From: Escherichia phage AV123 | DNA: 64,000 bases | Sequence record: OR352953.1 | Direction: 5' to 3' (one strand) | Part shown: one piece after another, positions 1 to 64,000 of the stretch | Position numbering within the stretch: position 1 is the first letter of the stretch | Layout of the letters: each line of letters starts with the position of its first letter | Program-made: the position numbers and the translations under genes | Notes under the pieces: model-generated | Seen by the model: only the letters and a program-made list of their open reading frames with translations | The model's database searches: none | Told to the model about the DNA's origin: nothing

Positions 1-18368: not shown

Positions 18369-21244
18369 TGTCAAGAATTAAGCACAGAATTGACAATGTT
18401 TTCCAACTGATCGATGGACATATTCAGTTCTTAGATCGTAATACAGGTTTAACTGTAGATCCTACAGTGCAACACTATGTATTAAACCCACAAAACGTTC
18501 TAGCTAATAACAGACACTTTATAAACTGGACTGCTCAAGAAGGGCAACCAAACGGGGATGCTACAACAGAAGGTCAATCCGTGCTTATTCTTGGTTGCGC
18601 TTATGCATACCTGGCTTCCGGCGATACAAAGTATTTAGACTCTGCTAAAAAATATTGGCAAGCCTATATAGATTACTTCTTTGGTGGTCAACCTATACCA
18701 GATCCGCCAGCAAAATATCGCCCTAACTGGATTATTAACGGTAAAGAACCACGTCTTGCACATTATCCTCTTACAGATGATGGCTACCCTACACACGGAG
18801 GTTTTAAGGGTAGCTTAATGACGTGGACTAACGGTAGAACAGTTATTCCTCATGGTGCTCCGCATTGGGGAGAATACCTTGACAAAGCATGGTTTGCTTT
18901 TAATGGTAATCTAGGATGGAACTCTGTAAACGCTACAGTATATGCTGTTAATGCAGATGGTACAACAGATTGGTCTAAGAATGGAGATCAATGGGATGTT
19001 GATTGGATCATTGATCGTCTAGGACGTAAAGTTGATTGGGATGGAAATATCTTAGAAGAAGGTTTTCCAACATCTCAATACGGAACAGTTCAACTAAAAA
19101 ATACTTCTGTAAACGGTACATATAAATTTAACTACGCGACTTGTAACCCTGTTGAACACGGTGGTTATTTAATGGAGCGTAACACTATGTGGCATAACAG
19201 ACCAGTTAACGTTCCGGTAGAAATGGGCTTTCAGGATAATGCGTCAGATGCTGAAACTTGGTGGTGTGATGCTAATTACCTGATGTACCAAATTACAGGA
19301 GAAAGAAAATATTGGCTATGCTGGCAGTCTTCACTGTTAGTGTGTCAAGATTACTCAAACATTGATATGTTTGATAAATTCTTCCGTAAGTCTACATATG
19401 CAACTATCCCGTTTACAGATGGCATCTCTTACGATTATTCGTATCCATCTACAGCAATACCTAAATATTCAAGAGATACTTTAGGTTATATTGTTATTAG
19501 ACAAGATGTTGCTGCTCAAACAACATTAGAACAGCAAGCCATTTGGTTTAAAGTTGATCAGAACTCTAAGTTACGAGTTCAGTTTCAAGGTGTAGATGAC
19601 GCAGGACATGGTATTCTTTTCCGTCCAGAGTTGGAACTAAGTAAGACCAAAGATGAAAATAACACAGTAACTTACCGCTGTGGCTTACCACTGGGTACAG
19701 CTAATATGACAAGCATGGATATTCCATTATCCAGCTTTATGAGAAGCACCCCTCCAAGTGGTGGAACATATATTATCGCAGATCCGCGAATTATTGTTGA
19801 CTGGGGTGACAATACTGTGGTACAATATAAGTATGTAACAGGTATTGCTGGAACTAATAATGACCAGATTGTTACTGCATCAATGGATACGGATGGTGGT
19901 GTTACTGTTGGTTTTTGGTTAACTCCTACATCAAAAGCTAATGTTAAGTCTATTACATATAGAACATATGAAGATGACTTTAACATGACTATCACGGATG
20001 CTCAAGGTTGGAGATGGTGGGCTATGCTGCCTAAAACGCAAGGGGCATGGAGTACGAAGACTTTATCAGCCTCTGCTTTTAAGTTAAGTGCTTACCAGCC
20101 TAATCATCCAGAAACAGATCCTAAACCTTCAGCAATAAATCTTACTGCTGTAGATCAGGTAAATTTAGTTCTTGATACGGCTCCTGTCAATGGTTTAACA
20201 GGAACAATAGATTTCTATTGTATTAACGATGTACCTGAAAGATATTCGTCATCTTCTGGTGATGATTATACCATGTACTTCCGTATTACTGTACAGGCTT
20301 CAAGTCCTCATACTGCTAAGTTAGGTGATTGTACTATTATTGACTATAAGTTAAATAGTCTTAATTACACACCAGGAATAATTCCATTCTCTAATATCAG
20401 TGACCCAAACACTGCATTATACGATGGATGGCGTGGTATTCCATACCCAGGATACCAGTATCCTTCCTTATACTGTTTCGCAGGTAGGGATATTGATTGG
20501 ACACGTTTAAACAACAGTATTGATTTCTTGTATGATGCTCAAATGTGGTTTTATAACACGTTTGATCCTGTGATGCCTGGGCCTATGGCACAAGCATATG
20601 TGTGGGATCGTTGGGATGCAAGAAAATACGGTGAACCTAATACGTTTACAATGAAACACTGGAATGAAAAAGCGTGGGATGGTTATGAAGCTCGTGCATT
20701 CTACTGTGCTTGTCATGCTGTATACGAACTTGTACAAAGAGGAGAAACACCTCCTGAAAAACTAGTAACTGTTTGTAAAAATTGGATCAACTACCTTAAA
20801 TGGTTCCAAGACAATAATGATGGAAGAACACCAACTATCTTTAATCCAGATGGTACAGTTCTTGCACCTATAGATGACTTTACTAGTCATATGTCTGCAC
20901 TGTTTATGGCGGGTTGTTCAATCATGGGCTTGGCAGGTTATGATTCACAAATTCCAAACATTGGTATTGTAGCAGACAGATGTTTTGATCTGATTCAGCA
21001 AAACTATATTGTGCTTTCCCCTAACCATCCGATGAATGGTTCCTGGAGTGTTGCACCACGCCCAGATTCAGATAACGGAATGTTCTTTGGTTTCCATGCT
21101 GGAGAACTATTACGTGGTTTTGGTTTATATGCCTTATATCGTAAACTAAATCCTCAAAACGCCTTACCAATTTTGGACAATAGTAACATACCGACACTAA
21201 CTGTTCTAACTATGAATGATATTAGTGTTGATGTAACCAAATAA
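18368..21244 (+). CDS. large tail-associated protein (receptor-binding or host-glycan-degrading, function unknown)
   Basis: 958 aa ORF in the baseplate/fibre block, start overlaps the preceding stop. No catalytic motif recognised by eye. Confidence 0.4.
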   Translation: MSRIKHRIDNVFQLIDGHIQFLDRNTGLTVDPTVQHYVLNPQNVLANNRHFINWTAQEGQPNGDATTEGQSVLILGCAYAYLASGDTKYLDSAKKYWQAYIDYFFGGQPIPDPPAKYRPNWIINGKEPRLAHYPLTDDGYPTHGGFKGSLMTWTNGRTVIPHGAPHWGEYLDKAWFAFNGNLGWNSVNATVYAVNADGTTDWSKNGDQWDVDWIIDRLGRKVDWDGNILEEGFPTSQYGTVQLKNTSVNGTYKFNYATCNPVEHGGYLMERNTMWHNRPVNVPVEMGFQDNASDAETWWCDANYLMYQITGERKYWLCWQSSLLVCQDYSNIDMFDKFFRKSTYATIPFTDGISYDYSYPSTAIPKYSRDTLGYIVIRQDVAAQTTLEQQAIWFKVDQNSKLRVQFQGVDDAGHGILFRPELELSKTKDENNTVTYRCGLPLGTANMTSMDIPLSSFMRSTPPSGGTYIIADPRIIVDWGDNTVVQYKYVTGIAGTNNDQIVTASMDTDGGVTVGFWLTPTSKANVKSITYRTYEDDFNMTITDAQGWRWWAMLPKTQGAWSTKTLSASAFKLSAYQPNHPETDPKPSAINLTAVDQVNLVLDTAPVNGLTGTIDFYCINDVPERYSSSSGDDYTMYFRITVQASSPHTAKLGDCTIIDYKLNSLNYTPGIIPFSNISDPNTALYDGWRGIPYPGYQYPSLYCFAGRDIDWTRLNNSIDFLYDAQMWFYNTFDPVMPGPMAQAYVWDRWDARKYGEPNTFTMKHWNEKAWDGYEARAFYCACHAVYELVQRGETPPEKLVTVCKNWINYLKWFQDNNDGRTPTIFNPDGTVLAPIDDFTSHMSALFMAGCSIMGLAGYDSQIPNIGIVADRCFDLIQQNYIVLSPNHPMNGSWSVAPRPDSDNGMFFGFHAGELLRGFGLYALYRKLNPQNALPILDNSNIPTLTVLTMNDISVDVTK

Positions 21245-21252
21245 GGAAAATA

Positions 21253-23412
21253 ATGAAACAGGCTATTTTTACTGTAACTCGAAATACGAGAGTAAATGCC
21301 AGTTCATTCAGCTATAAGACCGTCGATGGAACGGCGGTCGCTGGTAGAGATTATGTAGCTAAACAGGGAACAGTAACGTTCCCTTCTGATGCAGATTCTG
21401 CTACTGTAGTGGTTGATGTATATGAACGTCCGGCAAACTCTTTAGATCTTTATTTTACTCTTGAGATTACTAGCATAAGTCAAAATAACATGATGATCAA
21501 TGAAGAAATTCGTTGTGTTATTACGACTAATCAATCGAATACAACCCCGCTAACTTGGCCTGTTGTGAAGTCTAGAATGTTTGATCCTAAGTTTTGGACA
21601 ATAGATTCTCAAGCAACAGAAAGTTGTTCTATTATCTCTAATGGTGATTCTTTCACAGCAAGAATGGTTAATAGGACAGTGGCTGGTCTTGCTGGGATTA
21701 TTTGGTCAACTTACGATAAATATGATCACAAAGGATTAGGCTACCAAGAACATTCTGACTTAAGTAAAGAGAAACTTTGGTTTAAAATGGAACTTAGTCA
21801 AGGTGTTCCTGGATTAAAAGAAGAAAAATTATTGCCATCCTTAACAGTGACACTGAAGGATGAAACAGTTCATTATGTATCTCTAAACTTTTATGCAGAA
21901 GAAGTTTCAGAGGATGGTAAAACAGCAACAATAAAATTAGATTTCTCAAATTTAAAATCTGGGCCAGAAAATGATATTGTTGTTGACACTACACAGATAG
22001 ATAATATGTTCTTCTCCTTGATCTCCACAAGGTATCAAGAAATTGAAGATATTATTCCTGTAGACAATGAGGATCTTTCCTTTAAGTTTACCATACTGGA
22101 ACCTGATACGGGTTATAGTATGATGAATATGGGTAATTTAAATGTTCCAGCACACACCATAAGAATGTGTACATCTTATGATGATATGTATAACCTTACC
22201 CCAGAGCGAGTTATTTCTAACACCTACAGATTAGGTTATAGGGATATGATTAACCACTATAATGGTATGTCACACTATTATCAATTTAGTTGGGACGCTG
22301 GCTCTAATAAATGGGCTTTAAACAGAACAGAATATTTAAACCCAGCAACAGAAGCCTGGTTTGATAACTTCCACGCTAATGCAAAAGCTATGGGTTACAC
22401 AGTAATGAACTCCTTAAGTTTTGAACTTATGAGTACAGTGTGTCCTGTAGAATGGGTACAACATACTTGGAATGATGATCTTGCTGCTACAGGTTATGAG
22501 CCACCAAGTTATGTTTTATCTCCTTCAATTGATGAAGGGATGAATTATTTACAAGGTGTAATAAATAAGATAGCTTCTATATCTGCTGCTAATGATCTTC
22601 CGGTTATTATTCAGGTTGGTGAACCGTGGTGGTGGTATAACACAGCTACTAATCTACCGTGTATTTATGATTATACAACCAAAGTTGCATTTAATAATGA
22701 AACTGGATTGTATGCACAAGATGTTGGTACAGTTAAAAATTATAAAACTGGTACACCATATGATGAATATTATGCATTCCTATCTAAAACATTAGGACTG
22801 CGTGTTGCTAAATTTGCAACAGATACCAGATTAGCATATCCTGGAGCTAAAGTTACATTGTTACCATTTGTGCCATCCATTTTAGGTAATGGTATGATGG
22901 AGTTTGTTAACTTCCCTAAAGATTATTATATCCCAGAAAACTTTGACTTTTATTGTTCAGAATGTTATGATTGGTTGTTGGAAGGTAAGATGGAAAGATC
23001 TTTTGACGCTATCACAATACCTAATGAGCAACTAGGTTTTAGTTATGATAAGATACATTATCTTGCAGGGTTTGTTCCAGATGCAACTCTAGCACCATTA
23101 TATGGCTTTGATCCTGAATCAGACTACAGAACATATTTGTGGAAAATGATTATAGGTAATATTGTATTGAATGACCAGAAGTTTGTTGGTTTATATCAAT
23201 ACATATGGGCTTATCCACAAATAATGCATGATTCAATAACTATTCTTAATTCAAAATCCCAAGTTTTTTATATGGGTAATGTGCCTTTGAATTGCTATTT
23301 GCAAGATATCACTCTTAAACAGGTAAATGTTACGATTGCTACTATAAGCGGAATTACATTAGCCACTAAATCTGGAGAAGATTTAGTAACAACACAAAAA
23401 TTTTATATATAG
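21253..23412 (+). CDS. tail-associated protein with N-terminal Calx-beta-like domain
   Basis: SFSYKTVDGTAVAGRDYVAKQGTVTFPSDADSATVVVDVYER matches the Calx-beta pattern (G.A..G.DY.....TL.F). Remaining 600 aa of unknown function. Confidence 0.4.
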   Translation: MKQAIFTVTRNTRVNASSFSYKTVDGTAVAGRDYVAKQGTVTFPSDADSATVVVDVYERPANSLDLYFTLEITSISQNNMMINEEIRCVITTNQSNTTPLTWPVVKSRMFDPKFWTIDSQATESCSIISNGDSFTARMVNRTVAGLAGIIWSTYDKYDHKGLGYQEHSDLSKEKLWFKMELSQGVPGLKEEKLLPSLTVTLKDETVHYVSLNFYAEEVSEDGKTATIKLDFSNLKSGPENDIVVDTTQIDNMFFSLISTRYQEIEDIIPVDNEDLSFKFTILEPDTGYSMMNMGNLNVPAHTIRMCTSYDDMYNLTPERVISNTYRLGYRDMINHYNGMSHYYQFSWDAGSNKWALNRTEYLNPATEAWFDNFHANAKAMGYTVMNSLSFELMSTVCPVEWVQHTWNDDLAATGYEPPSYVLSPSIDEGMNYLQGVINKIASISAANDLPVIIQVGEPWWWYNTATNLPCIYDYTTKVAFNNETGLYAQDVGTVKNYKTGTPYDEYYAFLSKTLGLRVAKFATDTRLAYPGAKVTLLPFVPSILGNGMMEFVNFPKDYYIPENFDFYCSECYDWLLEGKMERSFDAITIPNEQLGFSYDKIHYLAGFVPDATLAPLYGFDPESDYRTYLWKMIIGNIVLNDQKFVGLYQYIWAYPQIMHDSITILNSKSQVFYMGNVPLNCYLQDITLKQVNVTIATISGITLATKSGEDLVTTQKFYI

Positions 23413-23420
23413 GAGTAAAA

Positions 23421-25616
23421 ATGTCAACTACAATTACTAATTTACCCGAAACATCAAAAGTTAATGGTTCAGATTACCTGGTTTTAGATCAACCTAATAA
23501 AACTGTTAAAACCACAGTTTCCAACTTTCTTACTGACACTGGGGTGGTTTTAGCCACCCAGTTGAAAGATACAGGTGGAGCAGATTTAATACAATCCTCA
23601 AATGGTAATACTGTTCAGGAAGAGTTGAATAACAATCTTCTTAATGATCGTGAACTATGGCATCGTAGTCTTGCTGAGGCAGGGTTAACTCTTGTCAACG
23701 GTAGCTTTGAAGATGGCGCTATATTAAATAATAAGACGGATGCTGTTTGGTATATTGCAGGTGGACAGTGCTATACATGGGGTGGTGCTTTCCCTAAAGC
23801 TGTTCCCGCTGACTCAACCCCTGAAACATCCGGTGGTGTTGGGCCGGGTGCGTGGGTTTTGGTGAACGCCACCACCCAGCTACCTTATGTCACCCCTGAA
23901 ATTTATGGTGCAAAGGGTGATGGCGTAACTGACGACTTGACCGCGATACAAGCGGCATTAGATTCAGGTAAAGATGTAATTTTTTCTAAAAAATATACAG
24001 TATCAGCCCGTTTAACTTTGAAAACTAATAACCAGACTCTACAATTTATTAATGGGTCTTCTTTGATGTGCAATGTACCGACAGTTACCTTGCTGTATGG
24101 TTCTGGTGTTACAGGTGTCAAAATCTTTAATGCTCGTCTTGCCTCCAGTTCAGGTTCTACCAACACATATAATGGTTCTTGTGTTTGGTTAGATACATGC
24201 TCATATTGTTGCATTGAAGATTGTGTGTTTTCTAACTATAAAGCCTCGGCGGTATTTCTAAATAACTCAAGTTATTGTAATGTTGTGAGATGCACATTTT
24301 TGGGATCTCCGGGGGCTGCTGGTGACGTGACTATGTGGCGTTCCAATGTGGGGCACTTGATTTCTGATAACAATATGGTTTCTGGTTCAGATACTGCTAT
24401 TGTTTTGCAAACAATTGATGATGGGGACCATTCTAATGCCAACAGAATAGTTAACAATACTATTGAAAATTGTACGCGGTATGGTATAGTCGTTTATAAC
24501 AATCTGGAAACAAAGACAGGGACACTCACCAATACATTGGTACAAGGGAACACCATTAAGAATATTTATGGTAATGTTCTTAATACCACAACCCAAACAT
24601 ATACTTACGGATCAGGGATATACATTTTGTCTGCCGAAGGTATCAAAGTGATTGGGAATACCATAGATCTCACAAATCAAAACACCGATTCTACGACACT
24701 TTCACCAGCGTGTATTGGTGTGAACGCAACATCTGAAGCCATTATTTCCAATAATATAATTTCTCGTGGGGCTTATTATGGGATTATGATTTCAGATGCA
24801 CTACAGCAGGGGGTAGGGACTAACGCCAATTCTGAATCATTTAAACCAAATTCTACTGTCGTTGTTGCTAACAATATTATTAAAGCATGTTCCCGTAGCG
24901 GGTTGTATATCTTTAATCATCATAATGTTAAATGTGTGGGTAATATCACTATTTCCAACACACAAAATGGGGTTCTCACAGGTGCTGATAATGCGTTATA
25001 TCCAACTTTAAACAATATTGAAATTCTTTCGCACACTTCCAGAGAAAATACTATGGCTGGTCTGTCAATAACAAAATGTGATACCCCTACGATTGATGTA
25101 TCAGAATGTAAGGATAATTCGGGAGATGGAATCTATTGTTCTTCAATAAATGCTGTTATCAAAGTGGGGAGCGTAATTCGGAACAACAGAGGGATCGTGA
25201 TTGCAGCTTCCGGTTGTTCAATAATGGGCGGTAGAGTCACAGGGAATACTACAGGAATATTATCTACTCTTAGTTATAAGTTGATTTCTGCTTATGTAGC
25301 TGGTAATACTACAGATTATTCTGGGGATTTCGGTCCAATTTTGTCCTACAAAGGTAACTCTACACCATCAGTCAAAGACAGAGATACGATCATCCTGAGC
25401 GATGCCACTACCATAACCGATTTCACTGATGGTGTGTTGGGCCAGACAATTAAGATTAGGGCCACAGTTAATGGAACGGTTATTTCTCATAATTCATCCG
25501 GTATACGTCTTAAAGGGAATACCTCATTCTCTATGCAAGCTGGAGAAACATTGACGTTAACTAAATTTTACACGAACCAATGGGATGAAATATCTAGAAA
25601 AACCGTAACCGAATAA
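23421..25616 (+). CDS. tailspike protein with pectate-lyase-like right-handed beta-helix (putative polysaccharide depolymerase)
   Basis: N-terminal anchor motif (SDYLVLDQPNKTVKTTVSNFL), then YGAKGDGVTDDLTAIQAAL (pectate-lyase-3 type hallmark), then many repeats of the form NN.I..C.R.G consistent with beta-helix rungs. Confidence 0.65.
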   Translation: MSTTITNLPETSKVNGSDYLVLDQPNKTVKTTVSNFLTDTGVVLATQLKDTGGADLIQSSNGNTVQEELNNNLLNDRELWHRSLAEAGLTLVNGSFEDGAILNNKTDAVWYIAGGQCYTWGGAFPKAVPADSTPETSGGVGPGAWVLVNATTQLPYVTPEIYGAKGDGVTDDLTAIQAALDSGKDVIFSKKYTVSARLTLKTNNQTLQFINGSSLMCNVPTVTLLYGSGVTGVKIFNARLASSSGSTNTYNGSCVWLDTCSYCCIEDCVFSNYKASAVFLNNSSYCNVVRCTFLGSPGAAGDVTMWRSNVGHLISDNNMVSGSDTAIVLQTIDDGDHSNANRIVNNTIENCTRYGIVVYNNLETKTGTLTNTLVQGNTIKNIYGNVLNTTTQTYTYGSGIYILSAEGIKVIGNTIDLTNQNTDSTTLSPACIGVNATSEAIISNNIISRGAYYGIMISDALQQGVGTNANSESFKPNSTVVVANNIIKACSRSGLYIFNHHNVKCVGNITISNTQNGVLTGADNALYPTLNNIEILSHTSRENTMAGLSITKCDTPTIDVSECKDNSGDGIYCSSINAVIKVGSVIRNNRGIVIAASGCSIMGGRVTGNTTGILSTLSYKLISAYVAGNTTDYSGDFGPILSYKGNSTPSVKDRDTIILSDATTITDFTDGVLGQTIKIRATVNGTVISHNSSGIRLKGNTSFSMQAGETLTLTKFYTNQWDEISRKTVTE

Positions 25617-25672
25617 ATATTGATCAATAGGGGTTAAGTGCTCCTCTTCTTTTGATGCTATTTATCAAAACA

Positions 25673-25811
25673 GAGTATCATCACACCGCAATGTTTCAAA
25701 AACATTGACAACTTTGTGTGCACAAGTTATAATGCACACACGTTAATAGATGGTTTGTGTGGCTTGCCGCACTTTACGACACAACAAGAACAAGCGACTG
25801 AGTATCATCAC
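25673..25811 (+). repeat. 12 bp direct repeat pair (GAGTATCATCAC) flanking a promoter
   Basis: Identical 12-mers at 25673-25684 and 25800-25811. Confidence 0.5.
25705..25733 (+). promoter_or_regulatory. perfect-consensus sigma70 promoter (TTGACA-17-TATAAT)
   Basis: TTGACA at 25705-25710, 17 nt spacer containing the palindrome TGTGCACA, TATAAT at 25728-25733. Confidence 0.6.
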
Positions 25812-25838
25812 CCTGAAGGGGAAATCATCTCCTTCAGG
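25812..25838 (+). other. stem-loop (CCTGAAGG-N11-CCTTCAGG) in the transcribed leader
   Basis: 8 bp perfect inverted repeat. No downstream U tract, so probably not a terminator. Confidence 0.4.
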
Positions 25839-25874
25839 TGGTGTTCAGTGCATAACGTATAAAAGGAAAAGTAA

Positions 25875-26012
25875 ATGTTAAATTACACCACTAGTCGCCC
25901 AACAGTAGCTATCTCAGATCTTGATAGCACTGGGGTTGTAACTTTATCAAACGATCTTGTCGTGGATCAACCTGATGCCACGAGAAAGGCCTCTTTAGCC
26001 TCTGTTCTGTAG
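25875..26012 (+). CDS. small ORF (45 aa) resembling a tailspike N-terminal anchor domain; possible gene remnant or small adaptor
   Basis: MLNYTTSRPTVAISDLDSTGVVTLSNDLVVDQPDATRKASLASVL shares the anchor motif with the N-termini of the 17895 and 23421 proteins. RBS AAAAGGAAAAG. Below the ORF-track size cut-off. Confidence 0.35.
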   Translation: MLNYTTSRPTVAISDLDSTGVVTLSNDLVVDQPDATRKASLASVL

Positions 26013-26064
26013 ACCTTGGGGAATTAGCTGTATATCGTGATTTAAAAAGTAATGAGAACGCACC

Positions 26065-26310
26065 ATGAGAAAATTTTTAATAGGTATGTTCTGTACATAT
26101 CCTGATAATAAAGTCAGTTCTACTAAAGTTTGGAATGCTATTGGTATGATTGTTATGTCCAGTATGTTTATTTATTTGGGAATTGATAAAGAAATTCCTG
26201 AATGGATGGGCTGGGCTTTTGTTTTTATGATCACACCATCCAGACTAATGAAGAATTTAATAGATTTACGTTGGGGCAGATCACCTGCCCCTGATAAGGA
26301 GGATAACTAA
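26065..26310 (+). CDS. small membrane protein (2 predicted TM segments)
   Basis: 81 aa with hydrophobic stretches AIGMIVMSSMFIYLGI and WMGWAFVFMITP. Weak RBS. Confidence 0.35.
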   Translation: MRKFLIGMFCTYPDNKVSSTKVWNAIGMIVMSSMFIYLGIDKEIPEWMGWAFVFMITPSRLMKNLIDLRWGRSPAPDKEDN

Positions 26311-27797
26311 TGGCAGATTATGGTTTAACAGATGCTGGTTTTGTAATTCCAACGTTTGATGATATTTTAAATAATTATATGACAGCATTGAAAAACACTT
26401 TCGGTGCAGATACAGCTACATCCGAAGATACTGTCTTTGGTCAACTGTTTCGTATTATTGCATATACAGATTACACCCTTTGGGAAGGTATGCAAGGTGT
26501 TTACAATACCCAAACCTTAGATGGTGCAGAAGGTATTTACCTTGATGAAATTTTCTCTAAAAGGGGTTTTTATCGTAAAGCTGCTTCTGCTGGTAGTGGT
26601 TATGCTTATGTTAAATCTAACAATAAGGCAGCTTGGACTTATGAGCTAAGCACAGATGTTTATTTTAATGCTGATAACGATTTAACGTATTATGTCAGTG
26701 CACCAACAATGTTGAATGCTAAGATTGGAGCGTACACCATTTCTAAAGCAAACGCAACAGCTTCTGGTGAAACTTCTATTACTTTCTACATTCAAAGTGC
26801 TATTGATGGTGGTCTTAACAGTAAAACATTAAGTCCTAGCAATACAAACTTTATTTTAGATCTCACGAATTTCATTAAAGCTAACGTATCAACAACAGAT
26901 CGTGCTTTAGTATGGAATGATGCTAGTAATGTTTACATGGGTTATAATCCAGAAGATAATGTTAACCCAATAGGTCTAGTAACACCAGTGAAATTTTACG
27001 CATCTATTGCAATTGGTACAAAATGGAGTGAAATTCCAGTTACGTGTTCAGACGTTGGTTATAATCCAGTAGGTACAGAAAGTATCACAGGTATTTCTTC
27101 AACGTTTACAGGCTTTTTAGATACAGGTAACTTCTATCCATTCTCTCCAGGTACAGATGTTGAAACAGATGCAGAATTCCGTTCTCGTTTCAATGATAAT
27201 ATGGATGAAGCTAATGCTGCTACTCGTGCTGCTATTGTTAAAGCTCTGCTACTGACAGATGGTGTGACAAAGGTTAAGATTTATGATAACCCTACATTAC
27301 ATGATCAGGAACATGCTCCAGCTATGACATTCCAGACTATTGTGTATGGTGGTACAGCAGAAGAAGTTGCACAGGTTATTTATAATACTAAGCCTATTAA
27401 CACCCTAACCTATGGTACAACAGCAATTACTATCGTAACAGAAGATGGTGGTCAAGAAGTAATTCGTTTTTCTCCTGGTGACAATGCTGAATATTCACTT
27501 AAACTAGTATATCAAACTGGCAATGGTAGTGTGTTAAGTACAACAGAAAGAGAAAATATTGTTTCTGCTCTTTCAAATCTACAGGCTTATTTTGAGTTAG
27601 GGTCAACAGTAACTAACGATCAGATAAAAGGTGTAATTTATTCTGCACTTGCGTTCGGACGCTTGACTTCTCTCCGTGTTTATGTTAAACTTAATACTGA
27701 GGATGACAGTAAATATAATGAGGGAGATATCACTCCAGCGTACAATGTTGTACCATCCTTTGACCTTGATAATATTTCCTACGAGTACGGAGTCTAA
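26310..27797 (+). CDS. baseplate protein (J/gp6-like, putative)
   Basis: 495 aa with strong RBS AAGGAGG, followed by a small I-like gene, a fibre gene and a putative fibre chaperone (J-I-H-G-like order). Assignment by position and size only. Confidence 0.4.
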   Translation: MADYGLTDAGFVIPTFDDILNNYMTALKNTFGADTATSEDTVFGQLFRIIAYTDYTLWEGMQGVYNTQTLDGAEGIYLDEIFSKRGFYRKAASAGSGYAYVKSNNKAAWTYELSTDVYFNADNDLTYYVSAPTMLNAKIGAYTISKANATASGETSITFYIQSAIDGGLNSKTLSPSNTNFILDLTNFIKANVSTTDRALVWNDASNVYMGYNPEDNVNPIGLVTPVKFYASIAIGTKWSEIPVTCSDVGYNPVGTESITGISSTFTGFLDTGNFYPFSPGTDVETDAEFRSRFNDNMDEANAATRAAIVKALLLTDGVTKVKIYDNPTLHDQEHAPAMTFQTIVYGGTAEEVAQVIYNTKPINTLTYGTTAITIVTEDGGQEVIRFSPGDNAEYSLKLVYQTGNGSVLSTTERENIVSALSNLQAYFELGSTVTNDQIKGVIYSALAFGRLTSLRVYVKLNTEDDSKYNEGDITPAYNVVPSFDLDNISYEYGV

Positions 27798-27799
27798 AA

Positions 27800-28429
27800 A
27801 TGGCAGTGAGTGTTGACCATGTGACAACGTGGGATAGTATCAATGAAGATGTTAAAGACCTACTGATTGAAGATTTTAAATCTTCTCCGAACATTGTCAA
27901 ACTACTCTATATCATTTCTAGCGAAAAACAAAAGATAGATCAGGCAATGATCTATCTTGCCAAACACCGCTTAATCTCTACTGCAACTGGTAAGTATTTA
28001 GATCTTATTGGTGAAGAGATGGGGATGGAAAGAAATGGTGCTACAGATGAAGAGTATCGTACAATATTAAAAATCAGGGCTTATCGTGTTGCGTCTTCTG
28101 GTACGCGAGATGATATCATTGATATGTTCGCTCGTTTTACAGGAACAGAAAAAGAAACGATTAATACATACGTTGGATTAAATAAAACATTCGACGTATT
28201 CTTTTATAATTTGTGTCTACAATCCGATCAGGCAGTAGCACAGTTACTTAACGTTTTCCCGATCCTAAGTAGTTATCGCTTAGGTGCGAAAGCGGGTGCA
28301 GCCTTTGGTTTCACTTCCTATTATGCCACAACTCCACCTCATGGTATAGGTGGTTTAGGTTCTCTTTACACAGAGGCTGAAGGAGATGATACAGGGCGAA
28401 TGACTATGCTGATAGCTCAAATAGAATAA
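27800..28429 (+). CDS. baseplate/tail protein (I-like, putative)
   Basis: 209 aa ORF between the J-like gene and the fibre gene. Confidence 0.35.
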   Translation: MAVSVDHVTTWDSINEDVKDLLIEDFKSSPNIVKLLYIISSEKQKIDQAMIYLAKHRLISTATGKYLDLIGEEMGMERNGATDEEYRTILKIRAYRVASSGTRDDIIDMFARFTGTEKETINTYVGLNKTFDVFFYNLCLQSDQAVAQLLNVFPILSSYRLGAKAGAAFGFTSYYATTPPHGIGGLGSLYTEAEGDDTGRMTMLIAQIE

Positions 28430-28442
28430 GGAGTTACTCTTA

Positions 28443-29426
28443 ATGGCAAAGCCACAATACTACCCTGACTGGGCGACACAAACAGTAACCCTCCCAGGAA
28501 CGGGAAACACAAACAAGATTAGACCAAAAGAAACCATCCGTAATGTTGGTATGGACTTTGGTCAGATTATGACTTGTGAAGAAATGAACTGGATCTTAAA
28601 CAATATTGGGTCTTGGATTCGCTATATGCAAGATGAATTCTTCCCAACATTGCCTACTACATATCTTCCTATAGTCGGTACTAAAATTACAATGGCAGGT
28701 GATGCTACAGGTGAAGTTACATGGAATGGTAATGCTGCTGTAACATTATCTATTCAAGTCGTAGATAACAGCCATAATCACTTATCAGCTAATATTACAG
28801 ACGCAACATCAAACCAAGTTGTAGGGAATGTCCTTGTTAAGCGTGATAATGGTGGTGCTATCTATGCAGGTGATATTTACACTTGTGGTACAGGTGCTAC
28901 AGATCCTGCAACATTATTTTTTAGAAACTACAACGGACAAACAGTAGGTAATATGTCCTCTGAACCAGGTGCAGGTGGTCAACTCTATATTTATAGAATG
29001 AACCCATCAACTGGAGGAACATCTTGTGCAGTCCGTTTATATGATGCAGGTTATGTTTTAATAGACAACCCTCGTTCTAATTCTGGTCAAGATACTGGTA
29101 ATGGTAATGCTCTTGTAAGATTAGACTATCTTAACTCCAGACTAAACTCATTGCAAAGCACACTGCAAAATAATATTAACAACGTTAATAGTAACTTGCA
29201 AGGCCAAATTAATAGCATTAACAATAGAGTTTCTTCTGTTGTGTCTGCTATCCGTCTTGGAACACGTATCCAAGCTGGTGTGTCTGAGTCTCGTTTCTAT
29301 GCTGGTCACGTGATCACAGGTTGGGGTTTTGGTGACAAGAAAGAACTTCGTGGTGCTTGGTATTGGTCAGCCCCGCTACAATATTATATTAATGGTAGCT
29401 GGATAACAGTAACCAACGTTTCGTAA
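28443..29426 (+). CDS. tail fibre protein (putative)
   Basis: 327 aa with a heptad-like Asn/Gln-rich segment (LNSRLNSLQSTLQNNINNVNSNLQGQINSINNRVSSV). RBS AAGGAG. Followed by a chaperone-sized gene. Confidence 0.45.
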   Translation: MAKPQYYPDWATQTVTLPGTGNTNKIRPKETIRNVGMDFGQIMTCEEMNWILNNIGSWIRYMQDEFFPTLPTTYLPIVGTKITMAGDATGEVTWNGNAAVTLSIQVVDNSHNHLSANITDATSNQVVGNVLVKRDNGGAIYAGDIYTCGTGATDPATLFFRNYNGQTVGNMSSEPGAGGQLYIYRMNPSTGGTSCAVRLYDAGYVLIDNPRSNSGQDTGNGNALVRLDYLNSRLNSLQSTLQNNINNVNSNLQGQINSINNRVSSVVSAIRLGTRIQAGVSESRFYAGHVITGWGFGDKKELRGAWYWSAPLQYYINGSWITVTNVS

Positions 29427-29435
29427 GGAGAGTCT

Positions 29436-29987
29436 ATGAAAAAAGACGTTATTTTTACAGGTTTTGAATTGTATGAACCAGAATTAACAGAAGAAAATAT
29501 TCTTTATCTTTCTGTTGGTGGTGGTTTTTTGCAAGACAAAGATGGTAATGACTGGTATCAGCTTCAAAAAACTTTGATGGTAGAATATCCCGACGCTTAT
29601 TTTATTACCTTAGATGATAACAATATTGTACGTGGTGCTACTAAAGATGTTACTACCTATTTCCCTGCCGGACAATCTATTTTAGTTACATATAATGTAC
29701 CAGATAAAATAGAAGATGAAAGTAATATTGGCTCTTGGCAATATGTTGAAGGTAAGTTTGTTCCTCACAATAATCTTGCTATTGAAGATGCTACTCTTAG
29801 GTTAGAAAAGGAGCTAACTTGGGCTACGAATCAAGTATCTGCGATTCAAGATTTAGAGGAATTACAAGGTTTATCTGAAGAACAAAAAGATTGGTTAGGA
29901 AAAGTTAAACTCTATCGTGCAACATTAATTCAAATTAACGTTGAAGATGCACCTAATATAACTTGGCCTACAAGACCTAAGAAATAG
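29436..29987 (+). CDS. tail fibre assembly chaperone (putative)
   Basis: 183 aa ORF immediately after the fibre gene, RBS AAGGAGAG. Assignment by position only. Confidence 0.3.
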   Translation: MKKDVIFTGFELYEPELTEENILYLSVGGGFLQDKDGNDWYQLQKTLMVEYPDAYFITLDDNNIVRGATKDVTTYFPAGQSILVTYNVPDKIEDESNIGSWQYVEGKFVPHNNLAIEDATLRLEKELTWATNQVSAIQDLEELQGLSEEQKDWLGKVKLYRATLIQINVEDAPNITWPTRPKK

Positions 29988-29996
29988 GGGCAATGT

Positions 29997-30338
29997 ATGG
30001 AGCTAACAGAAGTATGGGATATCGCTAAAGAGGCGATTATCCCTCTTATTGGCGTAATCTGGGTGGTCTTCAAACAGAAGATAGATGATATGGCAAGTGA
30101 TTTGGATAAAATGGAAGACAAATACCGCGAACTAGAAAAGAAGTTGGTGTTTGTTGAATCCACTTATGCTACCAAAGCAGAACTTGCTCAAATGCTTAAC
30201 CAGATCAACTCTACATTAATGGCAAATAATACTGCCTTAGAACAGAAGATTGAAAAAATAATGGATTTAAAAAATGCTCCTGTTCAATTAATGCTAGAGG
30301 AGATTACAAAGCGCACACAAAGTAAGGACAAAAATTAA
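29997..30338 (+). CDS. membrane-anchored coiled-coil protein (function unknown)
   Basis: 113 aa with N-terminal hydrophobic segment IIPLIGVIWVVF followed by charged coiled-coil-like sequence. Confidence 0.35.
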   Translation: MELTEVWDIAKEAIIPLIGVIWVVFKQKIDDMASDLDKMEDKYRELEKKLVFVESTYATKAELAQMLNQINSTLMANNTALEQKIEKIMDLKNAPVQLMLEEITKRTQSKDKN

Positions 30339-32752
30339 TGGCGAATTTTCCAACATATCCTGCTACGACACTAGAACAAGGTGTTGATCTGGTTATATTC
30401 TCGTCTAACCAGATGCATGATGTTATTAATGGAGATGCTACAGCAACTGTAGAAACCGAAACAGGTTTAATACCTACACTGCGTAAAGCACTTGTTGATA
30501 ACTTCTTCTTTAAGAGTCCTGTTGCTTGGTCAGCAGGATCAACTGAAACTGTATTTAACCAGTTACGTTATTTTGAAAACGGTATCTTGAGTGGGTACTA
30601 TTATGCCCCATCTGCCACTACTGCTAACCCTGTACCTATGCAGGGTACACCTGTAGGAGACAGTAACTGGACTCTGTACGCTCTTAAAACTGAACAGTTA
30701 GCTTCAGATGTGTATCCTTGGTATTTTAAAGGTGCTACAGGATATGAAACAGAAATCAGTCCTCCTTATATCTTTGATAATGCTATTGTCACCATTAACG
30801 GTGTAATTCAGATTCAAGGTGAAGCATTTACTATCAAAGATAGTAAAATTATTCTGGCAGAACCATTAGGTTTAGATCCGTCTACTGGTCTACCTAACAA
30901 ATTGTTTGCTTTTATTGGTAAAACAACAGCCTCTACTTCCTACGTAGAGAAAAACCTTTTGTCATCTACCACTGGTGCAGCAATGATTGGTCTTCCATCT
31001 GGAGGCAACCTGTTACAAGCTCAATACTTTGTAACGCCTGAGCAGTTTGGTGCAATTGGTGATGGAGTTACCGATGATACTCAAGCAATTTTAAAAACTA
31101 TTACTTTCGCTAACACGAATAACATTCAAGTACGTGCAGATAAGAATTATAGATTCACAAGCTCAATTGCTATGTCTGGTATTCGTTGGTATGGTGGTAC
31201 ATTCACTGGTAACGGTGGAACAATGATTTCTACTGTGTCCTGTTGGATGGAAAACGTTCGCTTTGAAAAATGTTATGTTAAGATGTTAGGTGGTGATTGC
31301 CGATTCTATCGTAATATCTTCTCCAACGCAACATCTACAGCAGCATTCTTAATGCAAGCAATGACAAGTGAAGGTACGTTGGACTTCAGTTACAACGAAA
31401 TGTATGGTTGTAAATATGCGATCCTGCAACAAGGTACTGGAGAAGTAATGACCTACGGGCGTTACTCTAACAACTATATTCACGATATTAAAGGTGATGC
31501 TATTGAACTTAACGTAGTTCAAAAACACTACACTGAAGGTTTGATTATCGAGAATAACCACATTGCTAACGTAGATGCTTCTGGACAAGGTGCAAACTGG
31601 GGTATTGGTATTGGTGTAGCAGGTAGTGGCCCATATGGTGTTGATGTTCCTGATTCACAATATGTACGTAATTTCAGTATCGTTGGGAATAGGGTTTACA
31701 ATTGCCGTCAATGTTTACACGTTGAAATGGGTAAAAACTTCACAATACGTGATAATGAAGTTTATCCTAACACAGCAGTTTCAACAGGTACAGGTTTAAC
31801 TACTTGTGGTGTTGCATTATACGGATGCCAAGATTTTGAAGTTGATGGTTTAACTGGTTATCTGCTTAATGATCCATCTGTTTCAACACGCATGGTCTTT
31901 ATTGACTGGGGTGTTAACAGTGGAAGATATGCGGGGCCACCAATTAACTTTACAATTAAGAATTTGGATATTCCAGAATCTTCAATTGAGATTGCAACAT
32001 CTGGATCAGATGACTGGGAAAACTCTACAATTGTTAGTAATATCAATTGTAATGTTTTTAAATGGCGTGGGCTACCATCTAGCTCTACCTTTAATAATAT
32101 TCGTTGCCGTAGTATTGACTTTATTGGTCAACACGGAAGCGGAGAAGGAAGTGGTGGCGGTTTCTATACTCGCAGCCAATTCACGTATATGAAGTGGGTA
32201 GGATGTACAGCACTTAGCGGAGATGAAACAACAGTTTCTTTTGCTAAAATCTACACTGATCGTTGCGATCAGGTTGGAAATAACTTTGGTGTTCCAACTG
32301 CTGTTGATGGAACAGGTCATCGTGGGCCAGTTTTAACTACTATTTCTGAACAATATTTTACAACTTATGATGAATTCCCAGGTGGGCGTGAATTCCCTAC
32401 TGGAACAGTTATTCATTGTGCAAGCGGTAAAAAACATGTTGTTACAGTAGGTGGTGCTTTCTTTAGTGCCAACGAGAAAATAAAAGCAACTGTTACAGGT
32501 CAAACCTATCTACAGTCTAATGCTTTAAACTGGGCTAGTAATGGCTACGCTAAAGCAGCAGGTACTAAGATTGTTATTCCAGGTGCAGGTGCAAATGGCG
32601 GCGATCTTGTGACAACTATAGCACGTGCTACATATGTGACAAATAGTTTGTACACAATAGATATTGCAGATCCAATTGTAACACCTACAGCAGAGAATAC
32701 ACAAATTAAAGCTCTGAACCCTGTTACTTTTGTTACTGTCAATAATGCTTAA
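30338..32752 (+). CDS. tailspike protein with pectate-lyase-like beta-helix (putative polysaccharide depolymerase)
   Basis: 804 aa containing FGAIGDGVTDDTQAILKTI (pectate-lyase-3 type hallmark) and downstream repeats typical of beta-helix rungs. Confidence 0.65.
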   Translation: MANFPTYPATTLEQGVDLVIFSSNQMHDVINGDATATVETETGLIPTLRKALVDNFFFKSPVAWSAGSTETVFNQLRYFENGILSGYYYAPSATTANPVPMQGTPVGDSNWTLYALKTEQLASDVYPWYFKGATGYETEISPPYIFDNAIVTINGVIQIQGEAFTIKDSKIILAEPLGLDPSTGLPNKLFAFIGKTTASTSYVEKNLLSSTTGAAMIGLPSGGNLLQAQYFVTPEQFGAIGDGVTDDTQAILKTITFANTNNIQVRADKNYRFTSSIAMSGIRWYGGTFTGNGGTMISTVSCWMENVRFEKCYVKMLGGDCRFYRNIFSNATSTAAFLMQAMTSEGTLDFSYNEMYGCKYAILQQGTGEVMTYGRYSNNYIHDIKGDAIELNVVQKHYTEGLIIENNHIANVDASGQGANWGIGIGVAGSGPYGVDVPDSQYVRNFSIVGNRVYNCRQCLHVEMGKNFTIRDNEVYPNTAVSTGTGLTTCGVALYGCQDFEVDGLTGYLLNDPSVSTRMVFIDWGVNSGRYAGPPINFTIKNLDIPESSIEIATSGSDDWENSTIVSNINCNVFKWRGLPSSSTFNNIRCRSIDFIGQHGSGEGSGGGFYTRSQFTYMKWVGCTALSGDETTVSFAKIYTDRCDQVGNNFGVPTAVDGTGHRGPVLTTISEQYFTTYDEFPGGREFPTGTVIHCASGKKHVVTVGGAFFSANEKIKATVTGQTYLQSNALNWASNGYAKAAGTKIVIPGAGANGGDLVTTIARATYVTNSLYTIDIADPIVTPTAENTQIKALNPVTFVTVNNA

Positions 32753-32758
32753 TTAAAA

Positions 32759-32780
32759 AGGGGCGAAAGCCCCTTTATAA
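32759..32780 (+). terminator. terminator-like hairpin
   Basis: AGGGGC-gaaa-GCCCCT followed by TTAT. Confidence 0.45.
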
Positions 32781-32793
32781 AAGGAGTAGTAAA

Positions 32794-34755
32794 GTGATTT
32801 TAACACGTCCAAATAGTGCCATTGCAGACATGGTAGAGTCTCGCTATAGAAAGCGTAGAAGTTTTGCAAGTGGTTTTACCTTAAGAGATGCTCGTGAAGC
32901 ATTGCTCTTTGAAACTGACGGTAACTACTATCAGTGGAAAGGTTCTCTACCTAAAGTTGTACCTGCTAACTCTACTCCTACATCTACTGGAGGGATTTCA
33001 GATACAGCTTGGAAAAATGTGGGTAATGCAGATGACATTGCTCAAATAGAATCAGAATTAGATGCTATTGAAGCTGAAATTGAAGATCTTAGAGAATCCA
33101 TTCCAGAAGCTGGTAAATCAGCTTACCAGATTGCCGTAGACAATGGTTTCCAAGGTACTGAGACAGAGTGGTTGGCTTCTTTAAAAGGTGATCCAGGTGC
33201 TCCATTAAAGCTGCTAGGGACGCTATCTAATACCAACCAATTACCTACAACTGGAAACAATGCAGGAGATGCATGGATTGTAGGCGAGAATATGTATGCT
33301 TGGGATGGTACTGCTTGGAGAAAAGTAAACTCACAGGGGCCAGAAGGTAAATCGGCTTATCAAGTTTGGCTTGCAGCAGGAAACCAAGGTACAGAACTAG
33401 ATTATCTTGCTTCAATTAAAGGTGATAAAGGGGAGCCTGGCCCAGAGGGGCCACAAGGTGTACCAGGTAACAATGCTAATGGTTTTGATTACCAAGGTGC
33501 AGCTAATTCCGTTTCAGATCTTCCTTCTGCATCTCCTGGAAACACATCTCAAGCATGGAATATTGGTACATATCTATACGTGTCAAACGGTGTAGAATGG
33601 ATCAATATGGGCGCTATAGTGGGGCCAAAAGGAGATAAAGGCGACAAAGGAGATAAGGGTAACACTGGTGATTCAGCTTATCAAGTCTGGTTAAACGCTG
33701 GTAACGTTGGTACTATTGACGAATATATTGCCTCTCTGAAAGGAGAAAAAGGTGATAAGGGAGATAAGGGTGATCAAGGTGAGCAGGGTATACAAGGCTT
33801 GACGGGGCCAACTGGTGCAGGGTTGACCATTATTGATATTCTGACTGACACTTCTGAACTACCACAAACTGGAGAAGATGGTGATGGTTATCTGATCAAT
33901 AATGAACTTTGGGTTTGGTTGCAAGGAGCCACACAGTGGACAAATGTTGGTCGTTTAGCTGGTACTCCAATCACTGCAAAAGGACACGTTGCGTCTGCAA
34001 GTGCACTTCCTCCTACATCCAATTACGGTGATGCTTATTTGACGGAAGATACAGGTCATCTTTACATTTACACCTATGATGAACAAACTCAAACTGCTGA
34101 ATATGTAGATATGGGTAGTTTGAAAGGTGATAAGGGTGAGAAAGGTGACGCTGGTACTAACGGTACAGACGGTGCTACTTGGATTGTTAAAACAACAGAT
34201 CCAATCTCTAGTGATGGTAAACAAGGTGATTATGCCTTTAATATCTCCACTGGCGAGGTGTTCTTAAAAACATCTGCAACTGTCTGGACTTCTCAAGGTA
34301 CACTACCTAGCATCACAGATGCACCTAGTGACGGTAAGATCTATGCTCGTAAAGATGGAGCATGGGAAGAACTAACTAGTTCTGTAGATGGTCAAGATAT
34401 AGTTCCAACAAAAGTAACAGCTAATTTTATAGAGGTTACAGCATACACCAACAACTCTGTTACAGGGGACTGGACACCTCCAGGAACACATAACATGAAT
34501 GTGTTGAATCTTACTGGTAACTCTACTATAAAAGCATGGCCTGGTGTCGAAGATAGCACAAAACCTAAACCATTCTCTGCAATAGTTTATCTTATCCAAG
34601 ATGCCACTGGGGGTCATACTGTTACTTTAGATCCATCTTACAAAGTAATTGGTTCTAGTGATATTAATACAGATCCTAACGGAGTAACAATACTACAACT
34701 AACATATTGTGGTGTTGGTGATTACGTGGATGCTATTGTTGCTAAACGCACATAA
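32794..34755 (+). CDS. tail fibre protein with collagen-like Gly-X-Y repeats and three tandem modules
   Basis: 653 aa, GTG start with AAGGAG RBS. G-X-Y runs (GDKGEPGPEGPQGVPG; GPKGDKGDKGDKGNTGD; GEKGDKGDKGDQGEQGIQGLTGPTG; GDKGEKGDAGTNGTDG). A threefold repeated module (KSAYQ..G.QGTE..WLASLKGD..; LPTTG..GDAW). Confidence 0.6.
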   Translation: MILTRPNSAIADMVESRYRKRRSFASGFTLRDAREALLFETDGNYYQWKGSLPKVVPANSTPTSTGGISDTAWKNVGNADDIAQIESELDAIEAEIEDLRESIPEAGKSAYQIAVDNGFQGTETEWLASLKGDPGAPLKLLGTLSNTNQLPTTGNNAGDAWIVGENMYAWDGTAWRKVNSQGPEGKSAYQVWLAAGNQGTELDYLASIKGDKGEPGPEGPQGVPGNNANGFDYQGAANSVSDLPSASPGNTSQAWNIGTYLYVSNGVEWINMGAIVGPKGDKGDKGDKGNTGDSAYQVWLNAGNVGTIDEYIASLKGEKGDKGDKGDQGEQGIQGLTGPTGAGLTIIDILTDTSELPQTGEDGDGYLINNELWVWLQGATQWTNVGRLAGTPITAKGHVASASALPPTSNYGDAYLTEDTGHLYIYTYDEQTQTAEYVDMGSLKGDKGEKGDAGTNGTDGATWIVKTTDPISSDGKQGDYAFNISTGEVFLKTSATVWTSQGTLPSITDAPSDGKIYARKDGAWEELTSSVDGQDIVPTKVTANFIEVTAYTNNSVTGDWTPPGTHNMNVLNLTGNSTIKAWPGVEDSTKPKPFSAIVYLIQDATGGHTVTLDPSYKVIGSSDINTDPNGVTILQLTYCGVGDYVDAIVAKRT

Positions 34756-34757
34756 TC

Positions 34758-34783
34758 AAAGCCCCTTCGGGGGCTTATTGTTT
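34758..34783 (+). terminator. rho-independent terminator
   Basis: AGCCCC-ttcg-GGGGCT followed by TATTGTTT. Confidence 0.55.
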
Positions 34784-34794
34784 AAGGAGATTAA

Positions 34795-36681
34795 ATGTAT
34801 CCTATTCCTTTATTTATGTCAACAACATCAGCTTCAGTAGTAACAGCTACATCTATAACTACTTCCTCTATTGGTATTGCAATAGTTGGTGGTAAAAAAC
34901 AACTGACATACACAGTTACACCGGAAGATGGTGCATTATTTGATATAGCTTTTTCATCTTCAGATGATACCAAAATGGTTATAGATAATAATGGTATGAT
35001 GGAGTTTGTTGCCGAAGGTGGTTTTGATGCAATAATGACAGCTAAAAATAATTTAGGTGCTGTCTTAACTGATCAATCTGGTGGTTATGCTTCAGAATTA
35101 AGTGTGTACACTGAAAGTCTATCGGCTATGGATGTAGGCACTACTCAACAGTTGGTTGCTACAATCCGTCCAGAAGGTGCTAAAGACCTTCCAGACATGG
35201 TAATTACATACACCACAACAGATCCAGAAGTAGCTACTGTAAGCTCTACAGGATTAATAACTGCTCTTAAAGATGGCAATTGCCGTATAGGTTGTACTGC
35301 AACGTATCAAGGAACAGTTGTGGCCTCTGATAGTTCTTATTTAGGTGTTAATGCTATTCCTGTTATTTCTAATGTAACAGCCGTGGCAAACAGTTATGGA
35401 GACGTTCGTGTTGCTTGGGATGTAACTGATCCGCTAGATGGTGATACTTATACTGTAGAAGTATTAGATTTAAGTGATAATAGTGTCCAGTGGACTACAA
35501 CAACCACAAATACTTACGCCTACTTTGATATCTCTGACTCTATTCCTCTTTATGGGTTTGCTCCAACATACCTTAAAATTAGCGTTAAGAGCACCAAAGC
35601 AGCAGCCGTTATCTTTAATAGCTCAATAGCTACAGATGATTCATTCATTAAAGAAGTTATTGTCTTTGCTGGACAAGATAACGTAAATGCACACTTTACA
35701 GAACTATCTGGCGCAAATAAAGCAGCAATGAGTAGCACAACAGCCCGTAATGCATATGCTACGCAACGTGGTTTAGCAAATGCTGAAGTTCTTCCGTTAA
35801 ATGCAGCTTCTGGATCATCAGCAGCAGATAAATATGCAGATGATAAAGCCGGAACAGGAACGCCAGACAACTACTGGTATGATCTGGATAACACAGCAGA
35901 TGGGCCATGCTTAACTAACTTTATCACTAAAGTCACACCTTATGCAAGTAAGGTTAAAGCAATTATTTGGGGACAAGGTGAAAATGATGCTGTATCAGCA
36001 TCTTCGACTGTTGCAGGTAGGTACAGTAACACTACACGTTACCATGATGCTACGATAGCTATCTTTGATAAGATGCGTACAATAGTTCCTGCTTCTCAAG
36101 CAAAAATTGTTTGGCAGATCCTAGGACGTTCTTATTTATATGGTGTAGAAGTTAATGGTGTGGATTGGCAGAAGTACAGAAATGTACAAAGAACCATCTC
36201 TACAGCACGTGATGATGTTATCATTGGTTCTTGGGTAGATGGTGCTGAACGTTACAGTGGTTATGTTTATGAAGAAGGTATTGATGGTCGTATCCATTAT
36301 ATTTCTTCTGTATACCAAACAGCAGCTACAAAACTTGCTAAATCGGCAGCAGACGGTACAGACTTAACATCAGCGTCACCTGTTTGGGTTGATATGTCTG
36401 TTCCAACAGGAGGAGCCGCTGTAAGACAAGCTAACCAAGATGCAATTATCTCTTGGGAACCAGCAGGATATACTAAACATTACTTCCGAAATGTAAACGT
36501 CCTCACAGCAGCAATTCTTACAGAACAAACCCTGGATACTAACACTTACACATTTACTTATGCAGATCAGGTTGAACAATATGGATTTGCAGCAGGTACA
36601 ACAGCGTTTGATGTTGCACACTATGATGCTGATAATGACGTGTTATCACCTCTTGTCAGATTTACAGTCAATGTTACATAA
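34795..36681 (+). CDS. virion-associated protein with Ig-like (Big_2-type) domains and a C-terminal SASA/SGNH-like esterase-like domain
   Basis: Big_2-like segments (e.g. TTQQLVATIRPEGAKDLPDMVITYTTTDPEVATVSSTGLITALKDGNCRIGCTA). C-terminal motifs FAGQDNVNAHF and IIWGQGENDA resemble the GQSN and WYQGESN motifs of sialate-O-acetylesterase-like enzymes, but the usual Ser is Asp here. Confidence 0.4.
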   Translation: MYPIPLFMSTTSASVVTATSITTSSIGIAIVGGKKQLTYTVTPEDGALFDIAFSSSDDTKMVIDNNGMMEFVAEGGFDAIMTAKNNLGAVLTDQSGGYASELSVYTESLSAMDVGTTQQLVATIRPEGAKDLPDMVITYTTTDPEVATVSSTGLITALKDGNCRIGCTATYQGTVVASDSSYLGVNAIPVISNVTAVANSYGDVRVAWDVTDPLDGDTYTVEVLDLSDNSVQWTTTTTNTYAYFDISDSIPLYGFAPTYLKISVKSTKAAAVIFNSSIATDDSFIKEVIVFAGQDNVNAHFTELSGANKAAMSSTTARNAYATQRGLANAEVLPLNAASGSSAADKYADDKAGTGTPDNYWYDLDNTADGPCLTNFITKVTPYASKVKAIIWGQGENDAVSASSTVAGRYSNTTRYHDATIAIFDKMRTIVPASQAKIVWQILGRSYLYGVEVNGVDWQKYRNVQRTISTARDDVIIGSWVDGAERYSGYVYEEGIDGRIHYISSVYQTAATKLAKSAADGTDLTSASPVWVDMSVPTGGAAVRQANQDAIISWEPAGYTKHYFRNVNVLTAAILTEQTLDTNTYTFTYADQVEQYGFAAGTTAFDVAHYDADNDVLSPLVRFTVNVT

Positions 36682-36683
36682 AC

Positions 36684-36712
36684 AAAAAGGAGCCTATTGG
36701 CTCCTTTTCTTT
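36684..36712. terminator. bidirectional intrinsic terminator at the strand-switch point
   Basis: AAAAGGAGCC-tatt-GGCTCCTTTTCTTTT between convergent genes; A-run on one side and T-run on the other. Confidence 0.6.
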
Positions 36713-36716
36713 TATC

Positions 36717-37148
36717 TTAATCAGTGAAAATTACGCTTACATCTTCTTTAGAGAAGAGTTTATGATCTTCACCTTTTGTCTCAAGAGTTTCATACAGGTT
36801 AAGAAGTTCTGAAACATCCTTCTCTACCAGTTTCTTCAATGTTGCAATTTTCTGTTTGCGATTCTTAATACGTTCAGCTACAACCTTACGTTGGTATCCG
36901 GCAGTACGATAACCTGAGAAAGTTACACCAGTGAGACTTGCAGTTACAGGATCGTAATGACGTTCAATCTGAAATTTATTAAAAGGTACAGCGTCATCAC
37001 GAATAATCTTACCGCCATTACTTACTTGACGAAGACCAGTAACTTGTTCCAGTCGTGCCATAGAAATCTTTGGAGACAGACCAGAGTCCAGGTTCATACC
37101 GTTGTTAATCAGTGCTTTCAGGGTGATTTTGCTGTTCAGTGTACTCAT
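36717..37148 (-). CDS. hypothetical protein
   Basis: 143 aa ORF. Start at 37148 is preceded by GGAGG and overlaps the 3' end of the methyltransferase gene by 44 nt. Confidence 0.4.
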   Translation of the reverse strand: MSTLNSKITLKALINNGMNLDSGLSPKISMARLEQVTGLRQVSNGGKIIRDDAVPFNKFQIERHYDPVTASLTGVTFSGYRTAGYQRKVVAERIKNRKQKIATLKKLVEKDVSELLNLYETLETKGEDHKLFSKEDVSVIFTD

Positions 37149-37836
37149 TTAGTCGTTCCTCCGCTTGCTTAAAAATATTTACATCGGCTTCACAGCCTAA
37201 GTATTCTCTACCTGTTAAAAGTGCCGCAACTTGTGTTGTTGCACTTCCAGAGAAGAAGTCTAAGACTACATCTCCTTCGTTGGTGTGTATATTAATAAGG
37301 TCACAAAACAAAGTCAAGTGCTTTTGTGTTGGATGAAAACGATCTGCTCCTTGATAGATAGGATACTCAAACACACCCTTATGGTAGGAAGCATTGAAGG
37401 TTGGCTTCGAACCTTTAACACAAACAATAGCCATCTCTTTAGCGTTACTAAGGTAGTTAACACCACTGTTGATGGGTACAGGGTTTGTTTTAATCCATTC
37501 AATAGTACGGAACATACGAAAACCAAGCGGTTCAAGGATTTCACGTAGCTCCTGGATCTTCCAGATATCATACCAAACTATGCAAGTACCACCTTTTCTA
37601 AGCACCCTATAGGCTTCTTTGAATACTTCTTTAAAGTAAGGAATATCTACAACATCCCAATCACCAAAGTTGTAAGATACACGGAATCTATCTGTATCTT
37701 TTCCAGTAGGCTCTCCAGATTGAAAATTTGTATCACGAGAAATAGCATATGGTGGGTCAGTAAGAATCAAATCTACACTGTTGCTTTCGAGGGTTTGCAG
37801 GTAGTTTAATGCGGTGTTGTTTACAAATTCGCTCAT
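37105..37836 (-). CDS. DNA methyltransferase, beta-class (N6-adenine or N4-cytosine)
   Basis: Motif IV LILTDPPYAIS precedes motif I VVLDFFSGSATT (order IV then I is typical of beta-class amino-MTases). RBS AAGGAGA. No adjacent restriction endonuclease recognised. Confidence 0.75.
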   Translation of the reverse strand: MSEFVNNTALNYLQTLESNSVDLILTDPPYAISRDTNFQSGEPTGKDTDRFRVSYNFGDWDVVDIPYFKEVFKEAYRVLRKGGTCIVWYDIWKIQELREILEPLGFRMFRTIEWIKTNPVPINSGVNYLSNAKEMAIVCVKGSKPTFNASYHKGVFEYPIYQGADRFHPTQKHLTLFCDLINIHTNEGDVVLDFFSGSATTQVAALLTGREYLGCEADVNIFKQAEERLNEYTEQQNHPESTD

Positions 37837-37853
37837 TATATCTCCTTCAAAGA

Positions 37854-37877
37854 AAAGGAGCCGTTAGGCTCCTTATA
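37854..37877 (-). terminator. intrinsic terminator (minus strand)
   Basis: GGAGCC-gtta-GGCTCC hairpin with a U tract on the minus strand. Same stem sequence as the 36684 terminator. Confidence 0.5.
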
Positions 37878-37896
37878 TTCACACAATATTTAACTA

Positions 37897-38844
37897 TTAG
37901 AAACAGTGCAGGAAGTTTCGACCATACTGCAAACCAATAGGAGCAAATGGGATATCATCATCGAAATCTTGAACAACAGGTTCTGGCTCTTTCGGTGCTG
38001 GCTCTTTCTTCTCTACTTTTTTAGTTTCTTTCTTAACTTCTTGTACTGGGGTAGACATTCCACGGATAGCAGCAGCTACTTTATCAGACAAAGCAAGAAC
38101 TTCACGAGCAGCTTCAATAATCTCTTCTGCCGTTACAGTTTTACCTGTATGATCACGACAAGCATTAAGAATTGCGTGTCCAACTGAAGCACCAAGATCA
38201 TAATCAGTTACATCAACGCCACGATCTTTAGCAATTTCAGCTTTCAGAGTAACAGTTGCAGATTGTACCACACCAGCCAAATCGAAAGCATCACCTTTCA
38301 CACCAGCACGTAGAAGCTCCAGAGCGCCGTTTACAGCGTGTCCTGTTTCAATCCCTACGGTATCACGTTTTTTGTAGTTAGGCTTGCTACCATCGTTATT
38401 AGATGGCTTATTTCCACCTTTTGAAGAAGATTGTGCTTGCTGAACACCTTCTGTTGAAAGAATAGTGATTTTACCTTTAGAGGAATTGTAGTATGTTTTG
38501 CCATTCCATTCAGAAGGTTTAACATCCATAGTTAGTTCTACACCTTTTTCGATAGTAACCCACTTATCACCATCTTTAACTTGCAGGTTTTCATGTTCTG
38601 GGTGCAGTTTAACTTCACCTAAGCTAACCCAAACACCTTTATCATCAGCACCAGCACCTTTCTCTTTAATAAGCAGAGATGCTTTGTGAGTTGATTCAAT
38701 TTTCTTATCTGGCTGACCTGCAACCTTAATATAAGAGACTTTCATTTCATCAAACTTATCTAGTTTGACATATTCGACAATACCTTCAGCCCAGAATGCT
38801 TCTTTTTTAGTACGGCGGTCGATTTCAGAATTAATTACTGGCAT
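37897..38844 (-). CDS. single-stranded DNA-binding protein-like protein carrying an SSB C-terminal-tip motif
   Basis: Contains DFDDDIPF, identical to the last 8 residues of E. coli SSB, preceded by a Lys/Glu/Pro-rich linker; here it is followed by 15 more residues (APIGLQYGRNFLHCF). N-terminal half is beta-rich (possible OB fold). RBS AGAGGAG. Confidence 0.45.
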   Translation of the reverse strand: MPVINSEIDRRTKKEAFWAEGIVEYVKLDKFDEMKVSYIKVAGQPDKKIESTHKASLLIKEKGAGADDKGVWVSLGEVKLHPEHENLQVKDGDKWVTIEKGVELTMDVKPSEWNGKTYYNSSKGKITILSTEGVQQAQSSSKGGNKPSNNDGSKPNYKKRDTVGIETGHAVNGALELLRAGVKGDAFDLAGVVQSATVTLKAEIAKDRGVDVTDYDLGASVGHAILNACRDHTGKTVTAEEIIEAAREVLALSDKVAAAIRGMSTPVQEVKKETKKVEKKEPAPKEPEPVVQDFDDDIPFAPIGLQYGRNFLHCF

Positions 38845-38860
38845 AAATTCTCCTCTATAA

Positions 38861-39259
38861 TTACATTACTTTAACACAAAACTCTCGTAAAAGAGTAGCG
38901 TCAGTTTCTTCCAACAGGTATTTACCAAGACCAATACCAAAGCCTATTTCACCACTTTCAAAATGGAGAATTTGTATCTTTTCTCCACCAAGATTAATTA
39001 CTTTTGCTTTTCCAGGATTATCCAAAACATCTCGTATTGTATCCTGTAATAACATAAGCTCACGTTTTGTGATAGTGGTTTCAGATATCTCTTTGTTTTC
39101 TACTCTCACTGTTAAACGATTGTATCCACCAAAGAGACACAGTATTTGAATAAAAAAGGTATTATCTTGAGGTTCAACATCTTTTTTGGTTAGCTCAAGA
39201 CGATTAGTTTCTCTACTGTAGAACGTCTCGACTAAGATTTTAGAACGATTATCTGTCAT
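38861..39259 (-). CDS. hypothetical protein
   Basis: 132 aa ORF, co-directional and tightly spaced with its neighbours. Confidence 0.4.
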   Translation of the reverse strand: MTDNRSKILVETFYSRETNRLELTKKDVEPQDNTFFIQILCLFGGYNRLTVRVENKEISETTITKRELMLLQDTIRDVLDNPGKAKVINLGGEKIQILHFESGEIGFGIGLGKYLLEETDATLLREFCVKVM

Positions 39260-39302
39260 TCAAGTCCTCATAATAACACATAATTATAATGTTTGTCAAC
39301 AC

Positions 39303-39896
39303 TTAAATTTTAAATTCTTCATTGTTAAATGAATCCAGTGTACGTACTTCTGGTTCTTTGGGAATGAAAACGTCTTTTACAAAACGGAACATAGGGAAAC
39401 GTTCTGCCATTTTACGGACGTGTGCTTCTTTACCTGTGTATCGGTGATTAATAGTGCAAATATTAGTCTTCAATGCAAATTCAAAATCTGGATGATATAC
39501 ATAGTTTTGACCATCCCAGTAACACAGGCAGATAGCTACATCAAAGTTCCATACGATTTCACTGCGTACACCTTCTTCCATGATCATAAAGTTAAACTTA
39601 AGATCTTTATAGTATGCTTCAAATACCCATTTCAAATGTGGTAGTTCGGCATAAGTGTGTTCTGTTTGCTTAGTAAGTTGTTTCACATTACGTGCACCAA
39701 CACCCAACATCAAAAATTTCTCTACTAATACGAGTGTATTGTGGTTAGGCATACGCAAGTAAATGTCAATATCTTGCGCAGGTTTCTCTAATCGCCAATC
39801 ACGTACAGCGCCGCCAGCTACAATTGCAAACGGATCTACCAGTTGGCACATACGTAATACTTCTAAAGCTCGTACTTTTTGATCTTCAATATTCAT
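39303..39896 (-). CDS. minimal nucleotidyltransferase (Pol-beta superfamily, CCA-adding/poly(A) polymerase head-domain-like)
   Basis: AIVAGGAVRDWRLEKPAQDIDIYL matches the GGxVRD...DxD signature of class II tRNA nucleotidyltransferases. Only 197 aa, so no body/tail domains. RBS TAGGAGA. Confidence 0.5.
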   Translation of the reverse strand: MNIEDQKVRALEVLRMCQLVDPFAIVAGGAVRDWRLEKPAQDIDIYLRMPNHNTLVLVEKFLMLGVGARNVKQLTKQTEHTYAELPHLKWVFEAYYKDLKFNFMIMEEGVRSEIVWNFDVAICLCYWDGQNYVYHPDFEFALKTNICTINHRYTGKEAHVRKMAERFPMFRFVKDVFIPKEPEVRTLDSFNNEEFKI

Positions 39897-39931
39897 ATTT
39901 TCTCCTATCTCTTATGGTCTTTGCGTTATTC

Positions 39932-39949
39932 TAGATGTTCAAACATCTA
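39932..39949. promoter_or_regulatory. perfect palindrome TAGATGTT-ca-AACATCTA upstream of the nucleotidyltransferase gene (operator-like)
   Basis: 8 bp perfect inverted repeat with 2 bp spacer, 36-53 nt upstream of the start codon at 39896. Confidence 0.35.
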
Positions 39950-39970
39950 ATTATGAAATGGTTTAAAAGT

Positions 39971-40005
39971 GCGGAACAACCTTGGCAATCACAGATTGTT
40001 CCACA
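39971..40005 (-). terminator. terminator-like hairpin downstream of the DNA polymerase gene
   Basis: G(C)GGAACAA-N17-TTGTTCCAC inverted repeat with T/A-rich sequence after it on the minus strand. Long loop, so weak. Confidence 0.3.
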
Positions 40006-40033
40006 TAAAAACTCCTTTAAAATCAAATAGATA

Positions 40034-42613
40034 CTAGTGACAACTGGCCCATGAGTTACCAACATCGTAACCAGCAGTGAGAGGTACATTAAGATTGTAA
40101 TACTCACCAGCTTTATTAACAGCGATAGATGCTAATTCTCCAGCACGACTGTAGGCTGTAAACCAACCACCTTTTGGAGACTCATGTACGTTAGCCCAAA
40201 TCTTGCCAGTACGTTTCTCTTCCTCTTCTTTCCAGGCATTAACTTTATCCAAACATTCTTTATCAATTTTCTTTTGTTCATCTGGATCATCAACTTGAGT
40301 CCAACCTAAAGATTCTTTAGAGAACCATTTAAAATGCACCAGATCACGAGTTACTTCAAGCTGTGCTTCATCGTGATATGCAATCATTTGTTGAACGAAT
40401 GACTTATTTTTCCAGTCATCAACAAAAAAGTCAACAGCTAATCCTTCTTCTTCGATAAGATCGTCGTAGATAACCATTGCTCTTTTTGCACAAATAACAC
40501 CACCACTCTGGAACAGAGAGTTAAGTATTGCGTGTGCAGATCGTGTAGGTACTTTTCTACCATCAATACCAAGAATGTATTTCTTACCTGTTTTAACCCA
40601 AAAATCATGCAGACGTTCTTTAAGAAGCGCAAGAGGTTTTGCAGCTTCCCAGAAAGCATCGTATACAAGCTGTCCTGTATACATATCACTACCTATAGTT
40701 TTTGCTACTTTTGCAGCTTGAGCACCATAAGTAATACCATACTTAACAGATTTAGCAGGGCTTCGTTCAAACTTACGACCAATAGTGTCAGAAATACGTC
40801 GAGCCATCATTGTATGAACATCATTAGGTTTTTCCAATAACAGAGCATTACAATATTCGTGTGGTTCCTGCTCGTACCGCCAACAGTAGTGTGATTCTAT
40901 TTTTGCCTCAAGAGAATCAAAGTCATAACCAATTTGGAAATATTTTGGAACTTCTACACCAAATAAGTTACGCATTTCATATCCGTACAGAGATGTTACA
41001 CGTGGGATATTTGCTACTAACCTATGTTTCATACGAGACGTAGCTGCATCACACGTTGCAGCAGGAGTTGGTATACGACCATCAGCCCTTACTGCCGCCA
41101 GATAACCTTTATCGTAATCCTCTTCATCTTCTTCCCAATCAGCACCACCCCCTAGGATAGAGTTTCTACGATGTTTATACGTAAGATACTGCACAATCTG
41201 CGTAGCATAAGGAAACTTTTCACCTAGTGCTTCCAAGTTAGGACAAATATCCTTCTCTTGCCCTTTTGTAAAGGAAGGGTTAGTAAGCACTTTAACACCA
41301 CGACCTTTAGCTTTAGCAATACGATCTCTTAGTTTCCATTCCAAAGTTTCTGGTGTGCACTCCAGATGATCACATCTGTCCTGGCAGAAGTTAGATGCTA
41401 ATGTTTGATCAACATAGTCACGAATAGCTTTCTCCATTTGTGCTTCATCTTTCTTAATCTTAGTGCCAGATTTAAGAGTGATATCTTTATCTTTATATTC
41501 AGATGGACTCCAACCTAAACCAACCAGCCAATTTTTAATATGCGTAGTGTCGTCTAAAGTAGCAGGTACTGTAGGATCACAAATAGGTTCCTCTGCTGGA
41601 ATAGGGAGTTTAAACTCTTTACCTAATGCAAATAACCACCAACCATCTTCTTTTTGTACAAGTTCACCAGAATGTTTCTCTGCAAACTTTACCATGTTAC
41701 TTGAAGGTTCACCATTCTTTTTAAACTGTAGTTTAGGTGGAATGAATGATTTCAAATAACCTTTAGTAGCAGGTTTAGGAGGTAGCACAGGTTCTGCCTC
41801 TAAACGACATGCTTCCATTCGAGCATCCAGATCACGAATATTATCTTCTGCTTGTTTCATATTGAAAGCAAAGCCACGGTGCTCTTGACGTGTAATAATA
41901 TCAGCTACACGTTGTTCTAAGTTAAATGGTTCAGACCACTTACTATAATCACCCCACTCTTCCATCAAATAACGGAACACTGCGGTGTTAGCTTTGTTAT
42001 CGTAAATACAGTAATACAGCATATCTGCTGCAAATGTTCTAAATCTTTCAGCTTCAGGAATGTTTTTTCTGAAATCAATTTTAACATCCCCTCCAGCCTT
42101 CTTAGATAACTCTGCCAGACTATGACCACCGAAGCGATCAGGGTTTAGTGTCTTACTTAAGATCATAGTATCACAAATTTCAATGTTACTATTACCCCAA
42201 GTATTGTACTTAACACTGTAGTTGAGTTTAAAAAATAATTTAATTGCCAGTAAGTCGAAGTTAATGATGTTGTGTCCAACTACTTTGGTAATTTTATAGT
42301 TTGAATTACCTTTAAATTTACCTGTTCCATTTACAAAATCAGGAAAATCTTTAAGAGGGAAATGGGTATATTCTAAATGCTCATATTCCTCCAGTCGGTA
42401 TTCATACTTTCCGTCAGTCTCAACATACGGACGACCATCGAAAAGATATTTATCACCATCATGGAAAGCAATAATCTCTCCAGTATCATGACTTTCGCAC
42501 ACAATACAGTGCATTGCAAAACTATCTTTTAAACGATATGGACTTGCCAAGTAATCTACACTTTCGTCATTAAGCAAGTTGTTACTTTCAATGTCGAAAG
42601 TAAAAGCTCCCAT
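40034..42613 (-). CDS. DNA polymerase, family A, with 3'-5' exonuclease domain
   Basis: 859 aa. Exo I motif FDIES near the N-terminus; motif A-like DFDSLEAKI; motif B-like RSPAKSVKYGITYGAQ; motif C HDE (VAYHDEAQLEV). RBS AAGGAGGGAGA. Confidence 0.8.
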   Translation of the reverse strand: MGAFTFDIESNNLLNDESVDYLASPYRLKDSFAMHCIVCESHDTGEIIAFHDGDKYLFDGRPYVETDGKYEYRLEEYEHLEYTHFPLKDFPDFVNGTGKFKGNSNYKITKVVGHNIINFDLLAIKLFFKLNYSVKYNTWGNSNIEICDTMILSKTLNPDRFGGHSLAELSKKAGGDVKIDFRKNIPEAERFRTFAADMLYYCIYDNKANTAVFRYLMEEWGDYSKWSEPFNLEQRVADIITRQEHRGFAFNMKQAEDNIRDLDARMEACRLEAEPVLPPKPATKGYLKSFIPPKLQFKKNGEPSSNMVKFAEKHSGELVQKEDGWWLFALGKEFKLPIPAEEPICDPTVPATLDDTTHIKNWLVGLGWSPSEYKDKDITLKSGTKIKKDEAQMEKAIRDYVDQTLASNFCQDRCDHLECTPETLEWKLRDRIAKAKGRGVKVLTNPSFTKGQEKDICPNLEALGEKFPYATQIVQYLTYKHRRNSILGGGADWEEDEEDYDKGYLAAVRADGRIPTPAATCDAATSRMKHRLVANIPRVTSLYGYEMRNLFGVEVPKYFQIGYDFDSLEAKIESHYCWRYEQEPHEYCNALLLEKPNDVHTMMARRISDTIGRKFERSPAKSVKYGITYGAQAAKVAKTIGSDMYTGQLVYDAFWEAAKPLALLKERLHDFWVKTGKKYILGIDGRKVPTRSAHAILNSLFQSGGVICAKRAMVIYDDLIEEEGLAVDFFVDDWKNKSFVQQMIAYHDEAQLEVTRDLVHFKWFSKESLGWTQVDDPDEQKKIDKECLDKVNAWKEEEEKRTGKIWANVHESPKGGWFTAYSRAGELASIAVNKAGEYYNLNVPLTAGYDVGNSWASCH

Positions 42614-42681
42614 TCTCCCTCCTTAAAATATTTCTAAAGTCTTAATTTGTTAATACTGTACCATAAATTAATTGTTTTGTA

Positions 42682-42699
42682 AAGGGGCTTTCGCCCCTT
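42682..42699. other. GC-rich hairpin (AAGGGGC-tttc-GCCCCTT)
   Basis: Perfect 7 bp stem between two minus-strand genes; the T-rich tract is on the plus side, so strand assignment is unclear. Confidence 0.3.
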
Positions 42700-42703
42700 C
42701 TTG

Positions 42704-43099
42704 TTATTTATTGTCAGCACTTAATTGTACTTTAATAAGGCAATTAGGGACACCATTGGTATTTCTCAAGCCTACACGGTCAATTTTAACTGTCCCTGTT
42801 AAGCCACTAAAAGTGGAAACAATGTTATTAATGTTTTCATCCTTACTAGCGATATCAAGAACAACTTTATCACTAACATTTTTCAGCATACGATCTACAA
42901 GCTCTCCCACAAAACCACTGGTAGTTTGAATGAGAAGGTATAGGCAACCATCCTCAAACCACAAATGTTCACCATAAGCATAACCATATGGTTCTAACTC
43001 CGATCCATCTTGAAATTTAAACTTAGCAACAGTTTTCGTATAATCATACCCTAACGCAGAAGGGGATACACCATAGAGGATATTTTCGTTGTCTTTCAT
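42704..43099 (-). CDS. hypothetical protein
   Basis: ATG at 43099 (MKDNENILYG...) is preceded by AAGGAGAGAA and sits just past the helicase stop. The track's longer start at 43228 would overlap the helicase gene. Confidence 0.45.
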   Translation of the reverse strand: MKDNENILYGVSPSALGYDYTKTVAKFKFQDGSELEPYGYAYGEHLWFEDGCLYLLIQTTSGFVGELVDRMLKNVSDKVVLDIASKDENINNIVSTFSGLTGTVKIDRVGLRNTNGVPNCLIKVQLSADNK

Positions 43100-43109
43100 A
43101 TTTCTCTCC

Positions 43110-44882
43110 TTAATAAGAACCATCAGGAATATTCTCTGGGTTACTTGTATATTGATCGTAATCGTGAAGTGTAGCTGTTTTAATCTCATAGAAGAAACTA
43201 CCTGCTGCACCAGTCTCTGAGAACTCACGGTTCTTTAGAATGTAGCAATATGTACGGTTACGTTCCATAGGATCTTCAGCTTGTTTATCACGCTCCAGCG
43301 CAATTGTAATACCAGCACCTTTAGCAAGGAAGCTACTACCCATTGCATCATCTTCTACAATATGTTCATTACTATTGTTAGAAGACTTTTTAACGTGTGA
43401 AATTACAACAATGGTAATTGCGTACTCTTTCATAATGCGTTTCAGCCACGTCGCAAGTTCCTCTTGTTGTGACACGTCCATACCAGAAAGCAAATCAGAA
43501 TAAGGGTCGATAACAAGAATGGTTACTCCGAAATAAATAATCATTTCCAGAACCTTCTCTTTAATCACATCTACGTTAGCTCCACGATCATCACAAACAT
43601 AGAAACGTGGTGTTCCATCTTCTCGTTCGTAAAAATCACGAATCTTTTCTTCATTATCTTTTAAAATCTTTTCCTTCTCTTCTTTTGTTTTACGGTGAAG
43701 AGGGATATGCAAGAATGAAGACAGCAAGTTACGAGAATACTTCTTATACGTTGCCTCCAAAGATAAAATACCAAGAGTATGTTCTGGGTGTGCAAGAATA
43801 ATGTGTTTCGTAATCTCGTTAACCAACAGTGTCTTACCGATACTTGTTTTTGCAAGTATAACAGTAATTTCTTCTTCTACCAAGCCTCCACCTAACATAT
43901 TAGAAGCAACACGCATGAATGGAGGAAGGGTGATCATTTTAGCTTCCAGGCATTCCAGGGCTGCTTCATACAGTACGTTAGAAGCGTAAACACCAGCAGG
44001 TGTGTACAGTTTAGCTTTGAAAAAGCGATCAATAAAATGATCAATTTTTCCTTCTACTAGTGCCTGGTTAGGATCTTTAACATCCGTTAGTTCCATCACG
44101 TAAACTTTATTACGTGGTAAGATTTTAACACATTTCTCAACTGCTGCACGTCCAGCTTCATCATTATCCATACATAGAACAATCTTTTTAAATTGATCTA
44201 AGAATTTATAACGATGTTGAAGCTGCTTATGCAGAGATGTTTCGCCACAAGTACCAGATACTACAGCAGGAACAGGATATTTACCACCCTTATTATAATC
44301 TTTTAGCATCTGTGTTGCAGCCAGCATATCGTGTTCACCACCAACGATTAGAATAGTACCGCTGTGGTTACGATATTTAAACTCCCCAAAAAGATCACAA
44401 TCCTTTCCTGTTTCACCGATAGGATGCGAGAAATCTTTTGGATCGATACGTTGTTTATACCCAGCAATATTGTAATCTTTAGTTGTAGGGTATAGTGTTG
44501 AAATTACTTCGCCAGTAGCCTCATCGTACATATAGCGTACACCGAAAGGCTTAGAGATATCTTCACGAATACCACGATAACCTTTTGGATTAGTTCCAGT
44601 GCTGGCTTTTAGTTTATCATGTACTTCTTGATTAAACTCACTACCCAAGATATCCTCCTCTTCAATTTCTTCGCCGTGTGCATTTAACCATTTTTGATCA
44701 GGGATAGTAAAGCCACAAGAAAAACAATGTGCGCCTCGATGGTCTTCATCGGCATCTAAGCCATATACCATCAAATTGTTTTGTGATCGATCACGCCCTC
44801 CTTTCATACAACGAGGACACCCAGTATGTCCTTCTTGACTTAGATCAATGTTATACCCATATTTATTTACAACATAAGACAC
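43110..44882 (-). CDS. DNA primase-helicase (bifunctional: zinc finger/TOPRIM primase plus DnaB-like helicase)
   Basis: N-terminal Cys4 zinc finger (CPRCMKGG...HCFSCGF). Walker A in the C-terminal half (AKTSIGKTLLV). 590 aa, next to the DNA polymerase gene. Confidence 0.7.
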   Translation of the reverse strand: MSYVVNKYGYNIDLSQEGHTGCPRCMKGGRDRSQNNLMVYGLDADEDHRGAHCFSCGFTIPDQKWLNAHGEEIEEEDILGSEFNQEVHDKLKASTGTNPKGYRGIREDISKPFGVRYMYDEATGEVISTLYPTTKDYNIAGYKQRIDPKDFSHPIGETGKDCDLFGEFKYRNHSGTILIVGGEHDMLAATQMLKDYNKGGKYPVPAVVSGTCGETSLHKQLQHRYKFLDQFKKIVLCMDNDEAGRAAVEKCVKILPRNKVYVMELTDVKDPNQALVEGKIDHFIDRFFKAKLYTPAGVYASNVLYEAALECLEAKMITLPPFMRVASNMLGGGLVEEEITVILAKTSIGKTLLVNEITKHIILAHPEHTLGILSLEATYKKYSRNLLSSFLHIPLHRKTKEEKEKILKDNEEKIRDFYEREDGTPRFYVCDDRGANVDVIKEKVLEMIIYFGVTILVIDPYSDLLSGMDVSQQEELATWLKRIMKEYAITIVVISHVKKSSNNSNEHIVEDDAMGSSFLAKGAGITIALERDKQAEDPMERNRTYCYILKNREFSETGAAGSFFYEIKTATLHDYDQYTSNPENIPDGSY

Positions 44883-44894
44883 ATGATTCTCCTA

Positions 44895-45164
44895 CTAAAA
44901 TGATTCGTTTGTCTCCATAATATATTGCATTTCCAAATCTTCCATATGTTTCTTAAATTGGTAAACAATTTCCGATGGGGAAATATCTATATCAAAAAGT
45001 TCTTTTGTGCCAGAATAAAACCTAATACCATCAACAATAAGACCACCATAATAATCCCAATCACTTTCTCGTGAGAAAGGATTAGGTTCTTCATAATAGT
45101 AATCTACTTCAACAATAATAGGTTCTTTATTATCTTGTTTATACTCAAAATCAAAAGTGTTCAT
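44895..45164 (-). CDS. hypothetical protein
   Basis: 89 aa acidic ORF; its start overlaps the upstream gene's stop. Confidence 0.35.
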   Translation of the reverse strand: MNTFDFEYKQDNKEPIIVEVDYYYEEPNPFSRESDWDYYGGLIVDGIRFYSGTKELFDIDISPSEIVYQFKKHMEDLEMQYIMETNESF

Positions 45165-46108
45165 TATAAATCCTCGATAAGCAGTCTGCGGGTTTCATTT
45201 AAATCATCAATATTGTAGTTATCTCTTACATACTTAGCAAGAGCCAATCCTTTCTCAATACAAACATCAGGAGATTCGATTAAGTATTCTACAATATCTT
45301 TCCACTCTTTAACTGAATCAGCAAAGAAGATTAGGTCTTTAAATTCTTCAGTATAATAGTTCTCTCGTGGTGAACAAACGAGTGGCAAACCTTTAGCACC
45401 AGCTTCAAGAATTTTTAAATTACTTTTGGCATTATTAAAATGATTATTTACCAATGGAGCTATGGAGATTTGATGACCATCGTATGCTTCCATATAACAT
45501 TCATAAGGACGAATACCTTCATAAACACAATCTGGTTGAATATCTTCTTTAATTTGCAACCATTGAGCACTACTTAACTCTTCGTGATCTCTACGAAATC
45601 CACATAAAGTTAAATCTTTACCAAAATCAGGAAGAATTGCTAAATCATGTTTATGTGTTTCACTTCCCGCCCAAACTAGTGGACTTTTAGAATAACGGTC
45701 TTTCGTAAGAACAAACTGTCCTTCATCAAAAGGTAATCCGTTAGGCACAATATGTACATTATCATTGTATTGGCTTAATTCAACCTTTAATGCCGGAGTT
45801 GTTGTAGTTACAAGATCGCTTCTTTCAAGGAACCATTTTAGGTCATCTCGGATTTGATTTTCAAATAGTCCTTCAAGCATATGCCCTTCAGGAATAATTA
45901 AAGAATCATCCAGATCCATTACCAATTTAAACCCAAGTTGTTTAAGAGCCAGGAAACCTGGCTTTCCACGTGTTGGTACTCCATTGAACACAAAAATATT
46001 ATGCTTAGGATTAATTGTCAGTTTGCGTTTATATGGCAAAATGATTCTATGAAAATCACATACACTATACTTTTCATTTCCGCGTGTGTCAAGAATAATA
46101 TTAGGCAT
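45164..46108 (-). CDS. glycosyltransferase, GT-B fold (paralog 1)
   Basis: C-terminal segment SNLKILEAGAKGLPLVCSP resembles the GT1/GT4 nucleotide-sugar-binding motif. Clear paralogy with the next gene (LPFDEGQFVLTKDR / LPYDEGQFTLTKDR; YDGHQISIAPLV / YDGHSIAIAPLV). Confidence 0.5.
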   Translation of the reverse strand: MPNIILDTRGNEKYSVCDFHRIILPYKRKLTINPKHNIFVFNGVPTRGKPGFLALKQLGFKLVMDLDDSLIIPEGHMLEGLFENQIRDDLKWFLERSDLVTTTTPALKVELSQYNDNVHIVPNGLPFDEGQFVLTKDRYSKSPLVWAGSETHKHDLAILPDFGKDLTLCGFRRDHEELSSAQWLQIKEDIQPDCVYEGIRPYECYMEAYDGHQISIAPLVNNHFNNAKSNLKILEAGAKGLPLVCSPRENYYTEEFKDLIFFADSVKEWKDIVEYLIESPDVCIEKGLALAKYVRDNYNIDDLNETRRLLIEDL

Positions 46109-46119
46109 ATAACTCCTTG

Positions 46120-47094
46120 TTAAAGACTTTCAATAACTTGACGACGCAGTTCATTGGCATCTGCAAGATTATAATTAAGACGAACGTGTTCTGCAAGCAT
46201 CATACCACGATCTTCTGTGTATCTAGGGTTCCTCATTAGCTTGACAACTTCATAATGCCAAGATGCTTTAGAATCTGCATAGATAACAGCCTTTGCATCT
46301 ACCGGATTGAAGTACGGCAGCACAGGAGAACAGATAATAGGAAGACCCTTTGCACCTGCTTCCAAAATCTTCAAATTGCTTTTACAGTTGTTGAAGTCAT
46401 TATCTACCAGGGGAGCAATTGCAATACTGTGACCGTCATACACAGACATATACTCACCTAAATTTTTAATAGCTGGTTTATACTGTGCATTTGGAATTTT
46501 ACGTTTTATTTTAACCCACTCCGCAGTAGTTAGATACTGACTGTTATTTCCAACAGGTGCAGAAGGATACACTTCATACCCTGCAATTGTCAATAGTGTA
46601 TCATCAAATGTATTAGCTACAAGAGATAAATCAGGTTCGTGGCTTGCTCCTCCAGCCCAGATAATAGGCGTGTCAGAATTACGGTCTTTTGTCAAAGTAA
46701 ATTGACCTTCGTCGTAAGGTAGTGCGTTTCTAATAACGACAACATTACGATTTAAATGACGAATTTTGTAAGCTAGGTATTCTGTTGTTACAGTAACAAC
46801 ATCTGCTAACTTGACCATCTCTACAATAGTCTTTGAGTGATTAGTAAATACGCCAGCCATATAATGTTCAGGATTAAGTGAATAAAAATCATCTAAATCA
46901 ACAATAATCTTAACACCTTGTGCCTTCAGGCGTTTAACCTCGTCTGCTCCACGAGAATACACTCTATTAAAAACTAAAACGTCTTTCTTAGGTTTAAACG
47001 TATTTCCAGCAAATGGCATTACAATACGATGGTAATCACAACCACTGCCTAACTTATTATCACACTTAAGTACAGGAGTATTAGGATTTACCAT
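46120..47094 (-). CDS. glycosyltransferase, GT-B fold (paralog 2, tandem duplicate)
   Basis: Paralog of 45164-46108. Start placed at ATG 47094 (MVNPNTPV...) by AGGAGG RBS and N-terminal length match to the paralog; the track's start at 47133 also has an RBS. Confidence 0.5.
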   Translation of the reverse strand: MVNPNTPVLKCDNKLGSGCDYHRIVMPFAGNTFKPKKDVLVFNRVYSRGADEVKRLKAQGVKIIVDLDDFYSLNPEHYMAGVFTNHSKTIVEMVKLADVVTVTTEYLAYKIRHLNRNVVVIRNALPYDEGQFTLTKDRNSDTPIIWAGGASHEPDLSLVANTFDDTLLTIAGYEVYPSAPVGNNSQYLTTAEWVKIKRKIPNAQYKPAIKNLGEYMSVYDGHSIAIAPLVDNDFNNCKSNLKILEAGAKGLPIICSPVLPYFNPVDAKAVIYADSKASWHYEVVKLMRNPRYTEDRGMMLAEHVRLNYNLADANELRRQVIESL

Positions 47095-47767
47095 ATTTTT
47101 GAGCCTCCTCATAAGAGATAAAAGTTTTACCATTGCGAAGATCCTCCAGTGATTGTTTATATTGTTCCCAGTTTACACCAATCCCCTGTTCTTTCTCTTC
47201 TTTTGACAGATTCGCAAAAGGTAAAGGATTGTCTCCAAATACATCATCAGGATGGATAAACGCCATAATTCGAATAGGACATGGCACGCCTTGAATACCT
47301 CGGTTCAAACCTGCCAGTGGAACGCGATGAATCCACTCTGCATCTTCATATCCATAACCGTGGGTGTATGAGCGGAAATAGCCAGCTTTCTCAATAACTG
47401 CACGGGAATACATACCAAACTGGCACATACCTAGTTCCCAAATAACCACTTCCCCTTCAATACCTTTTACTTTATCTTTAAAGTATTCAGGCATACCAAA
47501 GAAATCCCAACCATTTTCCTTCGCCTGTTTTACAAAATATGTTTCCCAACCTTGAACAACAGGATAGCAATCATCATCAAAAATAAACCAGTAATCATAC
47601 CCTTCATCATAAAACTTTTTCATCAGTTCATTACGAGCATATGCAACACCTTTTCGTTCCCGATCATACTGTACAACAAAAGTAGCATTAGGATCAGTCA
47701 CAAGATAATCTTTAAGAGGACGCTTACCTACAGTAATAACACCAACACCAATTTTTGTATTTTCCAA
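47081..47767 (-). CDS. glycosyltransferase, GT-A fold (family 2-like)
   Basis: DxD-type motif FIFDDDCYP and GYGYEDAEW in a 228 aa protein. Confidence 0.5.
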   Translation of the reverse strand: MENTKIGVGVITVGKRPLKDYLVTDPNATFVVQYDRERKGVAYARNELMKKFYDEGYDYWFIFDDDCYPVVQGWETYFVKQAKENGWDFFGMPEYFKDKVKGIEGEVVIWELGMCQFGMYSRAVIEKAGYFRSYTHGYGYEDAEWIHRVPLAGLNRGIQGVPCPIRIMAFIHPDDVFGDNPLPFANLSKEEKEQGIGVNWEQYKQSLEDLRNGKTFISYEEAQKYGKS

Positions 47768-47776
47768 AATAACTCC

Positions 47777-48340
47777 TTAAATAATTTTATTCATGTCTTG
47801 ACAATGTAAAAGGTGTGAAATAGCTTTTCTAGGATCATCATTACCTAAACGGTATGTGTGAAATAAGTATAACCCACGTAGTAAACCTAGCCTTTTATTG
47901 TTAGCGTGTAATGCTTTAGAGAAAATTATATCAAACTGTATTGACCTTTCCTCAAAAGGGATTTCATTCCACAGACTCTTACGAAAGAGAAGAAAGAATC
48001 CTGCTAAGATAGCATCTGTAGGTACTTCCTCTATTGAGTTTCCCCATTCTAGATGTGCTCTTTTTGCAATCTCAATGTGGTGTAATATATTCGGATCTTC
48101 ACTTCTTTCATTATTAAATAATTGATATGTTGATCCCAATCTGTTACAAGATGCACCAAGAACATCAAAATCAGGATTTGAACGGACAATTGATTCCAGC
48201 CAAGCAGGTTGTTCTGGAAGAAGAAACATTGTATCAATGTCTCTTAGGCAAATCCAACTATCTTCTGGTAAGACACTTATTGTGTCATTGATACCTTTTC
48301 CAATATCTCCAGAAAGATAGGGAGTTATGTGAAATATCAT
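47777..48340 (-). CDS. putative glycosyltransferase-like protein (GT-A-like)
   Basis: 187 aa with an acidic DID motif after a hydrophobic strand (SWICLRDIDTMFLL). Adjacent to three other GT genes. Weak assignment. Confidence 0.35.
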   Translation of the reverse strand: MIFHITPYLSGDIGKGINDTISVLPEDSWICLRDIDTMFLLPEQPAWLESIVRSNPDFDVLGASCNRLGSTYQLFNNERSEDPNILHHIEIAKRAHLEWGNSIEEVPTDAILAGFFLLFRKSLWNEIPFEERSIQFDIIFSKALHANNKRLGLLRGLYLFHTYRLGNDDPRKAISHLLHCQDMNKII

Positions 48341-48397
48341 ACTCCCTCCGTATTATTACTTTAGCATTTTTAGACTAAAAAGTCCAAATGGTTTTAC

Positions 48398-48592
48398 CTA
48401 TTGATTACGTTTTGCGAGTTCCATTTGGATAGCTAAACTGTGATCTCGTGCTTCCATATACTCTTTATATGTTTCATTAAGATGATCACGACAAACATCA
48501 CGCAGTTTAATCAGTTTATCTGTAGGGATACCACTAAGATCATCCCAAGATTTTACAACTTCACCAGTATCATTGATCCCAATGGTTTTCAT
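48398..48592 (-). CDS. hypothetical protein
   Basis: 64 aa ORF in a tightly packed minus-strand operon. Confidence 0.35.
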   Translation of the reverse strand: MKTIGINDTGEVVKSWDDLSGIPTDKLIKLRDVCRDHLNETYKEYMEARDHSLAIQMELAKRNQ

Positions 48593-48848
48593 CTACAACC
48601 TCCTTAATTGCTACAGCACAGTTTTTGCAGATACACTGCCCTTTACCTTTAGAAATCTGAATGTAAGGTTCATTTTCATTTTCGCCCTTACGTGAGTCAT
48701 ATATTACAGTATTGAAGCACACAACGCAAATATTTTTTAAGATTGTATACTTATCAACTTTCTTTTTTGTTTTAAAGTTAACTTCAATAACATCAGCCAT
48801 CAGTGTAACACTCCCAGTATATTGCTTTGTGACATAACCATAGAACAT
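48570..48848 (-). CDS. zinc-ribbon protein (two CxxC pairs)
   Basis: CVVCFN ... CICKNC in a 92 aa ORF. Confidence 0.4.
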   Translation of the reverse strand: MFYGYVTKQYTGSVTLMADVIEVNFKTKKKVDKYTILKNICVVCFNTVIYDSRKGENENEPYIQISKGKGQCICKNCAVAIKEVVDENHWDQ

Positions 48849-49078
48849 TCAACATTATCGTGACTACGTGAAAAACGTTCCCAAACCTCTTCATCGACTC
48901 GTAAAGCTATACAAGGATAGACGTTATCATTGATCATTTCAATTGAATAAACATCCATATTGTCTTCGTCTTCGATGAACATCATTGCAAACTGTTCTAA
49001 ATGTTTCCTAATGTAATGTACATCCTCTTCTGTAAGACCAATAACAAGATAACTTGCAACGATAACGCCATCTTTCAT
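48800..49078 (-). CDS. hypothetical protein
   Basis: 92 aa ORF, overlapping its neighbours by short distances. Confidence 0.35.
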   Translation of the reverse strand: MKDGVIVASYLVIGLTEEDVHYIRKHLEQFAMMFIEDEDNMDVYSIEMINDNVYPCIALRVDEEVWERFSRSHDNVECSMVMSQSNILGVLH

Positions 49079-49088
49079 CTATATCTCC

Positions 49089-49598
49089 TTAGCGATAAAA
49101 TTGATGTTCTTTGTAGCGGTACACTAGAACCATATCTTTTTCCCAGTGTGCTCTTATTGTAGATTTTTTAAAGTATAATGCTCCTTTTGTAATATCTAAT
49201 GCAATTCGTAATTCTGGAAAATGCGTATCGAGATAAAGTAGACGTTCTGCTATAGCCTTAGCTTCCTTCCACTTATCACGTTCCATAACGTTGAATGTCT
49301 TTGTGTAAGAGAATTGTCCTTTTTGAAACAAAACTTCTTTTATAGTATCAGGGAAATATGAATCTCTAGCCCTATTCAATACTACATTACCAACAGCAGA
49401 CATACCGCGCTTTCCTTGATTACGACTTTCTGCATAGATTGCACAAGCTAATAGATTTTCTTTACTATCACGCTTTGTACACTTGTGAACTACTTTAGCA
49501 GTTTTTACGTTTGCAGCTTCGGCTTGCGCCACAACAGGTGTAAATGTAAAAGCAGTTAAGGATAGTAACGCAATTGCGACAAAGGTTTTTATTGACAA
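49089..49598 (-). CDS. cell-wall hydrolase, SleB/CwlJ-like domain, with N-terminal signal peptide
   Basis: Signal-like N-terminus MSIKTFVAIALLSLTAFTFTPVVAQAEA. Core LACAIYAESRNQGKRGMSAVGNVVLNRARDSYFPDTIKEVLFQKGQFSYT matches the cell-wall hydrolase pattern (AR.I.GEARGE....AVA.VVLNR....FP..I..V..Q..QFS). TTG start with AGGAGG RBS. Confidence 0.6.
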   Translation of the reverse strand: MSIKTFVAIALLSLTAFTFTPVVAQAEAANVKTAKVVHKCTKRDSKENLLACAIYAESRNQGKRGMSAVGNVVLNRARDSYFPDTIKEVLFQKGQFSYTKTFNVMERDKWKEAKAIAERLLYLDTHFPELRIALDITKGALYFKKSTIRAHWEKDMVLVYRYKEHQFYR

Positions 49599-49660
49599 AC
49601 TTGCCTCCTATTTTGTTAAACGAACTTTTATTGTAACACAGAAGAGGCTGTTTTGCAAGT

Positions 49661-49681
49661 GGAGGGGGATAACCCCCCTCT
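49661..49681. other. GC-rich hairpin (GAGGGGG-ataa-CCCCCTC)
   Basis: Perfect 7 bp G/C stem between minus-strand genes, no clear U tract. Confidence 0.3.
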
Positions 49682-49690
49682 TACATTCTG

Positions 49691-50293
49691 TTAGATACTG
49701 TAAACCTTCGTATGAGTTACTACACCATCTTCTACAAAATCAATACGTTCTTGATCCGTAACTAGTGCAGACAATACTTTAAATTTAATTGTTACACGTT
49801 CAAAAGCTGGTTGACCATCTTTAAGATAATTATGTTCAGTTGTTACTGTCTTGTTTACAAAATCAACTTTTGCTTTACCGTTTTCGCGCAAGTGGAATGT
49901 TTTTCCTGCTTTATACACAATTTCAACATTACCTTCGAGAGTAATTCCTTCAAAAAGTTCACCCTCTTCTTCATTTTCTTCATTTTTGAACAGACGACGA
50001 AACTCTTCCATATCAAGATAAACAACATCTTCAGAATAACTATCAGTAAGGTATGTCTTACCATCCATTAACCCGAAATATTGCCAGATTGCAGAATAAA
50101 CATCACTAGTTGATCCAAGGGTTTCTCTGAGTTTAGTTCCACGGATTACTTCATAAACTTCAAAATTGAAACCAGACTGCAAAGCATTAAACAGTACATC
50201 ACTAACTTCTAAAGCATAATCTTCATTGTTGTCAATATCCACAAGAAAATTACCGCTGCGAATAAGTTTTTGACCTTCTAAAGTAATACCCAT
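49691..50293 (-). CDS. hypothetical protein (Ter-cluster neighbour)
   Basis: 200 aa ORF immediately downstream of TerD on the same strand. Confidence 0.4.
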   Translation of the reverse strand: MGITLEGQKLIRSGNFLVDIDNNEDYALEVSDVLFNALQSGFNFEVYEVIRGTKLRETLGSTSDVYSAIWQYFGLMDGKTYLTDSYSEDVVYLDMEEFRRLFKNEENEEEGELFEGITLEGNVEIVYKAGKTFHLRENGKAKVDFVNKTVTTEHNYLKDGQPAFERVTIKFKVLSALVTDQERIDFVEDGVVTHTKVYSI

Positions 50294-50320
50294 TGTTTTC
50301 TCCTCTTCTATTTAAAATAT

Positions 50321-50336
50321 GCGCCCCGAAGGGCGC
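50321..50336 (-). terminator. terminator-like hairpin after TerD
   Basis: GCGCCC-cgaa-GGGCGC with AUAUUUUAAA downstream on the minus strand. Confidence 0.4.
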
Positions 50337-50345
50337 TATGATTTA

Positions 50346-50942
50346 TTACTCGAACCAATCGTCGCCAGCGCCAAACGCTTTAACTACATCATAAATGTCA
50401 AGTCCAGCTTTACCTACACCATATGCTTTCAGTTTCCATTCGCTATCTTCCCGCACCAGGGAGGCAACGTGGCAAATGGTATTACCTGCAAGTTCTGGAG
50501 CCAAGAAGTCAAAATCCAGCAGTTCAACGTTACGTTCATCATCGAAGATTTTAAGGAAACCTTCGGTAGCGTGACCAAGGCGTTTCTTACCCGTTTCGTC
50601 ATCAATAGTGATTACGAATGCAATTTCCTGTGCTTCAGCAGAGATATTATCCAGTGTAACATCAATCTGCTCCATTTGTCCTACACCGTCACGAACATCT
50701 TCACCTGCAAAAGTAGAACGTTCAGGATCAAATTTCTGTGCGTAGCATACCAGGTGGCGAGGAGACAACAGTTCCGGCAGACCAGATGCATTGTGTCGGC
50801 AAATCAGAGCACTAACATCCAGATCCAGTTTTTCGTTAGATTTCCAAGAGAATTCCAGACGAATGCGTTTCAGTGCTGGTGCAATCTTTTTCAGAGAAAC
50901 TTTTTCGCTAGAACCTTTTTTCAGGGAAATTTTCTGAGTCAT
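50346..50942 (-). CDS. terD: TerD-family stress-response protein
   Basis: N-terminus MTQKISLKKGSSEKVSLKK is typical of TerD-domain proteins (ISL.KG..V.L.K). About 198 aa, acidic Ca-binding-like segments (IDVTLDN, ITIDDETG), GxGxA-like C-terminal region. RBS AAGGAG. Confidence 0.7.
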   Translation of the reverse strand: MTQKISLKKGSSEKVSLKKIAPALKRIRLEFSWKSNEKLDLDVSALICRHNASGLPELLSPRHLVCYAQKFDPERSTFAGEDVRDGVGQMEQIDVTLDNISAEAQEIAFVITIDDETGKKRLGHATEGFLKIFDDERNVELLDFDFLAPELAGNTICHVASLVREDSEWKLKAYGVGKAGLDIYDVVKAFGAGDDWFE

Positions 50943-51014
50943 AATTTATTATCTCCTTTGTTGTTAATTTACGTTGTCTATTTTACTAATCTTTTCTACA
51001 AAGTCAAGCGTTTT

Positions 51015-51809
51015 TTACGCTTTTGCTCCAAATTTTTTAACCCACTCGCCAAACTCTTCGGATAGCAGTTTATTGTAAAGTTCTTCGTCAGACAAGGACA
51101 AATCTGCAATACCGATAAAATCAACGTTATCGTATTCTTTTGCCAAGTCTTTCAGGAATTTAAAGTTTGCATTACCTACACCAACCATAAACCAGTAAAC
51201 AGGAGTGTTGCGGTGTTTGTTCAGCAAACTACGTACTGCTGAAGTATCCATGTTCTCCCCGTCAGTTTGGAAGAAAATCATTGCAGGAGTACGATCAACT
51301 TGTGCATCAGTATCTACAACCTGTTCTACAACAGTACGTGTAACTTCTACACGTTCTTTTTTACCAGTTAGTTTAGCAAGGAAACCCTTAGCCGGAACTT
51401 CTTCATACTCAACGACTTCGCGTGTAATATTTTTCATAGGTACACTACCGAAGTATGTATCATAGATCTCTTGCATTACTGGAGCATAAGCTGTACCACC
51501 ATTGATGCAAACATTAGACATACAAGAGCCGACATAATCATCATATACATCAGCCGTTGCAGGAGGCAGTTCAAAAGAAGAACTATTGAAAGCCCACATG
51601 TCAATCTGTGCATTATCATCAAACTTCATACCAAACGGCAGCAGCTTACCTACAAAATCACTGACAGTGCCATCACGATACAGCTCACACATACTACCCG
51701 AAATATCTAAGGCGCTACCTACACGAAGAACAACATCGTTAATCTTTTTCTTACGCAGGGATACAGTAAGAGTTTCTTGACGTTTTTTAAGACTGATTTT
51801 ATTGGACAT
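51015..51809 (-). CDS. von Willebrand factor A domain protein, TerF/TerY-like
   Basis: MIDAS motif DISGSM after a hydrophobic beta strand; N-terminus ISLKKRQETLTVSL is TerD-like. Directly adjacent to terD. RBS AAGGAG. Confidence 0.65.
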   Translation of the reverse strand: MSNKISLKKRQETLTVSLRKKKINDVVLRVGSALDISGSMCELYRDGTVSDFVGKLLPFGMKFDDNAQIDMWAFNSSSFELPPATADVYDDYVGSCMSNVCINGGTAYAPVMQEIYDTYFGSVPMKNITREVVEYEEVPAKGFLAKLTGKKERVEVTRTVVEQVVDTDAQVDRTPAMIFFQTDGENMDTSAVRSLLNKHRNTPVYWFMVGVGNANFKFLKDLAKEYDNVDFIGIADLSLSDEELYNKLLSEEFGEWVKKFGAKA

Positions 51810-51810
51810 A

Positions 51811-52080
51811 TTATTTCTCCTTTCTGACTGTAATGTTAGTAACTTCTAAATCCACTTCTACCACTTCTGTATCATATAAAATACAGTTAAGTTGACCTCT
51901 TTGTGAACCGTTCAGACACATTGCTTGGTTTGTATTAACCTTAATAAACACTAAGTTTCTGAACGTATCTAAACCAGCATCTTGATAGGCAACATAATAT
52001 ACGAATGTATCACCTGTGTCAAGTTCTCCAAAACATTTAGGTTCATCTGATTTGTCGTCTTTGATATTAAATTTAAGCAC
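51811..52080 (-). CDS. hypothetical protein
   Basis: 89 aa ORF within the Ter-associated operon. Confidence 0.35.
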   Translation of the reverse strand: MLKFNIKDDKSDEPKCFGELDTGDTFVYYVAYQDAGLDTFRNLVFIKVNTNQAMCLNGSQRGQLNCILYDTEVVEVDLEVTNITVRKEK

Positions 52081-52636
52081 TGTCTTCTCCTTTACCTGCT
52101 CTCAAGCCTAAATAGAAAGCCTCTCTGGTGATCTTTTGCAACTCGTTTAAAGAGATAGTTACAACTAAATCATCTTCAATTTCTAGCTTTGAGTCTTCTT
52201 CTGTCTCAATGCAAGTATTATGCACTTTGTGGTAAGGATTGTCAACACGTTTAAATTTATTATTTTCAGTGCTGAAGAAGCAATCTGGATCTTCTTCCCC
52301 ATCACCCCAACCCTGGTTAGGATCTTCTTCAGATCTTTCTGTTGGGATCTCGCCTGTAAAGTGCTCTTCTAATACCAGAGCAATCCCATCTCCAAGATCG
52401 GAAGAGAACATCAAATTACAAACTTCTTCCCAAGGCATAGACCACTTAAATCTTTTACGATTGCCATGTTTATCTTCTTCGTTAGAGAAAACACTACCAT
52501 AGCTATCATAATTCCCATACATCTCTTCGACAACCTTACCACCTTTCAAAAGAAATAGGTAGCAAGGAGAGCCATCGAAAGAGGTAGAAAGAGCAGCATT
52601 ACCAGACTCTTTGCACAAGAAACTAAAACACCCCAT
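52073..52636 (-). CDS. hypothetical acidic protein
   Basis: 187 aa ORF, Asp/Glu-rich, in the operon. Confidence 0.4.
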   Translation of the reverse strand: MGCFSFLCKESGNAALSTSFDGSPCYLFLLKGGKVVEEMYGNYDSYGSVFSNEEDKHGNRKRFKWSMPWEEVCNLMFSSDLGDGIALVLEEHFTGEIPTERSEEDPNQGWGDGEEDPDCFFSTENNKFKRVDNPYHKVHNTCIETEEDSKLEIEDDLVVTISLNELQKITREAFYLGLRAGKGEDSA

Positions 52637-52836
52637 TATACACCAGCCTTAAGATCAATTAAAGCCAAAGTTGTTTCAGAGTGTGTTTGCTCGTCTACAG
52701 GTGCAGTCATATGATAATACAAAAAATCTTCGGCATCATACCAATCTGATTCTTGACCTTGTTTCCAACCATCAATGAAAGCATCTTCCATAATGGTTTG
52801 CAATTCTTCACGAGTTAAGTGAATATCTTTACTCAT
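52636..52836 (-). CDS. hypothetical protein
   Basis: 66 aa ORF whose boundaries abut its neighbours. Confidence 0.35.
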   Translation of the reverse strand: MSKDIHLTREELQTIMEDAFIDGWKQGQESDWYDAEDFLYYHMTAPVDEQTHSETTLALIDLKAGV

Positions 52837-53069
52837 TACACATTCTCCTCTTTTACCAATTCCATTGTTGAATTGTCAAAACCATCTTTAGAAGAATAGG
52901 TATAGACAGCACGTAGTTCTCGCAGGACAGTGAATACATTAGGATCATCTAACCAAGCATCCTGGAGGAGAACATAACGATCTTCATTGTCATACTGGAC
53001 AGCAATCATAGAGCCAGACAGTTTGTAAATTTTAATATTCATAATATATTTCTCCTTAAAGTAGACCAC
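52836..53069 (-). CDS. hypothetical protein
   Basis: 77 aa ORF whose boundaries abut its neighbours. Confidence 0.35.
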   Translation of the reverse strand: MVYFKEKYIMNIKIYKLSGSMIAVQYDNEDRYVLLQDAWLDDPNVFTVLRELRAVYTYSSKDGFDNSTMELVKEENV

Positions 53070-54159
53070 GTTTAACAGTTTGAATCATACCATCTTCAAG
53101 AGATTGCACTTCTTGAATGTAATCAATACGAGCAGCACGGGCTTCAGTGTTGATTCGGTTAGTTTCTTCCAACATTTTAACTAAGTTTTCTTGATCACGA
53201 CGCAATGTTTCAATATCCAATACTTGACGATTAGCAAGTTGTGTAGCTTCAATCTGGTTTTGTGCAGCCAGATCACTACCCATTGCAATAGCAGCATTAA
53301 ATTCATTCAGTACGTTGTTCTGTGTATCGGCTGCTTTCTTCTGGCGCAGACTTTCAATATACATAGAAAAGTTTGCAGAGTAAGCAGGAATAACATTGTT
53401 CACAATATTACGGGCTGATCGCATCAAACTTGCAGATACTTTCTGCATACTTTGTACACGTGGCCCCATCTGAACGCACAGTAAGCGTAAGGCTTTCAGG
53501 TCTGCAATACGAATTTCAAGCAGATCCATAGTGTCACGAGTACGTTGACGCTCTTCTACTTCATTTTCAGGTAGTGTATTAAGGCGAACTTCTTCTTTTT
53601 CATAAGTAGCTGTTAGAAGCTCTATATCCCTGTTTAAGCTAAGAGCATATTTTGCAATAGCCTCCTCTAAACGTTGCAGATATCGTAAAGAATCTTCTTC
53701 TTTTTTCAAGTCTGTTTGGAGTGTCTTTACCAAACCCTCAATACGATTATTGATGGTGTCAAATTCTCCAAACAAATCTTCTTTCATACCTAATACTTTC
53801 TTAACTAACTTACCTAAACCTTTAGATTGTTTAATAGAATTAGGATCAAGTTGCTTTGCTTGCTTAATAAGTGCAGTTAAACGTTCACTCATTTCATCTC
53901 CCTGAGATGAACGCTGGTGTTTAAGCACTTCAGCATTAAGGTTACGAAGAGTAAGTCCTGCATCAGCACCAACTTGTTCAATCTCTTCACGAGACATTGG
54001 AGGCAGCATTTGTACAGGTCGTGCAACAGCAGGGGCATATACAGGACTTGCATCCATAGCACTTGGAGCAAACAAAGACTTACTTTTTTCTGTTGTTGCC
54101 GTGAATACACTCATTTCAGACGGTTTGCTTTTTACGGCACTGATAAAAGGACTGGACAT
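53056..54159 (-). CDS. telA: TelA-like (toxic anion resistance family) protein, putative
   Basis: 367 aa, predominantly helical/coiled-coil with a Gln/Leu/Arg/Glu-rich profile and size typical of TelA/KlaA proteins. Lies between terD/vWA and terC. RBS GGAGG. Assigned by overall character and context, not by a verified motif. Confidence 0.45.
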   Translation of the reverse strand: MSSPFISAVKSKPSEMSVFTATTEKSKSLFAPSAMDASPVYAPAVARPVQMLPPMSREEIEQVGADAGLTLRNLNAEVLKHQRSSQGDEMSERLTALIKQAKQLDPNSIKQSKGLGKLVKKVLGMKEDLFGEFDTINNRIEGLVKTLQTDLKKEEDSLRYLQRLEEAIAKYALSLNRDIELLTATYEKEEVRLNTLPENEVEERQRTRDTMDLLEIRIADLKALRLLCVQMGPRVQSMQKVSASLMRSARNIVNNVIPAYSANFSMYIESLRQKKAADTQNNVLNEFNAAIAMGSDLAAQNQIEATQLANRQVLDIETLRRDQENLVKMLEETNRINTEARAARIDYIQEVQSLEDGMIQTVKRGLL

Positions 54160-54227
54160 TCAATTTCCTCCATATTCTTTAGTAGATGGTGATACCTCTG
54201 TACCACCATCATAACACAAATTAAGTA

Positions 54228-55079
54228 TTAAACAAACATATCTAAATAATTTGTAGTAATAAATGCTCCATCTGCTTCCAGATTAACATAACCAGTAGCA
54301 TTAGTGGTTAAGAAATCCAGATCGAAGGACTCTTTAACACCCCGTACCTCAACACGAGAGATATCGAATACAGGTAGTGTAACAGCCTCTTCGTGCAATA
54401 CCGTACCTTTGTAGGTTGCCTTAATGATAAACTTGATATTACCCGTTCCAGCATCATACAAAACACTTTCAAACCCTTTGAGAGTATATTTATCACCAGA
54501 AGTGAAGTGCAAAGTTGCTTTGTTTACAGTACGTTTTTTACGAGGAGTTCCTTTCACACGTTTATGATCACTACGTTTTTTGTACTTAGGAATGAATACA
54601 AACGATACATTCTGAAGAAAGGTATCAACATCAAGGATTTTAATATCCTCTGTTGCAGCAAATTTTGAAGTCGTTGCATCAAAATGCTTTTCCCTGCGAT
54701 CATACATAAAGATATCAAACCGATCTTCTAAATCAAACAAATTATGTATTTTAATTTCAGAATGCTTGCGCATTGCAGCAACCTTGAACTCTTCAAAACG
54801 TGGGTGTTCTACAAGTTCTTCAAGTTTTACACCAAAGACAGTATATTGCTTCGGAGTTTTTTCTGGTGTTGGCATTACAGAAGCATAATCCCCGATTGCG
54901 CTCTTAAAGCAAAATTGTTCTTGACCTGTATTTTTACCAACGAATTTACAGTATTCATCATTGTGCATACTTTCCTTAGTAGTACCAACAAACTCAAAAC
55001 CATCTTTATTCTTCTCAAGAATTTCTTGATTAAAGATCCAACCTTCCAGGTGATATACTTTACCAACTTCTAGTTTCAT
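54228..55079 (-). CDS. hypothetical protein
   Basis: 283 aa ORF, no recognisable motif. Confidence 0.4.
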   Translation of the reverse strand: MKLEVGKVYHLEGWIFNQEILEKNKDGFEFVGTTKESMHNDEYCKFVGKNTGQEQFCFKSAIGDYASVMPTPEKTPKQYTVFGVKLEELVEHPRFEEFKVAAMRKHSEIKIHNLFDLEDRFDIFMYDRREKHFDATTSKFAATEDIKILDVDTFLQNVSFVFIPKYKKRSDHKRVKGTPRKKRTVNKATLHFTSGDKYTLKGFESVLYDAGTGNIKFIIKATYKGTVLHEEAVTLPVFDISRVEVRGVKESFDLDFLTTNATGYVNLEADGAFITTNYLDMFV

Positions 55080-55114
55080 CTGTTTCTCCTTCTTATTTAA
55101 TCTGTATTAAATTA

Positions 55115-55705
55115 TTAACGACGACGTGAGCTACTAAAACTACGTTTCGACGAAGAATAACTTTTCGAAGACTTACTATAAGAGCTAATAGGACTTGAGT
55201 AAGACTTACGAGCAGAGTAATCACTATTCACTTTTGTTGTTGACGGGCGTGAATACGTTTGTACACTTTGCTGCTTAATTGTGTTTTGTTTAGTGGTTGT
55301 ATATGTATTCCCTTGTTTATCATAAAAACGATGCTTTTGTGTTGTATATGCTTTACTATTAGTTGTAGGAGCAGCGTTGTTATTGATAATTGTTGTATTG
55401 CTACCGCCATCTCTATAACCACCACCGCCACTATTACCACTCAACATATGACCAAGAAGCATACCTGTAGCAAACTCACCTACACCAGAAGAACCACTGC
55501 CGCCTCCTTGCACAACAACTGTTGAAGGTTGTGCAGGTGCTGCTTGAACAACTTGAGGTGCAGGCTGATTTACATATTGTTCATCTACCATCTGATTTGG
55601 TGTTTGTTGGTAACGTTGATTTTGTACATTTTCAGAATCATCACAACCTACCAGCAATGCACTACCTAAAACAACTGCAACAATAAAAGATTTAATGTTT
55701 TTCAT
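55115..55705 (-). CDS. lipoprotein with Gln/Asn-rich and glycine-zipper segments
   Basis: MKNIKSFIVAVVLGSALLVGCDD (signal peptide with lipobox L-V-G-C). GGGSGSSGVGEFATGMLLGHMLSGNSGGGG glycine-zipper-like. Ser/Lys/Arg-rich C-terminus. ATG at 55705 has an AGAGGG RBS. Confidence 0.55.
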   Translation of the reverse strand: MKNIKSFIVAVVLGSALLVGCDDSENVQNQRYQQTPNQMVDEQYVNQPAPQVVQAAPAQPSTVVVQGGGSGSSGVGEFATGMLLGHMLSGNSGGGGYRDGGSNTTIINNNAAPTTNSKAYTTQKHRFYDKQGNTYTTTKQNTIKQQSVQTYSRPSTTKVNSDYSARKSYSSPISSYSKSSKSYSSSKRSFSSSRRR

Positions 55706-55898
55706 TTGTAACCCTCTCATTTAAAGTCTCAACACAATTTTTAAAATCCCTAGAGAAACAATACATCTGTTCTCCGTTCCTGTTGATAGTAATTGTATGG
55801 TTATCAATGTATGTTGTCAAGATAAAAATCAAACAAAATAACCCTAAAGCAAAACAAATATTTTCAAACAGAATCCAAAGAACACGTAAAACTACCAT
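55692..55898 (-). CDS. small membrane protein (1 TM)
   Basis: 68 aa with hydrophobic N-terminal segment LWILFENICFALGLFCLIFIL. Confidence 0.35.
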   Translation of the reverse strand: MVVLRVLWILFENICFALGLFCLIFILTTYIDNHTITINRNGEQMYCFSRDFKNCVETLNERVTNEKH

Positions 55899-55915
55899 CA
55901 GATCACCTCAACAAA

Positions 55916-55933
55916 GCCCCCGAAGGGGCTTAA
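55916..55933. other. GC-rich hairpin (AAGCCCC-cgaa-GGGGCTT) immediately after the terC stop
   Basis: Perfect 7 bp stem, no clear U tract on either strand. Confidence 0.3.
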
Positions 55934-55937
55934 TGAA

Positions 55938-56915
55938 TTAAGCAACAGTCTGGTCTTCTTTTTCAGGGAAGATTAAACTTGCAATAACACCCAACCCAAG
56001 AGTACCTAACACAATATACATACTGATCGTCGGATCAATGTGTGCTGGCAGGAAACTCATTTTTGCGTGCAGAGTTTCTGCAAACGGGTGATACATCAGT
56101 TTTACACCCACAAATACCAGGACTACGATAACTGCTTTCTCCAGATGAACCAAATACTTCAGTGCAACACTAAGAACAAAGAACAGAGCACGTAAACCTA
56201 AGATTGCACAGAGCATCGAAGAGAACACCAGTAGAGGTTCTTGTGTCACTGCAATTACTGCTGGAACAGAGTCTACTGCAAAGATTACGTCAACCATTTC
56301 CATTACAAACACACAAACCAGAGCCGGAGTTGCTACACGAACACCATTTTTGATTGTGAAGAACTTCTCACCATCCATCTGATCAGATACAGGGAACAGC
56401 TTACGAACAATGCGAGTAGCCCAGTGTTTAGAGTAATCAACTTCTGCATCATTATCTCCAGCGAATACCATTTTAGCCGCACAGAAAAGGATGACAGCAC
56501 CGAAGAAGATATTAACATACCAGCCCAAACTCAACAAGTAAGTACCTACTGCTACAAACACACCTCGGAAGACAATCGCACCTGCAATACCCCAAAGTAG
56601 AATCTTGTGCTGCAAGTGTGTGCTTTTAATACCAAAACTTGCGAAGACTGCCACAAATACTACTAAGTTATCTACAGAAAGAGATTTCTCCAACACATAC
56701 CCACTCAAAAACAAGCTCGCAAAATCAGCACCGTGTTGGAAGTATACAAAACCATAGTAGGCTAATGATACCCCAATCCAGAAAATTGACCAGCCAATTG
56801 CAGATTTAAATGAAATTTCTTTGTTTTCTCTGTGTCCAAAGAAGTCAATACAAATCGACAAGACTAAAATACCCACTAAAACAACCACATCAATAATTGG
56901 GAAACCCAGTTGCAT
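55938..56915 (-). CDS. terC: TerC-family integral membrane protein
   Basis: Multiple TM segments and the TerC hallmark motif YVLEKSLSVDNLVVF. 325 aa. Strong RBS AAAGAGGAGAAAAG. Confidence 0.75.
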   Translation of the reverse strand: MQLGFPIIDVVVLVGILVLSICIDFFGHRENKEISFKSAIGWSIFWIGVSLAYYGFVYFQHGADFASLFLSGYVLEKSLSVDNLVVFVAVFASFGIKSTHLQHKILLWGIAGAIVFRGVFVAVGTYLLSLGWYVNIFFGAVILFCAAKMVFAGDNDAEVDYSKHWATRIVRKLFPVSDQMDGEKFFTIKNGVRVATPALVCVFVMEMVDVIFAVDSVPAVIAVTQEPLLVFSSMLCAILGLRALFFVLSVALKYLVHLEKAVIVVLVFVGVKLMYHPFAETLHAKMSFLPAHIDPTISMYIVLGTLGLGVIASLIFPEKEDQTVA

Positions 56916-56992
56916 TCTTTTCTCCTCTTTAATGCGGAGGACAATCCTCCGCTCTATGTCTTATACTATAAACTGTTTTTAAAGAAAGTCAA

Positions 56993-57241
56993 CTAGTTCA
57001 GTTCTGTAATTTTAAGTTTATCTTCTTTGTTAATGACAGGGAAAGCTACAGCATCACCTACGTCATCAATAAAGCAAATAGCAATACCACCTTCCACTTT
57101 GCTAATCTGACCATTAAAGGCGTGATACGGGGCAGGAACTTGATCTCCATCTTCAAGGAGAATAGCCTCGTAAACCTTGCCGATAGTACAATCACGAGTG
57201 TTTCTAAATTTTTCAAGCACTTCAACATTTACTTTACGCAT
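56993..57241 (-). CDS. hypothetical protein
   Basis: 82 aa ORF, no recognisable motif. Confidence 0.35.
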   Translation of the reverse strand: MRKVNVEVLEKFRNTRDCTIGKVYEAILLEDGDQVPAPYHAFNGQISKVEGGIAICFIDDVGDAVAFPVINKEDKLKITELN

Positions 57242-57255
57242 ATAAAAATCCTCTC

Positions 57256-57462
57256 TTATTTGTTAGATTGAAAGATACCACGAAGTACCGCAAGAATGAA
57301 CGTCACACAGACTACACTCCAAAACGTTACAGGAACATGATGCCAGTCTAAGCCGATAATGTCAATCATATAGTTGTATGCTAAAAGCAGTAGCCAACTA
57401 GGGATTAACACAATCAAAAACACAACAATAAAACAACCTAATACTGCTAAAACACCTGCCAT
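57256..57462 (-). CDS. small membrane protein (2 TM)
   Basis: 68 aa, two hydrophobic helices (VLAVLGCFIVVFLIVLIPSWLLLLAY; VTFWSVVCVTFILAVL). Confidence 0.4.
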   Translation of the reverse strand: MAGVLAVLGCFIVVFLIVLIPSWLLLLAYNYMIDIIGLDWHHVPVTFWSVVCVTFILAVLRGIFQSNK

Positions 57463-57471
57463 ACTTTCTCC

Positions 57472-58188
57472 TTATTTCAGTTTGTAAACAATTACATTTA
57501 AACCTTTGTTTACTAGAGTTTCTTCGATCATAAGTTTTACAATACTCCAAGAACCTCCAGCCAAACCACAACCAAGCATTGGTAAACCTACAATTTTACC
57601 GCCTGAAGATACAACATCGTCTCCCATACTATCTAACGCATTGTAGATAGCTTCATAATTCAGGTCACGCTTACCTTCCTCACGACGACTATAACCATAT
57701 TGTCCATATAAATTATAAATTGTCAAATTGTTTTCTGTATACTTAGTAAACGTACCTAATTTTTTATAATCACCACGTTTAGTGGCACAATCTGCTTTAA
57801 ACGCACCAGGCCACTTACTTTTAATTTTTGGTGCAATACCACTACCCATAGTGCAAAAACAGTTACAGCAGTGTGCTATAGCGTCTATATCGCCTCTCTC
57901 GGCTGCTGCTAAAAGATCACCGTATACCTCAATGATACCTGCTGGATAACTTGTTACAATTTCATCTTCCCAGTACATTTTCTCTACACCACCGATCAGT
58001 GCAAAGTTTTGTGTAATGCGATCATCAATATAGTTAAGACCTGAAACATACACAGCATATTCATCCTGTGCTGTAATACCTTGTACACGAATTCTTAAGA
58101 CACCATCTTTATCTGTTGCTACACGCCCAAAATCTTTTTCTGTAATATTGGTGATAGGATCTCCGAAAGTCATTACTTTATTAGACAT
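57472..58188 (-). CDS. macrodomain protein, TARG1/OARD1-like (putative ADP-ribose-processing hydrolase)
   Basis: IEVYGDLLAAAERGDIDAIAHCCNCFCTMGSGIAPKIKSKWPG and VGLPMLGCGLAGGSWSIVKLMIEETLVNKGLNVIVYKL parallel the two conserved blocks of TARG1/OARD1-type macrodomains (..AHC.S.DC.MGAGIA......P; ..P.IGCGL....W..V..MIEE.........V). ATG at 58188 has an AAGGGG RBS. Confidence 0.55.
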   Translation of the reverse strand: MSNKVMTFGDPITNITEKDFGRVATDKDGVLRIRVQGITAQDEYAVYVSGLNYIDDRITQNFALIGGVEKMYWEDEIVTSYPAGIIEVYGDLLAAAERGDIDAIAHCCNCFCTMGSGIAPKIKSKWPGAFKADCATKRGDYKKLGTFTKYTENNLTIYNLYGQYGYSRREEGKRDLNYEAIYNALDSMGDDVVSSGGKIVGLPMLGCGLAGGSWSIVKLMIEETLVNKGLNVIVYKLK

Positions 58189-59038
58189 AATAATCCCCTT
58201 TAACATTAGATTTGTTGATAATGTTGCTTTCAAAAAATTGACGTAGGAAATCAAAGTTCTCTTTATATTTTTCAATGTTATTGTAGCCTTCTGCAAGGCA
58301 ACCAAAGAACAGTTGTTCTACATAATACAAAGGAAGCTGTGAAAGTGCAATTTTAAAATCAACTTCGCTTTGACTCATTAGATACTTAATAGGACGAACC
58401 AAACATTTAGCATCAGTTTCTTGCTTAATCATCTTAATAAAAGCTGCCAGGTTATTGATATAGTTGAAGTTAAGTGCAGCTTCGGTGTTGGCTTCTGTAC
58501 CTTCATACTTTGCAAAGTACAGGAAAAACGTATCGTTTTCAACACCTTCTTTGTCTAAAATTTCAATAAGTTTTTCTTCGTGCGTTCCTGTAATATTAAC
58601 ATCATCAATGAAAATCAGAGTTTTATTACCCCAGAAATCACGATTGATAGAGAAAGTGTCACCATCGATCAAAGCCTTACGATCTTCTTTGCTAAGAAAT
58701 CCATAATCATTGATATAGCTCACTTTACGATGAACGATATCCCACTCCACTGGTTTACCACCTTTGATAGAGATTAGGTAGTTGAGGTGATCTACAAAAT
58801 GTTCAGATAACACTGTAGCTGCATTTTTCACATAGTTATATGGAGATGGAATAACAACAAAACTTTCATTTACCAGTCGTTCTTCATACTTGGAAAAGAA
58901 ACTTTCAGCCAGAATGCGCCCCATTCTTTTTGCTGCCTGGTTACTACCAAACTTTAGTTTGGAATAATCTGCAATGTTAAATTTTGCTTCCTTCAGGTTA
59001 GTAAAAGTATTAGCAAAATGTTGAATTTGATTACGCAT
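58181..59038 (-). CDS. phosphoribosyltransferase-like protein
   Basis: PRPP-binding-type motif KTLIFIDDVNITGTHEE (hydrophobic strand, DD, TGxT). 285 aa. RBS AAGAGGAA. Confidence 0.5.
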   Translation of the reverse strand: MRNQIQHFANTFTNLKEAKFNIADYSKLKFGSNQAAKRMGRILAESFFSKYEERLVNESFVVIPSPYNYVKNAATVLSEHFVDHLNYLISIKGGKPVEWDIVHRKVSYINDYGFLSKEDRKALIDGDTFSINRDFWGNKTLIFIDDVNITGTHEEKLIEILDKEGVENDTFFLYFAKYEGTEANTEAALNFNYINNLAAFIKMIKQETDAKCLVRPIKYLMSQSEVDFKIALSQLPLYYVEQLFFGCLAEGYNNIEKYKENFDFLRQFFESNIINKSNVKGDYYV

Positions 59039-59687
59039 TAATAAGTTCCTCTTTTTTAAGTTTAGCCAACAAGTCTTCTGGATTAATAATATGACAGAAC
59101 TTCATCCCTATGTCAACAGCTTTTCCATCATAAATCAAACTATCTCCAACGTGTAAAATCTCCTCTGGTGCGAGATCAAACGTCACCATTTCATCAAAAG
59201 AGAGTTTAAAAAACCTAGGATCTGGTTTACACAAGCAAAACTCGTCAGAAAAATGCATAAAGTCGAATGGTAATTTTGTTAAACCAGAATATACAGCTAA
59301 GAAACTACCTGGTACAAAATTAGTATTGCTCTTAATACTCAAAGAGTAGGTTGAACTTAGCTCTTCCAACTTCTTGCAAAGTTCAGGATTCAATGTTGGA
59401 GGATGTTTTATAAACATTGCCAAACAATCTCTTTTTAACCCATCCACTTTATCAAGATCAATGTTCAAACGAGTAGAAAGTGTTACCCAAGCATCCTTAG
59501 ACGTTCCACAAATGCCTTTTTCTGCTTTTAAATCCAAGAGAGTTTTTACCTCTTTATATACGGTAGCTGCTTCTGCCTCAGAACAAGAGGCATACTCGGC
59601 AATAACCTTGTTACGCTCTTCTGCATACAAAGGGTTAGCAGTAATAAGAGTATTCCATACATCAAAAGAAATATGCTTAACAGTCAT
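59031..59687 (-). CDS. HAD-superfamily hydrolase-like protein
   Basis: N-terminal motif I-like ISFDVWNTL (second Asp replaced by Trp, atypical) and C-terminal motif IV-like HVGDSLIYDGKA. ATG at 59687 has a GGAGG RBS; the track's start at 59705 is TTG. Confidence 0.45.
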   Translation of the reverse strand: MTVKHISFDVWNTLITANPLYAEERNKVIAEYASCSEAEAATVYKEVKTLLDLKAEKGICGTSKDAWVTLSTRLNIDLDKVDGLKRDCLAMFIKHPPTLNPELCKKLEELSSTYSLSIKSNTNFVPGSFLAVYSGLTKLPFDFMHFSDEFCLCKPDPRFFKLSFDEMVTFDLAPEEILHVGDSLIYDGKAVDIGMKFCHIINPEDLLAKLKKEELINA

Positions 59688-59856
59688 TTTTAATCCTCCG
59701 TCCAAAAGAATATCATCTGCTTAATTTTATTGATTTCTTGATGTAGTAACTTTCCAGCATGTGATTGATCTTTAATATTGACAGCAAGAATTTCAAGTTC
59801 CGTTAGTTTTTCTTGGATAGCTTTATATTCATCATCTGTAAGCATTTTCTTCCCCT

Positions 59857-60060
59857 TTAGAATGGTAATCTTTGTATGTCACTTATCCCCACACCAAGAA
59901 GTCTAGCAACATCCTTATCTAAAAGCAACTCTTTTTGTTCTAAAATGTTAATCAGATCTCCTAATACTTCTTTAATGTCACGATCATTTTTAGCAACGTG
60001 ACCACCTGCTGTATCAACTTTATCTTTAAAAACAAAATAATGATCCATAATATCCTCCAT
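59857..60060 (-). CDS. hypothetical protein
   Basis: 67 aa ORF, no recognisable motif. Confidence 0.3.
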   Translation of the reverse strand: MEDIMDHYFVFKDKVDTAGGHVAKNDRDIKEVLGDLINILEQKELLLDKDVARLLGVGISDIQRLPF

Positions 60061-60067
60061 ATAAATA

Positions 60068-60088
60068 AAGGAGGCTTTCGCCTCCTTT
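60068..60088 (-). terminator. intrinsic terminator after the AAA ATPase gene
   Basis: AAAGGAGGC-tttc-GCCTCCTTT with AUUUAUAU downstream on the minus strand. Confidence 0.45.
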
Positions 60089-60094
60089 TATCAC

Positions 60095-61255
60095 TTAGTA
60101 AGAACGACCACCAAACACATACTCTGTGTAGTTTTTACGTTCTTTGTTTTTAATAACAACTTCAATGTTGTTGCCTTTATCATCGGTGAACACAAAGTGA
60201 TAACCGTCACCACCCATTGTACGGATGTGTTTTTCATCATACATCAGCAAGATACGGTCTACACCCCAGTAGTAGTCACCTTCTTCATCTTTATCTTCTA
60301 CGGTAACGACTCCTTCCATTTCAGGAAGATGCTCTTCTCCTAGCTTATGGTCTACAGCTACAACATAACGATTACCGCTAAACAAACCTTGTGCTGTCAT
60401 ACCGTCAATATCGGTATCTGACGAAACATCTCCTGTACGATCTACACCGTTAACTTTCAGAAGTTTAACCTCTTTTGCAGCATAGCGGTGTTCAGTAATA
60501 CTGATACCCATCAATGCAAGTGCATCAGAGAATTTGTCATTAGGGTAACGGTTAAGTTCTTCTACTAATGACTGAACAATATCAAAGTTCAAATCCACGG
60601 AGAGATTATAAAGCGTTTCAAAATCTGGTAAGAAGGCTTTGTTCTCCAGATTTTTAGCCAGATAATCATCCATAGTAGCTTTAGGTAGTTTCTTATAGCT
60701 AAAACTGTAGAAAATACGGCTAGGACGATTACGCAAAAATTCTGATACATAACCATCATTTTTAGTCAATACAAACAGTTTGTCGTAGCCACCAACACCA
60801 TCCAACAGGGTAAGCAAACCATCTTGTGCATCTTTTTCAGCATACAGTTTATCAAATTCATCGATCATAATCATCACAGGTTGTGTGATTTTAGACATAA
60901 AATTGATAAAACCTTCGCCATTAAAAGCACTGCCGATAGAAATAGTAGGAATACCCATTTCACGAAGAGCAGAAGACAGCATTTTAGCTTGCAAAGTTTT
61001 ACCGCTACCTTTCGTACCCTCAAGGAGAACACCTGTGTTTTTACCTTTGCGGCTAAGGAACGTTTTGATAATACGTTCTGATTTATCATCAGTATCACCG
61101 TATGTTACTGAAGGCACTTCCATATCGTTTTTAGGATACAGGAAGAACTCACCACTTTGAGTAACACCTACACCAAAAGTTCCTGCTGGAATTTCTTCAA
61201 TATCTGTACCAGATTTCTGACGCAGGAAGATTTGATTGCCGAATACTGTAAACAT
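60095..61255 (-). CDS. AAA-type ATPase
   Basis: Walker A GTKGSGKT and Walker B VMIMIDEFDK. 386 aa. Confidence 0.6.
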   Translation of the reverse strand: MFTVFGNQIFLRQKSGTDIEEIPAGTFGVGVTQSGEFFLYPKNDMEVPSVTYGDTDDKSERIIKTFLSRKGKNTGVLLEGTKGSGKTLQAKMLSSALREMGIPTISIGSAFNGEGFINFMSKITQPVMIMIDEFDKLYAEKDAQDGLLTLLDGVGGYDKLFVLTKNDGYVSEFLRNRPSRIFYSFSYKKLPKATMDDYLAKNLENKAFLPDFETLYNLSVDLNFDIVQSLVEELNRYPNDKFSDALALMGISITEHRYAAKEVKLLKVNGVDRTGDVSSDTDIDGMTAQGLFSGNRYVVAVDHKLGEEHLPEMEGVVTVEDKDEEGDYYWGVDRILLMYDEKHIRTMGGDGYHFVFTDDKGNNIEVVIKNKERKNYTEYVFGGRSY

Positions 61256-61275
61256 AGTTTTCTCCTCTATTTAAT

Positions 61276-61746
61276 TTAGTCAGATTCCCAAATGTTGTCT
61301 TTCTTAACCCACATTCGTTGATTATCTGAACCTCTATAACGTTTCGTTGTTGGTTGATTCATATCATACTTACCATCTATCACTATGTCAACCAGTTTTT
61401 TAATTTTCTCTGGAATTTCTTCAAAAAGATATCCTGTATATAAGACAATATCTTTTTTGTTTCCAAAACAATCTCTTACCTTCTCAAGAACATACTCTAC
61501 AGTGTCAATGTTCTCTTTGTCAAGAGGTTCACCACCTAAAACTGTTAATCCTTTAATGAAAGGTCGAGATAAATCTTCCAAGATAAGATCTAATGTTTCA
61601 GCAGTGAACTCTTGTCCGTAGTTATACGACCAGGCTTTCTGGTTAAAGCAGCCACGGCAACCGTGGCTACAACCGCTCACCCACAAAGAGCATCTTACAC
61701 CGTCACCGTTGAGCATGTCAACAGGTTCATATCCGGCGTAATTCAA
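61276..61746 (-). CDS. nrdG: anaerobic ribonucleoside-triphosphate reductase activating protein (radical SAM)
   Basis: CSHGCRGC (CxxxCxxC radical-SAM cluster motif) near the N-terminus. 156 aa. Start overlaps the nrdD stop. Confidence 0.8.
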   Translation of the reverse strand: MNYAGYEPVDMLNGDGVRCSLWVSGCSHGCRGCFNQKAWSYNYGQEFTAETLDLILEDLSRPFIKGLTVLGGEPLDKENIDTVEYVLEKVRDCFGNKKDIVLYTGYLFEEIPEKIKKLVDIVIDGKYDMNQPTTKRYRGSDNQRMWVKKDNIWESD

Positions 61747-63542
61747 AAGTGTTTCTCCCTTTCTAGTACCTCTTGCATTTTACCTTTATTATAAGGGCGA
61801 GAGTTAGGGGCAGAAAGGTATCCTGACACTCTTCTGATCACAGATATGGATTCTTCTTCATGATTACCGCAACTTGGACACTCGAAGCCTTTAGCTGTTG
61901 CCTTAAATTCACCATGAAAACCACATTTGAAACACTGATCTACAGGTTGGTTCACGCCAAAATAAGGAATTTTGTTGTAGGCATAATCTACAAGAGTTTC
62001 CAGTGCTTGCAAGTTATTTTTAAGGTTTGGTGTTTCTACATAACCTATGTTCCCACCATTACTAATTTGTGCAAAACCTTCCTCATAATCCCATTTTTGG
62101 AACGGGGTAGTGTGCATCCATACAGGTTGATGGAAAGAGTTTGTCAAGTAGTCACGATCAATAGAACCAGGATAGCGATCATTTAACGCTTTGGCAAATT
62201 TATAGCACAAGGATTCTGCTGGTGTTCCATACAAACTAAAAGCTAAACCAGAACGTTCTTTAAATGTGCAACAGATATCCTTCATATATTGAAGGATGTT
62301 TTTACCCATTGCTTTTGGATTGGTGTTATTTGGGTATAAAATCTCCATAGCTTCTGCTAAACCTACATAACCGATACTAATAGAGGCATAACCACCTTCA
62401 AATAGTTTACCAATCTCTTCATTAGCTTCTAGTCGAGCTAAAGCCCCTTCCATAAACAATGTAGGGTTTTGAGATGCTTTGGTATGTCTAATACGGTTAA
62501 CACGTAGCATATGTGCCTTATACGCCATCTCCATATGTTGTTCCAACAGTTCAGTAAATAAGATGCCCTTTTCACGGGACTCTGCTGCAATGATAGGTAA
62601 GTTTAAAGAAACTACGCCTAAGTTGAAACGACCATCATATTTTTCACCTTGCTCTGTTGCATAGTATGACAAGAAGCTACGGCAACCCATGCTTGTGACA
62701 CGACCATCTGAAGATCCTGTAACTTCTTTGTTTAAAGGTACAGAGATAAAATCAGGATAAATGCGTTCAGCACAACACTCCATTGCCAGTTGCTTCAAAT
62801 CATAGTTTGGATCGCCAGCTTTCATGTTAACACCATCTTCCAAGAAGAAGATAACTTTAGGAAACACAGGAGTTACCCTATCTTTTCCTAATCCTTGTTT
62901 GTGCACCATTAGGTAGTTTTTAGTGATCATTCTACCAAAAGCAGAGGTATCCAAACCTAAACTAATTGTTATAAAAGGTGACTGACCATTTACACTCATT
63001 AGGGTGTTCACCTGGTAGATTAAAGTTTGCATTGCATCGTAAACCTGTTTATCTACCATACGCATAGCAATATCATAATCGCCAACATCGGCATATATTT
63101 TGTTAAAACTTGCTTTAACGTATTGACTAAGCCCAGTATCAATATGTGCACAAGTTTGTCCACCATATTGGCTAGAAGCTACTGCTTGAATAATTTGAGT
63201 TAGGACAGTAGTTGCTACGCCAATAGATTTTGGTTTTTCAATATGTGCATTACCAATACGGAAACCGTTCTCAAGCATATCTTGGTAATTTACCAGGCAA
63301 CAATTAGTTAGAGGTGAGAGTAAATAATCTAAATCGTGAATGTGACCATACCCACTTTTATGCCATTCTGCTAGATCTTCCGGTAAAATATGGGTCATTG
63401 CCATGTGCTTGCTTAGGATACCTGCTAGTAAGTCTCGGTGAGTATTAACAATCATTGCAGGTTTGTTTGCATTTTCACGAGTAAATTCTTCGGATGTTTG
63501 TTCGAGGAATCCGATTACATCCTCATATAGTTTTTGGGTCAT
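61743..63542 (-). CDS. nrdD: anaerobic ribonucleoside-triphosphate reductase (class III)
   Basis: C-terminal zinc ribbon CFKCGF...CPSCGN and glycyl-radical motif RRVSGYL. Start set at ATG 63542 (MTQKLYEDV...) with a GGAGG RBS; the track's first ATG at 63572 lies inside the upstream terminator hairpin. Confidence 0.8.
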   Translation of the reverse strand: MTQKLYEDVIGFLEQTSEEFTRENANKPAMIVNTHRDLLAGILSKHMAMTHILPEDLAEWHKSGYGHIHDLDYLLSPLTNCCLVNYQDMLENGFRIGNAHIEKPKSIGVATTVLTQIIQAVASSQYGGQTCAHIDTGLSQYVKASFNKIYADVGDYDIAMRMVDKQVYDAMQTLIYQVNTLMSVNGQSPFITISLGLDTSAFGRMITKNYLMVHKQGLGKDRVTPVFPKVIFFLEDGVNMKAGDPNYDLKQLAMECCAERIYPDFISVPLNKEVTGSSDGRVTSMGCRSFLSYYATEQGEKYDGRFNLGVVSLNLPIIAAESREKGILFTELLEQHMEMAYKAHMLRVNRIRHTKASQNPTLFMEGALARLEANEEIGKLFEGGYASISIGYVGLAEAMEILYPNNTNPKAMGKNILQYMKDICCTFKERSGLAFSLYGTPAESLCYKFAKALNDRYPGSIDRDYLTNSFHQPVWMHTTPFQKWDYEEGFAQISNGGNIGYVETPNLKNNLQALETLVDYAYNKIPYFGVNQPVDQCFKCGFHGEFKATAKGFECPSCGNHEEESISVIRRVSGYLSAPNSRPYNKGKMQEVLEREKHF

Positions 63543-63561
63543 TAATCCTCCGTGGAAAATA

Positions 63562-63590
63562 AAAGCCAGCATTAAGCTGGCTTTAGGGTG
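63562..63590 (-). terminator. intrinsic terminator upstream of nrdD (ends the preceding minus-strand gene)
   Basis: AAAGCCAGC-atta-GCTGGCTTT with UUUAUUUUCC downstream on the minus strand. Confidence 0.6.
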
Positions 63591-63631
63591 GATCTTTATT
63601 TTAAATCTTTTTCGTAAGATTGTCCTTGATC

Positions 63632-64000
63632 TTAGTCAAGGTTTTTGGTAATACGTGTACAACCGTCAGAAGTCAAACCGTCAACTTGAGTTTCCCAAGT
63701 ACCATGAATATTTCGGAACAATGTTGTTACACCTTTTGGTTCATTAATAATGATTGCCATAACAAGTTTAGGATCGATAACAGACATAATCTTTTCCTCA
63801 ATACCCTCTGTAATAACATTATTACGCACAATATTAATTACATCTTCTTGTACAGTAAGAGTGCTTACGTTCTTAAGAGTATATACCTGCTGCGTAGTGT
63901 AAATGATACGAACATAACTTACAGAACGAGTAGGCACAGGTTTACGTGGACGACGAAAACGTGGTTTTGGTGAAGATTCAGTCTTACTTTCATTTTTTGA
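63632..64000 (-). CDS. hypothetical protein, 5'-partial (frame stays open to the window edge)
   Basis: The minus-strand frame has no stop between 63937 and 64000, so the true start is probably outside the window; the track's GTG at 63937 is only the first in-window start. Confidence 0.35.
   Translation of the reverse strand, partial: SKNESKTESSPKPRFRRPRKPVPTRSVSYVRIIYTTQQVYTLKNVSTLTVQEDVINIVRNNVITEGIEEKIMSVIDPKLVMAIIINEPKGVTTLFRNIHGTWETQVDGLTSDGCTRITKNLD

Follow-up and report, generated by a model that had tools for sequence, protein, structure and literature searches.

The gene at 49089-49598 of the window (the whole 64-kb stretch of DNA analysed here) very probably codes for a Sec-targeted muralytic enzyme of the SleB type that acts in the periplasm. 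The role that we propose for it, which could well be right and could equally be wrong, is that of an accessory enzyme of lysis, which would reach the periplasm beforehand, be limited in amount by a TTG start codon and a gated leader RNA, and be restrained until the holin depolarises the membrane; the main endolysin would be a T4-type lysozyme, and an Rz/Rz1-like pair would finish the outer membrane.

The window is a piece of a phi92-like genome of ca. 147 kb, and the large terminase gene begins at its position 1. The region around the hydrolase gene (window positions 48000-52000) is 99.5% identical to Escherichia phage ALITA, whose genome we have used in place of the parts that lie beyond the window, and over the same 4 kb the identity to the other phages among the best matches listed is at least 98.5%. 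All of them belong to the genus Justusliebigvirus, i.e., the phi92-like phages of the Stephanstirmvirinae. The hydrolase gene is already annotated and has been noted repeatedly in this well-sampled phage group. Its counterpart in phi92, gene 170 (labelled “endolysin”), is the same gene, of equal length and with identical neighbours, and the two proteins are 99.4% identical; the orthologues in Stephanstirmvirinae are annotated as “endolysin,” “putative cell wall hydrolase” or “sleB.” For the Justusliebigvirus BME3, a canonical endolysin and spanins have been described together with a second, SleB-like hydrolase that bears a signal peptide, the holin being not adjacent and the spanins separate (PMC12210895), and a Phapecoctavirus announcement names both lysozyme and SleB-like domains (PMC10793346). 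In the searchable literature we found no experiments on the phi92-like hydrolase or its close relatives and no biochemical or genetic tests of SleB-like proteins from phages of Gram negative bacteria, and a literature search for transcriptomics of Stephanstirmvirinae gave no result either.

The hydrolase and its probable export

The coding sequence and the parts of the protein discussed in this section are the following:

49089..49598, - strand: CDS of the SleB-like hydrolase, a pre-protein of 169 aa with TTG start and TAA stop, made of a signal peptide and a SleB/Hydrolase_2 domain
49515..49598, - strand: predicted Sec signal peptide (codons 1-28), from inspection and comparison with homologues
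49092..49514, - strand: predicted mature periplasmic enzyme, 141 aa, 16.6 kDa, pI 9.8
49443..49481, - strand: span with the codons of the only two cysteines, Cys40 (49479-49481) and Cys52 (49443-49445)
49428..49430, - strand: codon of Glu57 (in YAESR), the proposed catalytic acid, from alignment to SleB 4F55/4FET

A SleB-like cell-wall hydrolase had been recognised here in the preliminary description of this DNA, and both the limits of the ORF, which are exact, and the domain assignment have been confirmed. The match to Pfam Hydrolase_2 (PF07486, the SleB/CwlJ catalytic domain) has an E value of 6.5e-20 and 72.1 bits, for a gathering cut-off of 27 bits, and covers residues 61-168, spanning the whole 100-position model; PHROG 938 (“endolysin”) is matched with an E value of 1.5e-20. 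The AlphaFold model is of moderate quality, with a mean pLDDT of 73.6; the core reaches 84-96, and the low-scoring parts are confined to the signal peptide and residues 85-99. The sole significant PDB matches of the model in Foldseek were the SleB catalytic domains 4F55 and 4FET (E 3e-4 to 5.5e-4, probability 1.0, TM 0.68 on the target). Besides the fold, the protein shares with Bacillus SleB the motif YxE(S/A)R…NR, and Glu57, invariant in the homologue alignment, corresponds in the alignment to the Glu in the YGESRGE motif of 4F55/4FET, which we take to be the catalytic residue of SleB. As judged from its sequence, the product is a lytic enzyme of the SleB/CwlJ type, small and basic, and a homologue of the lytic transglycosylase SleB. 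Unlike the Bacillus enzyme, to which it is ca. 22% identical, the phage protein has neither the N-terminal PG_binding_1 domain nor the YpeB partner. Bacillus SleB requires muramic-delta-lactam and the peptidoglycan of E. coli does not contain it, so that activity of the phage hydrolase on E. coli sacculi is an assumption.

The N-terminus, MSIKTFVAIALLSLTAFTFTPVVAQAEA followed by ANVK, was judged by eye and by comparison with homologues. It is tripartite (n-region MSIK, h-region TFVAIALLSLTAFTFTPVV, c-region AQAEA), in agreement with the earlier reading of a classical signal peptide ending in AQAEA. The features are a basic residue (K4), an h-region from F6 to V23 whose best 10-residue Kyte-Doolittle mean is 2.5, a proline (Pro21), and two A-x-A motifs (residues 24-26 and 26-28). 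Most relatives of 60-80% identity have kept the arrangement A-x-A/ANVK (the slash marks the cut), with variation in the residues just before it, and for this reason we have placed the signal peptidase I cut after Ala28 (AEA/ANVK). In the mature part, Cys40 and Cys52 are nearly invariant in the homologue alignment and present too in the homologues of phages FV3 and phiTE; in the periplasm they would probably form a disulfide. The first internal methionine is residue 66, past Glu57, and therefore no active form without the signal sequence can be made.

Should the N-terminus stay uncleaved, the protein would instead be a SAR-type or signal-anchored endolysin of the inner membrane, freed or activated on depolarisation. 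We consider this very unlikely. The h-region is long (18-19 residues) and rich in Ala/Ser/Thr (10/22 residues), but this richness is its sole SAR-like trait: the A-x-A/A site with its upstream proline is conserved, the hydrophobic segment is ca. 30 residues away from the catalytic Glu57, whereas SAR domains abut the catalytic domain (PMC7692668), and no pinholin adjoins the gene. The homologue of the Pakpunavirus JG004 does have an N-terminal hydrophobic segment without an A-x-A site, whereas those of T5-like phages and Certrevirus carry short textbook cleavable peptides. A more peculiar feature is that the core of the h-region, LLSLTAFTFTP, is 94% identical among relatives and the catalytic core only 73%, a degree of conservation not usually seen in a signal peptide that is discarded. 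However, this conservation is partly found at the nucleotide level, with synonymous-site conservation of 0.62-0.79 in the first ca. 37 codons against 0.32-0.58 in the remainder of the gene. Conserved h-region nucleotides, synonymous sites included, point to a constraint on RNA or translation and not on the protein, which may cover part of the conservation.

Lysis genes and homologues

The hydrolase gene had been described as lying by the Ter cluster, off any lysis cassette and with no obvious holin adjacent, and so it does. Neither of the ORFs on its two sides (48398-49078 and 49691-50293) contains a hydrophobic segment, and none of the neighbours within 1.5 kb has a TM segment, i.e., no membrane protein adjoins the gene. 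With neither a holin nor a spanin next to it, its setting is not that of a canonical lysis cassette. Just upstream are two genes of the Ter cluster:

50346-50942: TerD, just upstream of the hydrolase gene
51015-51809: vWA-TerF, upstream of the hydrolase gene, beyond TerD

The gene order, which does not change even in metagenomic relatives of as little as 61% identity, runs from TelA, vWA-TerF and TerD to the hydrolase, then to small ORFs and finally to glycosyltransferases and the primase-helicase. We considered a functional tie between the hydrolase and the Ter cluster and have discarded it: the adjacency is kept within the subfamily, yet in other families the homologues are not accompanied by Ter genes, and hence no link is claimed.

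The lysis functions known from other phages were found elsewhere in the near-identical genome of ALITA. One of them is the following gene:

123277-123777 of ALITA: T4 gene-e-type lysozyme, 166 residues, PF00959 (Phage_lysozyme), signal-less

Over its full length this protein is 50% identical to the T4-type e proteins of T6 and others and 52.5% identical to that of RB69, and it has the Glu/Asp/Thr positions of T4 lysozyme. ALITA has two spanins as well: the i-spanin combines an N-terminal TM with a coiled coil, the o-spanin, which overlaps with it, has a lipobox, and both match Rz-like spanin PHROGs. The pair is located directly upstream of TerL, that is, just before window position 1 and ca. 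49 kb from the hydrolase. Three small ORFs of the window (26065-26310, 55692-55898 and 57256-57462), scattered membrane proteins that the preliminary description had put forward as possible holins or pinholins, are real and have one or two hydrophobic segments each, but none of ten small membrane proteins (window plus ALITA) matched a holin family in PHROGs or Pfam. Also for the rV5-like phage LL12 the published account gives the holin as “not positively identified.” The same description had called the lysis gene organisation non-canonical. This is right insofar as the lysis genes of the phi92-like phage are scattered as those of T4 are, a situation that is normal in large virulent myophages, and wrong insofar as a canonical e-type lysozyme and spanins are present. 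It had also named a separate canonical endolysin/holin pair, together with dispensability of the hydrolase gene for lysis, as the finding that would tell against the hydrolase as the lysin; half of this has been found, since the canonical endolysin, together with spanins, exists elsewhere in ALITA and the holin does not appear among the family matches.

The hydrolase as a candidate lysin that replaces the canonical endolysin must thus be abandoned, given the lysozyme and spanin pair of ALITA. A related idea, that it is the principal endolysin and is exported without a holin, is in our view improbable. Phi92 gene 170, many of its relatives and PHROG 938 are labelled “endolysin,” but these labels stem from automated or PHROG annotation and not from tests. 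The homologue of phage CR3 was “implicated in host lysis,” in the wording of its genome paper as relayed by PMC7344957, and in Certrevirus the SleB-like gene is followed by a two-TMD membrane protein, a holin candidate, that overlaps its downstream end (PMC7344957). In the phi92-like genome, however, there is no adjacent membrane protein, and a full-length T4 e-type lysozyme is found in matching numbers across the subfamily. At identities of at least 95% the phage database holds 55 records for this lysozyme and 54 for the hydrolase, and in the 60-90% identity bands 77 for each. The comparison is one of band counts, whose agreement suggests that both genes co-occur across the subfamily.

Hydrolase_2 domains were detected by tblastn in 1226 phage records, in very different contexts. 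In the Vibrio podophage phi-A318, a signal-less Hydrolase_2 protein is encoded inside the terminal lysis cassette, preceded by a gene that is a u-spanin candidate (lipoprotein signal plus C-terminal TM). From this position the family can probably act as a conventional endolysin on Gram negative walls. In a Rhizobium podophage the domain forms part of a large internal virion protein. For the hydrolase studied here, the possibility of a virion-associated lysin was rejected, the protein being free-standing, small and provided with a signal peptide. As for its homologues, gp368 of PA5oct was undetected in virion MS, and CB7_83 is missing from the virion MS table of the CB7 paper, which mentions the protein solely under lysis (PMC7344957).

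The versions with a signal peptide are all found in large virulent phages that have another endolysin as well, and their surroundings are early genes or genes of replication or nucleotide metabolism. Such a position, in T5-like, rV5-like and Pakpunavirus phages, fits a role during infection and a role in lysis equally well. The closest parallels are those of Vequintavirinae (rV5 SleB, PVP-SE1, Certrevirus CB7_83/phiTE_033) and T5p081, which have the same Pfam domain at 34-40% identity and share with the phi92-like hydrolase the signal peptide, the conserved Cys and Glu, a location apart from that of the main endolysin, and a hairpin upstream of the gene. Conservation of the SleB-like protein across Vequintavirinae, with a signal peptide, was already pointed out in the CB7 paper (PMC7344957), where CB7_83 is also reported to be toxic on expression in E. 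coli, as data not shown. The signal peptides have diverged and yet are classical, with …LPVVA/AP in the rV5-like FV3, MKAALLLVAALTFSFSSQA/SH in the T5-like AKFV33 and …APALA/KE in the Certrevirus phiTE. The neighbours are different in each lineage: rV5-like phages have rIIA beside the gene, Certrevirus has the two-TMD membrane protein, in T5 the gene belongs to the tRNA/early region, and in phi92-like phages it adjoins the Ter cluster. T5p081 itself is annotated as “cell wall hydrolase homolog (PF07486),” apart from the lys/holin pair, and a survey of Salmonella phages, in which the T5-like ones are noted for an “endolysin far from holin,” raises the question of which one is used (PMC11180984).

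Promoter and leader RNA

Upstream of the hydrolase gene there is a gap of 92 bp that holds a hairpin and a promoter. The elements of this gap are, in the direction of transcription:

49661..49682, - strand: GC-rich hairpin AAGAGGGGGG-TTAT-CCCCCTCC at the end of the upstream transcription unit, with no U-run in the window
49630..49658, - strand: sigma70-like promoter TTGCAA-17-TACAAT with extended -10 TG, directly after the hairpin
49642..49648, - strand: pyrimidine tract GCCTCTT in the promoter spacer, complementary to the Shine-Dalgarno (SD) sequence and predicted to sequester it in read-through RNA
49603..49609, - strand: SD sequence AGGAGGC of the hydrolase gene, 5 nt 5' of the TTG start

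The -10 element of the promoter is TGTTACAAT, an extended -10 that follows TTGCAA after a 17-bp spacer. We compared the leader with those of seven relatives whose proteins are 61-80% identical and whose intergenic regions have a mean column identity of 63%. Despite this divergence, the seven have kept the hairpin, TTGC(A/T)A, the spacer sequence AAGCCYCT, TGnTAnA(A/C)T, the SD core GGAGG and the TTG start. The GGAGG core is there in 7/7, with MAFFT shifting it by one column in some, and the hairpin is maintained with a changed sequence, followed by a T-run in the Klebsiella phage.

When the read-through RNA was folded, the spacer GCCUCUU paired with the SD and, in several sequences, the -35 region paired with the start codon. 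The probability of the SD being paired was 0.80-1.00 in read-through RNA (7/7) against 0.24-0.57 in RNA initiated at the promoter, and in 6/7 relatives SD pairing was above that of at least 97% of the shuffles of the promoter segment. RNAalifold also gives the pairings of anti-SD with SD and of -35 with the start, with a weak consensus energy and almost no compensatory changes. As true covariation is almost absent, the structure stays a prediction, for which the case is built on the per-sequence folding and the shuffles. The model predicts that the anti-SD that overlaps the promoter would silence read-through transcripts.

A similar arrangement is known at gene e of T4, where the ribosome binding site is sequestered in early read-through RNAs and translation is confined to transcripts whose promoter lies in the 5' arm of the helix (PMC3014915). 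In both cases the promoter lies within the DNA for the 5' strand of a helix that sequesters the SD and the start codon. There are differences, i.e., the promoter of T4 gene e is a late one (TATAAATA) and that of the phi92-like hydrolase gene is sigma70-like, the controlled enzyme is here the exported hydrolase and not the e-type lysozyme, and the helix is in our case a predicted one. At the e-type lysozyme gene of ALITA no inhibitory structure like that of T4 e was found (z-score +0.28). The papers on BME3 and iGC_PHA_EC001 report lysozyme plus SleB-like hydrolase and do not describe the layout of promoter and leader RNA; the arrangement of promoter and anti-SD appears to be new, being absent from the literature that we found on these phages.

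In other lineages the region upstream of the gene looks different. Vequintavirinae and T5 phages have a terminator and no promoter directly upstream, whereas the phi92 lineage has the promoter with the embedded anti-SD. In FV3, phiTE and JG004 the SD is preceded, at a distance of 10-25 nt, by an intrinsic terminator, and the stretch from one to the other contains no promoter. A tight limitation of output seems to be the theme that the upstream signals of these homologues share.

We also considered assigning a temporal class to the gene from its type of promoter, and this was rejected because sigma70-like promoters also precede structural genes. Sigma70-like matches favour the coding strand in the non-structural blocks (25 vs 5, 29 vs 8 and 16 vs 8) and show no strand enrichment in the structural block (16 vs 15), and the TTGCAA and TTGACA variants do not separate by genome region.

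Proposed role and alternatives

Taking these features together, the following course of events can be proposed. The hydrolase gene would be transcribed from its own sigma70-type promoter, right after the hairpin that closes the upstream Ter operon, and only mRNA initiated there would be translated efficiently, since in read-through RNA the spacer would pair with the SD and the -35 region with the TTG. The weak TTG start would hold the output low. The product would be exported by SecYEG and cleaved by signal peptidase I after Ala28, and the enzyme of 141 aa would fold in the periplasm, probably with the Cys40-Cys52 disulfide, and cut the glycan strands of the host sacculus with Glu57 as the catalytic acid. 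The main endolysin would be the cytoplasmic T4 e-type lysozyme, released by the holin, with the Rz/Rz1-like spanins acting on the outer membrane. The exported hydrolase would probably do no harm at low amounts in a cell whose membrane is energised; after the holin has fired, it would speed up or secure the breakdown of the wall.

We propose, by analogy, that this pattern of a pre-placed enzyme is that of Lys44 of phage fOg44 and of Lys of the Campylobacter phage F352. Both are endolysins with a signal peptide, exported independently of the holin, which acts as a trigger, and a Sec-exported, holin-activated endolysin has therewith a precedent in a phage of Gram negative bacteria (PMC7692668). 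The likeness extends to the tripartite cleavable signal peptide, which in the Oenococcus phage fOg44 and the Campylobacter Fletchervirus F352 is also well apart from the catalytic domain. The catalytic families are different: Lys44 is a muramidase and F352 Lys an SLT domain, unlike the SleB-type hydrolase described here. In addition, Lys44 and F352 Lys are the sole endolysins of their phages, whereas the phi92-like phage also has a cytoplasmic lysozyme of the T4 type.

The same exported enzyme might serve to remodel the periplasmic peptidoglycan during infection (loosening or turnover of the sacculus, cell enlargement, superinfection), acting at a low level through much of the cycle. To us this is rather unlikely, although the location of the genes speaks for it, the homologue being placed, in four phage lineages, with early genes or genes for replication or nucleotide metabolism and a long way from holin and endolysin. 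T5p081 belongs to the early region of T5 (lys/holin are T5p039/040), just beyond the T5 st0 deletion and hence retained, so that this deletion is uninformative as to whether the gene is dispensable; FV3_00002 overlaps the start of rIIA; the JG004 homologue is between DNA ligase and a phosphohydrolase; and the phi92-like gene is between the Ter genes and the glycosyltransferase and primase genes. However, T4 gene e also sits among non-late genes, and gene position alone therefore says little. The constant company of another endolysin speaks for such a remodelling role, and so does the low output that is built in (TTG start in 7/7 relatives, terminators upstream in FV3, phiTE and JG004), but the leader with a promoter in the hairpin is the layout that T4 uses for delaying a lysis enzyme. 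Soluble periplasmic lytic transglycosylases such as Slt70 are tolerated by E. coli at native levels, whereas the CB7 homologue is toxic on expression, and for the family no such function in phages has been demonstrated.

The signal-peptide SleB-like hydrolases of phi92-like, rV5-like and T5-like phages, together with the membrane-anchored version of Pakpunavirus, might form a conserved second arm of attack on the envelope, placed in the periplasm before lysis or devoted to wall remodelling. Unusual cis controls would fix the dose of the enzyme, namely a promoter helix that sequesters SD and start codon in the phi92 lineage, convergent with T4 gene e, and a terminator immediately upstream in the others. 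This is a speculative generalisation, more apt to fail than to hold. In practical terms, the “endolysin” label in phi92-, rV5- and T5-like genomes is to be taken as putative, and in the phi92 subfamily the protein is probably not the main endolysin. Those who mine these phages for enzybiotics will find two very different muralytic enzymes, and for recombinant work on the exported hydrolase the leader peptide must be removed. A modest question follows, namely why a Sec-exported glycan-cutter has been retained, beside a holin-dependent endolysin, in large virulent phages of several unrelated families. The leader similar to that of T4 e would, if true, represent convergent control of a dangerous enzyme.

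The Ter cluster and SleB-like genes of other phages

Throughout the subfamily, the hydrolase gene always lies directly downstream of the Ter cluster, which was located as follows.

50346-51809 and further upstream: Ter cluster of the window
L013:746-2233 and L015:1-2926: Ter cluster of two relatives

This phage-borne cluster comprises TerD and vWA-TerF, together with TelA in relatives, and in the near-identical phage ALITA a TerC is annotated at 64815-65792. Near the hydrolase homologues of other phage families we found no Ter genes. SleB-like genes from three other groups were compared.

L004:2995-3495: SleB-like gene locus of the rV5-like phage FV3
L006:2492-3022: the same in the Certrevirus phiTE
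L007:2324-2884: the same in the Pakpunavirus JG004

In all three the Shine-Dalgarno (SD) sequence of the SleB-like gene is preceded, 10-25 nt away, by an intrinsic terminator, with no promoter between the two. The FV3 gene has a 4-nt overlap with the start of rIIA, and the JG004 protein lacks a signal peptide and carries an N-terminal membrane anchor that looks uncleaved. Several database records named "Campylobacter phage", e.g., A145 (146 kb), are ca. 97% identical to E. coli phi92-like phages over the genes examined; MG065645.1 is among the records concerned with this naming. They are probably mislabelled, or come from phages grown on contaminating hosts.

Spanins and candidate holins

ALITA 7775-8441 (L001): i-spanin and overlapping o-spanin, immediately before window position 1
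26065-26310, + strand: membrane protein of 81 aa, encoded within the window's tail-fibre module
57256-57462, - strand: protein of 68 aa with a pair of strong TM segments, encoded within the window's Ter/phosphatase region

The ALITA spanin pair is found directly upstream of the large terminase gene, a location likewise reported for rV5-like phages. The o-spanin lipobox reads LMMTGC, and the later annotated start (8259) would drop the lipoprotein signal. The 68-aa and 81-aa proteins match class II holins in size and topology, with no holin-family match for either, and may correspond to the 61/81-residue candidates mentioned for the published Justusliebigvirus BME3.

Start region and leader of the hydrolase gene

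49488-49598, - strand: codons 1-37
49599-49690, - strand: upstream leader region
L008:2392-2524, L009:2400-2518, L013:2900-3024, L014:20-161, L015:2915-3024 and L016:1-128: leader region in relatives

Relatives share 94% identity in the signal-peptide core LLSLTAFTFTP, compared to about 72% in the mature domain, and synonymous-site conservation is 0.62-0.79 in the first ~37 codons versus 0.32-0.58 across the remaining gene. The comparison suggests nucleotide-level constraint at the 5' end. In the leader, the promoter overlaps an anti-SD tract (GCCTCTT, 49642-49648, - strand), and the promoter's -35 region could base-pair by complementarity with the TTG start region, an arrangement kept in 7/7 relatives. 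The SD and start codon are predicted, from modelled pairing, to be hidden in read-through RNA and not in promoter-initiated RNA, similar to the control of T4 gene e. The start codon itself is TTG (49596-49598 in the window) in all seven, accompanied by a near-perfect SD. Selection seems to have kept translation of this exported, potentially toxic enzyme low.

Follow-up and report, generated by a model that had tools for sequence, protein, structure and literature searches.

We propose, with confidence a little short of even, that the Ter gene block of a phi92-like E. coli phage is a conserved accessory region carrying a reduced, phage-adapted Ter system composed of three separable modules. The window (the whole stretch analysed, 64,000 nucleotides of Escherichia phage AV123, OR352953.1) is from a Justusliebigvirus phage and shares ~99% identity with many Justusliebigvirus genomes. 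The block corresponds to phi92 gp171–gp187, with the named genes all on the minus strand, as are all of the block's genes and promoters given below, and at the positions reported in an earlier note made from the sequence. Profile searches upheld all seven domain calls of that note (TerD, vWA-TerF-like, TelA, TerC/Alx, PRTase_3, HAD and Macro), and from these matches the identity of the block's parts is almost certain.

The block is 98–99% identical, and occupies the same position, in >50 lytic phage genomes, and it is syntenic in Phapecoctavirus. Its GC content of 34–39% is like that of the remainder of the window, and at the DNA level it shows no similarity to genomes of E. coli, with no megablast match among 5,426 complete ones. 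These results bear out the reading of the block as phage DNA, and, as this set of genes is found again in several phage lineages, the gene grouping is not due to chance. The block is placed in the non-structural minus-strand arm, with NrdD, NrdG and an AAA gene upstream and a SleB-like hydrolase, glycosyltransferases, a primase-helicase and DNA polymerase downstream; its neighbours are replication and nucleotide-metabolism genes, as had been described. Its designation as an “early region” agrees with gene position and with sigma-70-like promoters, but the label was inferred rather than taken from a demonstrated expression time.

The TerC/Alx-family integral membrane protein (gp182; 55938–56915) matches Pfam TerC (E 1.2e-38) and the NCBIfam TerC/Alx model TIGR03718 with 322.8 bits, above its cut-off of 246.4, and, at 95% amino-acid identity with its Phapecoctavirus homologue, is more strongly conserved than any other protein of the block. 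The TelA-family protein (gp178; 53056–54159) matches Pfam TelA over 306 residues (E 5.1e-34) and belongs to phrog_5890, “tellurite resistance”. The vWA protein (gp173; 51015–51809; Pfam vWA-TerF-like, E 1.4e-38) stands alone, is of the TerF C-terminal type and has an intact MIDAS whose residues (DISGS, GGT and TDGE) are visible directly in the sequence; the earlier label “TerF/TerY-like” is correct as to TerF and the MIDAS, but not as to TerY. The TerD-domain protein (gp172; 50346–50942) matches Pfam TerD over residues 5–180 (E 5.1e-28). No PADLOC defence model matched the Ter proteins. TerC/Alx proteins export Mn2+ and function in metalation of exported enzymes (PMC10550928, PMC10197570, PMC13274385). 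Like E. coli Alx and B. subtilis MeeF/MeeY, which are TerC-family Mn2+ exporters and metalation factors (PMC10197570, PMC10550928), gp182 lies above the curated TerC/Alx cut-off; in contrast to them, no yybP-ykoY riboswitch precedes phage TerC, whose upstream region has a sigma-70-like promoter plus one simple hairpin instead.

Among the intergenic gaps of the block, only those upstream of TerC and TerD are sizeable, and both contain sigma-70-like promoter sites, recognised by consensus match only: TTGACT-16-TATAGT (56965–56992) before TerC, and TTGACT-16-TAAAAT (50980–51007) before TerD. The TerC promoter is followed, in the leader, by a GC-rich hairpin (56934–56952), and there was no Rfam riboswitch in the region. 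Hairpins also lie 3′ of the AAA gene and directly 3′ of TerD, where a GC hairpin with a T-rich tail (50321–50336, minus strand) is terminator-like in its sequence pattern. Judging by these elements, the block seems to comprise several transcription units.

As far as gene order tells, the HAD–PRTase_3 pair is a separable two-gene cassette. Its first gene, which overlaps the PRTase start by 8 nt, encodes a HAD-superfamily (subfamily IA-like) enzyme (gp187; 59031–59687). The Pfam Hydrolase score is 26.3 bits, just under the cut-off of 26.4, and the NCBIfam HAD-IA, type II dehalogenase and YjjG-like models all match, each below its own cut-off; with motifs I–IV conserved, the HAD-like call stands. 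Motif I reads F-D-V-W-N-T, and in an alignment of 11 lineages D-x-W-x-T-L is invariant, with D-x-W where D-x-D is expected, alongside the motif II Ser, the motif III Lys and GD...D of motif IV. Because this enzyme lacks the Asp+2 general acid of phosphatases, a “nucleotide to nucleoside” step is uncertain. The second gene encodes a ComF-like type I phosphoribosyltransferase (gp186; 58181–59038; PF15610 PRTase_3, Pfam E 1.5e-41), which is probably active, to judge by its invariant PRPP loop and modelled ComF/type I PRTase fold. Compared with H. pylori ComF (PDB 7p0h) it adds a C-terminal helical domain (residues ~185–279 of the model), and, compared with ComF/type I phosphoribosyltransferases, it lacks the ComF zinc-finger context. 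Five phage lineages (this one, L008, L009, L014 and L015) have the pair no more than 10 kb from Ter genes, and pair and Ter genes also occur together in divergent ~151 kb relatives. This agrees with the published association of a Ter hub with a PRTase/HAD set (PMC7824862, citing Anantharaman 2012) and with the known bacterial neighbourhood that the earlier note had invoked. In four other settings (XaC1 and L007; a Rhizobium phage; CcrColossus; Rhizobium plasmid pRL10) the pair is found without adjacent Ter genes, and thus need not serve the Ter proteins.

By its Pfam and PDB matches, gp185 (57472–58188; phrog_335) is a macrodomain protein of the ALC1/TARG1-like class and the SCO6735/BT1257 subclass. 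The Pfam Macro match (E 2.7e-7) covers residues 106–217, and the protein has an N-terminal extension of ~85 residues that its Phapecoctavirus counterpart lacks; some records use another start, 58206. The PDB matches include SCO6735 (5e3b, 1.2e-15), BT1257 (2fg1) and TARG1 (1.6e-10). The earlier “TARG1-type” assignment was right about class and coordinates, but the catalytic dyad Lys84/Asp125 is missing, with Gln aligned to K84 and Ala to D125. Like gp185, SCO6735 has Gln at the catalytic Lys position and a matching GCGLAGG loop; it acts on DNA by cleaving ADP-ribosyl-thymidine, and it can rescue E. coli from DarT (PMC9411070). SCO6735, BT1257, DarG2 and AdfM all share the ALC1/TARG1-like macro fold class with gp185. 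AdfM, a phage macrodomain which defeats DarTG2 (PMC13309987), likewise stands alone; AdfM and DarG2 retain the catalytic Lys, whereas gp185 does not. Against DarG macro models gp185 scored 1.2e-13 (PADLOC) and 49 bits (NCBIfam, cut-off 250), the NCBIfam match being confined to positions 4–147 of 338, and it lacks the DarT-binding C-terminal domain of DarG2. Macrodomains are absent from the other phage Ter/PRTase clusters (L008, L009, L014 and L015), and the closest characterised relative hydrolyses ADP-ribosyl-thymidine of DNA (PMC9411070), which argues against counting gp185 in a “metabolite-processing module”, as had been done. More plausibly, these sequence relationships suggest, gp185 is an orphan anti-DarT2 enzyme rather than a Ter part. 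Its gene adjoins that of the PRTase in both genera (Justusliebigvirus and Phapecoctavirus) and in the window overlaps the PRTase stop codon by 8 nt, an arrangement that would equally fit a shared pathway.

The Ter block is real but not new, because it is annotated in dozens of phages and phage Ter systems are in print; the novelty attached to it earlier is lost. Many phage records label its gene products stress or tellurite-resistance proteins, ter genes of phi92 and phAPEC8-like phages were noted in 2015 and 2018, and phage Ter systems including the PRTase and HAD were described by Iyer, Anantharaman, Krishnan, Burroughs and Aravind in 2021 (PMC7824862). Such systems have been published, together with the suggestion that their role is superinfection exclusion or xenobiotic tolerance (PMC7824862, PMC6141743, PMC8386662, PMC9796965, PMC4690881); no experiment on any phage Ter gene turned up in the searched literature. 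This analysis adds the separability of the HAD–PRTase_3 cassette, the D-x-W motif I of the HAD, the SCO6735-subclass macrodomain and the lack of support for three “candidate components”. Known examples include Acinetobacter vB_AbaM_ME3 and Caulobacter jumbo phages (PMC7824862), Klebsiella phiKp34 (PMC8386662), Pseudomonas PhiPsa374 (PMC9796965) and Klebsiella ZCKP1 (PMC6141743). The large and jumbo phage systems have the same component list (TerC, TerD, TerF-type vWA and TelA, with or without PRTase and HAD), occur likewise in lytic phages and have the same proposed role. In contrast, the version in Stephanstirmvirinae includes just one TerD, a PRTase-adjacent macrodomain (in the window, overlapping the PRTase stop codon), ~10 interleaved lineage-specific small ORFs and an apparent division into several transcription units. 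With terZABCDEF/terWXY of IncHI2 plasmids and E. coli O157 islands, the phage block shares the TerC, TerD-domain and TerF-type vWA families and a link to a PRTase/HAD biosynthetic set (PMC7824862). It differs in having no TerB, in having one TerD domain rather than five TerD paralogues, in including TelA, and in its PRTase, a PRTase_3 protein with no tblastn match on enterobacterial ter plasmids. Plasmid ter clusters confer phage inhibition and colicin resistance (Whelan 1995, as cited in PMC7824862 and PMC6141743), the colicins concerned being pore-forming ones (Whelan 1995, as cited in PMC8386662 and PMC9796965); because TerB and multiple TerD paralogues are absent, these phenotypes may not transfer to the phage block.

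From this analysis we tentatively put forward a functional model that may well need replacing. The translationally coupled HAD–PRTase_3 pair is predicted to convert PRPP into a nucleotide-like or nucleoside-like small molecule. The second module, the SCO6735-type macrodomain, would more likely be an independent counter-defence enzyme, taking ADP-ribose off thymidine in DNA and therefore, we propose, neutralising DarT2-type toxins. The third, putatively membrane-proximal, would comprise the TerC/Alx-type metal-exporting protein, TelA, the TerF-type vWA/MIDAS protein and TerD, with a lipoprotein and small membrane proteins interleaved. The block genes would be transcribed with the replication/nucleotide-metabolism arm, in part by use of promoters of the host type. 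In infected cells, TerC, TelA, vWA and TerD could work at the inner membrane, buffering metal-ion and envelope stress and protecting the cell from competitors, for example superinfecting phages and pore-forming colicins, mirroring the role of plasmid ter clusters in bacteria, and the HAD–PRTase product may be a ligand of this membrane-proximal set. The same model has been put forward for phage Ter systems (PMC7824862, PMC6141743).

The settings of the pair also suggest a different account, in which HAD–PRTase_3, alone or together with the macrodomain, forms a cassette for nucleotide or NAD/ADP-ribose metabolism in the service of phage replication, base modification or salvage; it would have no functional tie to Ter, and adjacency would reflect accessory genes clustering in the non-structural arm. 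In the window the pair is directly downstream of NrdD/NrdG. In XaC1 and L007 it adjoins genes for RNA ligase, thymidine kinase, NUDIX and tRNA nucleotidyltransferase, with the XaC1 TerD 165 kb away; in the Rhizobium phage it adjoins an NMN adenylyltransferase/NUDIX gene and a PurA-like gene; its tested neighbours in CcrColossus lack a Ter domain, and pRL10 carries it alone. However, proximity to Ter genes in five phage lineages with differing gene orders is hard to obtain by chance, and PF15610 was itself defined from Ter neighbourhoods (PMC7824862). XaC1 and the Caulobacter phages have Ter genes elsewhere in the genome (PMC7824862), and thus genome-level co-occurrence persists. We consider the metabolic account possible but unlikely.

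Little credence goes to the Ter set being a counter-defence system that stabilises the inner membrane against pore-forming or depolarising abortive-infection effectors rather than excluding competitors. The colicin resistance of plasmid ter clusters, the likely anti-DarT macrodomain beside the Ter genes and conservation of the block in strictly lytic phages would fit, but no phage record examined carries an anti-defence annotation, and the literature found favours superinfection exclusion (PMC7824862, PMC6141743). Quite improbable is a role in which phage TerC serves exported phage proteins, such as the signal-peptide-bearing SleB-like cell-wall hydrolase encoded just downstream, as metal chaperone or metal exporter, and the same holds for a variant in which TerC adjusts Mn2+ levels for phage enzymes; in either case TerD and vWA would be Ca2+/Mg2+-binding partners. 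The above-cut-off TerC/Alx match, the conservation of TerC and metalation of exoenzymes by TerC proteins during Sec export (PMC10550928) speak for this role, as does a Hydrolase_2 gene after the Ter genes in this phage, Phapecoctavirus, L014, L017 and L018. Those lineages, however, all share synteny by descent, no such hydrolase was seen in L008, L009 or L015, and the hydrolase of this phage has no known metal requirement. Finally, bacterial ancestry of the protein families is all that favours host DNA or a bacterial island captured beside a prophage; its phage-like GC speaks against that reading, and the >50 phage genomes with the block in one position and the lack of both megablast matches in 5,426 complete E. 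coli genomes and tblastn matches for the PRTase on enterobacterial ter plasmids refute it, leaving it practically no probability.

Within the proposed reduced Ter system, the interleaved lipoprotein and small hydrophobic ORFs of the earlier description are present. The predicted lipoprotein (gp180; 55115–55720; phrog_21570), read directly from the sequence, has a signal peptide, an L-V-G-C lipobox, Asp at +2 and a Gly/Ser-rich core GVGEFATGMLLGHMLSG, which is 36% identical in Phapecoctavirus; it had no match in Pfam. A 68-aa small membrane protein (gp181; 55692–55898; phrog_17591) has a weak DUF6693 match (21.5 bits, under cut-off) and is 49% identical in Phapecoctavirus. Another 68-aa ORF product (gp184; 57256–57462; phrog_16065), hydrophobic in two segments and without a known domain, is 60% identical there. 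Three ORFs proposed as new Ter components, gp171, gp175 and gp179, matched neither Pfam nor NCBIfam, and none of the proposals found support. The N-terminal ~140 aa of gp175 (52073–52636) form a widespread domain found in hundreds of phage proteins, none of the three contexts examined has a Ter gene, and by this distribution the domain is not specific to Ter clusters. The 283-aa ORFan gp179 (54228–55079) fell into only 2 clusters in a search of 5.8 billion proteins, each from near-identical phages, and has only its C-terminal ~80 residues in common with a Phapecoctavirus protein. The 200-aa gp171 (49691–50293), whose gene separates TerD from the SleB-like hydrolase, is confined to this phage clade: a search of 1.8 billion proteins gave 12 representative clusters, and gp171 is missing from Phapecoctavirus SKA64 and occupies the same slot in two divergent, related ~151 kb phage contigs (the two contexts examined). 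The small ORFs gp176 and gp177 (52636–53069) have PHROG-only matches, and the 82-aa gp183 (56993–57241) matches phrog_17459 only. The 89-aa gp174 (51811–52080) is 64% identical in Phapecoctavirus, which has a second gp174 paralogue (34%).

The minus-strand open reading frames of the block at 49691-59705 lie where the earlier note had placed them, and profile searches supported every domain it had named; we regard the identity of the block's parts as secure and very nearly certain. TerD (50346-50942) matched PF02342 (E 5.1e-28; 98 bits against a cut-off of 25.3), and the vWA protein of the TerF C-terminal type (51015-51809), in which the MIDAS residues DISGS, T and D are readable, matched PF10138 (E 1.4e-38). 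TelA (53056-54159) matched PF05816 (E 5.1e-34) over profile positions 13-330 of 332, while TerC (55938-56915) matched both PF03741 (E 1.2e-38) and the NCBIfam TerC/Alx model TIGR03718 (323 bits against a cut-off of 246). The remaining named proteins are a macrodomain (57472-58188; Pfam E 2.7e-7), the ComF-like phosphoribosyltransferase PRTase_3 (58181-59038; PF15610 E 1.5e-41) and a HAD protein (59031-59687), all likewise on the minus strand. All parts of the Ter hub set described in the literature, namely TerC, TerD, a TerF-type vWA protein and TelA, with or without PRTase and HAD (PMC7824862), are present in the block, the linked PRTase and HAD included.

The phage set is simpler than the terZABCDEF tellurite-resistance operon. 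Pfam profiles detected no TerB in any open reading frame of the block, and they found a single TerD-domain protein and no TerD domain in the vWA protein, whereas in the operon TerZ, TerA, TerD, TerE and TerF all carry this domain. We also considered whether the Ter proteins are parts of a known defense system. This was rejected because PADLOC matched none of them; its sole match was of the macrodomain to DarG.

When the whole block was used as a megablast query against 50,697 phage records, 54 records covered at least 80% of it; by identity, 2 records matched at 99% or more and 54 at 95-99%. The closest matches were Escherichia phage ALITA (99.2%), inny, Paula, BASEL phages and phi92 (97.8%), the best-matching phages all belonging to the genus Justusliebigvirus of the Stephanstirmvirinae, and the Paula record names every open reading frame of the block as phi92 gp171-gp187. 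TerD is identical in the BASEL Justusliebigvirus phages EmilieFrey and JohannJBalmer. The GC content of the block (34-39%) is the same as that of the remainder of the window, and a megablast search of 5,426 complete E. coli genomes gave no match to it. The block is therefore phage DNA and not a host island. A host origin, which the earlier note had named among the findings that would overturn its reading, is refuted by the empty E. coli search and by the PRTase, for which tblastn gave no match on enterobacterial ter plasmids. Four records filed as "Campylobacter phage" with host C. jejuni (MG065639, MG065645, MG065656 and MG065689) are 98% identical to this E. coli phage across the full 10 kb, and near-identical Justusliebigvirus or Phapecoctavirus TerD sequences also occur in records named as phages of Serratia, Acinetobacter and Pseudomonas. 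These labels are likely host mislabels or contaminants.

The novelty claimed for the block was not borne out, because both the block and the concept were already known. Ter systems were described in phages by Iyer et al. in 2021. The account covers Acinetobacter phage ME3, whose "relatively complete" system includes PRTase and HAD enzymes, Caulobacter phages, whose TerD/TerC/TerF/TelA operons are abbreviated, and "certain other related smaller tailed phages"; the proposed uses were against superinfecting phages and in xenobiotic tolerance (PMC7824862). By 2015, gp172, gp173 and gp178 of phi92 had been listed as TerD or tellurite-resistance proteins (PMC4690881). The phAPEC8-like phage ZCKP1 followed in 2018, with four ter genes and again a proposed role in superinfection (PMC6141743), and the same Ter quartet is present in phiKp34 (PMC8386662) and PhiPsa374 (PMC9796965). 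Literature searches turned up no experimental work on the ter genes of phages or the macrodomains of Stephanstirmvirinae. That the block exists, and what it contains, is already on record in databases and in print, so this is neither a discovery nor a new kind of system. What we add is the cassette nature of the HAD-PRTase_3 pair, its non-canonical HAD site, the macrodomain as an anti-DarTG2 candidate, and the dismissal of three open reading frames.

Structural genes occupy the plus strand to about 35.6 kb of the window. In order of transcription, the minus-strand arm encodes a UvrD helicase, tRNA-synthetase-like genes, NrdD, NrdG, an AAA ATPase and then the block, followed downstream by a SleB-like cell-wall hydrolase, glycosyltransferases, a primase-helicase, DNA polymerase and Dam. 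Genes of the block mostly abut or overlap, with overlaps of 8 nt at both HAD/PRTase and PRTase/macrodomain. Its only sizeable intergenic gaps, upstream of TerC and of TerD, each hold a minus-strand sigma-70-like consensus match (TTGACT-16-TATAGT at 56965-56992, followed by a leader hairpin, and TTGACT-16-TAAAAT at 50980-51007), and terminator-like hairpin-plus-T sites, again consensus-type matches only, follow the AAA gene (60067-60088) and TerD (50321-50336). From this sequence arrangement, early expression of the block is plausible. A Mn2+ riboswitch precedes many alx/terC genes, and the model name "R_switched_Alx" raised the question of one 5' of TerC; this candidate was rejected, as Rfam returned no family, yybP-ykoY included, at E≤1 across 48500-61500. 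The TerC leader hairpin (56934-56952) is a perfect, GC-rich 8-bp stem, GCGGAGGA-TTG-TCCTCCGC, with the promoter-like site on one side and the TerC ribosome-binding site on the other. The Paula record calls it a plus-strand terminator; read on the minus strand, the hairpin has no T-run behind it.

In the sister genus Phapecoctavirus, the gene order is identical (HAD, PRTase, macrodomain, TerC, gp181, lipoprotein, TelA, gp175, gp174, vWA, TerD, SleB). Protein identity between the genera is 49% for HAD, 65% for PRTase, 66% for vWA, 79% for TelA, 81% for TerD and 95% for TerC (window 55938-56915 against Phapecoctavirus locus L003 13629-14603). At conserved residues, third-codon-position identity is 0.76 for TerC and 0.53-0.59 for the other Ter, PRTase and HAD genes, which suggests either recent exchange of TerC between the genera or exceptionally tight constraint. 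The predicted lipoprotein at 55115-55720 has the lipobox LVGC with Asp at +2, which in E. coli is an inner-membrane retention signal, and a Gly-rich hydrophobic core, GVGEFATGMLLGHMLSG. This core is kept in Phapecoctavirus (36% identity), and a weak match occurs in a contig related to Xanthomonas phage XaC1 (L007 5736-6131). In every related phage of ~145-150 kb that was examined, the Ter genes are followed by a SleB-like hydrolase (PF07486) that appears to carry a Sec signal peptide (window 49089-49598; L003 21529-22050; L014 6940-7431; L017 8732-9250; L018 8929-9444). This adjacency may reflect shared ancestry or a tie to TerC-type metalation of exported enzymes.

The PRTase_3 protein has the marks of a type I ComF-like PRTase: a profile score above cut-off, a PRPP-binding loop and the PRTase fold. 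Its relatives outside the subfamily number in the hundreds (38-59% identity). HAD lies directly upstream, and the pair is kept in 11 lineages; in every context examined the HAD homologue is immediately upstream of the PRTase or separated from it by two inserted open reading frames. We sampled linkage of the pair to Ter genes in nine contexts. In four other phage lineages (L008, L009, L014 and L015), which differ in gene order, the pair again has TerC, TerD, TerF-type vWA and/or TelA genes no more than 10 kb away. The pair stands without adjacent Ter genes in four settings: XaC1, in which 165 kb separate the pair from TerD, and its relative; a Rhizobium phage; Caulobacter phage CcrColossus, where the neighbors tested had no Ter domain; and Rhizobium plasmid pRL10, where the pair is isolated. 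Because it occurs both with and without Ter genes, the pair is a self-contained two-gene cassette, often but not always Ter-linked. In XaC1-type jumbo phages, a ~530-aa DUF2828/DUF7788 protein follows the pair in place of Ter genes (L004 12941-14527; L007 10967-12562), and a macrodomain, NUDIX, RNA ligase and tRNA nucleotidyltransferase are near.

The active site of this HAD is non-canonical. Its Pfam score of 26.3 bits is just below the cut-off of 26.4, and matches to several NCBIfam HAD-IA models all fall below their own subfamily cut-offs. Alignment of the window protein with those of L003-L010, L014 and L015 showed motif I to be F-D-x-W-x-T-L (F-D-V/F-W-N/K-T-L) in 11/11 lineages, with motifs II (Ser/Thr), III (Lys) and IV (GD..D) also invariant. 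Thus the Asp nucleophile is kept throughout, and Trp replaces the Asp+2 general acid, in contrast to the D-x-D of HAD phosphatases. The same position is also non-Asp in HAD dehalogenases, phosphonatase and P-type ATPases. With Trp at the general-acid position, a reading of the HAD as a nucleotide phosphatase yielding a nucleoside is insecure, and judged by its motifs the assumed phosphatase chemistry is doubtful.

The earlier note called the macrodomain TARG1-type, which holds for the fold class and fails for the catalytic dyad. TARG1 chains match it over the whole domain (E 1.6e-10), placing it in the ALC1/TARG1-like fold class, and among solved structures it is closest to SCO6735 (5e3b, E 1.2e-15) and BT1257 (2fg1, about 1e-15). 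In HMMER alignments, TARG1 Lys84 is replaced by Gln and Asp125 by Ala, exactly as in SCO6735 (against 4j5q, LITK is LYGQ and GCGLD is GCGLA), and the protein shares with SCO6735 and BT1257 both the Gln at the catalytic-Lys position and a Gly-rich GCGLAGG phosphate loop. In the phage protein this Gln sits in a GQYG motif. The study that assigns roles to Q85 and G128 of SCO6735 (PMC9411070) found that the enzyme, through the equivalent Gln85, hydrolyzes ADP-ribosyl-thymidine in DNA, and that it rescues E. coli cells from DarT. DarG models also match (PADLOC, 1.2e-13; NCBIfam NF048014, 49 bits against a cut-off of 250, profile positions 4-147 of 338). Unlike the DarG antitoxin, the phage protein lacks a full-length match, which would include the C-terminal DarT-binding domain, and no DarT gene was found in the block by Pfam profile search. 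Phage anti-DarT factors have been described, among them AdfB, an antitoxin mimic (PMC11481870), and AdfM, a chimallivirus macrodomain called the first of its kind in a 2026 report (PMC13309987). No macrodomain was found in the other phage Ter/PRTase clusters (L008, L009, L014 and L015); in XaC1-type phages one lies 8 kb from the PRTase. Given its likeness to SCO6735 and DarG and its absence from other Ter clusters, the macrodomain is probably an independent counter-defense gene predicted to act on DNA ADP-ribosylation, and thus a candidate anti-DarTG2 factor rather than a Ter component. Its gene lies next to that of the PRTase in both genera, with 8 nt of overlap in the window, so the two may share a pathway.

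How Ter proteins function in bacteria is a long-standing puzzle. Strictly lytic phages have kept a trimmed version of the Ter set, in which TerC is 95% identical between genera, and this speaks for a role in infection. Carriers such as phi92 and the BASEL Bas61-type phages are genetically tractable, so the question can be put to the test. We favor the published functional model in a refined form, though only tentatively. In infected cells, a TerC/Alx-type metal exporter, together with TelA, the MIDAS vWA protein and TerD, would act at the inner membrane to cushion ion and envelope stress and to exclude competitors; the analogy is with plasmid ter clusters, which confer phage inhibition and colicin resistance. 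The HAD-PRTase cassette may provide a small-molecule ligand, and the macrodomain would work separately, against DNA ADP-ribosylation. Relatives of this TerC move Mn2+ out of the cell and supply metal to exported enzymes (PMC10550928, PMC10197570, PMC13274385). The earlier interpretation, a membrane-stress or signaling-metabolite system of the phage's own, is partly supported.

Other readings assign the same genes differently. The cassette might serve plain nucleotide metabolism; NrdD and NrdG lie upstream of it. We give this reading a real but minor chance. That the Ter set shields the membrane from abortive-infection effectors seems to us unlikely. A bolder proposal is improbable as a whole: that the mobile HAD(D-x-W)-PRTase_3 cassette produces or breaks down a nucleoside-like signal derived from PRPP, which large lytic phages would use with TerD/vWA/TelA/TerC membrane effectors to blunt host immunity such as abortive infection by membrane disruption, and that the Gln-type macrodomain beside it is a new mechanistic anti-DarT2 class, AdfM-like and lysine-independent, in BASEL coliphages. 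Metalation by TerC of exported phage proteins, for example the neighboring SleB-like hydrolase with its apparent signal peptide, we hold to be very unlikely. The refined published model remains our working choice.

The three open reading frames proposed as new components, gp171 (49691-50293), gp175 (52073-52636) and gp179 (54228-55079), can be set aside as candidates. Like the other small open reading frames, they match only narrow, uncharacterized PHROG families. As a Ter component, gp175 was rejected on gene context, since none of the three contexts examined for its relatives has a Ter gene; its confidently predicted structure had no structural relative in the libraries searched. Tiny, clade-bound homologue sets led us to reject the other two as conserved Ter components: gp179 has 2 clusters among 5.8 billion proteins, each of them from near-identical phages, and gp171 has 12 representative clusters among 1.8 billion and is missing in Phapecoctavirus. 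In the two divergent relatives examined, ~151 kb phage contigs of the same overall synteny, gp171 holds the slot between TerD and the SleB-like hydrolase; this slot is conserved by descent and so implies no functional tie to Ter. Neither gp171 nor gp179 was linked by BLAST or phmmer to unknown proteins of other phage Ter clusters. In two unrelated phage Ter clusters, an unannotated ~300-aa protein lies directly 3' of the TerD gene(s) (L009 11536-12432 and L015 1574-2557; 24% identity, E 1e-8). As a component shared across phage clusters it was rejected, since only these two are related and neither resembles any window protein by BLAST or phmmer; it is nonetheless a better unknown Ter-associated candidate than any open reading frame of the window.
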